Shown: positions 1-64,000 of the stretch, one piece after another | Numbering within the stretch: position 1 is the first letter of the stretch | Layout of the letters: the number at the start of each line of letters is the position of its first letter | Assembly (NCBI RefSeq): GCF_964204645.1 | Contig: NC_134035.1 | Span: 6,200,001-6,264,000 of the forward strand | Length of the DNA: 64,000 nucleotides | Reading direction: 5' to 3' | Origin: Tubulanus polymorphus | Lineage: Eukaryota > Animalia > Nemertea | Program-made: the position numbers and the translations under genes | Notes under the pieces: model-generated | The model's database searches: none | Told to the model about the DNA's origin: nothing | What the model saw: only the letters and a program-made list of their open reading frames with translations

Positions 1-392
1 CTCAGATACGAGTACAGCACCAGATGGACTATTCAAAATGAAATTCACATCCATCTCTCCGCCTTCAATTACCTACAAACCAAATTACCAGCAAAAACTG
101 TTAAAATTCATTTCTAATTTTAACCTGAAAATCAGACGATTGATTAATTTTAATTCAAAAAAAGTTATACATATATCTGCAATTAATAAACAACCTGGTA
201 TTCTACATCAAACTCGGCTCCTTCTCTATCGTTAACTGTATGAAAGAAACAGTATTTTTCACCGGCGGCCACATCGACTGTCATCTCACGATCTTTACCC
301 GACGCGATTCCAATCACCATTACCAACAGCGCCACGACTAACTGAACTAACAACATCGAATCGACCCGTCTTCCTAAAAGCAACATTTTCAT
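1..392 (-). CDS. TMED5: p24/TMED (emp24/GOLD) cargo receptor, TMED1/TMED5-like; first two exons, gene continues off the left edge
   Basis: Exon 1 (392..195) encodes a signal peptide then DREMTVDVAAGEKYCFFHTV...FDVEYQ; GT-AG intron 194..73; exon 2 (72..1) continues VIEGGEMDVNFILNSPSGAVLVSE. This matches the GOLD-domain pattern of gamma-p24 proteins. TMED1 vs TMED5 is not resolvable by eye. Confidence 0.88.
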
Positions 393-792
393 TATCTATC
401 TCACGTCCTATCCTATACTCTAGTTGAGTTGAATTTCAGCTCGAATTTCATCGGAACTCGTCTCGACCGCCGCAACCCGGAAATAACTGGCAATAAAGTT
501 TAATTGAGCTTGAATTCCTGATGACGTCACGGTAAAAACAATTCAATTTATTTATCATAGTTTGTTATGTTATTATTTGTAAAATATTCGTAAATAGTTT
601 TTACATTCTTATTTCAATCACAACAATTACATCTTTCATTTCTGCTAACTTTTTTCTCACATTCAATAAAGTAAAATTCAATTGTAATTTAAGGCACTTT
701 GAATTGAATTGAAAATTTATTATCGGACTATCCATCAATAAAAAAACGACTTTTGCGCTAAATTTCGGTTCGACAGAGGGACAGTGGATGAA
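393..792. promoter_or_regulatory. Putative bidirectional promoter between TMED and the distal first exon of OSBPL11-like
   Basis: 400 bp between divergent ATGs (392 -, 793 +); CRE palindrome TGACGTCA at 522-529 and ETS-like CCGGAAAT at 477-484. Confidence 0.55.
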
Positions 793-3700
793 ATGGAGGA
801 ATTGAATCTCTCAGAAATGGAATCATTAACTGAAACTGAAAAACAACAGTTAATTGCTGTAATGAAACGAGCCAGGGTTAGTTTACTCTGCCTGTCAAAT
901 CAGACCAGTGACACAGTGTCACTTTGTTGACTGACGACAGTCACTTTTTTACAATCCAGCCTTATAAAGAGTAAAGTGTATTTTGTTTAACTTCCGTTAC
1001 GTGTTTTGGATCTTGATTTCTCAGGACTATTAAATCATTCATTTGACCTTGCATTATTAACAAGACCACGTCCACGTACGACGGCCTTATTACCGCACTG
1101 ATCGCACTTGTGCTTATCACTCGGCACTGATTAAAGAGTGAATTTACAACCTGCTCTCCACACAGAGAGAGAGAGAGAGCTACTGTTACTCTTAAGTGAG
1201 GTGCAGTTTTATTTGCTGCTCAAAACTATGGCCATCTGAAATAAGATCCAAACATTTACCGTACTGACTAAAAATCAACTCAAGCTTATACATTAAGAGT
1301 ACGCCGAAATTAAAATAAAGGCATAATTGAAAATAACAATATACAAATACACTACACAGGGTAAATGACTGACAAAATTGATATTTACATGAATAGGAAA
1401 CGCAATCCCTGGGAAACAATTCATTCCGGCCCATTTATTCAACTTTTAAAAGGCAAAATAATCTAATGAAAAAAAGAAACTTTGAAAAATTTATACAAGG
1501 TAAATGACTGACAAAATTGATATTTACATGAATAGGAAACGCAATTTATTCAACTTTTTTCGAACTGTAATGTACATTAAAATCAAGGCAAAGTAATCGA
1601 TCTTATTTTAGAATAATTATACATTGATACAAATATAAGATTTTATACAAAATAAACAAATGAAAAATTAACTAGAAAATTAAATTTATATATACTAGTT
1701 GATACAAATATCCATGAAAATTGATATGACAATAAGAATGTATGTGTCAAGTTATTTTTTTTTTATTGTAATTGATCTCGTCGCTCTTGAACGCTTTAAT
1801 TGCCCTGGTTTATTCGCTACTTTTGCGGTTTTCGGGATATTCAATTTTCTGTCACTGGACTTGATAACTTTTTCGATCGATTTTGTTTTTGATTTTGCAC
1901 TGAAAAATGTATTCATGATCGCATCCTTTTCTTCCTTCGATTTTTTTACACCATACTACGTGCGAAACGACGTGTTTGCTCAAACGAGGCGAAACTTGGT
2001 AGTTTCCTTGACCGTGTAAGGCTCGGCGAATATCTGCATGCTGCAGTGACCCGTGGCAATATGATATGTAGTGTATCTAAAAACTCCAATAATTAAGTAG
2101 GGGGTCTTATAGCTCAAAATAAAAGCATAGTTCATTAGTGCGTTGTGCATCAGGCGTGTCTGTTAGGGGTTAGGGAACATGGAACAGACCCAGTTTGCAA
2201 TTTATTAATCACTTTGCTGTCATTTCGAAGTAATAACAATTTGGCAAAATAAAGTGATTGTTAGATTTAGAAACAAAATCGGAAAAAAGTTTAGCCTAAC
2301 TCAAACTAAGAAACTAAAAACTACGATATATTACGAAAAGATTTACTTCACAAAATTTGCTCAATTTGCAGAGTGTATTGTTGAGTTTACCAAGGAAACC
2401 TCGTGTTATATAAAAAAACTTATTTCCAAATTCAATTTGCACAGTAGGGCTCATTTAGTGTTGATTTTAATATAAAATATTCAATTTTAGAATTCACAAT
2501 CATTGTTTTTTATTTCGTGACTGTGTTTAGTATAACCCGTGAGTTCATGACGGTGTCTGACGGTCTTCCTGACGGTGTCTGACGGTTCCTAGCGGTTCCT
2601 GACGGTGTTTAGTATGACCCTTAATTACAGATATAATATGATTTCAAGTGTTAAAATCGATAAGGAATAAATAAATATGTTATATTTCATTTCATCTCGG
2701 TTGATCTCGGTAAAATACGTCATCTCGGTAATAAGGATGACCGCAACTGCCAGTCCTTTCTAGGTCTAATGTCCAAAACAAACTGTCCAGCAGAAAATTC
2801 ATACTACGTTAACCTGTAGGTTTTAGTAGGTCTAAGACATTAAAGTTACTGCCAAGTTTATTCAAACCCAGTCAGAGCTCATTTCAGCTGTAAAGCCACT
2901 CAGTCTCAAGACCAGTCTATGCTCATTTAAGTTCTAAAGCCTCTTTTAACCCAGTCTTAAGCTTTTTTCAGTTTTAAAGTCACTGAGACCAGCCTAATCT
3001 CATTTTTAAGGTTCTATCGTACTGCTATAGATGATTGTACAACTCGGACTTGGTTTTAAGACTAAACAACAATGCATGGGTGGTGGAACCGTGGCATTTG
3101 GGGCGTTATTTGCTGGGCCAATATTTTACTATTTAGTTCTGCACATTTTCCAATCATAGAAAGCTGAGTTGTTCATTTCAGCGATAACATTTCCTGATAA
3201 TCTCAAAACACGAAAGGTCCCTATTACTACACTGAATTCAGTAAGTGAAACGGAGATTACTTTTAAAATCGCTATACGTATCTATACTCTACCTTGTACT
3301 ATTTCATAGGGATTTTCAAAATTGAAAAACTACCATTTTCTTCAACTAGAAATAGCCAAAATTGAAGTTGAACCGATGGCACACCCCCACCCAGCTCCCC
3401 TACTGGGGGTGCGATAAGCTGTTTCTGCCTGCCAAGCTTTCAGCCCCAAAAAATATTTAAGAGTTTCCACTATTTCCTATGGTCGGACCAAATCAAATAA
3501 GCTTCTGCCGCCCTGCAATGGCAAGTTTAATAATAAAGCATGCTCGAAACTGTGTCTGATGTCGGATATCTTACTTATTTCGTTAAAATTTTTAACTGTC
3601 TGATAGAAAAAATAACATAAATAGTTCAGGCAAGTACCATATGTGATCAATACTGAGATCATAATAACAGTCGGCGATTGTTATAATCAGCCACACTGGC

Positions 3701-6700
3701 GGCGGCGGTGTGCGATGTGTTTTGGCACAAGCTGATCATATTGTTATCTATATATACAGCCTATATATGTGTCTATAGTACCGTTCCTATTGTATTTGTC
3801 CTCAATTGATAATGCAGTTGAGTCTTTACTGATTATATGTTGTCAGTAAAGAATCGACGTCGATACTTACTGCAGTGATCGTTGCGTATGTTTTCGATTG
3901 AACGTCGTTCATTGTCAGGATTAAAACGATTGAGACTCGTGGATACCGAGATGAGTAGTAGGCCTACCACAGCCGTAGCAGCGGCAGCGGCTAGCAAGCG
4001 GTACACGGTCGGTCACGATAAACGACCAGCGCTGAAAAAGATTGAAGAAATTCATCCGGTTTTAGTCGTGCCCGAAGCACTCGTAAGTTCACTCAGTAAG
4101 GCTGAGCCTGTCTAGTTATACAGTTACTACTTGTGGTCAGAATTGGACAGAAATATGAGCTTAGTCCGGTCTTATCTTAAGTCTCCTGTATAGAACTGGA
4201 TCAAAATCTGCTTAGCATAGTTTTATTTTAAGTCTCGTTGATCAGGTTCATAGCGTCTTGAATGCACCATAATTAAGTGTAGGGCTACTGTTCGTTATAA
4301 GGAAACCTGACAAATTTTCAACTTTTGTTCCATTTTAGGAATTCGAGCAACAGGAAGAAAAATTGAATTTGAGGTAGGCCAAAGTTCAATTGAATTCTGC
4401 TCGATAAAAAGAAAACAACTGTGTTTCCGTGAGTAGAACGTGTTTTTAAACTATTTTCCTTCTTAGGCAACCGTTGGAAGGTCAACTGTATAAGTACACG
4501 AATGTAATGAAAGGCTGGCAGTATCGTTGGTTTACTCTGGATCCAGATACCGGATACTTTGAATACTATGAGGTACGTGTGTACTATGCGTCCAGCCTGC
4601 CAGGAGTGAATGCAGACTGTCGCACATGCAGCACGTGCGACAGTCGCCGTTTTCATTGTGCCCTCAAAAATAAGTTTGAAAAAAAGGCAATCTGAGGCAC
4701 TCTCCTTTGCTGAAAAGGGTGCTATTCTAAAAAAGACATTAATGTTGCATTATTACTTTTAATTGAAAAAGGATAAATTCTGTCAAAAATCTCTAATTAA
4801 GGCACAAGCGAATAGAATGCAACTCGGGTTCCTTCCCCAAAAAGGCACAAAATATAGTGGTGTAATTATTCACATAAGGCCAGTTGTATTCTCAAATTAA
4901 TGATTGACAATTTCAGTGTATAGTTCTATGATTGTGAAAAAGATGGCATGATTGTAAAAACTGTCATTTGGTTTTTCGTGTAAATAAATTTCTATTCGAT
5001 TTGATCAGTTTTCACTTGGAATCTGCATTGTTGAAATTTCTACATTGCTCGAGTGCTTTGCAAATGCATTAGGATAACATGAAATTTCAAAATTTTCAGA
5101 CCCACCTTTATCTGCTTAGCAGCTACGTCACTCACTGGTTGGGCATGTATACTGGCCCTTTTTGAAGTTGATGCCCTTTTTATTTCACTACGCTGTAGTC
5201 ATGGAATGGCCCTAGATCCATTCCTGCCTGTTGTCTTAAGATCTGAAACTGTTTTTACTTATTTTTCAGAAAGAAGAATATAAGAAAAATCGGCCTCGTG
5301 GTTCAGTGCACCTCGCTGTAAGTGTTCTTCTCTATATGAGCCGTTGTTCTGAGGGTTCCTCATTCGCTCCTCAATTACTCCCTCCAATCACTCCCTTATT
5401 CATCAACTAAACTGTTGATATTTTGCTTTTCAATCAATATTATCTGTTGCTGATGTTTTGTTGCTGTTGTTGATAATGAGCTCTATAGTTGCGCGCGTCA
5501 CGAATTATCATTACATTAATTCGAAATAAAGCTTTATCCGCGTGAGCTGAATTAGAGAATAGAATACATTAATACTGCTGCACCAACTGATTTCACAAAC
5601 TCTTTATGTATATATAGTACAGTTAAATGTTGCTGCATTTAGAGCCACTGGGACACTGAGTATCATTATTGCTGCTGTTATTTATAAATTTTGTGGCTTC
5701 ACAGATGGAAAAAATACATGACAATAATGCGCGTTTTGAATGTGCACCGATTTATACGAGGCTAGCATTTAGATTCCACCCTCAAGTTTGATAGGTCAGT
5801 AAAACACAAATGCAGTTCTTCGCTTATTGCAAAATAACAATTCGTTTCAACTTGAAAACGATCTATTTGCTCTGGAAATAACTGATAGTGACTAAACTGA
5901 AGCAGAGACTTTTTTTCATGAAATTTGGATATAACAGAAAGGTTGCGCCCCGTGGAATGCTATGGAATATCGTGGATAACAGTGTTATATTGTATGTCTA
6001 TTGTCGGACTCGAATTAGATATGATTTAGGTATTTAACCGGTGTATGAGTAATTTCTAGGATGTTGTTTTGGTTTTGAGTTGGATCAGGTGATGCCTCAT
6101 ATTTGAATAATAACTGCATCGAAAAATCTGTCACCGCAGTTTTTAAACGTCGAAGTAGGCCTAGCTGATATTGTGAACATATGATATTTTCATCCTCAGT
6201 GGCAGAAGGATAGATAGGTCTGTAGATGTAGATTTTGTGAATGAAATTCTGGTCGATGATTTTATAGCTATTAATATCGACTGATCACTGTTATAATTGG
6301 TAACTATAGGTTTTTGTTGTCATGTGCACTCTTACCAACAATTCACACTGTTATATTTCAATCGTTGTAAGGCTATGCTGTTTCTGATCTCTGTATAGTG
6401 TGATATATTATGGATATCCTTGTCAGGAAACACTTTATTCGTTAGTTTGTTTTAGTTGTAATGAATGAATCCTCTGGGACGAGTGGCTGATGTTATTTTA
6501 AGTGTGATATGATGTACATTGGCGATATTAAGTTGGTTTATTTCTAAATGACCCCTCTGGGAGATAACTGGAAAATAGACCGGCCGATCTAGAAGAGTTT
6601 TTGTGAACTACATCAACTATCTCCCAGTGTATTTTCACTTTGTTTTAATTTTTTTGACGGTCATCTTTTAGTTTCATTCATCATTCCATTTTACTAAATA

Positions 6701-9700
6701 TCTTGAGTATCGAATTCAAGCGTTAAAACATTTGTGATGCAGCATTTCATTTTAGGAGGTCGAATGAAATATTTTCTCATCTCTCACTCTTACTCACTCT
6801 CAGTTTTTCTCTTTGTAGGGAGCTGTTATAAGTCCTTCAGATGAAGATTCACAAACGTTCACATTACACGCTGCTAACACCGAAGTTTATCGTTTAAAAG
6901 GTTCGTTTGTACATTTCTGTCCATTTTCATTACCCGAGTATTATTTCTTGCGGTAACCAGTTTTTATCGACCAACACCTGGCTACTGAGATTATATTTAC
7001 GGTAGACTCCTCAGGGCCAGTCTATTCGAAACTGTGGGTTTATGCAACCAATCACCAAGGCCTAGTTTATTATTGAAGAGAAAATGTAACAAATAGTTTT
7101 TGACCATCATTTTTTGATGCTATGTAGGCCTAGGCCTTTGGCGAGTATATAGATGAAACTGTTCTGGGGCTAAAAGCTGTTTTGCTGTACTGTTTGTCAC
7201 CATCAGTGGAGCATTGCTATATCAACAGATGACTGTAGGCCTATGCCACCAGCTGTTACTGTCATTATATCATTGAAATCAATGTCGAATATCAGCGTGC
7301 CTAAAACATATCAGTTGATGAAACACTGTTTCAACCTTGAAAGGTGAACAATTAATACTCAACACTTTGTGTCAATTTGGGAATATTCCCCGGCTGAGGA
7401 GGCACCGAATGCTATGACGATTACAGTTACAATTTGTTGAGAAATAATAGATGTTATTGTTCGTTGAATTTTGCAGCATTTGACACACGAGAGCGTCAAC
7501 ACTGGGTGAACAGATTACGAGCCGTCGCTGAGTATCATACTGAGAACCTAGCGCAGAAATATCCGAGACGCGAGAGTAATAAATCAACGATATCTCCTTC
7601 ATCGGACGATTCGTACAACAGTAATACAGGTGGCGCTCATAACAGACATATCAATTCACGACCAATTACGCCACCTTCATCGTCATCGTCATCTATAGCT
7701 AGGTATGCCTCTCAATCTCAACTCTGATTAGGCTAAAAAATTGAACCTTGTTTCTGCGCTCAGCTGAGCTTAAAAGTTGACCCGGCCTATCTACCCTTTG
7801 AATTTTTTTACAAAAATCATGATGAATTTTACCACAACAGACCTGGCAGCTATAGATATGTACTGGTTACAAATTTTATTATGTTTTATAAAAATGACCC
7901 AGCCGCTGCGGAGAAACAAGGTATCATAAGTTTTAAAATCAGGAAACTAAGATATCTCTTAGTTAAAGTTCTGCCATCATTGCCACTACGAGTTGACTCA
8001 TAGCTGATCCTCTTTATACACTGTAAATGCTCAATGTAGAATGCTCAATGTACTTGGTCCGTCTCATCTATGGACCAAGTTGGAATGGACTTACTCTAGC
8101 AATAGTGAGAAAACTAACGAAAAAGTAGAATAAGCTCACAACTCTAGAAGACACTAATGACCCCTATTAACAAATCTAAACATTTCAGATCTCAATTGAA
8201 AGGACTATCAGTGAGCAATACATCACTAACAGAACCGTTTCGTCCAGTTAAAGAAGTCATCAAAGAAACAAACGAATGCGCATCGGAATTATCGCGTTGT
8301 ATCGATGACTTACCCACATCTGGTTCGTTATCTTACCCGACTGATAAGGATATATTATTATTGAAAGCGACGTCGTTAGCCGGTATTCATTGTTTAGAAC
8401 AGTGTTTATCTATTTTACAGTCTCAATACCAGGTGAGTAGAACCTCGAAAAACTTAGTAGCTACAAATGTTCCATGTGTGACACGTTTGTGAAATTTATT
8501 TCTCATTTTAGTATCATCAAGTGCAGAAAGCTAGTTTACCCAATGCTGTTGAATGGATTGAGCCTAATTTTACTTCAAAGTGGGTTGAGCCGATTTCATC
8601 GTTTTATAGTTCATTTTCAATTAGTTAAGACACATTGGAGTAAAACTGATCCCTAACCGCTGAACTCAATCCTGCCACCGGATATAATCAGTGCGTGATA
8701 TTGATTTGATTATTTTTGCAGACGTTCTCCAGTCATGGGTCGTCATCGGCGACAATTGAGTCAACACAGTCAGTCGTCTTACGGCACGGGAAGCAGTGTT
8801 GAAAGTGTACCAGAACCCGGTTAGTAGGAATAGCCCATTAGAGAACACGGTCCAGTTTAAAAGTTGTGGTCTATTTTGATACAGAATCGTGTCAATTTAA
8901 GGCCACTCCAAAAATTGTCTGTTTGGTGTTTGTTACCTGAATGTTAACTCTTTGCCTGCCACGCCTATTTTGTCAGGAAATGCTGCACGTTACCGGGATT
9001 TGTTAGATATCTTAAGAGATATCTTCATCAAATTTGTTTTATTGTGTTCATCTGGGTCCAGTTCCACAGTTCTGAGTTAAGATTTGACCCTGGGTTAAAA
9101 CATTGAAAATGAACTAACTTTAACTCAGAGTTAACTCTAACTCACAACTGTGGAACTGGGTCCTGGTCTTGCTTTTTCATGTAAAATAAGCAGCATTTAT
9201 TCTAGGAGTGATACAATCTGTAGCAATCACCAGTGCAGAGGGGGTATTGTGCAGAAAATAAGCCCATTCATGCGTGTTCAGCCCCCATTTCAATAGATGA
9301 TGTCACTAACACACTTCATAGAATGACTGCTGATAATCTGTTTTAGTAGTAAAACGCATTAAATCTATCGTTAAAGTTAAGAAACAGTACGGTTTTGGCA
9401 GGAAAGTGATGGGAGATATCGAACGTACCAGTACGTTTTTGGCAGGCGATGAGTTAAAAGCGTTTCTCATGTTTTTATGTTTTATCATTTTAGTAATAGT
9501 GAATCACGATGAAGATGTAGAAGATGCGCAGGAATACACCGATACAGAACTAGGTGCCGTCGAAGAGCACAAAAGTGTCATTTTGCATCTACTATCACAG
9601 CTAAAATTAGGCATGGATCTGACGAGGGTGAGTTATTCATAATCTCAATGCGTCCATTTATTAATCAGTAATCATACGCACAGGTCAGGTTTGATTGTCA

Positions 9701-12492
9701 GGAGTTGAAATCTGATGCCCGTTAGATGAGTGGTAGTGGAACTGTGTTTGCCTTGTATCAAATTAAACAGTACTGTGTAGGTTTTATTAGAAATCTTCCG
9801 CTACTAATGCATAATAGCTTCATCAGGTCAATGAGACTCATTATCAGGAATTAAGCTACCAAAAAAAATCTTTAATCGTTTTCTTGTAGGAATGTACTCA
9901 AGACAAAGCGGGTGGACAGTACCACATAATCGGGACAATATCATCATATGTTTGGCCAAACAATATGCCGTATAGGCCCCCTATCATTAGAGATTTTAGT
10001 CAGCAGTTTAACATTAACATTTCTTATGAACTCCTCCTGGAAAAAATCCTGGATCTGCGCCTGGTATGCATGTTTGAAGCTTAATATCAAAAACCTCTCA
10101 TATACTGCATTTTATCGATAGGTGGTGCTTCCTACTTTTATACTAGAGAAACGTTCATTGTTAGAGATGTTTGCTGATTATATGGCTCATCCCGATATAT
10201 TTCTGAGGTAAGCATTAAATAGAGACCTTTTTCACGAAGGCATTACTCGTGTCACTTGGTATATAACTGGTGTCCATCTATGCACTGCAGGCCCGTAGCC
10301 AGGGTCCTCCAAGGGGGTGCGATATAAACTATGAGTGGACCTAAACCACGTCAGTAAAGCCAAGCGGCGAAGAATTTGATAACTGTGCTTTATTTCTGGA
10401 GTATTTGAACATTTCATACATTATGGGGTTTATTGAAAATGTACGTACACTGGTCTTTAGATTACCAGGAGAGTGAACATGGAGGAGAGAGTAGAAAATC
10501 AGCATTTTTGAGCGCAGCACCTTGATTTAATTTCTACTTTTTTTATCCGGAAATACATACATATAATAGATATATATGTATAAGAAACATTTGAATGAAA
10601 TGTCTTTCAAGAGAAATAGGGACAATTTTTTTTCATCAGTTAAATAGCAGACCTTCGCACCCGACGCACCCCCCTCTGGCTACAGGCTTGCTATTTAATT
10701 TACAGTCTCGTCCGTCATAAATAAAACCCACATTACCTTTCAATCATTTTGTAACTTGAAATTTTATAAAAATTATTCTTGTTTTCTGTTCATGCGTGAA
10801 GTAATGATTAATGAACACAATTGATAATGATTATTTTAAGGATACCAGACGGACCAGATGCAGAAACCAGAATGATGTCTGTTTTAGAATGGTATTTAAC
10901 ATCTTTACATGCAGGAAGGAAGGTAACTACGGTATTCACTAAACCTAAGCTATCATTTCAAACTGGACTGCATGAATATAAAGAGTCTATATTATTATCA
11001 AATCTGTATTTCTACTTTTTGATTGCGACTCAAACTTTTTCTGAAGAGTTACAAATATCTTATAGAGGATTTACCATATGGTGAAATTCAGAGTCCCTAT
11101 TTATTTATCATTCATTATTGCTATGCTATTTTAGTTAATTTAATTTATGCCAATTTTGAACGGTTAATTTCAGGGTTCAGTTGCTAAGAAACCGTACAAT
11201 CCAATAATCGGTGAGACGTTTCATTGTTCGTGGGACGTCGAGGATCGAGGGGTCGCTACACAGCAACAGCAGACGGATTCATTAGCGACGTCTGCTCAGA
11301 AACCGACTCGAATGACTTACACTGCTGAACAAGTCTCCCATCATCCACCGAGTAAGTCATTATTACTAGCTAGCACCTTTTCACTGTGCTCGGACAAATA
11401 TTTTGAATGAGTTCAATTGAAAATCCACAACTGCCAATTGTCTAAGTAGGAAATCATGCGCCTAGGACTAAATCAGGGTTTCTGAGAAATCTGCTCTGTC
11501 AGGACCACCTGATTTACTCCTAAATTTGGCATTAGAAAAGATTCTGGTAGAAAATTTATAAGGAATTCTCTTTTAATTTACTGTTAAGATATTTTCACAT
11601 GACTTTGTTTTAGTTTCTGCGTTCTATTTCGAATGTCCTGATAAGAGAATTTACATGAATTCGTCAATATGGACGAAATCGAAATTCATGGGCATGTCAA
11701 TAGGAGTTTGTATGATCGGAAAAAGTAAGTGTTTTACATTCTCTCTGTGATATCCAAGCCTATAATAAATTTCAGGGTCAAGACAGATGAAATCTGTGAA
11801 TTTGACACCTATGACATTTCTGCCTCACAAGAATTCATCAAATTCTTTGATTTTAATCTTTAAAGAATTGTAAATTTATTCAGTGGGTTATTCTGTCAAT
11901 CATGTCTTGGTTTTAACCATGTTGTGGCATGCACTTAAAATTTCATGTCTTGCAGCTTTGTAGCGAGACAAATCTCGCGAAGAGCTTTCAGTGTAGTTTG
12001 TTTTCAATCGGCTCTTCTGTTTGTTCTAGTGTCGTTGAATCTATTGGATCACGATGAAGAATATGTGTTTACATTACCTAGTGCGTATGCGCGTTCGATA
12101 CTGACAATACCCTGGGTTGAACTCGGTGATAAAATCAATATAACCTGCACAAAAAGCGGCTACTCATCGTCTATTACATTTCACACGAAGGTTAGACATC
12201 TCTGTAATATCTGTTTATGTAATAACTCACTCACTCAGCGCTCGGTCACTGCAACACTCATATCTATATGAAATATCTCAATCAATATCTTATTGACCAG
12301 AATTAAGTCCTAATATGGAATATTGGTAAAACTTGTGATATGTTTTGGATTTTTTTCCAGCCATTTTACGGAGGGAAGTTACATCGGATCACGGCTGAAG
12401 TTAAAGACGGTAAATCTGGTAATGTAACATGTCGTGTGAATGGTGAATGGAACGGAGCTATTGAATTCCAATATAGCAACGTAAGTTACTGT

Positions 12493-12545
<53 letters not shown>

Positions 12546-14624
12546 ATAGTTAGATGCATGAGCCAATTGGCCCTTTCATCCTCATTGTCCTCTTCGCGTC
12601 TCATTGCCCATTATGCGGTTCGCCTTATAGTCGCAACTTGGTAGAAATTTTATACATATAAATAGTTTGTGAGTGATTGTTAGTATATAAGTACGAAAAG
12701 GATTCCCCCACTCGTGTGACACCCAGCTGTGGATCCGGCAACACCTCTATGACTTAACCAATTACTGACCAAGTCTAGGTGCACGGGGTAGACAACTACC
12801 CCACCGACGTGCACTGTTATCAATGATGAATAATCAATTCATCTATTCGATCACCTACGCTGAGAATGTCGATTTTTAAACACTCCACCCCATGCCGCAA
12901 AAATACTTTTTTCACCCCCAAGTTGGCATGGTGTCGTGATTAATAAAATCCCTCAACAGATTTCATGATGTGGAGGAAAGGAGAGAGTGATAGGGATCAG
13001 GGTTTGAATAATAGACTATTGTCGTGTCACATATTACGGCGTTCATGTATTTAGTTATTCATTGTGTTGTTTTAGGGTGAAAAAAAAGTGATTGACACGG
13101 AAACGCTGCCAATAATGAAAAAGAGGTGTCGACCGATTGAAAAACAAGGCGATTTCGAGTCGCGAAAACTTTGGCAAAAAGTGTCGAAATCGTTGAAGCT
13201 CGGTGATGTAAATACAGCCACAGAACATAAAAAATATGTAAGTTGAATGCAAGCCTGCTGTACTTGACCTACTAACCTATGGAGATTTTCAAATAATGAT
13301 GTATACTAAAAATGAAGCCCATGTCAAGTTGAAGTGGGGCATAAAATTTCAAAGTTCCTACACATTTCCATCAAGTCACACGAAAATGCAAGATATATTG
13401 AAATATCTTGTGAAGTCTAGATTAGATTTAAAGCAGGCCACAGAATTTCAATGTCTTCTTTCTGGGCTATTAGACTGGGTCCAGTTCCACAGTTCCGAGT
13501 TAAAATTTGACTCAGAGTTAACACATTGAAAACGAACTAACTTTAACTCAGAGTTAACTCTAACTCACAACTGTGGAACTGGGCCCTGAGGATTTATATA
13601 GTTAAACATACGCATATATTGATGTGTATTGAGCAGTGAACATTAAATAGCTCCAACCCATAGCACACACTATACAACTAATTCAGAGGCTGGTTGCTGT
13701 AAAGTTGGTTAGAGTTAACCAGTGGATAGTTAACGTAGCGACAATCAAAAGTTAACTGCTGGTTATCATTAACCAACTTTTTGAGCAACTGGCCCCTAAT
13801 CTGCAGACATGACCAGTGACATCACTGGTACTCATTACTAACCCTAACCCTAGGTCAGGTGACCAGTGACATCACAGCTACTCAATCTAACTAGCTAACA
13901 CTACATCAGGTGACCAGTGACATCACAGCCACTCAGTACTTAAAGCTAACCCTGACGCTATGTCAGGTGACCAATGACATCACTGCCACTCAGTACTAGA
14001 AGCTAACCCTGACCCTACGTCAGGTGACCAATGATTTAAGGTGTTTTTATTTAAGCTACTCAGAAACTCGCATGCAAGAGCCGCATATGATCACGTGGTA
14101 CAAATCGAATTGCCTTAAATAAATGACTGACCTGAATTTTCTGCGATTGAAATAGCCGCCATTTCGATCTATTCACGAACACACTTCTCATAGGGGCCAT
14201 CTTGAAATACGAACCAACTGGCCTGTACGGACGAGTTGGCTGCGTATGGTACTCGTATTGGTAACTCGCCTAAATAAACGAGCCGAGATGGGTACTCGAG
14301 TATGGCGAGTTGGTTAGATAAATGAAAAACGCGCTTTTCGTGGGAACGCGCTTTTCTAGTTTGAAAATGATTTATTGTTTTTGTAGCTGGAAGATAAACA
14401 AAGACACGGTGAAAAGTACAGGACAGATAATGGAATTTCTTTCCCAACGAAGGTACGGCTGTTTTTGTACTGTTACAACTGATAAACAGTGTGGTTGGTT
14501 CTGTTGTTTTATGATCGGTTTATATTGTGTATACTTTCAGTTTTTCCACCGAGAAGAAAACTCCGACACGTGGGTTTATAATAACACACTCAAACAAACT
14601 GCTTCATTGTCGTCGTCGACATGA
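793..14624 (+). CDS. OSBPL11: Oxysterol-binding protein-related protein 10/11-like (PH domain + ORD), multi-exon, two alternative first exons
   Basis: Phase-consistent GT-AG exon chain: 793-876 (alt 1a) or 3951-4082 (alt 1b), 4339-4373, 4467-4572, 5270-5317, 6819-6900, 7477-7702, 8189-8432, 8512-8579, 8722-8819, 9494-9627, 10122-10207, 10841-10922, 11174-11351, 11614-11724, 12030-12190, 12361-12480, 13076-13237, 14387-14452, 14541-14624. PH motifs [20 protein letters not shown] and [10 protein letters not shown]; ORD motifs [34 protein letters not shown] and EQVSHHPP. Confidence 0.93.
1770..2045 (-). mobile_element. Decayed coding fragment, possibly the C-terminus of a Mutator-like transposase, in OSBPL11 intron 1
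   Basis: Minus strand reads [34 protein letters not shown], frameshift, then [12 protein letters not shown]...[29 protein letters not shown]. Short inverted motifs CCTTATTACCG (~1085) and CGGTAATAAGG (~2726) flank the region. Confidence 0.35.
9053..9163. mobile_element. Palindromic MITE with GGG(T/C)CC termini (PIF/Harbinger-like family)
   Basis: GGGTCCAGTTCCACAGTT...AACTGTGGAACTGGGTCC. Near-identical copy at 13475-13587; relatives at ~13687-13796, 16557-16639, 40724-40857, 60281-60392 and 62380-62520. Confidence 0.75.
10288..10690. mobile_element. Non-autonomous DNA transposon/MITE in an OSBPL11 intron
   Basis: Terminal inverted repeats CAGGCCCGTAGCCAG...GGGGGTGCG and CGCACCCCCC...CTGGCTACAGGCTTG; no clear TSD seen. 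Confidence 0.6.
12492..12550. repeat. (TAG)n microsatellite
   Basis: About 17-18 TAG units beginning ~12 nt after the donor of exon 12361-12480. Confidence 0.95.
13808..14035. repeat. Minisatellite, ~49-59 bp unit, 4-5 copies
   Basis: Recurrent GTCAGGTGACCA(G/A)TGACATCAC...CTAACCCT units. Confidence 0.85.
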
Positions 14625-15007
14625 CAACTACAGTAGATTTTTTACCACATTTATTTGTTAAGTAGAGATGTTGGCTGGTTATTTCGTCAGTGGTGCTGCC
14701 TAATGACCATCTTATGAACAATAGCGTAACAATTCTGAATTACACAGCATTCAACTATTTTCACGAAGCTAATTTAGATAAATATCTACAGTTGAAATCA
14801 TTTTTTCAAATGAAATAGTTGACACGTGTTGTGTGACTGATTAGTTTTATAAAACGTCACCAGGGGGCTATATAACTCAATAACGATCATGTTATTAATT
14901 GAATTATATTTTCTTGGACGAGTGTTTAACGTTAAAATCTAGTACAGGTACTGGGTTACACACTGCTAACAAAGTGAACAGTGACAGACAGCGACAGTCG
15001 TAATAGT

Positions 15008-15980
15008 ACGGAAGAGCAATGCGGCCAACAACATTTTATTTTCAGTTTCAAAAGTCGACTTTTCGATGTAATCAACTTTTCGAGTTATTAAGTCGACTTT
15101 TCCGACCTTTTTGGACCCCAAATTCCAGGCTCCACCCCTGTGATTGATGCTAATGATGCATACGGAAGCTTATTTGGGACTCGTGCAAAAGTACAAAACT
15201 ATTGCGACCATATTTAGGGAGCGAGGCAGTAAGTCGGTCGTCCGCCCATCCGTTCATCCGCCGGCAGTGATAGTTGTTCGACCCAATATATTGAGATAGC
15301 TGGAAAATTAAATTGAATATGAAACCATTTGTATTTGCCTATGAAGGGCTGAAAAATTACACTAGCTTGAAATTGGATGTAGGAATGATAAGGGAGAGCA
15401 CCCTCAATGCTTCTAGACCCCCTGTATTTTGTAATTCGATGAGGTATCCCTCAGTGTTTGAGGCCTAGATTTAGTGGAACTGTTCAAGTATTCTATGAAC
15501 AAGGATTGGGTCAGCTATCTCAATATATCGATATGAATAAGTATACTTTATTAACAATGTTGTGATATTTATGTTGACTTTTTGCGATATTGTCTCAATA
15601 AATTGACATACATTTTAGGTAAAGTCGTGATGATAATGTCAACGGTACGGTAATGTCAATATACAGTATATTGACATAAGTAAAAGTCGTGATCCGAATC
15701 ACGATTTATCGTGATAAGTTTTCGCGATACCGCGATATTAATGCGATATATCGATTTAATTATGTCGATAAATCACATTTTTTCGGCATAATTTCGTCGT
15801 GATAAAGGTTCGCGACGGTTTTGTACGGGTCCCAAATAAGCTTCCGGAAAAATGTCCTACACCTAGTTGAATAGAGATGAACAAATCGACTTATCAACTC
15901 TAAAAGTCGACTTTTAGAATTAAAAAAGTCGACTTTTTAAACTGAAAATAAAATGTTGTCGGCCGCATTGCTATACGGTA
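15008..15980. mobile_element. Nested non-autonomous DNA transposons (outer 15008-15980, inner ~15161-15848)
   Basis: Outer ~55-bp TIR AGCAATGCGGCC(A/G)ACAACATTTTATTTTCAGTTT...AAAGTCGACTTTT with TA flanks; inner TIR CGGAAGCTTATTTGGGAC / GTCCCAAATAAGCTTCCG. Confidence 0.75.
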
Positions 15981-17090
15981 CAACAGAGTCTAGAAAACGG
16001 TTGAACCATCAAACATCGTCACTATTACACAACTGTATGCAGCTGAAATGTTTTAGTCTCATGTTGTAGTTTTGCACCGATATCAGCTACAACCAAAACG
16101 TGTATGCGACCATTCATTTGTACGTACGCATGATAGGGTGGGGGTGGGGGGGCCTGTCTGTGAAAATACATACAAATCGGTACAGCATACAGCGTACGGT
16201 ACGCACATAATAATCATTTTTGCACTGTACTGACTGTTCATTCTGCCTTCAAGTAAAAGTTGAAGTGAAATTTAAGGATCTTATGTTCTCTATTGCATTC
16301 TTTATAATTTTGAAATAATGACTGCGACATCGACGATGATTTCATTTGCACTATTTTTTAGAATCAATACCCAGTACCATAGATGCGGCCTATCGGCTGA
16401 AAACAAAACTGAAACGTGTAAATATTTATACAAACATATCGTTCTTGCGTATGTATGGGGGGGGGGGGGGGACGGGGTCTAAAGTGAAAAAATCAGCAGA
16501 TTTTTGCGTACGTACTCAATGGATATGTCAAAAATATTGCTCTATGTCAAAAATATTGCTGTGGAACCGGATCCTGAAAATGAACTTATTCAACTGTTAA
16601 GGGAGTTGAACTTAAACGACAACTGTGGAACTGGGTCCCATTTACTACGGTACCCACTGCCTATTCGTTTTAACTCACACTGGTAGTAGATCGATCAAAA
16701 CCGATTCACTACAAATTGTTAATAACACGCTTATAGAAAAGGTTGAGTTTATTTGGTTATGACTGGGTCTGATATTCATTCCATATATAGCAGTGATTTG
16801 TAAGGAAAATCAAATTGTTGCTCCACGATCCTAATTGTCATAGCATCGATAACTAGTCAATGATTTATACATGTTTCTGGATTTAATGTTGAATTATAAA
16901 TAAATGTATGTATGATATAGTTATTACATGTTCTATGTATTTAAATGGAACTTTTATATAAATATGACATATTAAAATGTAATATATGACCAGATAAATC
17001 ACATGTATCTACTTAGGTTATTTCTTTGTTGTGTGGACTTTTAGCCAACTCGGATTTTCAACTCGCTTTGATGGATTGTCATGTTTTTAA

Positions 17091-20000
17091 TTAACTCATT
17101 TGTTCTTGTTGATGTTCATCGACAGTCGGGTTTATCGTGCAGTTTTTAGGTCGGTCGATATCGCTGATAGTTTGAGGCATCGGTACACCTCTAGTTTCCG
17201 GTAAGGGTAGCATCAGCAAAGCGGTAACCAGTCCAATACAACCGAGAATCACGCCTGGCAACCAAGATATAATTTGAGTCTGAAACGATTCGATTGTAAT
17301 ATTGAAATGTTAAACAAGTGACAGGGTTGAAAATGTAAGGAAATAAAAACCTACCAAATAAGCGGCGAATGGTGCTGTCATCGAACCTACTCGGGCAAAC
17401 GCTGAAGCAATACCTATAGCACGGTTCCTGTAAAATAGATAATACGGTGTTGGCATCAGTTGCGGATACAGGGGGTGGGTTTTGTGGGTTCAAACCCACC
17501 CCTTTTTAGCCCTCTTGAGACTTAGGTCCCGAGAGGGCGATTGCATTCACTTTTCGTCCGTTCGGACGACCATAGACAGAATCCAGTTATTTCGTGAAGT
17601 TTTGAAGATGCTTCAAAGTAATGTCTTGATATCTGGTTTAAATACATGTATCTACTACCCAATACACATCTTTAGCCCAAAAACTGGCCCTGTCAAATTC
17701 AAGATGGCCGACTGGCAGCCATTGATGTTCGCCAAATCAGCACTTTTTACACATTGAAGTTTTATAGGGAAATTTTGAAGATGCTTTAATCAATTATCTT
17801 GATCTTTCATGTATATTTCTATCCCACAAGGGCCCACCAGAAATATTGAGTCGATCTGACTCAAGATGGCTGTCCTGTGACCTTTTTTCGTGCCCAAAAA
17901 CGTCAATTTTGACATGAATTCCGAGTCCTGTAGCTTCCTAATGGTTTGGCATTTTTCATTGCAATTTGTGGTGGGTATTCTATAAACAGGGATCTTTAAT
18001 ACATGTGACAGGTATTTTCGATCAGCACAATTAGCACAATTATCACACAATTGGCGGCCATCTTAGTGTCATCAGTACTCATTCATAGGTGGCAAAAGGT
18101 TTTTTGAGGAAAATCACAGCAGGTTTGAACTCATAGCCTTGATATTTGATTGTTAGCAGAGTCATATGATAAATCTCCTCACATGGAATTTGGGATCAAC
18201 CAATTCTTTGTTCATGCCACCAGGGGAGTTAAATATTGAATAATATACAATTTGTATACTTTTATGGCATGTTCTATTATTGTGGTGAGTTTCTAAGGTC
18301 ATTGGTTTTTGTATATTCACCAGGGGGCATTGAATAGTACAATAAATTAGTTTTTCCATATTTGGTACCTATGCATATTTTGTTACCACAATAAATTGCA
18401 AAATTCTAACTCATATGTTCTATGGTTGTGATGAGTTTCAAGGTCATTGGGTTTTGTGTATGGTCACCAGGGAGCATTGAATAGTAGAATAACTTAGTAT
18501 TTCCATATTATATTGGTACCTATGCATATTTTGTAACCACAATCAATTTCAAAGTTGTAGCTCTTGACATATTCTATGATTGTGGTGAGTTTCAAGGTCA
18601 TTGGCTTTGTATATGGTCACCAGGAAGCGTTGAATATTGAAACTATTAGAATGTTGAACATTTGAAACCACTTCCCAAGTGGGCATCCCTGGACCCCTAG
18701 TTTGGTCAAGCAAACCAAAAAGTAGAAAGGGGCACATTCAGTCGTCTCTGTTACAATCCCATAAGTAGAAAAAGGGTAACTAGACGAGGCAAATCATTTC
18801 TAAACAAATGGGCACATTCAGTCAACCGTTAATTTCAAAAGACAAGAAAGGGCGTTTGAAGTCGTCTCTATCAATCCCAAAAGTAGAAAAAAGGCACAAC
18901 TAAAGGAGAAAAGGGCACATCCAGTCGCGGCCATCAATTCAAAAAAGAAAGGGCACTTGTAGACGTAGTCTCTATCAATCCCAAATTAGAACAGGGCACA
19001 TTCTTGCCGGACGTGACAAATAATCTTCAACGAAAAGGAGCACATTCAGCCGTCCATCAATTTAAGAAAAAACAAAAAGGGCACTTGTAAACGTCTCTAT
19101 CTCAAATCTAGAAAAGGGCACATTTTTTCAAGACAAGGTAGATAATTTTCAACAAAAAGACAACACCATTCTTCAGGATTTCATCTCTAATGCCTGGAAA
19201 CTACATCTCAATGCCGTGAATTTTCTGCAAAGCACTTTGCGTCAGGACTCATTCAATACTTTGAATTCAATGGCATTAAAAAGCAGTACATTTTCAAACT
19301 TCGTTTTTCGTGGATCACGTCCTCTTTCATGAATTCTGCTACCCTCAACAATATGTTTCTAGATCCGCCCCTGATGCCACAAAAAAAAGAAATGAACCGG
19401 AAGATCTCGCGGCAGCATCTAAGACGAGAATAATCACATAAGTACGCACCGAAGTAGAACGATAACCACACTCAAACGTGGTAAACGGATAATAAGATAA
19501 AAACCTATTATTTACAGATTAAAAGAATTTAAAAACAAGAATTTATTTTTTCATTCAATCTAAAATATATATATAAGACACGACGTTTCGATCTCACCCT
19601 AGAGATCATCGTCAGGTGTGTAGTGATCACTTGAAAATTGTTGACATTGAAACGAAATTAATAAGATATTCGATGTTGAAAAAGAATTCCTTTTTCAAAG
19701 TTGTAATCGGTAAGAACTTCGCCGATCCGGGATTATTGGTGGTTGCAAATGCAGCTCGAGTTATGAATGCATTACAATTCTTATTAGGGCCATATTATTC
19801 GGGTATATCATTTACTTACTATACACGTAGCGCATTCTCGCTCACGTTGAACGGATGAACATGCATTTGAATAGGAAACATTATATTTTTCTAGTGATTC
19901 ATATCTTATATTTTTAGGCAATATACGTGCCTTTATTTCAATTACAGCACATTAACAATTTTCTTTTCGTTTTACATTCATTGTTGCCCATTTGAAGGAT

Positions 20001-23000
20001 AATTTGTAGAAAAAATGATAATCGCTTTGGTATGGCGCCTATTCGATTCTTTTTCACCGAACTGGCCGAAAAATGTATAAAATTGCTATTGATCAAACGG
20101 GTATTGATTCCTAAATCGCCGTCCAAGATACACAGGGCCGGACCCCTACCTAGAGTGAAGAAGAGGTCCCCGATAAATGTGCCATTATTCTGCAAATGGG
20201 GTAGATAACGAATTTCGGTTATATGCATGAAATCCATTGATCCTGAGAGACAGATTGATGATTGAATAAGGGATTCCCTGGACTTTTTTGCTTGGAGTCA
20301 GGGTACCCAAGCACGTTGGGTCATTCCCTTCGATATTCGGCTCGGATGTACTGGCAAACCTGTACTGGGATATCCCTCCTTTTCTTAAGGTTTGATTATT
20401 TCAAAAGTATGGTTGGGTATGTGCGGGGTAAAACCACTTCGGCGTGTAATTATGATGCTGGCCTAGCTGCCATAAGCAGGATTTCCCCTCGATTTGCGCG
20501 CTTATATATGAACTAAACGCTTTCTTGTTTTTACTATAGGATATAGAACATTTTAGAATAATAGTGGTTGAGCTCTGCTTAAAATGAAAACTATGTACTC
20601 TTATAGTTTTTTAAAGGGAAGAATCTCACCTGAAATTAGTCGGGTAAAGTTCGCTGGTATGGATAAAAATGGTACCATAAGCTGCAGTGCAGCAGAATTT
20701 TCCTGCTGTATTTAACGTCATAATTAACGGAACCAAATTCGTCTCTCCTAGGAACACAAGTATACAAAACAAGATTCAAAAACCTTTTATGATTAGGTTT
20801 CTAGAAACTAACCTGTATGAACGTACACATGTAATATACTTACCGACAGTTTCAGGACAGAACGTCGCAGCTACCAAAACTAGGCCGGTTATCCCGTAAA
20901 GCAACATCATAAATGCTCGTCTTCCAGTACTGAAAAATACATGATGCATGTACATTTGAATATATTTTACGGAGGCGTCCTGGGGACATCTCTATTAAAA
21001 GAACATTTTCTAGGTTAATTCCAAGTTTGTAACTCGGAATAAACTAGTTTTCTCAGTTAAAAGCAAGCGAGATTTTGAGGTTTATTTCGAGTTTGTGATT
21101 CGGAATAAACTAGTTTTCTCAGTTAAATCTGATTTTCCGAGGTTTATTCCGAGTTTGTAAACCTCCTAAATTCCCAGATACAAACTCAGAATTAACTTTG
21201 AAATTATCCAACACGCTTCCGTAATATTTGATTTTATGCAACTCTTATGTGACTTAACCTTACAATTGTAGTACAATGTGCATCACAATGCAACTTGGTA
21301 TCTCAATAGCAGCAGCTAAAAAATAATTAGCAAATCTACCTCCAGCCATAACTGTCGTACTCAATGTCATCCCAAAATAAGTTAGACTTGTAAAAGACCT
21401 GCGAAAAAACAAACTTTTTGAAAATACGACAAACATCCTCTCATTATATGAATGCATTATGCGTACCAGATAATAGCTTCCAGTATCGTGTAAAGACGCA
21501 GTTTTGGATGTTTGAGAATCTGTATAATTCCAATCGTTTCATTATTCGAGTCTCCACTTCCCTTAGAACAGCTGACCATATTTCTAAACACTAGTTTAAC
21601 TCCGTTCACAACCGAACTTTTATCTGAATATAACATATTTTAGTCTATGAAATATTCATTTTCATGAATGAATTGAAATATATCGGGTATTTTTGACAAT
21701 TTACTTTGTTTTTCTGTGTTTTTTCTAATGGCAGAAATGGCGGCTGGTGAAAGCGAGCGTTTGTTAAATTTCGCTGCTTTCCTCAAAATTCTGATCGCTT
21801 CTTCGGGTCTGGAATTAGCGACGAGCCACGCAACAGATTCATCGTAGAACCTAATCACAAAATGATATGAAGTATATCTCCAATTTTGAATGGATATTTC
21901 ATTATCGAAAAATTCTATTTACCAAATTCCTAGAATGGCGAAACAAGGAATAATAACCCCGACGATTTGCAGGTATTTCCAGTGAGTGAAATAGTAGCCG
22001 CAAATTCCAGTTAAAAGCATTCCCATTGTAAATGAAAGCATGTGAAATGCGTTAGCGAATGAACGTTGATCGGTCGGATACCATTCACAAACCAAAACAT
22101 AACCAACTAAGGCAGTGCCCTAAAAGAAAAGACCAAAGCATCTAAAGCGGGGGACGAGAGAAGAAATAATTCTCGTAAAATGATTTTTCTATCTTATTTT
22201 TTTGGATCTTTCTCTGAATTATACATTAATTTCCCATTAGCAATTTTCAAACATTTCTAGGAATTGAATATTTTTTAGGCTTTAGTTCAACATCGATTAT
22301 AGAAATCATTTACTATATTGAAAACTCCGCTAAAGAATCTCGTTGTAATGAAAAGTGTTTCGTTGACAAAAATGATAGGAAGAAACATCGAAACAGCGAA
22401 CAATAAAGAACAAACTATATAGGGAATCTTCCTTCCAAAATAATCCGACCAAGGTGGCGCTACTATACTTCCGGTCAAGACTCCCGCGAAATATAACGAC
22501 ATTGTTAGTGCATTCATGTGATTGGATTCACAAACCCACGAAAACTGAAAATAGATAGAATAATGTCAACATTTTTATAGTGATTGGGTCATAGCGATTT
22601 CTGCAGAATGACTGACTGACCTGTTCGGTAAGAGTGTAATAACCGTGTGACTGGTAATAGTAACCGTTTTGACAGACGACTGTGGTATTATCTGTAATTG
22701 ACTTGAATTGTCGACACTGATCGAGTTTAATTTCTCCATCCTCACTAGTTGTATATGGTATCGATTGGTTCATTGTTTGATTCACCAAAGACAGTTTACA
22801 ATGATGTTCTGGAATCCATCCTGAATTTTGATAATATGAATTTTTTTTCCTATCACGTAATTATGATTAAAAGGGCCTACGTTTTTAAATAATGTACTGT
22901 TTACCTTGAAATATCAAACCGAATGTACTTATAGCCGCCGATAAACGCACTATATCAATAATAAACAATTGAAATATCTGATATCTTCCATATCTCCCTA

Positions 23001-23028
23001 AATCCTTCAAAGCGGTTTCAACTTCCAT
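17091..23028 (-). CDS. SLC22/Orct-like organic ion transporter, copy A (11 exons, ~550 aa)
   Basis: Exon 1 (23028..22905) MEVETALKDLGRYGRYQ...LIFQG; WIPEHHCKL; loop cysteines; WVCE; SDYFGRK; FYDESVAWL; ELYPTNFRNRAIG; LPETRG; stop TAA at 17093..17091. Intron 9 is expanded to ~3.2 kb by repeats. Confidence 0.92.
17504..18701 (+). mobile_element. Helitron/Helentron-like non-autonomous repeat with internal ~150-bp tandem units
   Basis: Starts TTTTAGCCC...; the 17504-18070 part recurs inverted at ~61200-61725; tandem units at ~18218, 18318, 18465 and 18618; ends in a short GGG..CCC hairpin followed by CTAGT. May be two adjacent elements. Confidence 0.5.
18715..19130. repeat. Degenerate tandem repeat built on AAAGGGCACATT
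   Basis: About 8 spaced AAAGGGCAC motifs with GTCTCTATCAATCCCA spacers. Confidence 0.7.
19577..19620 (-). ncRNA. Minimal type I hammerhead ribozyme (Penelope-like element type)
   Basis: Minus strand CACAC-CUGACGA-U-GAUCUC(UAGGGU)GAGAUC-GAAA-CGUC/GUGU: 6-bp stem II, palindromic ACGU stem III, GUC cleavage triplet, 4-bp stem I. Lies in a ~150-bp repeat (19459-19618) shared with 36577-36714. Confidence 0.75.
19640..20100 (-). mobile_element. Highly decayed Penelope-like RT C-terminal fragment
   Basis: FIHFSASSVKKNRIGAIPKRLSFFLQII and AFATTNNPGS resemble the PLE 'F.S.HP.....IP' and 'PFVTT.NP' motifs; adjacent to the hammerhead repeat. Confidence 0.4.
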
Positions 23029-23460
23029 CGTGTTTCAAACAACCTGTATAGGTACTGTCATATCGTCAAGTTGAATACTAGGTCAATACCCGCGATAAGT
23101 ACCTGGTTATTGGTAGAAATACACGCAGTCGATCAATAAATGTTAATCATTTTACAATAGACGTAACTGTCAACTCGTAAAGCGCTTAAGTAGGAGTCAT
23201 GTGAATATTACTAAAATCTGTTAACTAGCAAAACCTTCTATTTCCCTGATTCTTAACTCTATAGGCCTACACATTAGATATCACCATTTTCTTTTGAATA
23301 CAAGTATGTTATACCAGTCATAATCAATACAGGCCTGTATACAAAATAATGCCGAAGGTCTAGAGTTGATAAGAGATATGACTGTACAAAGTAAAGGTTA
23401 TGTACATGAAGGCTTGTACATGTATTTTGGCCGGGCAGGCCAGAAATTAACATTGAACTA

Positions 23461-23682
23461 TGGTGGCTGATAAGGGCCATAGCGTAAAATTCCTGGTATG
23501 TAAATGAGGGCGCCAGAACGCCAGAACGCCAAAACGAAAAAAAACGTCCAATTATCTCTGAAAGTTCGTTTTGGCGCGCCAAAACAAAGAAAATTCCGTT
23601 TTGGCGCCCCCGCCAAAACGAACGTTCTGGCGCCCTCATTTACATACCAGGAATTTTACGCTATGGCCCTTATCAGTCACCA
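23461..23682. mobile_element. Foldback MITE, short copy
   Basis: ~60-bp TIR TGGTGGCTGATAAGGGCCATAGCGTAAAATTCCTGGTATGTAAATGAGGGCGCCAGAACG; internal TTTTGGCG..CGCCAAAA units. Confidence 0.85.
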
Positions 23683-24599
23683 TATTAAACAGACAAACAA
23701 TCTAATTTTATAACGCTAACTTAATCAATACACCTACGACCAATCATCTCAAGAGATGATTGCTCGTAGGTGATCTCGGTTATCTTATATTTTTGTTACA
23801 CAAAGACCGATGTAACTCATTATTTGAGTTTATTTCGCTGGATACAGAAATATCAAACAAATGATAAAGATTGTGTTTTCTCAGGAAAGGGAAAGTCTTC
23901 GCATCTGACGACACCGAGTACGAGAAATTTGGAACATTCCACCTATAGATTCTATGTGCCCCTGAATCCAATAAGTTGAATACTTTTGGTGGCAATGTTG
24001 GTGACATTATGTAATTTTATATATGGTGGCTGATTCTGTACATGCCAATATTTTTTCATCCTCCATGAAAACGTGGAAAAGTTTCTTTTGCGCGACAAAG
24101 ATTGTTTTTGCACGTCAAGTAGCGCGATAACTTAAGATTATTTCGTTCGAACGAAATAAACATATCTATTTTCCACCATTTCACCTCCGGTGCTCCGTAC
24201 AAAATGGCTTTGAGGATTCCGAAGATAAGGTGCTTGCATCGTCCTTGTTGGTAGTTGCGTGAACTAATCATGATCGTTTGCAGATTACATACGTCTATGT
24301 TCTTATACCAGCTTTGAAACGAAACCACGTACGTATACATAATTCATTTCAACAGGCATTTATTTTGGCATTCATTAAACATTTTGATGTTTTCACATCA
24401 CTGTTACATAAATTGATCTTTTCTATCAAGAACTGAATCTCATTCTGGTGAGTTAATGCGCTGAAAAAAGTAACCGAGATACCAATGGGGCTACTAAACT
24501 GTAGGTCAGTTAGGAATAAAATTGACAATATCTGGCATAGCGTAAATGAAACAACCTCGACATTTTCTGCCTGGCTGACACGTGCTTTACTAATTGTGC

Positions 24600-26135
24600 T
24601 AAGGATGAATTTTTCGTAAAAGCCATTAACCGACTGAGATGGAATAACTTCCACCATCTACCGCACACTGGGAACAAAGGGTATGGCGGTGTTGGTGTTC
24701 TCAAAGGCACAACCAGTTTGGTCGAAATACTCAAATCGGACTCATTCACAACCTTTGATGTGATGCAGCTGCAGATTTGACTGAAAATCGGCTTAGATGT
24801 ATTGTGATTTATCGACCACCGCCATCTCGTGCTAATTAACTGTCCGTCGATCAATTTTTTTGTCGCGAGTTGACTGAATTCCTACAGTCTTTGTGGCATA
24901 ACTTTCATTTGGACAAACCTGCATTGCCAGATTCAAAGCAGTTCCCGGATATTCTGGACACTTTTGCACTCTCTCAGCATGTGTGTAAACCGACACATTG
25001 CGCCGGTCATATTCTCGACGTGGTTATAACGAGACGTGATGCCAAATTTCTTCAGTCGTTGAGTGTCAGTGAATTAGTATCTGATCACAACCTCGTGATC
25101 TGTGGTCTACTCGAGCCACGTACAAGGTAGCTGCAGAACATTTACACTGATTCTTTTAAAGCACGCCTTTCGGTGATTGATAATGGTATTTCCCAATTCA
25201 CTGACGTTCTGTCTCAATTTTGATCAGGAGTTATAGGCGCTGCTCTTGATCAACATGTACCGGTTAAAATCGAGTGCCTAACCTTACGTCCGTCTCGACC
25301 GTGGTTCACGGACGGAGTCCAGAATGCAAAATGTGCAAAACGTAAGGCTGAGCGTAAAAAGAAGAGGACTAGACTCCCAATTCACAAAGAACTGTTTCTA
25401 GCCGCCCAGGCATTACGATACGAATCTTAAAACGGCTAAGTATTCTCACCATTACAACGAAATCTACAATGCAGCTGGTGACCAAAAACGTCTTCAACAG
25501 AACCAGATACTTTTCAGTGGGAAGTCGTCGACATTATTTGACACGATCGATCACGGTATTCTGCTATCCGTATCAGGCAGTACTTGGGCATCGGTGTCAC
25601 CACACTGAAACGGTTTAATTCTATTTGACCAATAGGTCATTCATAGCAGTTAAGATAGATGTACGGACATCTGAACCGCACAGTTTAAAGTATGGGGTGC
25701 CACAAGGCTCGGTACTGGCCCCTTACTGTTTCTTATATATGTGCTGCCTCTTGGCAACATCATTTGGAAACATCATTAATCATTTGGGCTAGACAGACAC
25801 GTTTTTGCTGACGACAATCAGGTCTTTAAACTACTTAAATCCATCCATGTACTAAACGCTCAGATTAACAACGTTGGACATTGTCTCCTTGCGATCTACG
25901 ATTGGTACGCAGCAAATTCTCTTAAAGCCACATTGCTTTCAAGACTGAAGTGTTTCTATTGGGCACCAAACACCATCTTAAGTCCTTCGATCTTCAATCA
26001 TTAACTGCAGCTTGAGTCGGTCTAAATTTCTCAGACTCCCATCCGAAATATGGGCGTCGTGTTTGATTCTGAACTATCGATGGTACCGTTCATATATTAA
26101 GACACATATTATTATTATCATTATTATTATTATTA
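24600..26135 (+). mobile_element. Degenerate L2/CR1-group LINE (APE + partial RT)
   Basis: IYRPP, QHVCKPTHCAGHILDVVIT, SDH (APE); FDTIDHGILL, YGVPQGSVL, FADD (RT); many frameshifts and deletions; (TTA)n at ~26110-26135. Confidence 0.85.
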
Positions 26136-26499
26136 AGGCCAGGATCGACATCAAAATCCCCATATTGACTTTTTGATCTTAAAATAGGGATTGTCCCCAT
26201 TATTTATTTATTTGGCTGGTAAATTTTGTTTGATTTTTCGATTGAGTGTCCCTTACAGACCCACCACACCTGCCGGGAGCGAAACAGGGGGTTTGATTTT
26301 GAAATCGGAAATCGAAGTACAGGTATAGATGTGTGATCGGCGGTCGAGTTAACAGAATATTTTTAAATCGAACTACATAATTGGAAATTCGGTTCCGGTT
26401 CATCCAAACAATCTTCCATTCAGTCTGAACCGGCAAGCGACTGATTGGGATGAATTTTTCTGGTTGCCTAATTTAAAACATTGAGATTCTGGAAATAGC

Positions 26500-26830
26500 T
26501 ATATTACAAGGTTGAAGATCATTTTGTCCATTTTTATATTTTTTTGGTCGTTTTCTACGTGTAAATAGTCCGAAAATTTATTGTGGTTTTTTCTCGGGTA
26601 GACGTTGATGTAGAAGTCCTCTAAGTTGATTGTCCCGCGTGTTGACTAGATAGGAAGAAAGCACATTTCGAAACGCAAATTTTCCAGATGAGAGTATGTC
26701 TCTGTGGTATCCGAAGTGTAGTTGTATGACATCGACGGTGCAGCTCCGATGAGGATAGGTTCTCCGTCAAGGGGTGCGCAGTTGGTACTCCACATCTGGT
26801 GCTGAATTTGCCTAAAAGTAAAAGTTTTAC
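26500..26830 (-). mobile_element. Possible Penelope-like RT relic
   Basis: TFRQIQHQMWSTNCAPL resembles the PLE motif F.Q..GIPMGTNCAPL; heavily decayed. Confidence 0.4.
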
Positions 26831-27143
26831 ACTGGGAGCAGTTTTGTGTTTCTAATATACAGTGCATTAAAAAACCTTCCCGATTTTCTATTCGGTGATG
26901 AGACATCGGAAAGAGTAGATGAGTACAATTATCTTGGAATTTTGTTTAATTGGGATGGAAAATTTACAAAATCGAAAAAGCAGAGTTCCTGAAATGTTTG
27001 GATTTTTTAGAAAATTATTTCTGAATCTGAACCCTGGATTTTTATGCGCGCGGCAAAAACTGACCACCGATTTTTATTTCGCGCTCATGTCGCATCGTTT
27101 TTCTCCGTCACAGCAAATCTGAGAAAAGATTTTGGCATAAATG

Positions 27144-27571
27144 AAAACTAGAGATTCATACGGTTTAAATGTTGCTTAAACTGTCAAAATCCATCCAGGA
27201 ACAGATTATACATGATAAAATACGCATCACAAATAGTCTTTAAAAAGGAGAAAAAAAATGACCCAACACAACGCAATGCGGCATTACCGCTGAGCTTTAC
27301 CGGGAAGATCCGTGCTTTCGTTGGTAATAAACCATTTTACGGTTGCAGCCGCCATTTTATTTGTTTGTTTTTTTTTTCACTCATTCATATTTTATTGCTC
27401 ACAAAAAATAATTTGCATAGAGCATAAAGGGTACTTTGGTCCTGTATTGTTGGGTCATTTTTTTCTTCGTTTTAAAGACTATTTGTGATGCGTATTTTAT
27501 CATATTACATCTGCGCCTGGATGGATTTTGACAGTTTAAGCAACATTTAAACCGTATGAATCTCTAGTTTT
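27144..27571. mobile_element. MITE with ~125-bp TIRs
   Basis: AAAACTAGAGATTCATACGGTTTAAATGTTGCTTAAACTGTCAAAATCCATCCAGG...TGACCCAACA is mirrored at ~27448-27571. Confidence 0.9.
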
Positions 27572-29130
27572 ATACATTTTTGTATAATTGCCTTAATTTG
27601 GCAAATCCAATCAGATACATATAAATCTTTTTTGTATAAGTCGTACAAAATATTATACATTACTAGCTTCAGCTTTGACTTGTTAGCATTCAAAATTCAT
27701 TTGTTCCAATGTTTAATCATTCTAAGTTTAATAGTAGTCGATAAAGGTAATCTGCCAGTCTCGCCATATATCATAGTATTATGGCAAAATTTCGTTACTT
27801 TTAGAACTAATCTACAAAACCTTGTGTGGACTTTTTCTAGGATATCGATATTTTCATGGCCCCATATTTCGCACCCGTATAATAAAATTGGTGCCACACA
27901 ACAGTCAAATAATTTTTAAAGTAAGCCTGGAGGAAGACTATATCTTCTGCCTTTTTGAATAATAGCAAACATTGCTCGAACAGCTTTGTCGTGAATTGCT
28001 TTTTTTCGCATTTGCAAATTTTCCATCCCAATTAAACAAAATTCCAAGATAATTGTACTCATCTACTCTTTCCAATGTCTCATCACCGAATAGAAAATCG
28101 GGAAGGTTTTTTAATCTTTGCTTCGATCTTGCGAAAATCATTATTTTCGTTTTATCAATGTTAACGAATAACTTGTTTACTTGGCAATAATCAAAGAGTA
28201 TATTTGAATTATTTTGTAATTCAGATTCTGATTCTGCAAATAAAATTGTGTCGTCTGCATATAATAATACAAATAATTTCAGTAATATCTCAATTTCTTC
28301 TTCATAAGTTCTTTTGTATACTTTACTAATAAAGCCGAGTGAGTTACAGTTGTTATCGTTGAAGGATTAATCAATATCGTAAAGGAAAATAGCGAATAAC
28401 AGGGAGGAAAGACTTTCACTCTGTCTTACTCCGATGTTTGAAGGGAAAAAATTTGAAGTATCACCTTTAAACGATACACCAAGATTTGGAATTCAAATAG
28501 AGGTTGTGCACGGTGTTAAAAAAGAGACCTTTTATACCTAAAGCCATCATCTTTTTCCATAATGAAATTCTCCATACGGAGTCAAGGGCCTTGCGGAAGT
28601 CTTGCGAAACAACAAAAAAGACGTCTACCTTGATTAAGGCATAGCTCAACAATAGACTTAGTGTGAATAGATGATCGGTAGTAGAAAACCCCGATCTAAA
28701 ACCTGCTTGATTTTCACTTAAAAGTTTATTTACATTCATAAAACATGTTAATCTATTATCAAGGATATTTGTAAAAAGTTTGCCTAAACAACTTACTAGC
28801 GTTATACGTCTATAATTATCTGTACAATTAATATTGCCTTTATTTTTTAATATTGGTTTAATAGAGGTTATAGTCCAGCTTTCTGTGATAATGCCACTCA
28901 TTAATACAATATTAAAGAGTTGAAGATCGGGAATTTCTTATCATTTCATTACAAATTAGATCCATACCGGTAGCTTTGTTGTTTTTTTAAGGAAGAAATA
29001 GCTTTATTTAATTCTATCATAGTTATTTCAGCATTAAGCATAGAGTCATCTATATCGTCTAAAAGTAGATCTGTTTCCGTATCCAAAACTTGGTCTCATA
29101 GTGAGCGTTTAGGTCAGCAAAGTGATCAAA
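27572..29130 (-). mobile_element. Degenerate non-LTR retrotransposon RT (RTE-X/CR1-like)
   Basis: ENQAGFRSGFSTTDHLFTL, DFRKALDSVWR, GVRQSESLS, LLYADDT, YNYLGI, PILLYGCEIWG, IYGETGRLPL across several frameshifted ORFs. Confidence 0.88.
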
Positions 29131-29207
29131 AAAGTCATTTGATGTAAGACAAAAATTCACCCAAGCGCCACCTGGTGTACGATGACGGCATACTAAAAGA
29201 AATTCAA

Positions 29208-29310
29208 CGTTGGTTGTAAGATCGCGAGTTGGTTGTATAATATTGCGAGTTGGTTGTAAGATTGCGAGTTTGTTGTATACTATTGCGAGTTGGTTGTAAG
29301 ATTGCGAGTA
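29208..29310. repeat. ~20-bp tandem repeat, 5 copies
   Basis: GTTGGTTGTAAGATTGCGA units. Confidence 0.85.
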
Positions 29311-30572
29311 CGTTGTTTAAATGCGATGTAGGAGTTTTTGATAGTATGGCGTTCCATAGAAACGTTCATCCGAGAATGTGCAGCGATGAAAACACACAAT
29401 CAAGTGAATTACTCGTTTAACACCGAGCGTAAAGGCAAAATCCACCGAACTCGCCCTCAAAATATACATGATATGTCACAATTTTTCCAACGAGCAAGTT
29501 CCGCGTGACGCGCATATAAACGACGAATTCAAGAAGCGATTTGTGGAGGTAATTCTTGAGGTGGGATCGGTCACTATGTGTACGCTATTTCCGATAAGTA
29601 AAGCTAGATGGACCACTAGTGATAGGTTCCGACTTTTCAGAAATGAGTACTATCCTCTATGATGAAAATTAATGTGAATGACCTGCGAACAAGAAACAAG
29701 AAAGTTGCACAGGGCAATTTGAAAATGTATTTAGTAAATTGTTTTGCAAATTATATAAATTTTGCGAATTTACAAAAATCGATCGACCTTACCGGTTATC
29801 ATGTCTCACAATCAGTTCTGCATCAGACATGTGTGTAATATCCTTACATACAAAATCAAAAATTTCGGAATGAAATGTAACATTTCGTTCGAACGAAAAG
29901 ATTGTTCCGTTTCCACGAAAAAAAACTTCACCATGTCGATACCGTATACACATTTTATAGAAAATATCTACAGTTCAACCAGTTACCAATTTTCATCGAC
30001 AAATCGACGTGTAGCAAAACGAATTTGAGTAAAAACATATGTACCGGTTAATACAATTGTATATACCAGCTTTCGAATGATACCAAGTTTGCAAATTTTG
30101 GGGGTTACCTTCAGGGTCTGAACCCCAGGTCAGTGACCCCGAAGGTCATCCATAATCAGCGCTATCATCAGATTTATTCTGAGACGAATTATTATCAGAA
30201 TCTTTCGATACTGTGTCCAAAATATCAACCAAACTCACTAGAGAGCGTCTTTAGTGCATTGGCCATTACTACTGACTTACTCATCTCCAGAGATCTGACG
30301 CACGTGACACGTGGTTTCTATACCCCCAACTACGTGCCAAATGTGTGTAATACCAAAAATACATAAATGTATCTTTGTAATATGAATATCACTTTCCTAC
30401 ATTTTAGACATTGTATGCTGTCTGGTGTCGCCATCTGCTAAGAGGAAAATGAGTTAGATGATACGCTGAAATCAATATTTGACTGCGACCGATTGCTGGT
30501 TCAAGGGTTCAAAACACTAAAAAAAGTAATGATTCAAATCATGAATCTATTGTTGTTAACCTAAGGTTAGAA

Positions 30573-33508
30573 TTAACCAATTTCTTCTAGTTGATGTTCA
30601 TCGACAGTCGGGTTTAACAAGTTGTTTTTAGGTCGGTCGATATCGCTGATAGTTTGAGGCATCGGTACACCTCTAGTTTCCGGTAAGGGTAACATCAGTA
30701 AAGCGGTTACCAGTCCAATACATCCGAGAATCACGCCCGGCAACCAAGATATAGATAGAGCCTGAAACAATTCAATCGCAATGTTGAAATGTAAAACAAG
30801 TGACAGGATTGAAAATGCACGAAATAAAAACCTACCAAATAAGCGGCGAATGGTGCTGTCATCGAACCTATTCGGGCAAATGCCGATGCAATACCCACAC
30901 CGCGGTTTCTGAAAAATAGATAATAGTACAGTGTAAAAGGAAACCAATTTTCTCTTTTAAGTTATTTTAAAGGAAGAATCTCACCTGAAGTTAGTCGGAT
31001 AAAGTTCACTGGTATGGATAAAGATTATGCCAAACGCTGCTGTGCAGCAGAATTTTCCTGCAGTATTTAACGTCATAATTAACGGAACCAAATTCGTCTC
31101 TCCTAGGAACACAAGTTTTACACAAGATTCTAAGACATTTTATGATAGAATTGTTTCTAGAAACTATCCTGGACATTATCCCTACCGACACTTTCAGGAC
31201 AGAACGTCGCAGCTACCAAAACTAGACCGGTTATTGCATAAAGCAACATCAAGAATACTCGTCTTCCAATACTGAAAAACATCGTACATATAAATATGTA
31301 CATTTAAATACAGTATTTGATTTTATACAGCTCTTGTACAGCTCTTATACAGCTTACAATTGTAGTACAAAGTGCATCACAATGTAACTTGGTATTTCGA
31401 TGGCAGCAGCCAAAAAATAATTAGCAAATCGACCCCCGGCCATTATCGTCGTACTCAGTGTCAACCCGTAATAAGTGAGACTTGTAAAAGACCTGCAAGA
31501 AGGAAAAAAAGATTTCAGTGAAGAAAACCAAACGCGTGCGTACCCCACTTAGCCTGAATTATTCAGAAAATGAAACACATAATCGGCCGTAAGACATAAA
31601 AGTCTTTACGTAAAAGGTATGTCTATGTTCGTAACACGAATGTGCATTGAACAATACCGATACTTACCAGATAAAAGCTTCTAGTATCGTGTATAGACGC
31701 AGTTTTGGATGTTTGAGTATGTGTAAAATTCCAATCGTTTCATTATCCGAGTCTCCACTACCCTTAGAACAGCCGACCATATTTCTAAACACTAATTTAA
31801 CTCTGTGCACAACCGACCTTTTATCTGAATTTAATGCATAATAAGAATGGTGAATAAATGCAAGGAAACTTATACTATGCAGGGGTAGGAGCAATTTTAG
31901 TTCATCTATTAATCAACTTATTCTCAATTCGTCTGACGTGATCGAGTTTTTGATTTGGAGGATACATATTACCTGTGAGTAAGATCGCCATGCTCGATGG
32001 CAACGTTGCATTTTACTATAGATTATGAAACATTTATCATAGAATTAAGATGAAAATAATTTTTTTCATATCTTATGAATGATTGAACAGTCAATTGTTC
32101 ACCTTGCTTAGCAGTTTCTGTGGTTTTTCTAATAGCAGAAATGGTGGCTGGTGAAAGCGAACGTTTGTTGAATTTCGCTGCTTTTCTCAAAATTCTGATC
32201 GCTTCTTCGGGTCTGGAATTAGCGACGAGCCACGCCACAGATTCATCGTAAAACCTTATTACAAAATAATATGATGAATATCTAAAATTTTGAATGCACA
32301 TTTTGTTATCCAAAAAATGTATTTACCAAATTCCTAGAATGGCGAAACAAGGAATGATACCCCCGACGATTTGCAGGTATTTCCAGTGAGTGAAATAGTA
32401 GCCGCAAACTCCAGTTAAAAGCATTCCAATTGTAAATGAAAGCATGTGATATGCGTTAGCGAATGAACGTTGATCGGTCGGAAACCACTCACAAACCAAA
32501 ACATAAGAGGCTATGCAGGCACCCTAAAGAAACAAGCAAACCATTTAAAGCCGGGGACGGAAAAAATTATTCTATTGTTATTCAGATCTTTTTTGTAATT
32601 TCTTTCTTATGCATGTTATATCAATTTCTTGAGTAATTCTTAACGGTCTAGGAATTGAATAATTTTTAGGCTTTAGTTCATCATCGATCATAGAAATCAT
32701 TTACTATATTGAAAAGTCCGCTAAAGAATTTCATCGTGATTAAAAATGTTTGGTTGACAAAAATGACAGGAAGGAACATCGAAACAGCGAGCATTAGAGA
32801 ACAGACTATATAGGGAATCTTCCTGCCAAAATAATCCGACCAAGGTGGCGCTACTACACTTCCGGTCAAAATACCCCCGAAATATATCGACATTGCTAGA
32901 GCGTTCATGTGACTGGATTCACAAACCCACGAAAACTGAAAATAGATAAAATAATTTTATCATTTTTCTTTTGATTGGATCATTGCGATTTCTGCAGAAT
33001 GACTGACTGACCTGTTCGGTAAGAGTGTAATAACCATGTGACCGGTAATAGTAACCGTTTTGACAGACGACTGTGGTATTATCTGTAATTGACTTGAATT
33101 GTCGACACTGATCGAGTTTAATTTCTCCATCCTCACTAGTTGTATACGGTATCGACTGGTTCACTGTTTGGTTTACCGTAGGCAGTTTACAATGATGTTC
33201 CGGAATCCACCCTAAATTTCAAAATATGAAAGTTTTTATTATGTTATCAGTTGGTTTAATGTTAGAGTAATTTTAGTTGAAATTTATGATACATATCATG
33301 CAATGAGGTTCAGTGCTAAAGATTTCATGAAAGTCTACTTTTAGGGCCTACTTTTCGGAATACATATAATAAGATATTGTTTACCTTGAAATATCAGATC
33401 TAGTGTAGATATTGCCCACGATAAAGCCGTTATTTCGATAATGATTAATTGAAAAATCTGATATTTTCCATATCTCCCTAAATCCTTCAAAGCGGTTTCA
33501 ACTTCCAT
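30573..33508 (-). CDS. SLC22/Orct-like transporter, copy B
   Basis: Same 11-exon layout as copy A; ATG at 33508 (MEVETALKDLGRYGKYQ), C-terminus LPETRG...EHQLEEIG*; no stop or frameshift noticed. Confidence 0.92.
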
Positions 33509-33778
33509 CGTGTAGCAAAAGACGTGTACTGAAAAACGAAACTATTTTGAACCGATACATTATTATACTATACTTTACTGTCGATAGACTTGTAAACTAC
33601 GTAAATAAAATGTAAAAAAATCTTTTGATTTATACTTCTCTTTATATCTAAGGTTTGATTGACAGCATTTTACTGTTTACGGTAATGGTAACTAAGGATT
33701 TTTTTAAAAGAATTTCTATGGTTAAATGAACTCGCTATTTTGGTTACTCCTTGAGTCCGTAGCGAATGTAGAATACGT

Positions 33779-33845
33779 CAGCTTTTCATCATTGAAGTAG
33801 CAAGTTCTGCGTCGCTCTTTCCTTCGTTGGGTTTGCTATTCCAAG
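33779..33845 (+). pseudogene. Inverted relic of SLC22 exon 1
   Basis: QLFIIEVASSASLFPSLGLLFQ(G) followed by donor GTAATA; opposite strand to the array; no start codon. Confidence 0.75.
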
Positions 33846-34472
33846 GTAATAATTACATGCATCGAATATCTTTCCATTAAGACTCCTTCATTTAAATTTC
33901 TTGGATAGCATAATCGTGACATACTTTTCGAGAAAAGTGGTAATTTTCACGCCAATTCTTTGTGACGGAGAAATCTACCGGCAATGATGTTTCGCCGTTG
34001 GCAGCAAATTCTGTTGATTTATTTTGATGATTATCATGGTACAAATATAAAAACATAATTTGTTACATAAATTATACATATAATATATGACAATCATCAG
34101 GACCTCGGAAATCATTTTATGATTGTCAGGCCGAGGCTCTGGAGCAGATCACAAATGCAATTTTACCACCAAATCCAATTATGAAAAAAGAAGATTGAGA
34201 ATGATAGAATAATTGAAATTCAAAAAAATTATGAATTAAACCTATTTTAATCGTGATTATAATCGTAGATCCTATTGTAAAACCTAACATGGTTATTTTC
34301 ACCTTGGAGACAGTGAAAGACAACGATCAACGGGTAAGACAAGGGGAAATGCTCGAGCAAACGCAGCAGGAAACTGACCAGTTATAAAGCAGAACACTGA
34401 CAATTCTATAATCCTAGTGGTCAAAAGGCTCGCATAAAACTATAACAGCGTAGATATTTTACTAAATTTAGT

Positions 34473-34931
34473 CTAGATTTAGATGCACTTGAGGATCCAT
34501 GGCTCCGAGACGTAAGTGTTCAAACTCAACTCGAAGTTTCTGATAAAGATATTCAATGCGACTTAGTGCAATTTGAAAAGACTTTCTGTGATGCCAGTTC
34601 TCAGTGCACGATTGAAAATACAGATTTAAACGTTTTGTCGCCGTTGGAAACTTCAGATTCGCAAACAGCTAAAAAGGAAAATTTTATTCGAAATATGATC
34701 TCAGAAAATAACCGGCTAAAATTCGAAAACCAAGAGCTCGAAAAGAAATATACTGGAATGTGCGTTCGTATTCCTGCGCTCGAACAACAAGTTTATCGGT
34801 CAATGCAGATCATGAGCAGTTTGAATATCTGTCCCAACAGTACAGACTCTGGGACAGCGCGCCTCCCGTCTGATATTGTCAGAAAATCAAAGAAAAGGCA
34901 CTCAAACGGCTATAGAAAAAAATGTATTTAG
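34473..34931 (+). other. Orphan open frame with repeated QT/QC motifs and a coiled coil, probably transposon-derived
   Basis: Frame is open upstream of the listed ORF: DVSVQTQ, DKDIQCD, DASSQCT, TSDSQTA, then ENNRLKFENQELEKK. Confidence 0.35.
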
Positions 34932-35357
34932 TGGGTTTCTTGTGTTTTGCTCACGTCCGCAAGCACGATGAAATCATTTAGTACATATTTGAATTTATTT
35001 GCCAATATCATGATGTATGAAAACTAACTAATTGCTTAGTGCATGTCTGCGAGCATGATTAATGTTAATTGAGATCGAATGGAAATAGAATGACAAAGTA
35101 AGATTAGACTTGATGTATGTCACAGTAGATAAAAAGAATTATATACATATTACAGTATATGGGATTGAATAATATGAACACATGTACGCAACAGTTGCGG
35201 TATAAAATGTAAATACGTAATGATCGAATTAAAAGGATTATTCAGTGTACGTCCGCTGATTCCTTTACTGCATCGCATACGAAGAAAATAATGATTTTTC
35301 TAAAACCTAGAATAGACTATGTGTCATTTATGTAATTTAACTGTTTTTGTATTTTCT

Positions 35358-36186
35358 ATGGTGGCTGATAAGGGCCAGAGCGTAAAATTTGGCGCGCCAA
35401 AACGGAGAAAATTCCGTTTTGGCGCCCTCGCCAAAACGAAATTTCGTTTTGGCGCCCCCACCAAAACAACGAAAAACGTCGAAATTTCTCTAAAAGTTCG
35501 TTCTGGCGCGCCAAAACGGAGAATATTCCGTTTTGGCACCCCCGCCAAAACGAACTTTAAACCACGTAAAATAATTCTATATATACGTAAAATATTTTCA
35601 TATATGCAAATTTATGCAAATTACACACAAGATCAACGCGCCAAATTGAAAAACAATTTTACTGTGGTTGAATGCTTGTTTTGGCGGGGGCGCCAAAACG
35701 GAAATAACCGCGCCAAAACGAAATTTTCTTAGTTTTGGCGCGCCAAAACCAACTTTTAGAGAAATTTCGACGTTTTTCGTTGTTTTGGCGGGGGCGCCAA
35801 AACGAAAGTTCGTTTTGGCGGGGACGCCAAAACGGAATTTTCTTCGTTTTGGCGCGCCAAAACGAACTTTTAGAGAAATTTCAACGTTTTTCGTTGTTTT
35901 GGCGGGGGCGCCAAAACGAAAGTTCGTTTTGGCGGGGGTGCCAAAATGAAAGTTCTCTCCGGAATTTTCTCCGTTTTGGCGCGCCAAAACGAACTTTTAG
36001 AGAAATTTCGACGTTTTTCGTTGTTTTGGCGGGGGCGCCAAAATGAAAGTTCGTTTTCTTTGTTTTGGCGCGCCAAAACGAACTTTTAGAGAAAATTGGA
36101 CGTTTTTTTTCGTTTTGGCGTTCTGGCGTTCTGGTGCCCTCATTTACATACCATGAATTTTACGCTATGGCCCTTATCAGCCACCA
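35358..36186. mobile_element. Foldback MITE, long copy with internal ~90-130-bp tandem units
   Basis: Same TGGTGGCTGATAAGGGCC termini as 23461-23682; two oppositely oriented arrays of TTTTGGCG..CGCCAAAA units. Confidence 0.88.
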
Positions 36187-36673
36187 TAATTTTCATTTGT
36201 TCTGAACATTTTTCTAGTCTTCATTAAGCATTCGTGCACGATAGCGCACACTAGATGTGCACTCGTGCGCACACTGAAGGCAAATGGCTTAGATTACAAG
36301 GTAGGAGTTTGTTGAAAAGTAGAAGAGCATTTTGTTGCTATTATTAAAACATAAGGATTTATAAGGGATGGTTAGCGTAGTTCAGGAGGGAATAGAATAG
36401 AAGTTGTAGGACTGAACATACCAAATAGGGTAAGGTAAGAAGCGGGTGAGATTATGGTTTAGGAATGTGAGAAATATACGAATTAGTATATAAGTCTAAG
36501 GTTTTTGGATCAGGGAAAGAACTGGAGGGAGTTGAGAAAGAGAGGGAGAAAATGCAGAAATAATGTAACTAATAGTACGATAACCACACTCAAACGTGGT
36601 GAACGGATAATAGGATAAAAACCCACTATATTGAAAGAATTTAAAATCGAGAATTTATTTCTAAAATGTAAAA

Positions 36674-36715
36674 ACACAACGTTTCGATCTCACACTAGAG
36701 ATCATCGTCAGGTGA
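36674..36715 (-). ncRNA. Minimal type I hammerhead ribozyme, second copy
   Basis: UCAC-CUGACGA-U-GAUCUC(UAGUGU)GAGAUC-GAAA-CGUU/GUG; stem II intact with only a loop substitution; GUU triplet; 3-bp stem I. Confidence 0.68.
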
Positions 36716-37108
36716 GCCAATGTAACTAATATAGGAAGGAAATAAAGAAAGACTTGTTATCACTTAATATCCACAGTGGTACAGCATTAGTTAGAACAAC
36801 AATTGAGGACAGTCAGTGGATACAGCACTGGTTGCGAAGAACGTCAAGATATAACAAGTGGGGGAGAATTCAGTGGCATAACAATTGGTAGAAATTGTTA
36901 AGTACCATTACAGCAGCAAGATTGAACCACTTTTCTCGCAAGAATCATAACCTACACCGTGTACGTCCTGATATGATCTATTTGCATCACCTAACCTGTA
37001 TTGCGCATGTAAAAATGTGACAAGTTACAGACTGAGTGAGAGTCTCGGGTAAGAGATAATAGGGCTACATGAAGATATTCCATGAAGAATAATTCCTGTG
37101 ATTATTAC

Positions 37109-37178
37109 CTTGGAATAGCAAACCCAACGAAGGAAACGGTAAAGCATATCACACTACCTATATGATGAGAAGTTCCAT
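37109..37178 (-). pseudogene. Relic of SLC22 exon 1 (internally deleted, with stops)
   Basis: cgATGGAA start context as in the real exon 1, then LLII*VV*YALPFPSLGLLFQ(G)|GTAATA. Confidence 0.75.
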
Positions 37179-37442
37179 CGTGAAGCGGACTCGAGGAAGT
37201 AATCTGTCTGAGCTAGGTCCGCACCTGTCTGCGAGCACTGCAGGCTTCGTGATAAAACGTTTGAAACGAATGGGAAAATTGTAGAGATATTTTGTTTTTA
37301 CGCGGAGGTATTAAACACAGTATGTGGTAATACGATGTAAAGAGGAAATTTCAGTATTAGGTCTCAATTCATCATTAGGGCGCCCTAATGGTAATTTGAT
37401 ACTTGATACAGTAATTTCCCCCAGCTGACACAGCGATTACAT

Positions 37443-38205
37443 AGGAATCCGGGTCATTATACCTCCGCCCAAAATACCTCCACCCAAATAAACCACACCG
37501 AGAATCCTTCGCCCAGAATACCCTCATATGTTTCCAAATTACCTCCAGGCCCTAGATCTATTGGGTTTATGCCTGAAGGACAAAAATTAGGAACCTTTAG
37601 GAACCCATCCAAGTTTGAATTTACAGGTCATATTCAAATAAACCAAAGTTCTGTACCGGTAGTTTAAAAGTAGTTAACAAAGTATAATGTTAATTTCAGT
37701 ATATTGTTCGAAGATCATTGATACAGTTAAATGGAAATGAACTGAATTCAATGTGTATACCGAAATGTAATACATTGTTTTCTTAGATTATAGGACTAAT
37801 CAATATTCTATAACCTAAATATTGAATTGTTTATAGAGAAATCTAGTATTAGATTAAAGACATGAGAAAAACTAATTAACATTCTATAATCAATATCTCG
37901 TTGTTTATTCAAATTGGGTCGATTTGTAAATTTCCCAGCCATAACTAATTGGAAGTGAACATTGTCATTAATTGTTTTTCAATTATTCATCAGTAAAGGC
38001 TTATATATACCGTAATACATTATATATGATCCTATACATGTATAATAGTCAATATTGGTGGTACTTTATACATCTGAATAATAGAATTTCTTTTAATTCT
38101 TGGTGGAGGTATTTTGGACACATATGAGGGTATTCTGGGTGGAGGAATTCTGTGTGTGGGATTTTGGACGGATGTATTTTGGGCGGAGGTATTATAGGCG
38201 TATCC
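37443..38205. mobile_element. Non-autonomous DNA transposon with ~100-bp imperfect TIRs
   Basis: TATACCTCCGCCCAAAATAC...CCCAGAATACCCTCATATGT (37457-37546) mirrored at ~38101-38195. Confidence 0.7.
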
Positions 38206-38399
38206 CTTTACATAGCGAATGGCTGTTATCGCGATGTTGATATCAACGTATAAAGAATAATGAAATTAGGAAAATGAAAGGAAAGTGTTAACGGTGGCAG
38301 GTGTCACCCTGATATAAGTCACACATTTCATAATCATATACATACCAATTTCATATTGAATGGTTCATAATATTTCATATCTCTTTCTATATGAAATGC

Positions 38400-38430
38400 T
38401 TAATAATAATAATAATAATAATAATAATAG
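38400..38430. repeat. (TAA)n microsatellite
   Basis: About 9 TAA units; could be a LINE tail. Confidence 0.85.
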
Positions 38431-41029
38431 TATTAATAATATAATATAACTTATGAATACAGTACAATATGTGCTTTATCGCAATCAACATGTCAGACTA
38501 CTCATTATGTATAGGCACTTCGCACCCGGTTCATTAAACCATATTTTAGAATAAGACCAAGTGCCTTCAAACTGATACAATTATTAAACTCTAAGAGCAA
38601 ACAGCTCTGTAACCTGTCTCGCTTTATACAGCAAGGATCAAAGTTTCTCTAACTCATATTAAATATGTACTGTTCAATGCCCGCCTTAAGCTATTGTTGA
38701 TTGATAAGTATTCATGTATTTCTTCTCATTTAAACCGTGTTTGTATGAATTCTGTAAACTGCATGGGTACGTGTACAATGTATGAACCTGTTTTTTGTGC
38801 TCTGTGCTAATGTAAATTTTGTGGAGCAATAAACTAATTGTAATTGTAATTGTATTTAAAGTGATTAGCTCTAGCCTGTGCTCATCATTAATCAATTTGT
38901 GTCTCGCAAACATGTCACTAGGTGTTAGTTTGTGAGTCCTGATGTCTGCAACTTGTCTGACACCTAGTTCTCACTTTATACTAATGATTCTGTATATAAA
39001 GACTATGTTAAGTTATGATAAACACTCTCATTCCGGGATGCAATTAAGATTGTACATATAAGGTTTAAAATGCCTTGTTGTTCCTGATGGATGGAATCCT
39101 GTAGCGCCTGGTTTCAATGCTTGTTCTCCAGCCAGCCTGCCGATACAACAAACCGGCCGGTCACAGAGGAAAGGCATTAATCGCGGTAAGTATAAACAAG
39201 AAAATTAATTTTGATGAATTATTTGACGCCTGCGATAAAAACGTAGAATTTTTGGGATAAGCTAATGTGGAATTGCAAACTTGAAATCGAAGTTTTAAGA
39301 AATTTGGGGAATTATAAGATTTGGCGATTGGGTAGATACAGAGGTCTTCTCGACTCGGTAGTGGTTTTTTTATTGAAAATTGTCAATAATTGATAACTTG
39401 CGACCGACTTCATTCACTTTTTCCTCTAAGCTGGTCTGCGCAACTTCATTGCCTCCATGGTTGAGGAAGAGCTCTTCTGATGTCTGCGATCGACTTAGAA
39501 GCGTGTGGTCTAGCCAGCCGGCCCCGGTCCCGGTTTGGCAGTCACTCCATATCCTCCTTAATGTCATTCAAAATAACTTGTTTATGTTATTCTGTATGAA
39601 TTACGCATGTGTTTTGTATGTTGTATCTTCTTAGTTTAAGATTTGTTACTTTATCAAATTTGGGAATTTTATATGTAATAAGGATCAATAAAGAATTTAA
39701 TTGAATTGTCACCTAATACACATGCCATCAGAGGAAGCGGAGCCGAATATGATAGGTATGCTAAAATTGCTAATCTCATGAAACCTGCATACCCCTTATA
39801 TCGAACATATTTTCTAAAACATTTGAATATTGAAATTTTTTGTTGACACATTTTTATATTGACCGCTTGTAGCCGCCGATGAAATTCACGTCGGCCCTAC
39901 GCAGAGCGTAGATAGCTACGTCATTCCACCAGCATCTCCATGTCAGGGTCTTTCTTTTATGTCAGACTTCCAAATCGTGTATACTTCCGCCATTTTGACC
40001 GAATAATCCAATTTGTTTGGTGAACGGAAAAAATGGCCAAGGAAAATATCATTTATCATTTCATCAAATTATCATTTCGATTTATGTCTGCTTCTGATAT
40101 AATCATACATCCATTACTATTACAATACGTCTTCTAATAATATTCAATGCAATATAACATTTCGACGTTCAAATAGAGCTAATTATATAATCACAGAACG
40201 ACATTCTTTGTCAGTGGTATTTTGCCAAATAGCTTGTATGTGACGTTTTGCACATCGATTTACGGTTGTCGTTTGTAAAATGACGCTGAATGGTTCACAC
40301 TGTTTAGGTTTCATAATGGTAACGTTTTATAAGGCGTCAAAAAATAATTCATTGATATTTACTCGGAGGACCAGAAACTGTCAGAAACTGTCATTCTTGA
40401 ATTGATGTAAGAACTTTGATACACGTATCCGTAACGATAATCCAGGATCACACACGAGAGACGGCGATCGGTATAAATATATACAAGTATGTATGTTAGT
40501 ATCTTATACACATAAAGGTTACTTTTTACGATAAACAAAACGGTTCCGCTCACTGAGGCCTAACATAATGAGTTTATAAATGGCGGAAACGTTGAAACGT
40601 ATGGATGAACCTCTCCTGGATTAATGCTAGTTTCTGAAGCTTTAAGGAACGCTCCCAGACTTAAACGTCTATTGGTTTTCACTTTTGTGTGTGAGATAAA
40701 CTGCTCGCAAGCGCTCTAGAACCAGGGGCCAGTTTCACGAAAAAGTTTAACTCAAATTTTTTGATTAATTGCCATTGGTTACTTCATGTTTTCAATGAGG
40801 ACAACAATTCAAACTTAACTGTTTTAAGCTTACACTTTTTTCGTGAAACTGGGCCCCGGTGATATAACTTAATTCTGCATGTGAAAGTCTGAAGTTAACT
40901 CAAAGTAGGTCCCCGTAAATTATTAACCTCGCCATACATCACGCGTATACTGGTTATAGTGAACTGGACTCGTCACGCATGAATGCGAGTAACCTAGATC
41001 TACTGATCGTTCTCTCAGAATACGTGTCT

Positions 41030-41745
41030 TTTTGTGTTTACTAGAGATATGGATCTGTCGATAGAAAGAGTGTCCGATTTCGAAAAATTCGTTAGAGAAG
41101 CACTGTCAAAAATGCAAACAACTGTTATGAAAATAGATGCCAGGCAAGATAAGTACGAAAAATGGTGCAGCAACCTAGACAATACGATCACCAAACATGA
41201 TGCTGCACTGGATGAACTTACAAAATCAGCTGAATTTGGGGAAAATTGGGGAAAGTGCAAATAAAGCTCTATTTTTTGTTTTGAAAAAGGTCCAACAGTA
41301 CTCTTTAGATACAGACATAGGTTTAGAACTTTTTGATGCTATGGTCGAACCAATCCTTACGTATGCATGTGAAATATGGGGTTACGAATCAACTGCTATT
41401 TTAGAGAAATCAAGACCAATTTACTCAAAAATGGAGGGCCGATTGCCGCAACAGCTCAAAAGGACTACTGTATTCTATTATCAAAACCAAACTTAAGTTC
41501 GAACCATATTTGCATGACCTCCCTATTTCATTGCGACGCACATTGTGCCGGTTTAGATGTAGTAATCACAAACTACCGATTGAAACCGGTAGATATAGTA
41601 ATACACCTCAAAACCAGAGATATTGTTTAAAATGCAACCAAAATGTAATTGGAAATGAATATCACTTTATTTGAATGTCCAGAATATACAATTCTAAAAT
41701 CACAGTGCTTACCAAAATTTTGTTTAACAAGACCTAATCATTATA
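41030..41745 (+). mobile_element. Deleted LINE relic (ORF1-like coiled coil plus RT C-terminus)
   Basis: LELFDAMVEPILTYACEIWG, similar to the 27.6-29.1 kb element; decayed C-terminal E..H...EC motif at ~41655-41680. Confidence 0.65.
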
Positions 41746-42526
41746 AACTGATTATAAAAAGTGACGAGTAAATGACGAGTTGATAAAAGTAGATTTTCAA
41801 TAAAAACATAATATAAGAAAAGTAATTCAGTTTTCAATATCAAGTGTTAGCAAAATTTATTAAGCTTTTAGTATAAAAGAGTTAGCAAAGTGTTAGCACA
41901 TTAGTACAGTTTTTTGATATAAAGTGTTAATTCAGTTTTTCAGATAAAAGTGTTTGTAAAGTGTTAGTGAAAGTGAAGTTTTAATATATTAAGTGTTCAT
42001 AAACACACGCTTACATAAAAGTTTGTGTTTATTTGATTATGACCGGGACTGATATTCTTTAGCATGCAGTGACTTAAAAAATCAAATTGTTGCTAGGAAT
42101 TTGAATTGAAGTTTTATATAACTATAAAATATTAAAATAGAACAGCATATGACCGGATAAATGAGAGTGAAGCGAGGATTCGGCGATGATCCAACAGGAT
42201 CGTTAGTGTCACTGTGTTACCGCGCTTCAATTCCTTCTTCATTTCAATTAAATTCGAGTAAACTTTTCTGATTTTGGTAAATCAATTTGCAGTGAAATCA
42301 ATACCATACACTGAGTTAGAAAGTTAATCTAATATCTATCCGATCACTCGTTTGATAATTTTCTGATTAGGAAGCCTAAAAATCAAGTTCAAATTTCACT
42401 GAAATGAACTGCTTTTCAATACGAATGGCTCGATGTTTTGTTGCACCATCTTGTGTTGCCGGTATCCCGCGCACTTTTAGCCAACTCGGGTTTTCACCTC
42501 ACTTTAATGGATTATCTTGACTTGAA

Positions 42527-45279
42527 TTAACGTATGTGTTCTGGTTCATGATGTCCATCGACAGTAGGGTTTAACAAGTTGTTGTTTTTAGGTCGGTCGA
42601 TGTCACTGATAGTTTGAGGCATCGGTATACCTCTAGTTTCCGGTAAGAGTAACATCAGCAAAGCGGTAACCAGTCCAATACACCCGAGAATTACGCCAGA
42701 CAACCAAGATATATATTGAGCCTGAAACAATTCGATTGTAATGTTGAAATGTTAAACAAGTGACAGGATTGAAAATGTAGGAAATAAAAACCTACCAAAT
42801 AAGCGGCGAATGGTGCTGTCATCGAACCTACTCGGGAAAACGCCGATGTGATTCCGATCGCACGATTTCTGTAAAAGAAAAAGACAAGAAGATTGCGAAA
42901 TACTGAACTCTATCTAAACCTATATGTACAACCACACTTGTATACCTGAAGTTAGTCGGGTAAAGTTCACTGGTATGGATGAAAATAATACCATAAGCTG
43001 CAGTGCAGCAGAATTTTCCAACGGTATTAAACGTCATAATTAACGGAACCAAATTCGTCTCTCCTTGAAATGAAAAAGCATATCAGAGTTTTCTGGTGAA
43101 ATATCTGTAAGTGATCTGCTTATTCATATCATGAATCCAGATATACATTTTGTACGTACCGACACTTTCAGGAGCGAACGCCACAGCTATTAAAACTAGA
43201 CCGGTTATAGCATAAAGCAACATCAACGATACTCGTCTTCCAATACTGAAAAATATCTTCCATATTTAATCTGATTTATTCATGTTATGTCAAGGCGTCT
43301 TTCTATTGATGACTTTAAACTACAACTTACAACAAGAGTAGTAGATGCATCGTAAGGTAACTTGGTATTTCAATAGCAGCACTCAAAAAATAATTAGCAA
43401 ATCGATCCCCGGCCATAACTGTCGTACTCAGTGTCAACCCGTAATAAGTGAGACTTGTAAAAGGCCTACACAAATGAAAAAAAAAACAATATCGGTAGTA
43501 GAGAAAACGAAAGCGTCATCCAAATAGCCTGAATTATTCAGAAAATAAAATAAGTAACCGGTCTGAATATCTGTTTATACATTATAGGTCTTAAATAAGA
43601 CGCGTGTCTATGTTCGTATCATGGATGTGCATTGAACAATACCGATACTTACCAGATGATAGATTCCAGTATCGTGTATCGACGCAGTTTTGGATGTTTG
43701 AGAATCTGTAAAATTCCAATCGTTCCATTATTCGAGTCTTCACTAAACTTAGAACAGCCGACCATATTTCTGAACACTAGTTTAACACTATCCACAACCG
43801 CACTTTTATCTGAATATAACGTATTTAGGTCTGTAATAGATTCATTTTCATGAATGAATTGAAATATATCAGGTGAATTTCATCAATCTACTTTGAGTTT
43901 CTGTGGTTTTTCTAATGGCAGAAATGACGGCTGGTGAAAGCGAGCGTTTGTTAAATTTCGCTGCTTTTCTCAAAATTCTGATCGCTTCTTCGGGTCTGGA
44001 ATTTGCGACGAGCCACGCCACAGATTCATCGTAAAACCTAATTACAAAATGATATGATGAACATCTCCAATTTCGAATGGATATTTCATTATCGAAAAAT
44101 TCTATTTACCAAAGTCCTAGAATGGTGAAACAAGAAATGATACCCCCGACGATTTGCAGGTATTTCCAGTGAGTGAAATAGTAGCCGCAAACTCCAGTTA
44201 AAAGCATTCCCATCGTAAATGAAATCATGTGAAATGCGTTAGCGAATGAACGTTGATCGGTCGGAAACCACTCACAAACCAAAATATAACCAACTAAGGT
44301 AGCGCCCTAAAAGAAACAACCAAAGCATGGCGGAAGAAAAAATAGTTTCTCGTAAAATGACTTTTCTATCTTATAATTCTTCAGCTCTTTGTGTAATTTG
44401 TTTCTCTTGGACATTGGATGAACTTCTTAATAAACTTCAGGGATTTTCTAGGAATTGACTAGGAATTTAAGGCTTTAATTCATCATCGATAATAGAAATT
44501 ATTCACCATACTGAAAAGTCCGCTAAAGAATTTCATTGTAATGAAAAATGTTTGGTTGACAAAAATGACAGAAAGAAACATCGAAACAGCGAACAATAGA
44601 GAACAGACTATATACGGGATTTTCCTTCCAAAATAATCCGACCAAGGCGGCGCAACCACACTTCCGGCCAAGATACCCCCGAAATATATCGACATCGCTA
44701 GAGCGTTCATGTGATTGAATTCACAAACCCACGAAAACTGAAAATAGATAACTCATTTTATCATTTTTCTGGTGATTGGATCATGAGGATTAATCTGCAG
44801 AATGACTGACTGACCTGTTCGGTAAGAGTATGATAACCGTGTGACTGGTAATAGTAACCGTTTTGACAGACGACTGTGGTATTATCTGTAATTGACTTGA
44901 ATTGTCGACACTGATCGAATTTAATTTCTCCATCCTCACTAGTTGCATACGGTATCGACTGGTTCACTGTTTGATTCGCCGTAGGCAGTTTACAATGGTG
45001 TTCTGGAATCCATGCTGAATATTGTGAAAATATGAAAATTTTTCACTATCACGTTATTATGTAATTATGCAGTTCAATGTTAGTTGAAGAAAGTTGAAAT
45101 TTAACGTCAACTCAGGGCCTAATTTTCGGAATACATGTAATAAGATGTTGCTTACCTTGAAATATCAGGCCGAATGTACTTATAGCCGATGATGAAGACG
45201 CTATTTCAATAATAAACAACTGCAATATCTGATATCTTCCATATCTGCCTAACTCCTTCAAAGCGGTTTCTACTTCCAT
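42527..45279 (-). CDS. SLC22/Orct-like transporter, copy C
   Basis: ATG at 45279 (MEVETALKELGRYGRYQ), same exon layout, C-terminus LPETRG...HEPEHIR*; no disablement noticed. Confidence 0.92.
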
Positions 45280-45701
45280 CGTGCTGTAAAAAACCTCTAC
45301 TGTAAACCGAAAATATTTCGAACCGATATCATGCTTTAACTAGACTATACTTTTAACAAACTTGTAAAACACGTAAATGTATAGTAAAAAACCTTTGATT
45401 TCTGCTTTTCTTTACATGAAGGATACGACGGACAGCATTTACTTTTTACTGGCTAAAGTTATCCTAAACTGTTATGTAGAATTTCTATGATTTCAGTGAT
45501 GCCAGTTGGAAGTTTGTGTTGTCGAAAATCTTTTTACTTGTTTAATCATTTTACTTAAATATTTTCTTATCTCTTTTTTGATTTTATGATCCGAAATCGG
45601 AAGCAAAGATAGTGATTGGTCGGATTTGCATAATTTTGCTTTAATCGAATTATTTGTTTGAAGGTGCAGACCTAGCTGAGAGGTTTTGAATCCGCAGCGC
45701 G

Positions 45702-45823
45702 ATGGAATCAAGAGACTCTTTTAAAGGATTTAGGACGTTACGGGAAATATATATAAAATGTTTTAGGGAGAACTTTTAGGGAGTTTTCGCATCACCCTTT
45801 CCTTCTTTGAGTTTGCTATTCCA
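45702..45823 (+). pseudogene. Inverted relic of SLC22 exon 1 (frameshifted)
   Basis: cgATGGAA..., KDLGRYGKY, ...FPSLSLLFH; head-to-head with copy C. Confidence 0.75.
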
Positions 45824-46704
45824 TCCGATATTCATTGAATAACTTTTCGTTAAAACACCTCCATTTGCTTTTCTTGGGCAGGCGAAAACAGGTCATACTT
45901 TGCGAGGAAAGTGGTTCTTCGTGGTTCCCGCCTATTCTTCCTTCTCTGATGGAAATAGTTTTTCTACTGCCAAGCATATTCTGCCTTGAACAGCAAATTC
46001 AATGGATGTTGAATGTTCAGTGATTTTTTTATTAAGTTTAAGTTTAGTTTATTTGCTCAACAATAAGTACAATTGCACAGAGCACAAAATGTATAAATTC
46101 AATACATATTATACAAATACTAATAATTAATATGATAACAATAATTTCAAGCGAAGGCTGGTAAGCATTTGTTCAAAAATATAGATAACTTGATTAAAGT
46201 TTTTCTGTTTGAAATTATGGCAGCTGTAGGGTAACGTCAGTTGGTGTCGCCAATAGTAACTTGGGAGACATTTACTTCTTTGAACTTGAAAAAGGGGCAA
46301 ACCAAAAGAAAATGAATTCATCTCCTACAGCCGCTAAATTACACTTTCGACATATTCTGTATTTCCGTTCAATTTTGAATTAGAAAAAATCTTTATTATG
46401 ATTAGGGAAACTTAATCACGATTTGGGTCAAAACTGTAATCGAAGTTAATCACGCTCAAAACTTGCAGAATTTTAATGTTTTGTACAAACATTTTGAGCT
46501 GGTTTCGCAGTCAATTTCAGCGCAAATGTTTTATCTCAATTTCTAATTCCAGTATAACTGCAGAACAATTACAAGATTGAAGCACTTTCTTCGCAAGAAT
46601 CATAACCTACACCGTGTACGTCCTGATATGATAGTGAGAGTCTCGGGTAAGAGATAAGCGCTACATGAAGATATTCTAAGAAGAATAATACATGTAATTA
46701 TTAC

Positions 46705-46828
46705 CTTGGAATAGCAAACCCAACGAAGGAAACGGCGTAGAACAACTCACTACTTCGATGATGAAAAGCCGAACTATTTGATATTTGCCGAATCGTCCTT
46801 AATCCTTAGAAACAGTCTGCACTTTCAT
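46705..46828 (-). pseudogene. Full-length relic of SLC22 exon 1 with one premature stop
   Basis: MKVQTVSKD*GRFGKYQIVRLFIIEVVSCSTPFPSLGLLFQ(G)|GTAATA; 124 nt, the same length as the real exon 1. Confidence 0.85.
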
Positions 46829-47284
46829 CACGCTTCGGAATCTACCTGCGACCGGGAGCGGCTTTAAGCTATTACTAGACCCACGATATGAAGACGCGGA
46901 CGCGGAGGCATTTTGACACTTTGTGGTAATACGATGTACAGAATGAAAATTACTGTATGAGGTATCAAATCATCATTAGGGTGCCCTAATCGTGAATGAT
47001 TAGACACCTGATACCTTAATCTACCCCAGCTGACAGCAAAACGTTTTCACAACGTTTTATCAAGGCTGCCTACGAAACGAAACAACGTTTTATAGATGTT
47101 TAATAAACGTTTCAGCCATAAGTCTTCTTAGAGATTCAGGAATGTTTTTAACGGCCATAAAGACTTGTCCTTTTTGTCCTTTTTAAAAGGATTTAAGATG
47201 GCGGACTAGTGCGATCACGCATTCGTATATGTCCTGACAAAAATTATTTATCAAGTGTTTTTCACTGTGGATTTATAACGAGTA

Positions 47285-48553
47285 ATGGGTTCATTGGATA
47301 GGAAGTGTTCTATCAAGTTTCCTCTGAATGAGGTAAACGGAAAAATTCTTCATCAAGATGTAATTAACGCTATAAAGGACAGTGCCGACGGTGACGTGAG
47401 TAAAATCGCAGCGATTCAAATAACGTCAAAATTTTCTGAAACAATCCGGATTAATCTTTCGAGGGAATAAAATCACTCCGGATGATGTAGATTTAACCTT
47501 TTTGTCTGTGAAAATAGTCGATGCTCCGTATGAGATGTCGGATCTGACCATTGTCAACTTTATTAAAAATTATGGTGATTATGTTGAAGGATCGGTAAAA
47601 AAAGGCGTGATAAGGGACACTCAAATATATACTGGGACCAGATATTTGAAATTGAAACAAGTCAATAAAGTTATTCCAAACTTCACATCAATCGATGGAT
47701 TCCGCGTAAGAGTGTACTGTGAGGGTATAGGGTGTCAACATTGCCTTGGCGATCATCGCTCAGCTGACTGTCCGTCACGATTTAAGTGTTTCAAATGTGG
47801 CGCCGCAGAGCATAAAGCTCGTGATTGTACCGTGACTCTGAGCGACACGATATCCAACGAAGCGCGTGACTATTGCGAGAAAACGTCAAGCGAACCGCTG
47901 TCCAATACTATTACAAATAATGTATTAGTAATCGGTGATTCTAACCTCCGTGACTTCGAGTTTCCGAATGGCACGATTATTTGCCAGCCTGGTGCTAGCG
48001 GTGAAAAGATTTCATCGCTTCTGAATAAAGCTGACAATCAGATTCTAGATCGATCGTCGATTACTGACGTTATTCTCCATTTAGGTACAAACGATATAAG
48101 TAACAACAAAAATGACAGTGACACTGTAGTGGTGAATCTGTCCTTAGCCATGGCCAAAACAACGGAACATTTCAATGAAGCCCAGATTCACTTCTCTAGT
48201 ATCATTCCAAGAAAAGGTAACTCCAACAACGTAAAAGAGTACAACAGCCTTGCAATAGCAGTTAACAACCATATCGGGAAACTATGCGCGGAACAGAATA
48301 TCATGTTTATTGATAATGACACTATATTGAAACTTAAACCGTCTGGTAAAGCTTTGGACCACTTTTATTCGCCGACCGATAAAAGAGTGAAACCGGCAAG
48401 CTTGCATTGCTTAAACACTTTTGTGAGGCAATAGATGGCGTCACTAGTGATGCTTTCTGCACACCGACCTCGGCAAAACGAAAGGAGAGATCACTATCCG
48501 GAACACCACCTTCAATAGAAAAAACCAGGAAAAAACAATACGTTGAATATTAG
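47285..48553 (+). pseudogene. LINE ORF1: RRM-like region + two CCHC knuckles + SGNH/GDSL esterase, two frameshifts
   Basis: CQHCLGDHRSADC, CFKCGAAEHKARDC, VLVIGDSNLR, VILHLGTNDI; frameshifts near 47430 and 48388. Confidence 0.85.
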
Positions 48554-48578
48554 TCATACACCATGACTTGTTATTTGT

Positions 48579-51430
48579 ATGAAAAGCTCAGTAACTGATA
48601 TACCTTGTACAAACAACAGTTGTTTGTACTTTAATGTTGACGAGGATTCTCCTCTTGAATGGGGAAGTCTATCCATCATTTCTCATAACATCAGAAGTGT
48701 CAACAAAAATTTTGACAGTTTAACTGATTTTTTGAATTGTTGTAATGGTCAATTTTCGGTCATTGGTTTGACCGAGACTTGGACTAATTCAAATAATTCT
48801 AACTCCAATTTGTATAGAATTAACGGTTACACGAGTATCTTTAAATCCCGCGCCAATGGTCAACTTGGTGGCGGCGTAGCTCTCTTCCTAAAGGAAAATT
48901 TCAATTTCAAAGTACGGACAGACTTATCAACTAGGAATCATACTTTCGAATCTTTATTCATCGAAATTGTTCTAGATAAAAAATCCAATATTATTATTGG
49001 AGTAATATATAGACCTCCAGGAGGAAAATTACCAACTTTTCAAGATGAATTTGAAGTTTTAACGGCAGAAATTACTCGCGAGAACAAACTTTGCTACCTG
49101 GTGGGGGACTTTAATATAGATCTCATGAAATATGATACGCACAAACATACTGAAATATTTGTCGAATCTTTATTTTCTCATTCTTTTTCACCTTTGATTG
49201 ACAAGCCAATTCGAGTAACTTGTGACTCGACATCCTTAATTGACAATATTTTTTGTAACGATTTGCGACATGTTCACAAATCTGGGATTTTTATGACCGA
49301 CCTTTCGGATCATTACCCAATATTTACTATCTGCAGTGGTGATCAGCCTCTGTCTGACAGACAACCTTTTAAAACTAGAATTTTCTCGCAGCGCAATATT
49401 TCTAATTTCAACAGATTACTAATGAATATTAACTGGAGTGAAGTGTATTCATCTGATAATCCCTCAGTTGCTTACACTACTTTCATTGAAAAAGTTACTT
49501 TAGTTTTCAATCAAGTTTTCCCTCTGGTACCAGTTAATCATATTAATCCCTCATTCCATAAACCATGGATAACTCCTGGTATTATCGCAGCAATTAAAAC
49601 AAAAAACAACCTTTATAGGAAATTTATTAGAACACGTTCAGAAAAAATAAAATCAAAATACAACTCGTACAAAAATCTCATTTCAAAGCTTATTAACAAA
49701 GCCGAATCTAATTATTATTCTGAAAAATTGCTCGCTGCTGGAAATGATATGAAAGAAAAGTGGAAACTGTTGAACACAGTTTTAGGTAGAAACATTTATT
49801 CTAAAATGCCTAATTCTTTTACTTCCGATCAACGTGTTATTTCTGGTAATATAAACATCGCCAACGAGTTTAACAATTTTTTTGCAAATATTGGTGAAAG
49901 GCTTGCTACTCAAATCCCTGATACAGAGCAATCCTTTCATCAATATATGAATAAACGTGTCAATGAAAGTCTATTTCTCTTTCCGACTTCACCTCATGAA
50001 ATAAGTGATGTGGTCTCGGGTTTCCCCTTAAAGAAGAGTGCTGGTGTCGATGGTTTGAGTATTTTTGTTATAAAACAGGTGATTGACATCATTAAGTTCC
50101 CTTTATCCCATATCTTTAACCGCAGTCTTCAGACTGGAATAGTTCCCAATGAACTCAAAATTGCGGAAGTTTGTCCTTTGTTTAAATCCGGAGCCCCTAA
50201 TTCTTTAAATAATTATCGACCCATATCTTTGCTTCCTAGCTTCTCAAAAATTCTGGAAAAACTAGTTTACAACAGATTGGTTTCCTTTTGTAACAAACAG
50301 GATATTGTAATCCCCGACCAGTTTGGCTTTCGTTCAAAACATTCAACAGATTTGGCATTAACCAAGGTTGTTGATAATCTTTCTGAAGCCTTGGAAAATA
50401 AGAATATTACTATTGGATTATTCTTGGACCTGTCTAAGGCATTCGACACCGTTAACCATGACATTTTGCTAATGAAGCTTGATTATTACGGAATCCGAGG
50501 TGTTCCTCATGATTGGTTTAAAAGCTACCTGACTGACAGGAGTCAAGTTTTAAGTTTCAACAATACCTTATCGTCTCCATTAAATGTGTCAATTGGTGTA
50601 CCCCAGGGTTCTATTCTAGGCCCTTTGCTCTTTTTATTATACGTTAACGATTGCGTTAATGCGTCCAAATTACTCCATTTCATCCTCTTTGCCGATGACA
50701 CGAATTGTTTTTATAGTAACTCTTATATCAAAGAATTGGTTTCCATAGTTAATTCTGAACTGGCGAAACTTGGCATCTGGTATCAAGTAAACAAACTTTC
50801 AATAAATATTGCGAAATGCCACTTTATGATTTCTGGTCGTGTAGATCACTTTAATTCTTCCATTTGGTTAAATGGAGAATAAATCAAACGTGTACATAGT
50901 ACGAATTTTCTTGGTCTTTTTATAGATGACAAATTAAATTGGGATGTCCATATCAAATATGTCTGCAGTAAAGTGTCACGCTCCATTGGAATTTTAACCA
51001 GATTAAAAAAGCATTTCCCATCAAATATCCTTATTACCCTTTATTATAGTTTTGTTTATCCTCATTTACAATATTGTAATTTAATCTGGGGAAGTAATTA
51101 TGCAAACAAGCTTAATCCACTAATTTTACTACAAAAAAGCAGTAAGAATAGTTAATAAGTCTCATTTCCTAGAACACACTGACCCTATCTTCAAGAAATT
51201 GAATATCCTAAAATTTAGACATATTACAAAATTTCAATTATGTCTATTTATGTTCAAATTCAATAATTCAAAATTGCCAAATTCCTTTAATCGGTATTTC
51301 AAAAAGAATGTTGATATACACTCGTATTCAACCAGAAATATGAATTCTTTTCGTGTTGCCAGATTTCGGACTAACAAAACACAATTCACAGTAAAAATTT
51401 CTGGTCCTGTTGTCTGGAATTATTTGCGTG
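48579..51430 (+). pseudogene. LINE ORF2: APE endonuclease + reverse transcriptase
   Basis: IGLTETW, IYRPP, GDFNID, SDHYPIF; QFGFR, LDLSKAFDTV, GVPQGSILGP, LFADD; in-frame TAA at 50880-50882 and a 1-nt frameshift near 51135. Confidence 0.93.
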
Positions 51431-52491
51431 TAATTGACCGCCTGAGTGACTACGTGTGTGGGTGCATGTTGGGTGAAGGTGTATGACTGCATGTGTGTAT
51501 GAGTTGAGTGAATCGGTGTATGCTAGGGGATTAGAGATGTTATAAGCCTTCATTGGCTTCATCTAATCTCCTCCACATTATATTAAAACATTTCATATTT
51601 GTATATCTCTTTATGACATGTTGTAATTTTATTGTGGAAATAAATTTATTATTATTAAATTTACGTGCGCATGCTATAATTCTCATTTAAGTTTCACATA
51701 ATGCAGGATTTTGATACCACCAAACCTCCTTGTTGAAATATCGAGATTAAAAGTCGAGTTTAAAAGTGATTTCGTTCACGGAAGAAATGTTCAAAGACAA
51801 TGAAATATAAAAAATCCATAAGAACAAACAGTTTCATATTTCATCTATATCAATCATGTTGAATAAGTCGAACGTCTTCGGGTTAACATATATATGCCCC
51901 TTCTCAAGACAAGTTACAAATAATGCAAAACTACAGTACGTTGTGATATAAGTTTATAGAAAGTGGTGCTTAAAATAGCAGAAGATTACATAATAACATT
52001 TTGAATCAACAACCAGAACAGGCCGGATTAACGGAATACATTTAAAGTGAATGAGGATCCATTTCGAAACAATTGTAAGTTTAAGGACGGCTTTTCTAAT
52101 TGGAAATATGTTTAGTCATACGAGAGAATGCGCAGAGATGAAAATACGTGATCAGGTGCATTACTCGTTTAACTCCGAGCGTCAGGGCATAATCCACCGA
52201 ACTCGCCCACGACGCCTAGAACATTTTCATGATTTTTCGGAATTTTTCCAACGGCAATTTGAAAATGTATTTAGTCAATTTATTTCGCAAATGATATCTA
52301 TTCCATTCCATGATTTTGAATCTCGGAAATCACGGAGAGTTGATCATAGTTAGATAATGCTAATACAATTACTTTTATTTGGGAAAACTATTGAATATTC
52401 TATTGTATATGTTGTAGGACTGGCAATAAGCAAAGTAAAGAAAACTAATAATTCTAATTATGAATCTATTGCTGATTACCTCAGGTTAAAA

Positions 52492-55444
52492 TTAACTAAT
52501 TTCTTCTAGTCGATTTTCATCGACAATTGTGTAAATCAAGTTGTGTTTAGGTCGGTCGATGTCACTGATGGTTTGAGGCATCGGTACACCTCTAGTTTCC
52601 GGTAAGGGTAACATCAGTAAAGCGGTAACCAGTCCAATACACCCGAGAATCACGCCTGGCAACCAAGATATAGATAGAGCCTGAAACAATTCGATCGTAA
52701 TGTCAAAATCTTAGACAAGTTACAGGATTGAGAATGTACGAGATAGAAACCTACCAAGTAAGCGGCGAATGGTGCTGTCATCGACCCTACTCGGGCAAAC
52801 GCTGAAGCAATACCTACAGCACGGTTTCTGTAAAATAGATAGTACAGTGATTAGGCCCTTTTTAATAACTTAGAGTACGGATCCGCCTCCCCGAATTCTG
52901 CAGAGAAAATAAAATATCATCAAATAAAAAAATTGAAAAATCAAATTGTTTTCATCACAATTTTTCAATAGAAAATGATTTTAAATCTTGTATCTTGTAA
53001 AAGTTATGTTCATCTTAATTTTCGATATCATTTGCAAAAAAATCACCCATAATTTGAATAATATTCATCACCATTTTCACTCCGTTTTTATTTTTCTCTG
53101 CAGTCCTTCCGAGGTTTTATGTGAAAAAAAAAACATTCGAATAATAAAATATTTTCTATTTTCATTTTTCCTGTTCCCTTCCATCTTAAAACGCCTATTA
53201 TCAAAAATCTTTTTTTCAATAATTATTTTTTCCCATCACCCTCCCACTGTTTTCTTGAAAAATCCGTACTCCACGTTATAAAAAATAGGCCAAGGGAATG
53301 ATTTTCTTGTTTAGCGGAAGAATCTCACCTGAAGTTAGTCGGGTAAAGTTCACTGGTATGGATGTAAATGATACTAAATGCTGCAGTGCAGCAGAATTTT
53401 CCTGCAGTATTAAACGTCATAATTAACGGTACCAAATTCGTCTTTCCTAGAAATACAAGTTGGTCCCTACATTACACAAGATTTAAAGACATTTTGTGTC
53501 TGTAGAAACTTCCCAGTATGTGATAAACATACCGACGTTTTTTGGACAGAACGTCACAGCTATTAGAACTAGACCGGTTATAACATAAAGTAACATCAAC
53601 GATACTCGTCTTCCAATACTGAAAAATGCAAATGCATGTACACTTAAATCCAATTTTCGATTCGCAACTTTTTAAAGATTTCAACTTACTACAGAAGTAC
53701 GAAATGCACCGCTATGTAACTTGGTATTTCAATAGCAGCGCTCAGAAAATAATTAGCAAATCGACCTCCAGCCATTACTGACGTACTTAATGTCAAACCG
53801 TAGTAAGTTAGACTTGTAAAACACCTAGAAGAAAGGGAAATTCATGAAAATATGAAAAGTGGAAGTTCCATCCACATTATTCATTGTATGAATGTATTAG
53901 TGTGTACCAGATAATAGCTTCTAGCATCGTGTATAGACGCAGTTTTGGATGTTTGAGTATCTGTAAAATTCCAATCGTCTCGTTATCCGAGTCTTCACTT
54001 CCCTTAGAACAGCCGACCATATTTCTAAACACTAATTTAACCCTGTCCGAATTCTTATCTGAATAAAACATACTTTGGTAACTTTAAAATTCATTTTCAT
54101 GACTGTCGGGTATTTTTAACAATTCACCTTGTTTTTCTGTGGTTTTTCTAATGGCAGAAATGGTGGCTGGTGAAAGCGAGCGTTTGTTAAATTTTGCTGC
54201 TTTTCTTAAAATTCTGATCGCTTCTTCGGGTCTGGAATTAGCGACGAGCCACGCTACAGATTCATCGTAAAACCTAATTACAAAATATGTGTAATATGAT
54301 GAAGTTTTGAATGTACATGTTGTCATTTAGAAAAATCTATTTACTTTATTCCTAAAATTGCGATACAAGGAATGATACCCCCAATGAGTTGCATATATTT
54401 CCAGTGAGTGAACAAATAGCCGCAAATTCCAATAACAATCATTCCTGTTGACCATGTGAGCATGTGAAATGTGTTAGCGAATGAACGCTGATCGGTGGGG
54501 AACCATTCACAAACCAAAACATAGGAGACTATGGAGGCACCCTAAAAGAAACAACCAAAGCAAGTAAGCAGAACATCTTCCTCGCAAATGATCACCGATT
54601 TTTATATCTATTCTTTGGACTTTTCTGTAATTTCTTCCTTGTCCATATTGTATAAATTTTGTTTTGGGCATAAATTCATCGTCGATCACAGAAATCATTC
54701 ACCATATTGAAAACTCCGCTAAAGAATTTCATTGTGAAGAAAAATGTTTGGTTGACAAAAATGACTGGAAGAAACATCGAAACGGCGAACAATACAGAAC
54801 AGGCTATAAACGGGATCTTCCTTCCAAAATAATCAGACCAAGGTGGCACCACTATGCTTCCGGCAACTACACCTCCGAAATATATCGACATCGCTAGAGC
54901 ATTCATGTGACTGGATTCACAAACCCACGAAAACTGAAAATAGTTAAAAATCATTTTATCATTTTTCTTTTGATTGGATCATTAAGATTTCTGCTGAGTG
55001 ACCTGACTGACCTGTTCGGTAAGAGTATAGTAACCCTGTGACTGGTAATAGTAACCGTTTTGACAGACGACTGTGGTATTATCTGTAATTGACTTGAATT
55101 GTCGACACTGATCGAGTTTAATTTCTCCATCCTCACTAGTTGTATATGGTATCGACTGGTTCACTGTTTGGTTTACAGTAGCAAGTTTACAATGATGTTC
55201 CGGAATCCATGCTGAATTTTTACAATATAACATTATCGTTATTAACCGCCTACGAACCAGATGATTCCTGACTTTTAGGGCTTACTTTTCGGACGATACG
55301 CCACATAAGACATTATTTACCTTGAAATATCATACCGAATGCACACGCAGCCGTTGATGAAGTCGCTATTTCGATAATGAACAACTGAAATATCTGATAT
55401 TTTCCGTATCTCCCTAAATCCGTCAAAGAGGTTTCAACTTCCAT
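52492..55444 (-). CDS. SLC22/Orct-like transporter, copy D
   Basis: ATG at 55444 (MEVETSLTDLGRYGKYQ), same exon layout, C-terminus LPETRG...NRLEEIS*; no disablement noticed. Confidence 0.92.
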
Positions 55445-55904
55445 CGAGTTGCAAACGACCTGTATCATCAACCAAAACTATTTCGAACCGATATTATCGA
55501 AGCAGTGTTATACTATAATGTCGTAAAATACGAAAGACAACTTGTTGTAAAATACGAAAATGTAATGTAAAAACCTTTCGAATTCTAGTTTTCTCCATAC
55601 ATTCAAGATTTGACCGCCAGCGTTTTATTATTACTGAGAAGTTACTGTAATTTTCTGTGTCGATTTTCAATGGTTTAATGATCGAGTTTATATTGTAAGC
55701 AGGACAGAAATCTTTTACTTGTAACATGATTACATTTCTTAACTTTGTTTTTCATTTTGAAATTGGAAATCCGTTGCAAGGACATAACGGTTTGGTATTC
55801 GGTCGGATTCTCATTATTTAAAAAAATCTTAATCCAAGTATTTATTTGCAGATGCAGACCATGCAGACCTAGCTGAGAGGAAGAATAATTCGTGTAATTG
55901 TTAC

Positions 55905-56025
55905 CTTGGAATAGCAAACCCAACGAAGGAAGCGGTGAAGCAAAACTCACAACTTCGATATCGAAAATCCGAAATATTTGATGTTCGTCGTACCGTCCAA
56001 AATCCTCTAAGATCTGCTCTCCAAA
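55905..56025 (-). pseudogene. Relic of SLC22 exon 1 (open frame, start codon lost)
   Basis: EQILEDFGRYDEHQIFRIFDIEVVSFASPLPSLGLLFQ(G)|GTAACA; in-frame TGA upstream and no ATG. Confidence 0.8.
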
Positions 56026-56400
56026 ACGTTTCTTTTTCCAGAGGACTCAATGAGTGATCTCTGCGAGCATTCCAGGCTTCGTGGTAAACCTTACAGGATC
56101 CCGATACGAGAAAATTTAACGTGGTCGCAGAGGTTTTTGACACGTGTTTTTTGTGGTAATCCAATGTACAAAATGTAAATAATTGTATCGGGTGTCAAAT
56201 GGTGATCAAATCACCATTAAAGCGCCCTTATGGTGATCAAATCACTGCTACGTCGCCCTAATGATAATTTGATACCTGATACAATAATTTGCCCCAGCTG
56301 ACTCAAATACGTTTACAACGTTTCATAATGGTTGTCTTCGAAACCGACATTTTTGTAAGATATGTTTTAGATACAGTGAACCCCCGATTATAAGTAATTA

Positions 56401-57925
56401 CAGTCAAATCTCGTTATACCGCCTTCTGTAATACCGCCAGCCCCGGCTCTCGCCGTATTTTCGCCAATGCACAGATCAGATGTATTTAATCTAATGTATT
56501 TTTGTCCCGTCATACCGACTTCCGCTAACCGCCAACCGCCAACACTAATCTGCGTACAAATATATTGTTAAGCATTACTTTTTGTCGCGTTATACCGCCA
56601 GCGAAATAATTTAGCGATCAATTCTATATGTAGGCTTATAATACACTGCAGATATAGCGCAACGATCTATTGTCTCCAAAACGACCAATACTGCGCGGTA
56701 ACTTTAGATCGTGTATCTAATCGCTTGTCTCAGCATGGCTGAAAAACGACCCCGGCTGTCTTTATCTGTGAAAGAAAAGCGTGAAATCTGTGAATTTTCA
56801 AAGAAGTGGCCGACAAAATCGCAGCAAGCTGTTGCAGATCACTTTGCTACATTATGGAAAAAGCCGATCAAACGACGAACTATTGGCGATATTCTAGCAC
56901 AGGCTGAAAAAATGGTTAAATTCTGAATTAAACACTGAGGCAGCTCTGTCTTCTAAGAGATTACGGTCAGCTAAACATGAAAATATGGAGAAAGCCCTTT
57001 ATTTGTGGTTTAGCTCTACAAGAGCCAAGAACATTCCTGTCACCCAAGACATTATCAGAGCAAAGGCGATTTATTTTGGTGGGGAGTTAGAAATTGGCGA
57101 GTTTAGTTACTCCAGTGGATGGCTGAACAGATTTAAGCATCGTTACGGAATATCCAGTCACAAAATCAGTGGAGAAAGTGCTGGAGTTGATCAGGAAGTT
57201 GTGAAATCCGGAATAGAAAAGGCCAAAGAGGTTATCAAGAACTTTACTCCGAGGGACGTGTTCAATATGGACGAGACTGGTTTATATTATGCCCTCTTGC
57301 CTGATCGATCCTTAACTACCTCAGGATGATGAGATTTTAGATTTAGTGAGAAGTGACATGAATGATGACAATGGCGATGATGAAGAAGAGGATACCCCTG
57401 AACCGGAGAAACCACCGACATCGTCAGTAGCTCGTTATGCAATCCGTTCGTTACTTGGAATCGAACAAGTACGCAACCGAAGAAGACATCCGTGCTATCA
57501 ATCAAATTGGATCTCGTCTGGACACTCTGACAGGCTTATCTATGAAGCAGTCGCAGATAACTGACTTTTTCACAGAGAGTAAATAAACAATACAAGGACC
57601 TTACGCAAACATTGCACTCGGTAATTAAAAATCGGTGATGGATTTTAATAAACAAACACGTGCACGCTGCATTCTTTCAGTGCCGTTTGCCTCCAGCGGA
57701 TTAATTAGTAATATTGCCTACTGTTCGTAATATTTTGTGTTTGAAGAGTCAATAAAAACAAGTAATTTGTTGGTCTTTATTGTTTTTCTTTATTTATTTT
57801 GACATATTGCTTAAAATTTGATGGAAAAATGGGAAGTTTTAGTGAACTCTCGCTATACCGCCTAACCCGTCATAACGCCTAAATTTCCGTGATCCCGATG
57901 TTGGCGGTATAACGGGATTTGACTG
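56401..57925 (+). mobile_element. Tigger/pogo (Tc1-mariner superfamily) DNA transposon, internally deleted
   Basis: TIRs CAGTCAAATCTCGTTATACCGCC / GGCGGTATAACGGGATTTGACTG with TA on both sides; transposase from ATG 56735 with CENP-B-type HTH domains, frameshift near 56910, FNMDETGLYY, deletion near 57322, acidic tail and KQSQITDFF. Confidence 0.93.
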
Positions 57926-60140
57926 TATACAAACACCCCAATTTCCTTTTATTATTGTGGTATACTAGCTGTTAATCATATTCCTGACTAAAATTTGGTC
58001 CAGTAAAGATTATTTACGGCGACCTACCCCATTTTCAAAAGTATACCCAAAATTTTTTCTTCTATAAAAAGAAAAAAATAATTCCCTGCCTACCTACCTA
58101 CCCATTTTGGAGATTGCCCACCCGAGAAAGAATATTTTTTTTTGGTGTGGATTTAACCGCTCTAAGACGCAGTGAAGAGCGGTATAGAAATAAATGTTAT
58201 TATTATTATTATTAAGTTTCAACAAATCGAGGATTTTAATAAGCCCTCCTCTTTTTGAGACAAGCATTTCTATCAGTGCTGACTGTCTAAAAAACACTGG
58301 TTGGTGCGATTTTCTGATCCCCAATTGTAGATTCCTTCGACAATCTTGGGCGTGATAACGGGGGCGGATCCAGGGTCAGAGCTAGACAGTATTGGAAGGG
58401 AATTTCTGGGCTCCTGTCGGAATGCACATCCAGTATCCAAGCCAAGGCAAGTGCCGAAGAATTTGTAGAAAGTGGTACAAGCGGTTTTGGTGCGCTGAAA
58501 ATCTAGTACCATTTTATGGTATTTAGATAGCTTCTAAAAGAGCAATCCAGAATAAACCAAAACCAGTATAAGAAATCATGAGGTGCAGATAGAAATTGAA
58601 GCTTGCGAACTCATGACCGAATGGTGGTTACCGACCTTCGGGATCTACAATGAATTTAGGGTTAAAGTCATGATAATCCAGTACAACATTTAATCTTTTT
58701 TCAGTACGGTACTGTAGCAGTAAGATCAGTGTGGATGTCTATGACTATTGTTGTTTGTAGTATAATTGTAATTCTTGCCGAGCAAATAAATACACGCTTA
58801 TGCTGAAATCCGAGTTGTTTATACAGTCCTTGGTTGTTCCTGTCGACATTTTGGTTTTCTCTGGTTAACAGAGAATAAAAATCAATTCTCGGAAATCTAA
58901 CACAATTATTAATTTGTGTATGAAAACCATTGACATACACAAATTAATATCAGTTATTAGAATTATTCTATTTTATTTATTAAACTTTATATCTAATATA
59001 CAATAACAAAACTTTGTCAGAGTTGATTGTGTTAGATTTCCAATACGCGTCAGAGTACACTCAAACCTAAACGGTTCGTCGATACCGGCCATCATGGACC
59101 TTATATTACTCAAATGCAAATTGCTCGAAGTAATCATAGTTGTGTTGTTTTACAATTTTACAGGGCATCATAGAGCCACACCTTCCTCGAATGAAGGGCA
59201 ATTTGGGGTCATCTCTTCTTTCATTGATTGTCAGGTCTTTAACAGATCTTTTTATTGTTCCGAAGATATCCGTTTCTTCACATTGCCAAAAAAGATTTTA
59301 GTAAAGAAATGTACTTTTTACAGGTATATGTCCTTTCATCGAGTCATTTTGTGAATTCACCTGCAATTCTATTATGATGATTGATTCGGGCTGGACGTAA
59401 AATTCCTATGCAAATGTGGGCGCCTGAACGGCAAAAACCAAACGGCCAAATTTCCTTTTAAAAATCTATTTTGGTGCACCAGATTGTCGGAGTTTTCCAC
59501 AAAAGCATAACCATTTCATTAACCAAATACAGGGAGGGGTATGACAGACAGGTATAAACCCTAACCCTCTAAACCCTACAACTATAATTCTACAGATCGA
59601 GACCCTAACCCTCTTAATGTTTATTCCAGAATTCCGATACACCCTGGTCTGTCAACCTGTAATATTTTGTAGAAATTTCCGGAATTCCTGTGAACTTGGT
59701 TCTATAAATTGAAAAATTTTTCTGGATATATCAGAAATGATGGCTGTCGCACCTAAATGCCAAAAACTTAACCGAATCAAAACGATGCTAACAACAATTA
59801 CAAAATATTTACAAATATATTTTTGGCTAGGATATATCAAACTGGTCTATAAAATACCTACAATCGATTTTATCTAAAATAACTTGATTACGAAAGGATG
59901 AGGTGTTACTTTCAATCCTGACTCCCATTCTATATTCAGGTAGATGTGAGACTGTCCGGTCCGTTTGTAGTGCTGAAATGTATGCAGATATAATAGTTAC
60001 CCGGTAATTAGAAATGGGTCCTGTATATGTGTGTGTGTGTGACATCTATCAAACATTGACTTACATAACAATAATACCTCTTCAAATATCTCATGAGTTT
60101 CATCACCAATTCGTTCATCGCTTTGGTACAGAAACTATAA

Positions 60141-61830
60141 TCACGTAACCTTCTTTAGAGCAACTTCTAAACCTCTTTTCATGAATGTTTTATGAGTCAA
60201 AATGGCACGCCTCAGACTGTTGATATCGCTGTCAGTAAACTGTGATTACCGGTAAATAAAAGAAAGTATTATTAGAACTCCTGGGTCCAGTGGCTCTGTA
60301 GTTTAAGTTAAACCAGTGGATAACTAACGGTGACATTCAATATTTGGTTTACTTGATGGTTAATCTTAATTGATCTTTGAGCAACTGACCCCAGGTTTTA
60401 ATTCTGAAAATTTGAAAACAAGCAATTGAGAACTAAGCAATTTCAAAACTCGAATGCAGTTTTCTTCACCTGGGATCCATAGGCATTGATCGTCGAAAGC
60501 ATGAGTTTTCCGAATTTCAGTTTGTTTGCCAATGAAATGGAGCTGTTTTCGATGCAGGTGCACAAGCTCGAAACAGCCACTGCATCAAGAGGCAACTGAA
60601 ATTAAAAAAGTTAGCCCAAATGTTATATTTTCATCTGAGATTGTTCTAGATATTCAAGTTATATTGAACACTCACTCGTGCATCTAAAAGGTTCTGCAGT
60701 AAAATCATAATTGACTCTTGCCATGGTTCTTTCTTCACTAAAATAAGCCTATGGAAGTAAAATGTTGAGTTAATGATAGCGAGAAAAAATTGGGGATTTC
60801 ACTAGGAGATCAACCACATCGTATGGCATGGAAAATTTTCACTTATTTCCTCATTATCAAAATGTCATGAAACTGCCTGAAAATCAAAAACGAATATAGC
60901 TGCTAAGCAGCGATAATGGGTTTTCTTACAGCTGCCACATGAGTATTCAAAATGGTTGGGTTGAAGGATTGCCATATCTCCGTATAGTTTATCTGGATTT
61001 TTTCTACTATGATTAACTGCCTGGATTTTCTCTACTATTTAACTATCTGGATACTATCCGAAATTATATGATTCAAAAAGCCGCCATCTTGTATCGACGA
61101 TCTCGAATGCTGGATAGGTATAAGTGTCGAAAAACCCTGTGTTACAATATATTCAAGCCAATGAGATAAGTTCATTGGCAAAAAAAATTAGACAGTTATT
61201 CTATGGCCGCCAATTGCCTGATTGGCTGGTCGACAATACCTATCTCCGGTATTAAAGATTCCTTTCCAAAGAATACCCATCACAAGTTGCAATGAAAAAT
61301 TGCAAACCAGTAGGAAGCTACAGGACTCAGAATTCCAAAATTGGCATTTTATAGCGCATAAAAGGTCATAGGACGGCCATCTTGAGTCAGATCAACCTAA
61401 TTTTTCTCATGCTGATGGGGGGATTGGGGGATTCAAATATATACGAAAGATCATGGTAATTGATCAAAGCGTCTCCAAGATTTCCCTCAGTGCTGATTTT
61501 GGCGAACAACAATGGCTGCCAGTCGGCCATCTTGATTCTGACGGGGCCAGTTTTTAGGCTAAAGATGTGTCTATGGTAGATACATGTGTAACTCAAACAT
61601 CAAGAAATTCCATTGAAGCATCTTTAAAACTTCCCAAAATAACTGGATTCCGTTTACGGATGGATGAACGAACGAAAAGTGAACGCAATAGCCCGCTGGG
61701 ACTAAAGTCCAAAGTGGGCTAAAAATGTGTAAAAATGTTAACAATGCTGATTTTTGGCAAACCACAATGGCTGCCAGTCAGCTACCGTAATTTTGATCAG
61801 GCCAGTTCCATCGGCTGCCCATCTTTCTAC

Positions 61831-61867
<37 letters not shown>

Positions 61868-63172
61868 AATATCTAGACAATCCATTGAAGCATCTTCAAA
61901 ATCAACAATCGTGGAACTAAGCAATGATTTTGAACTACATTTGTTATGCCCTTACCTAAAGAATTCCAGTTTTTGGTCCACCGTAAATTCGTCTTTCACA
62001 ATTTTTGCGACCAAGTCGATCTGAGGACTTGATGAATGAATGCTTGTTGCTAGAGGGATGAATATACCGGCAACACTCGCGCTGTGGTATTTACGTGTCA
62101 TAACTTGAACAGTCGCCAACAAACTGCGAGACACGTTTTGCTTTAGTCCAATGAGCTGAAAAAGAAAATCATGTCAACCAAATTCACTTAGGTCTATACA
62201 AAAACAGGATCCGGTTTCAAACCCAGGGGTGTCAAGGGTACCCGAGGGATGAATATTCAGCTTGGGTTATAACGAATGTAGTTACAATGAGTATCTATGA
62301 TAATAACAATTAACCTATTATGTTTCCAAAAGTTGATTCGACCTCACTCCTATGAAACTGGGTCCAGAAGTTACACATCAGGGGCCGGTTGCATAGTCAT
62401 GGCTTAGACTTAATACCAGTCTAAGACCAACTTAGTTTTATAGCCAATCCAACAATTTAAGATCAGTCTTAAGATTTAAGACAACTTTTGGACTTTAGTC
62501 GCGACTGTGCAACTGGCCCCAAGGACGAGGGGCAAATGGTGGATTCATCATTCACCTGACTGTAGACGATCATTTTGAGAAATTTCAAACAATTCAAATG
62601 ACTAACAACCGTTTCCATAGATATGAAACAATCAGTTAATATTTGAACGTTCTCTGCATTGACTGTCGACTGAATGCCCGCGTAAAACTCTGCTATTTCA
62701 TCCGCGGATAACGACTGAATATAAGCGAGTGAACAGTGAATCTCTTCGCGTTGAACTGACACGGGTTCGTGCGAAAGTAGATCTCTCATTTTCGCGATTT
62801 GTAACTTCAGAATATCACAAACATCATCGCCACCTTCCCCTCTCTACAGAAATAAACAAAATACTCCAAATGAAATGGGCAACATTTTTTATGTAATTGC
62901 ATTGAAATAAATCGGGAGGGGGGGAGGGGATACCACATGTTTGCAGTGATTAGGGTTCTGCGTGTGTTGTAGTGATAGGGTACCGGGTGTGTATGCATTG
63001 ATAAGGGGAACAACAAGGAGTTTGCCTACTTGTAATTCAGGTGATGATGTCGAAGCGTTTTGTATAAATTCAGGTGTAGACACATCATTCATTACTGGTG
63101 GTGGTATAGTACATGTAATAAACACCTCCTGCTCCTCCTTCACGGCTGAGGAGGATATTTCCATTGGTTCAC
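60141..63172 (-). CDS. FANCE: Fanconi anemia group E protein, 3' exons (5' part not resolved)
   Basis: Phase-consistent exons 63172-63030, 62843-62556, 62155-61956, 60748-60676, 60595-60470, 60239-60141. EPWQESIMILLQNLL, SLANKLKFGKLMLSTINAYGSQ and THKTFMKRGLEVALKKVT* match the FANCE C-terminal helical domain (W.E...LQ.LL; F/YAKLML; NTTFLRKSL..ALK). Confidence 0.82.
61200..61725 (-). mobile_element. Inverted copy of the 17.5-18.1 kb interspersed repeat, in a FANCE intron
   Basis: Shares CAAGATGGCCGACTGGCAGCCATTG, GAGTCCTGTAGCTTCCTA and TTTTAGCCC blocks. Confidence 0.75.
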
Positions 63173-64000
63173 CTAGAAATAGATACACATATTACGATAA
63201 ACATAGGCCTATACAGTATGATGACAGGACCATAGACTGTAGTCTAGTAGGTCTTTCTCGCTAAAATGAAATACTTTTATGGTACAAGTGAAGATCGGAT
63301 CCGCACTTCTAATGTTATCTATTGAATAACAAATCACTGTTCAAGACTCAGAATGTCTGTGTAAATCCAATGCAGTGATTTAAACTATTTCTATTATCTC
63401 CGCTAGAAAATAGATTTTGGTCCAGTTTTTATTTCAAGTTAGTTTGTCACGATCTTTCAATCGGATGCCATATTGGATTTGGTTATTCCAATGCAGACTT
63501 GTCATGAATCGTTACTGAAATGATGTGAGGATTATCAGCGCAATTACGTTATTACGACCATGAAACATGGTTTCAGCAATTATTTTTGAGTTGACAGTTC
63601 TCTGCTTAAGATTTACCAATTCAATATGGCCTCGAGTTAAAAAATCATGATGATCTCGAGATAAAAACCGGACCAAAAACCTAATTTCTAGTGAAATTAT
63701 CATAAATTAAATCACTGAATCTGACACAGTGATTGCAATATAATCGATTGGACCATTCACGAGAGGTGCGGATCTGCACTGTTACCTACTAATATTATCA
63801 TCTATTAGCTCAAGGTAACTTTTTGGGCTCAATTTTTCAGATTTCTGATTGGCTTAATATATACTAGACTGGTACCCACTAAACGGCCACCTGTCTGCCA
63901 AAGAAATGGGCGGTGCAATAGACGAAGAAAGGGTCAACAGCTAGACTTTGTGATTGTGCAAGCTTAACTCACTTCAGCAGGAGGCAATCGACGATGCTGA

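Follow-up and report, generated by a model that had tools for sequence, protein, structure and literature searches.

An ORP10/11-type lipid-exchanger gene of Tubulanus polymorphus with alternative first exons and an N-terminal helix resembling the Rab-binding SHD1 helix

The window analysed here, a 64-kb stretch of the genome of the nemertean Tubulanus polymorphus, contains an OSBP gene of the ORP10/11 type. The original prediction for this DNA held that two alternative first exons of the gene share a microexon and that only one of them supplies a Rab-effector-like helix. As an observation it was confirmed as a whole, with exons, frames and splice signals lying as described:

793-876, + strand: E1a, alternative first coding exon (84 nt, 28 codons, phase 0, donor gttagt)
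3951-4082, + strand: E1b, alternative first coding exon of isoform X1 (44 codons, donor gtaagt)
4339-4373, + strand: shared microexon (35 nt, acceptor ttttag, donor gtaggc, phase 0 to 2)
4467-4572, + strand: first PH-domain exon (acceptor tcttag, donor gtacgt; Pfam PH E 0.0029 for the exon alone, tblastn to orthologues)
5270-5317, 6819-6900, 7477-7702, 8189-8432, 8512-8579, 8722-8819, + strand: remaining coding exons, first part (exact spliced mapping)
9494-9627, 10122-10207, 10841-10922, 11174-11351, 11614-11724, + strand: remaining coding exons, second part (exact spliced mapping)
12030-12190, 12361-12480, 13076-13237, 14387-14452, 14541-14621, + strand: remaining coding exons, third part (exact spliced mapping)
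14622-14624, + strand: stop codon TGA (exact spliced mapping of isoform X2)

E1a opens with an ATG in good context, is single-copy in the genome at the DNA level, and supplies the first two thirds of the SHD1-like helix. The microexon adds 11 residues, which complete the helix with its acidic last third, plus 2 nt of an Arg codon. When E1a, the microexon and the PH exon were joined and compared by a local script with RefSeq isoform X2 (XP_074659923.1; P0178), they equalled its first 75 residues, and the whole isoform (724 codons in 19 GT-AG exons, 793-14621) mapped exactly on the window. E1b joined to the same microexon and PH exon gave the N-terminus of RefSeq isoform X1 (XP_074659922.1; P0276), again as foreseen; E1b contains no helix motif and, searched alone, had no Pfam match. 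The two isoforms, both named "OSBP-related protein 11-like" by RefSeq, do not differ downstream of their first exons. We infer that the switch between them would be one of promoter choice rather than of 5' splicing; the CpG and GC profiles around E1a and E1b carried no information on promoters.

Assignment of the gene to the ORP10/11 type, also part of the original prediction, is agreed on by Pfam, tblastn to orthologues and full-length protein matches. The exons from 5270 to 14624 encode the rest of the PH domain, the linker and the ORD, as orthologue tblastn also indicates. Oxysterol_BP (PF01237) was matched on exon 11174-11351 (E 2.4e-11), the end of which reads AEQVSHHPP and so includes the EQVSHHPP signature. 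The closest full-length matches of X2 were all named ORP11-like, ORP10 or OSBPL11 and were nearer than ORP9; ORP9-like representatives scored lower and start straight with the PH domain. X2 has recorded matches to PF00169 and PF15409, and the AlphaFold2 model places a PH fold at residues 43-146 (pLDDT >92) directly after a single helix at residues 14-39, with a gap of three residues between the two.

Helix-bearing ORP11-like proteins were found in ten phyla: Cnidaria, Platyhelminthes, Mollusca, Annelida, Brachiopoda, Nemertea, Arthropoda, Echinodermata, Hemichordata and Cephalochordata. Region searches with the N-termini of Pomacea and Ptychodera, made by a method that requires shared 5-mers, each returned only their own phylum. 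In no fewer than five phyla besides Nemertea, use of an alternative first exon gives helix-less isoforms, and pairs of isoforms with and without the helix were observed in Ptychodera, Parasteatoda, Lingula and Nematostella. Nematostella shows the Tubulanus layout, a pair of first exons plus a microexon: its helix exon stops at the same position and in the same phase, and the homologous microexon (32 nt, L146:11238-11269) has the same phases. Judged by this distribution of sequences, the helix is old. The cnidarian-bilaterian split puts the layout at an estimated >600 million years, which would make an alternative first exon with a shared microexon an example of very long retention.

RefSeq models are predictions, and exon 793-876 might in principle be foreign to the gene, either an artefact of the gene model or an exon belonging to an upstream gene. 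We find this hardly credible, because independently annotated proteins, as well as transcript contigs, from all ten phyla have the same N-terminus immediately ahead of the PH domain, and because its frame, phase and microexon are conserved in Nematostella. Furthermore, a helix profile that drew on orthologues of other phyla alone had E1a as its top match across all 268 Mb of the genome (E 8.2e-6). The exon, exact as it is in isoform X2, goes beyond a chance ORF.

The likeness of the ORP helix to the Rab-binding helix is likewise real at the level of sequence profiles. An hhalign comparison of 37 ORP helices with the five RabBD helix exons of the Tubulanus genome gave a probability of 97.9% (97.6-97.9% over runs), E 4e-13 and a score of 53; with 11 ORP sequences the score was 50.3. 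The ORP-helix profile, run genome-wide, ranked E1a first and three RabBD helix exons next (rabphilin-like, E 4.3e-5; Slp-like, 0.0095; RIM-like, 0.016), each of which adjoins a match in a FYVE_2 scan of the genome. Among 177,635 PDB sequences the best solved-structure match was the SHD1 of melanophilin (2ZET_C, E 0.011), and the 18 PDB matches also included Slp2-Rab27A fusion chains and rabphilin 1ZBD_B. Residues E16, V23, R26 and E34 of X2 correspond to the four invariant columns of RabBD helices, and the pattern common to the ORP helix and RabBD alpha-1 can be written (P)DLSxL(S/T)ExE(K/R)xx(I/L/V)xxV(M/I)x(R/K)Axx...E. These results bear out the predicted fit to SHD1/RabBD and support membership of the helix in the SHD1/RabBD alpha-1 family at profile level.

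The consensus of the FYVE_2 (PF02318) alpha-1/SHD1 helix is recognizable at profile level only: FYVE_2 positions 1-33 were matched by seven of 11 ORP N-termini, all below the gathering score. Tubulanus E1a alone had only chance-level Pfam matches, FYVE_2 not among them; nor did the FYVE_2 scan of the Tubulanus genome pick up the window exon. As had been stated beforehand, neither a zinc finger nor an SGAWFF-type motif follows the helix. X2 contains no CxxC anywhere, and hence no paired CxxC of a FYVE-type finger, and no SG.WF motif of an SHD2.

Short, E/K/Q-rich segments invite chance resemblance, and the E-values of single-sequence matches to Pfam and the PDB are weak (0.01 to 1.4), so that a generic acidic amphipathic helix that merely looks like SHD1 has to be considered. 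This explanation is very improbable and already disfavoured: 200 column shuffles, which keep composition, scored 8.4 on average and 14.8 at most, against the 50.3 observed, and the reversed alignment scored 12.3. It would also have to account for the fact that the three best non-self matches in 268 Mb are all RabBD helix exons, and that an SHD1 helix is the top PDB match in two separate profile searches.

Modelling of a complex gave a result consistent with the Rab reading. No single-exon Rab3, Rab27 or Rab8 was found in the Tubulanus genome, where the single-exon genes were only Rab9, Rap, Rho and Ras-like; the Rab3 partner was therefore taken from a full-length ORF on a metagenome contig (L078:72-737), which matches the Tubulanus Rab3 exon without a difference across 40 residues. 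Residues 1-43 of X2 with Rab3, GTP and Mg received predicted-complex scores of 0.79, 0.79 and 0.77, compared with 0.02 for the best of three controls; such a score is a measure of likeness, neither proof of binding nor a choice among Rabs. Of 78 solved complexes, 51 attained the mark set for this score, as did 2 of 108 mismatched pairs. The runs had at least 51% of contacts in common, with a partner pLDDT of at least 66, and the predicted contacts on Rab3 involve the VGIDF, interswitch and switch II. On the helix, the contact residues (16, 19, 20, 23, 26, 27, 30 and 34) are the most conserved positions (3.35 vs 2.24 bits, permutation p 0.002). The PDB holds entries in which the Slp2 helix is fused to Rab27A, and the predictor may be recalling solved Rab-SHD1 complexes. 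With the helix placed, in prediction, on the effector surface of Rab3-GTP, every part of the interpretation that could be tested by computation has held and is supported.

The explanation that we favour, and consider somewhat better than an even bet, is of an ORP10/11 orthologue with a switchable SHD1-type helix directing lipid exchange to Rab-marked membranes. The two first coding exons exclude each other, start with an ATG of their own and join the same microexon, so that one isoform has a 26-residue N-terminal helix (residues 14-39) and the other lacks it. This helix is a stand-alone relative of the SHD1/alpha-1 helix in the Rab-binding domain of rabphilin, RIM, Noc2 and Slp, and would most likely bind the surface that switch I, the interswitch and switch II form on an exocytic Rab in its GTP state, presumably one of the Rab3/Rab27/Rab8-10 group. 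Acting jointly with the neighbouring PH domain, which binds phosphoinositides, it could detect Rab and lipid at once, and such coincidence detection would aim ORP10/11 lipid exchange at secretory or post-Golgi membranes that bear the Rab; the isoform without the helix would have only its PH domain to depend on.

A helix that descends from or resembles SHD1 need not bind a Rab, and could instead regulate or extend membrane binding by the PH domain, dimerize, or serve another partner. Its length (~26 residues, against 34 in the alpha-1 helix of rabphilin; PMC2018616), the missing SHD2 and zinc finger, and its position only three residues from PH strand 1 all suit such a role, and a single conserved face is compatible with any partner. 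A change of R35 in melanophilin, even to K, abolishes Rab27A binding (PMC9120966), and the equivalent position 37 of X2 is not conserved, being K, L or N among ORP helices. Vertebrate ORP10/11 also function without the helix. Dimerization is known in the ORP9/10/11 group and occurs via other regions (PMC10243569, citing Zhou et al. 2010). Nevertheless, the four invariant RabBD positions have been retained across ten phyla, and the predicted complex uses exactly the conserved face and the effector surface that is canonical for Rabs, whereas the controls stayed close to zero. The SHD1 of melanophilin alone, moreover, has been reported as necessary and sufficient for binding Rab27A-GTP (PMC9120966). 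We thus regard a non-Rab role as rather unlikely, though a serious competitor.

Combining the Rab reading with the phyletic distribution suggests a broader scenario, which we put forward tentatively as slightly short of an even chance: ORP10/11 would have been an effector of the Rab3/27/8 type in the cnidarian-bilaterian ancestor, equipped with a first-exon switch and bringing PS/PI4P-type exchange, in most animals, to secretory or post-Golgi carriers that bear the Rab, with loss of the module in vertebrates. Such a loss would explain why vertebrate-centred cell biology missed the module. Consistent with the predicted absence of the module from vertebrates, none of ~60 vertebrate ORP11 sequences has the helix, and all score below 0 against the helix profile.

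How much of this is new requires care. The isoforms are already annotated in Tubulanus and many other species, so the exon structure is not new and that part of the claimed novelty falls; the reading of the helix as SHD1-like stands as the only new part, since no ORP was described with a RabBD-like helix in the literature searched. It points to an undescribed, switchable aiming of lipid exchange at Rab-marked membranes. To our knowledge, ORP9, ORP10 and ORP11 have been studied almost only in mammalian cells, where the PH domain, PI4P and a partnership with ORP9 are thought to target them. If a Rab is indeed bound by the helix, the exchanger would carry an isoform-specific second targeting signal in most animals, non-vesicular lipid transfer would be linked directly to the exocytic Rab system, and nature would offer an instance of a minimal SHD1 helix that functions outside a FYVE_2 domain.

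Among known systems, vertebrate ORP10 and ORP11 are orthologous in PH domain, linker and ORD (47-50% identity over >90% of the length, with matching exons), whereas their N-termini are of low complexity and lack the helix motif. Human OSBPL11 is a proximity match with Rab5A and Rab11A (PMC6639074); since vertebrate ORP11 has no helix, any OSBPL11-Rab link must use other surfaces.

The RabBD (FYVE_2, PF02318) of rabphilin-3A, Noc2 and RIM shares its alpha-1 pattern with the ORP helix, the 'RA(K/R/Q)' core of which is of the rabphilin/Noc2 type; a rabphilin-like exon is also its best non-self match in the genome. Unlike this domain, the ORP helix comes without zinc finger, second helix or SGAWFF, is ~8 residues shorter than alpha-1, and is followed at once by a PH domain. 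The remainder of the ORP protein is a lipid exchanger, in contrast to rabphilin, Noc2 and RIM, which carry C2 or PDZ domains. From the Slp/Slac2 group (melanophilin, Slp1/JFC1, Slp2-a) comes the nearest solved structure, the SHD1 of melanophilin. JFC1 (Slp1) has no zinc finger, and its SHD1 is the main Rab8A-binding element (PMC2018616). Slp/Slac2 proteins have a D after the conserved R (melanophilin D25) where ORP helices have a nearly invariant A; the critical R35 and the SHD2 are theirs as well.

A last comparison is with ORP1L, whose ankyrin repeats and the single helix of ORP10/11 are unrelated folds, in different ORP subfamilies and with a different Rab. The passage of PMC10243569 that cites Johansson 2005 and Tong 2019 has these repeats binding Rab7. 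Like the helix considered here, they form an N-terminal Rab-binding module placed before a PH domain. ORP1L, too, has a shorter isoform without its Rab-binding module.

The window is eukaryotic, with a GC content of ~37%, and carries on its forward strand an OSBP-related gene in which an exon-by-exon Pfam scan found PH and Oxysterol_BP domains. Four elements at the start of this gene are present as originally predicted:

793-876, +, E1a, first coding exon encoding the helix: ATG, 28 codons, donor gttagt
3951-4082, +, E1b, alternative helix-less first coding exon: ATG, 44 codons, donor gtaagt
4339-4373, +, 35-nt microexon: acceptor ttttag, donor gtaggc, phase 0 to 2
4467-4572, +, first PH exon

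The exon models were tested with comparative evidence (protein searches, tblastn, and exact spliced mapping). Against 1.84 billion representative proteins, the exon for the lipid-binding domain (ORD; 11174-11350) matched ORP10/11-like proteins of full length, and in several of them an N-terminus of the E1a-microexon kind stands right before the PH domain; in tblastn on the window these proteins mapped the whole gene, their N-termini aligning to 805-876. A profile search built from nine ORP10/11-like proteins retrieved isoform X2 of the T. polymorphus "OSBP-related protein 11-like" (XP_074659923.1; P0178), with isoform X1 (XP_074659922.1; P0276) in the same cluster. Compared by local script, E1a joined to the microexon and PH exon is the start of X2, and E1b joined likewise is the start of X1, so that both predicted splice models match annotated isoforms, which are identical downstream of the alternative starts. 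All 724 codons of X2 were placed exactly on 19 GT-AG exons (793-14621), followed by TGA. The observation of alternative exons and a helix in an ORP11-like gene is confirmed. Since the two first exons are mutually exclusive and each has its own ATG, promoter choice may be the switch between them. The 3.4-kb first intron also contains a ~50-bp direct duplication (ggtaaatgactgacaaaattgatatttacatgaataggaaacgcaat) at 1366-1425 and 1497-1546, and, in another intron, one frame of a run at ~12490-12560 gives poly-Val.

Elsewhere in the window the following were observed:

21640-22788, 32023-33164, 42828-44710, 54084-55233, -, transporter copies; one exon matches MFS_1 and Sugar_tr
28467-28901, -, separate reverse transcriptase fragment
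35319-36046, both strands, long overlapping ORFs with a repeated peptide unit (…FRFGAPAKT…NVEISLKV…)
47502-50882, +, apparently intact non-LTR retrotransposon with ORF1 and ORF2
56711-57564, +, Tc5/pogo-type DNA transposase remnant; ORF 56985-57329 matches HTH_Tnp_Tc5 (E 8.5e-18)

The four transporter copies, whose exon ORFs are almost identical, are spaced ~10-11 kb from one another on the downstream side of the ORP11-like gene; they look like SLC22-type organic ion transporters and are a recent tandem gene array. ORF1 of the retrotransposon (310 aa) encodes a CCHC zinc knuckle together with a GDSL-like esterase region, and its ORF2 (767 aa) an EEP endonuclease and reverse transcriptase. The ORFs at 35319-36046 were rejected as genes, as the peptide unit repeated on both strands indicates a tandem DNA repeat.

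Every retrieved protein had its N-terminus scored with a helix profile; going by the names in the database records, the helix is present in ORP10/11 orthologues of 10 phyla:

Cnidaria: Nematostella, Acropora, Oculina, Xenia, Dendronephthya, Hydractinia, Clytia
Platyhelminthes: Macrostomum
Mollusca: 16 species
Annelida: Lamellibrachia
Brachiopoda: Lingula
Nemertea: Tubulanus
Arthropoda: Parasteatoda
Echinodermata: four species
Hemichordata: three species
Cephalochordata: Branchiostoma

The expectation that vertebrates have no such module held for ORP11, the same profile finding no helix in any of ~60 sequences from sharks to mammals; nor was one present in the N-termini of the ORP9-like proteins compared. 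Helix-less isoforms occur as well. Those annotated in Ptychodera, Parasteatoda and Nematostella combine a different first exon with the same microexon-encoded segment, Lingula splices an alternative first exon straight to the PH exon, and a form without the helix exists in Lineus and Littorina. The Nematostella vectensis locus (L146:10001-11272; GCA_932526225.1, OW051987.1) is laid out as follows:

L146:10001-10075, helix-less first exon
L146:10942-11046, helix exon, ending after "RAK" in phase 0, as in Tubulanus
from L146:11238, 32-nt microexon common to both isoforms, ending in phase 2; phases as in Tubulanus (35 nt)

The two first exons come in opposite order in the two species: in Nematostella the helix-less one precedes the helix exon, in Tubulanus it follows. 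Because both first exons and the microexon occur in each species, the arrangement, judged from these gene structures, predates the cnidarian/bilaterian split.

AlphaFold2 with 29 orthologues modelled residues 14-39 as a single helix (pLDDT ~70-77), with the PH domain (pLDDT >92) starting three residues later. Among 177,635 PDB sequences, the top match to a profile of 11 such helices was SHD1, the first RabBD helix, of melanophilin (2ZET_C; E 0.026), again first with a 37-helix profile (E 0.011); the few matches also include Slp2 helix-Rab27A fusion chains and rabphilin 1ZBD_B. In Pfam, 7 of 11 ORP N-termini match positions 1-33 of FYVE_2 (RabBD), all below threshold (best E 0.012), and the Tubulanus exon alone gave no match in either the Pfam scan or the FYVE_2 scan of the genome. 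In six frames of the whole Tubulanus genome, the first match to the ORP-helix profile was the window exon (E 8.2e-6), and the next three were RabBD helix exons (rabphilin-like, C3, 4.3e-5; Slp-like, C1, 0.0095; RIM-like, C8, 0.016), each adjoining a match in the separate FYVE_2 scan. Aligned by hhalign with the genome's five RabBD helix exons, the ORP helices gave probabilities of 97.6-97.9% and scores of 50-53, against a mean of 8.4 and maximum of 14.8 for 200 column shuffles of the RabBD alignment and 12.3 for its reversal. RabBD helices have four invariant columns (E, V, R, E); in the Tubulanus protein these fall on E16, V23, R26 and E34, which rank among the most conserved ORP helix positions. 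The SHD1/RabBD pattern first noticed in the sequence is thus borne out, and the helix very probably belongs to the SHD1 family; likeness this specific, in five tests, is best explained by common descent with SHD1. Its "RA(K/R/Q)" core is closer to the rabphilin/Noc2 subgroup than to the Slp/Slac2 subgroup.

At least five Tubulanus genes (rabphilin-like, RIM-like, Slp-like, melanophilin/MyRIP-like and Noc2-like) have a RabBD-type helix exon, in all five a separate exon that precedes the exon for the zinc finger by kilobases:

C3:6101653-6101745, C8:12315647-12315748, C1:19911229-19911324, C1:4596910-4597014, C2:5130326-5130412 (contigs of the Tubulanus genome, G000)

The Rab3 used to model Rab binding is encoded by a full-length ORF on a metagenome contig (L078:72-737); over 40 residues it does not differ from the Tubulanus Rab3 exon. 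For P0178:1-43 with Rab3, GTP and Mg the scores were 0.79, 0.79 and 0.77, while none of three controls exceeded 0.02. Of 78 solved complexes, 51 reached this mark, as did 2 of 108 mismatched pairs (counts only rough when small molecules are included). Passing it denotes likeness rather than binding or Rab identity, and the prediction may recall existing solved Rab-SHD1 complexes. Runs shared at least 51% of contacts, with partner pLDDT of at least 66. One face of the helix (residues 16, 19, 20, 23, 26, 27, 30, 34) is predicted to contact the VGIDF segment at the switch I end, the interswitch strands and switch II of Rab3, placing it on the canonical Rab effector surface. Contact residues are more conserved than the remaining helix (3.35 vs 2.24 bits, p 0.002). 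Among strong Ras-family matches in the Tubulanus genome, a Rab9-like gene (L019; C5:20460024-20460518) is the sole single-exon Rab; Rab3, Rab10 and Rab27 are each divided over several short exons.

Several points count against the Rab-binding reading, the sub-threshold FYVE_2 matches among them. A motif search of P0178 found neither a zinc finger nor SHD2, as originally noted; the ORP helix is ~8 residues shorter than that of rabphilin; and the equivalent of melanophilin R35, where even R35K reportedly abolishes binding (PMC9120966), is not conserved in ORP helices. A stand-alone role for SHD1 is supported by the literature: melanophilin SHD1 is reported as necessary and sufficient for Rab27A-GTP binding (PMC9120966), JFC1 reportedly binds Rab8A mainly through its SHD1 (PMC2018616), and FYVE_2 effectors are reported to engage switch 2 of secretory Rabs with the SHD1 helix (PMC11231147). 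On balance we lean slightly towards the view that the helix would bind a Rab. As far as computation allows, the original interpretation is supported.

The isoforms are already in RefSeq for T. polymorphus and many other species, the N-terminus having no domain call in any of these database records, and the searchable literature, including a study devoted to the evolution of OSBP (PMC10243569), mentions no such ORP module. For human OSBPL11, which lacks the ORP helix, proximity hits with both Rab5A and Rab11A are on record (PMC6639074). ORP1L with Rab7 is a known precedent for an ORP with a Rab-binding module, although of unrelated fold; the ORP11-like gene would instead join a minimal SHD1 helix to a PH-ORD lipid exchanger, toggled by an alternative first exon.
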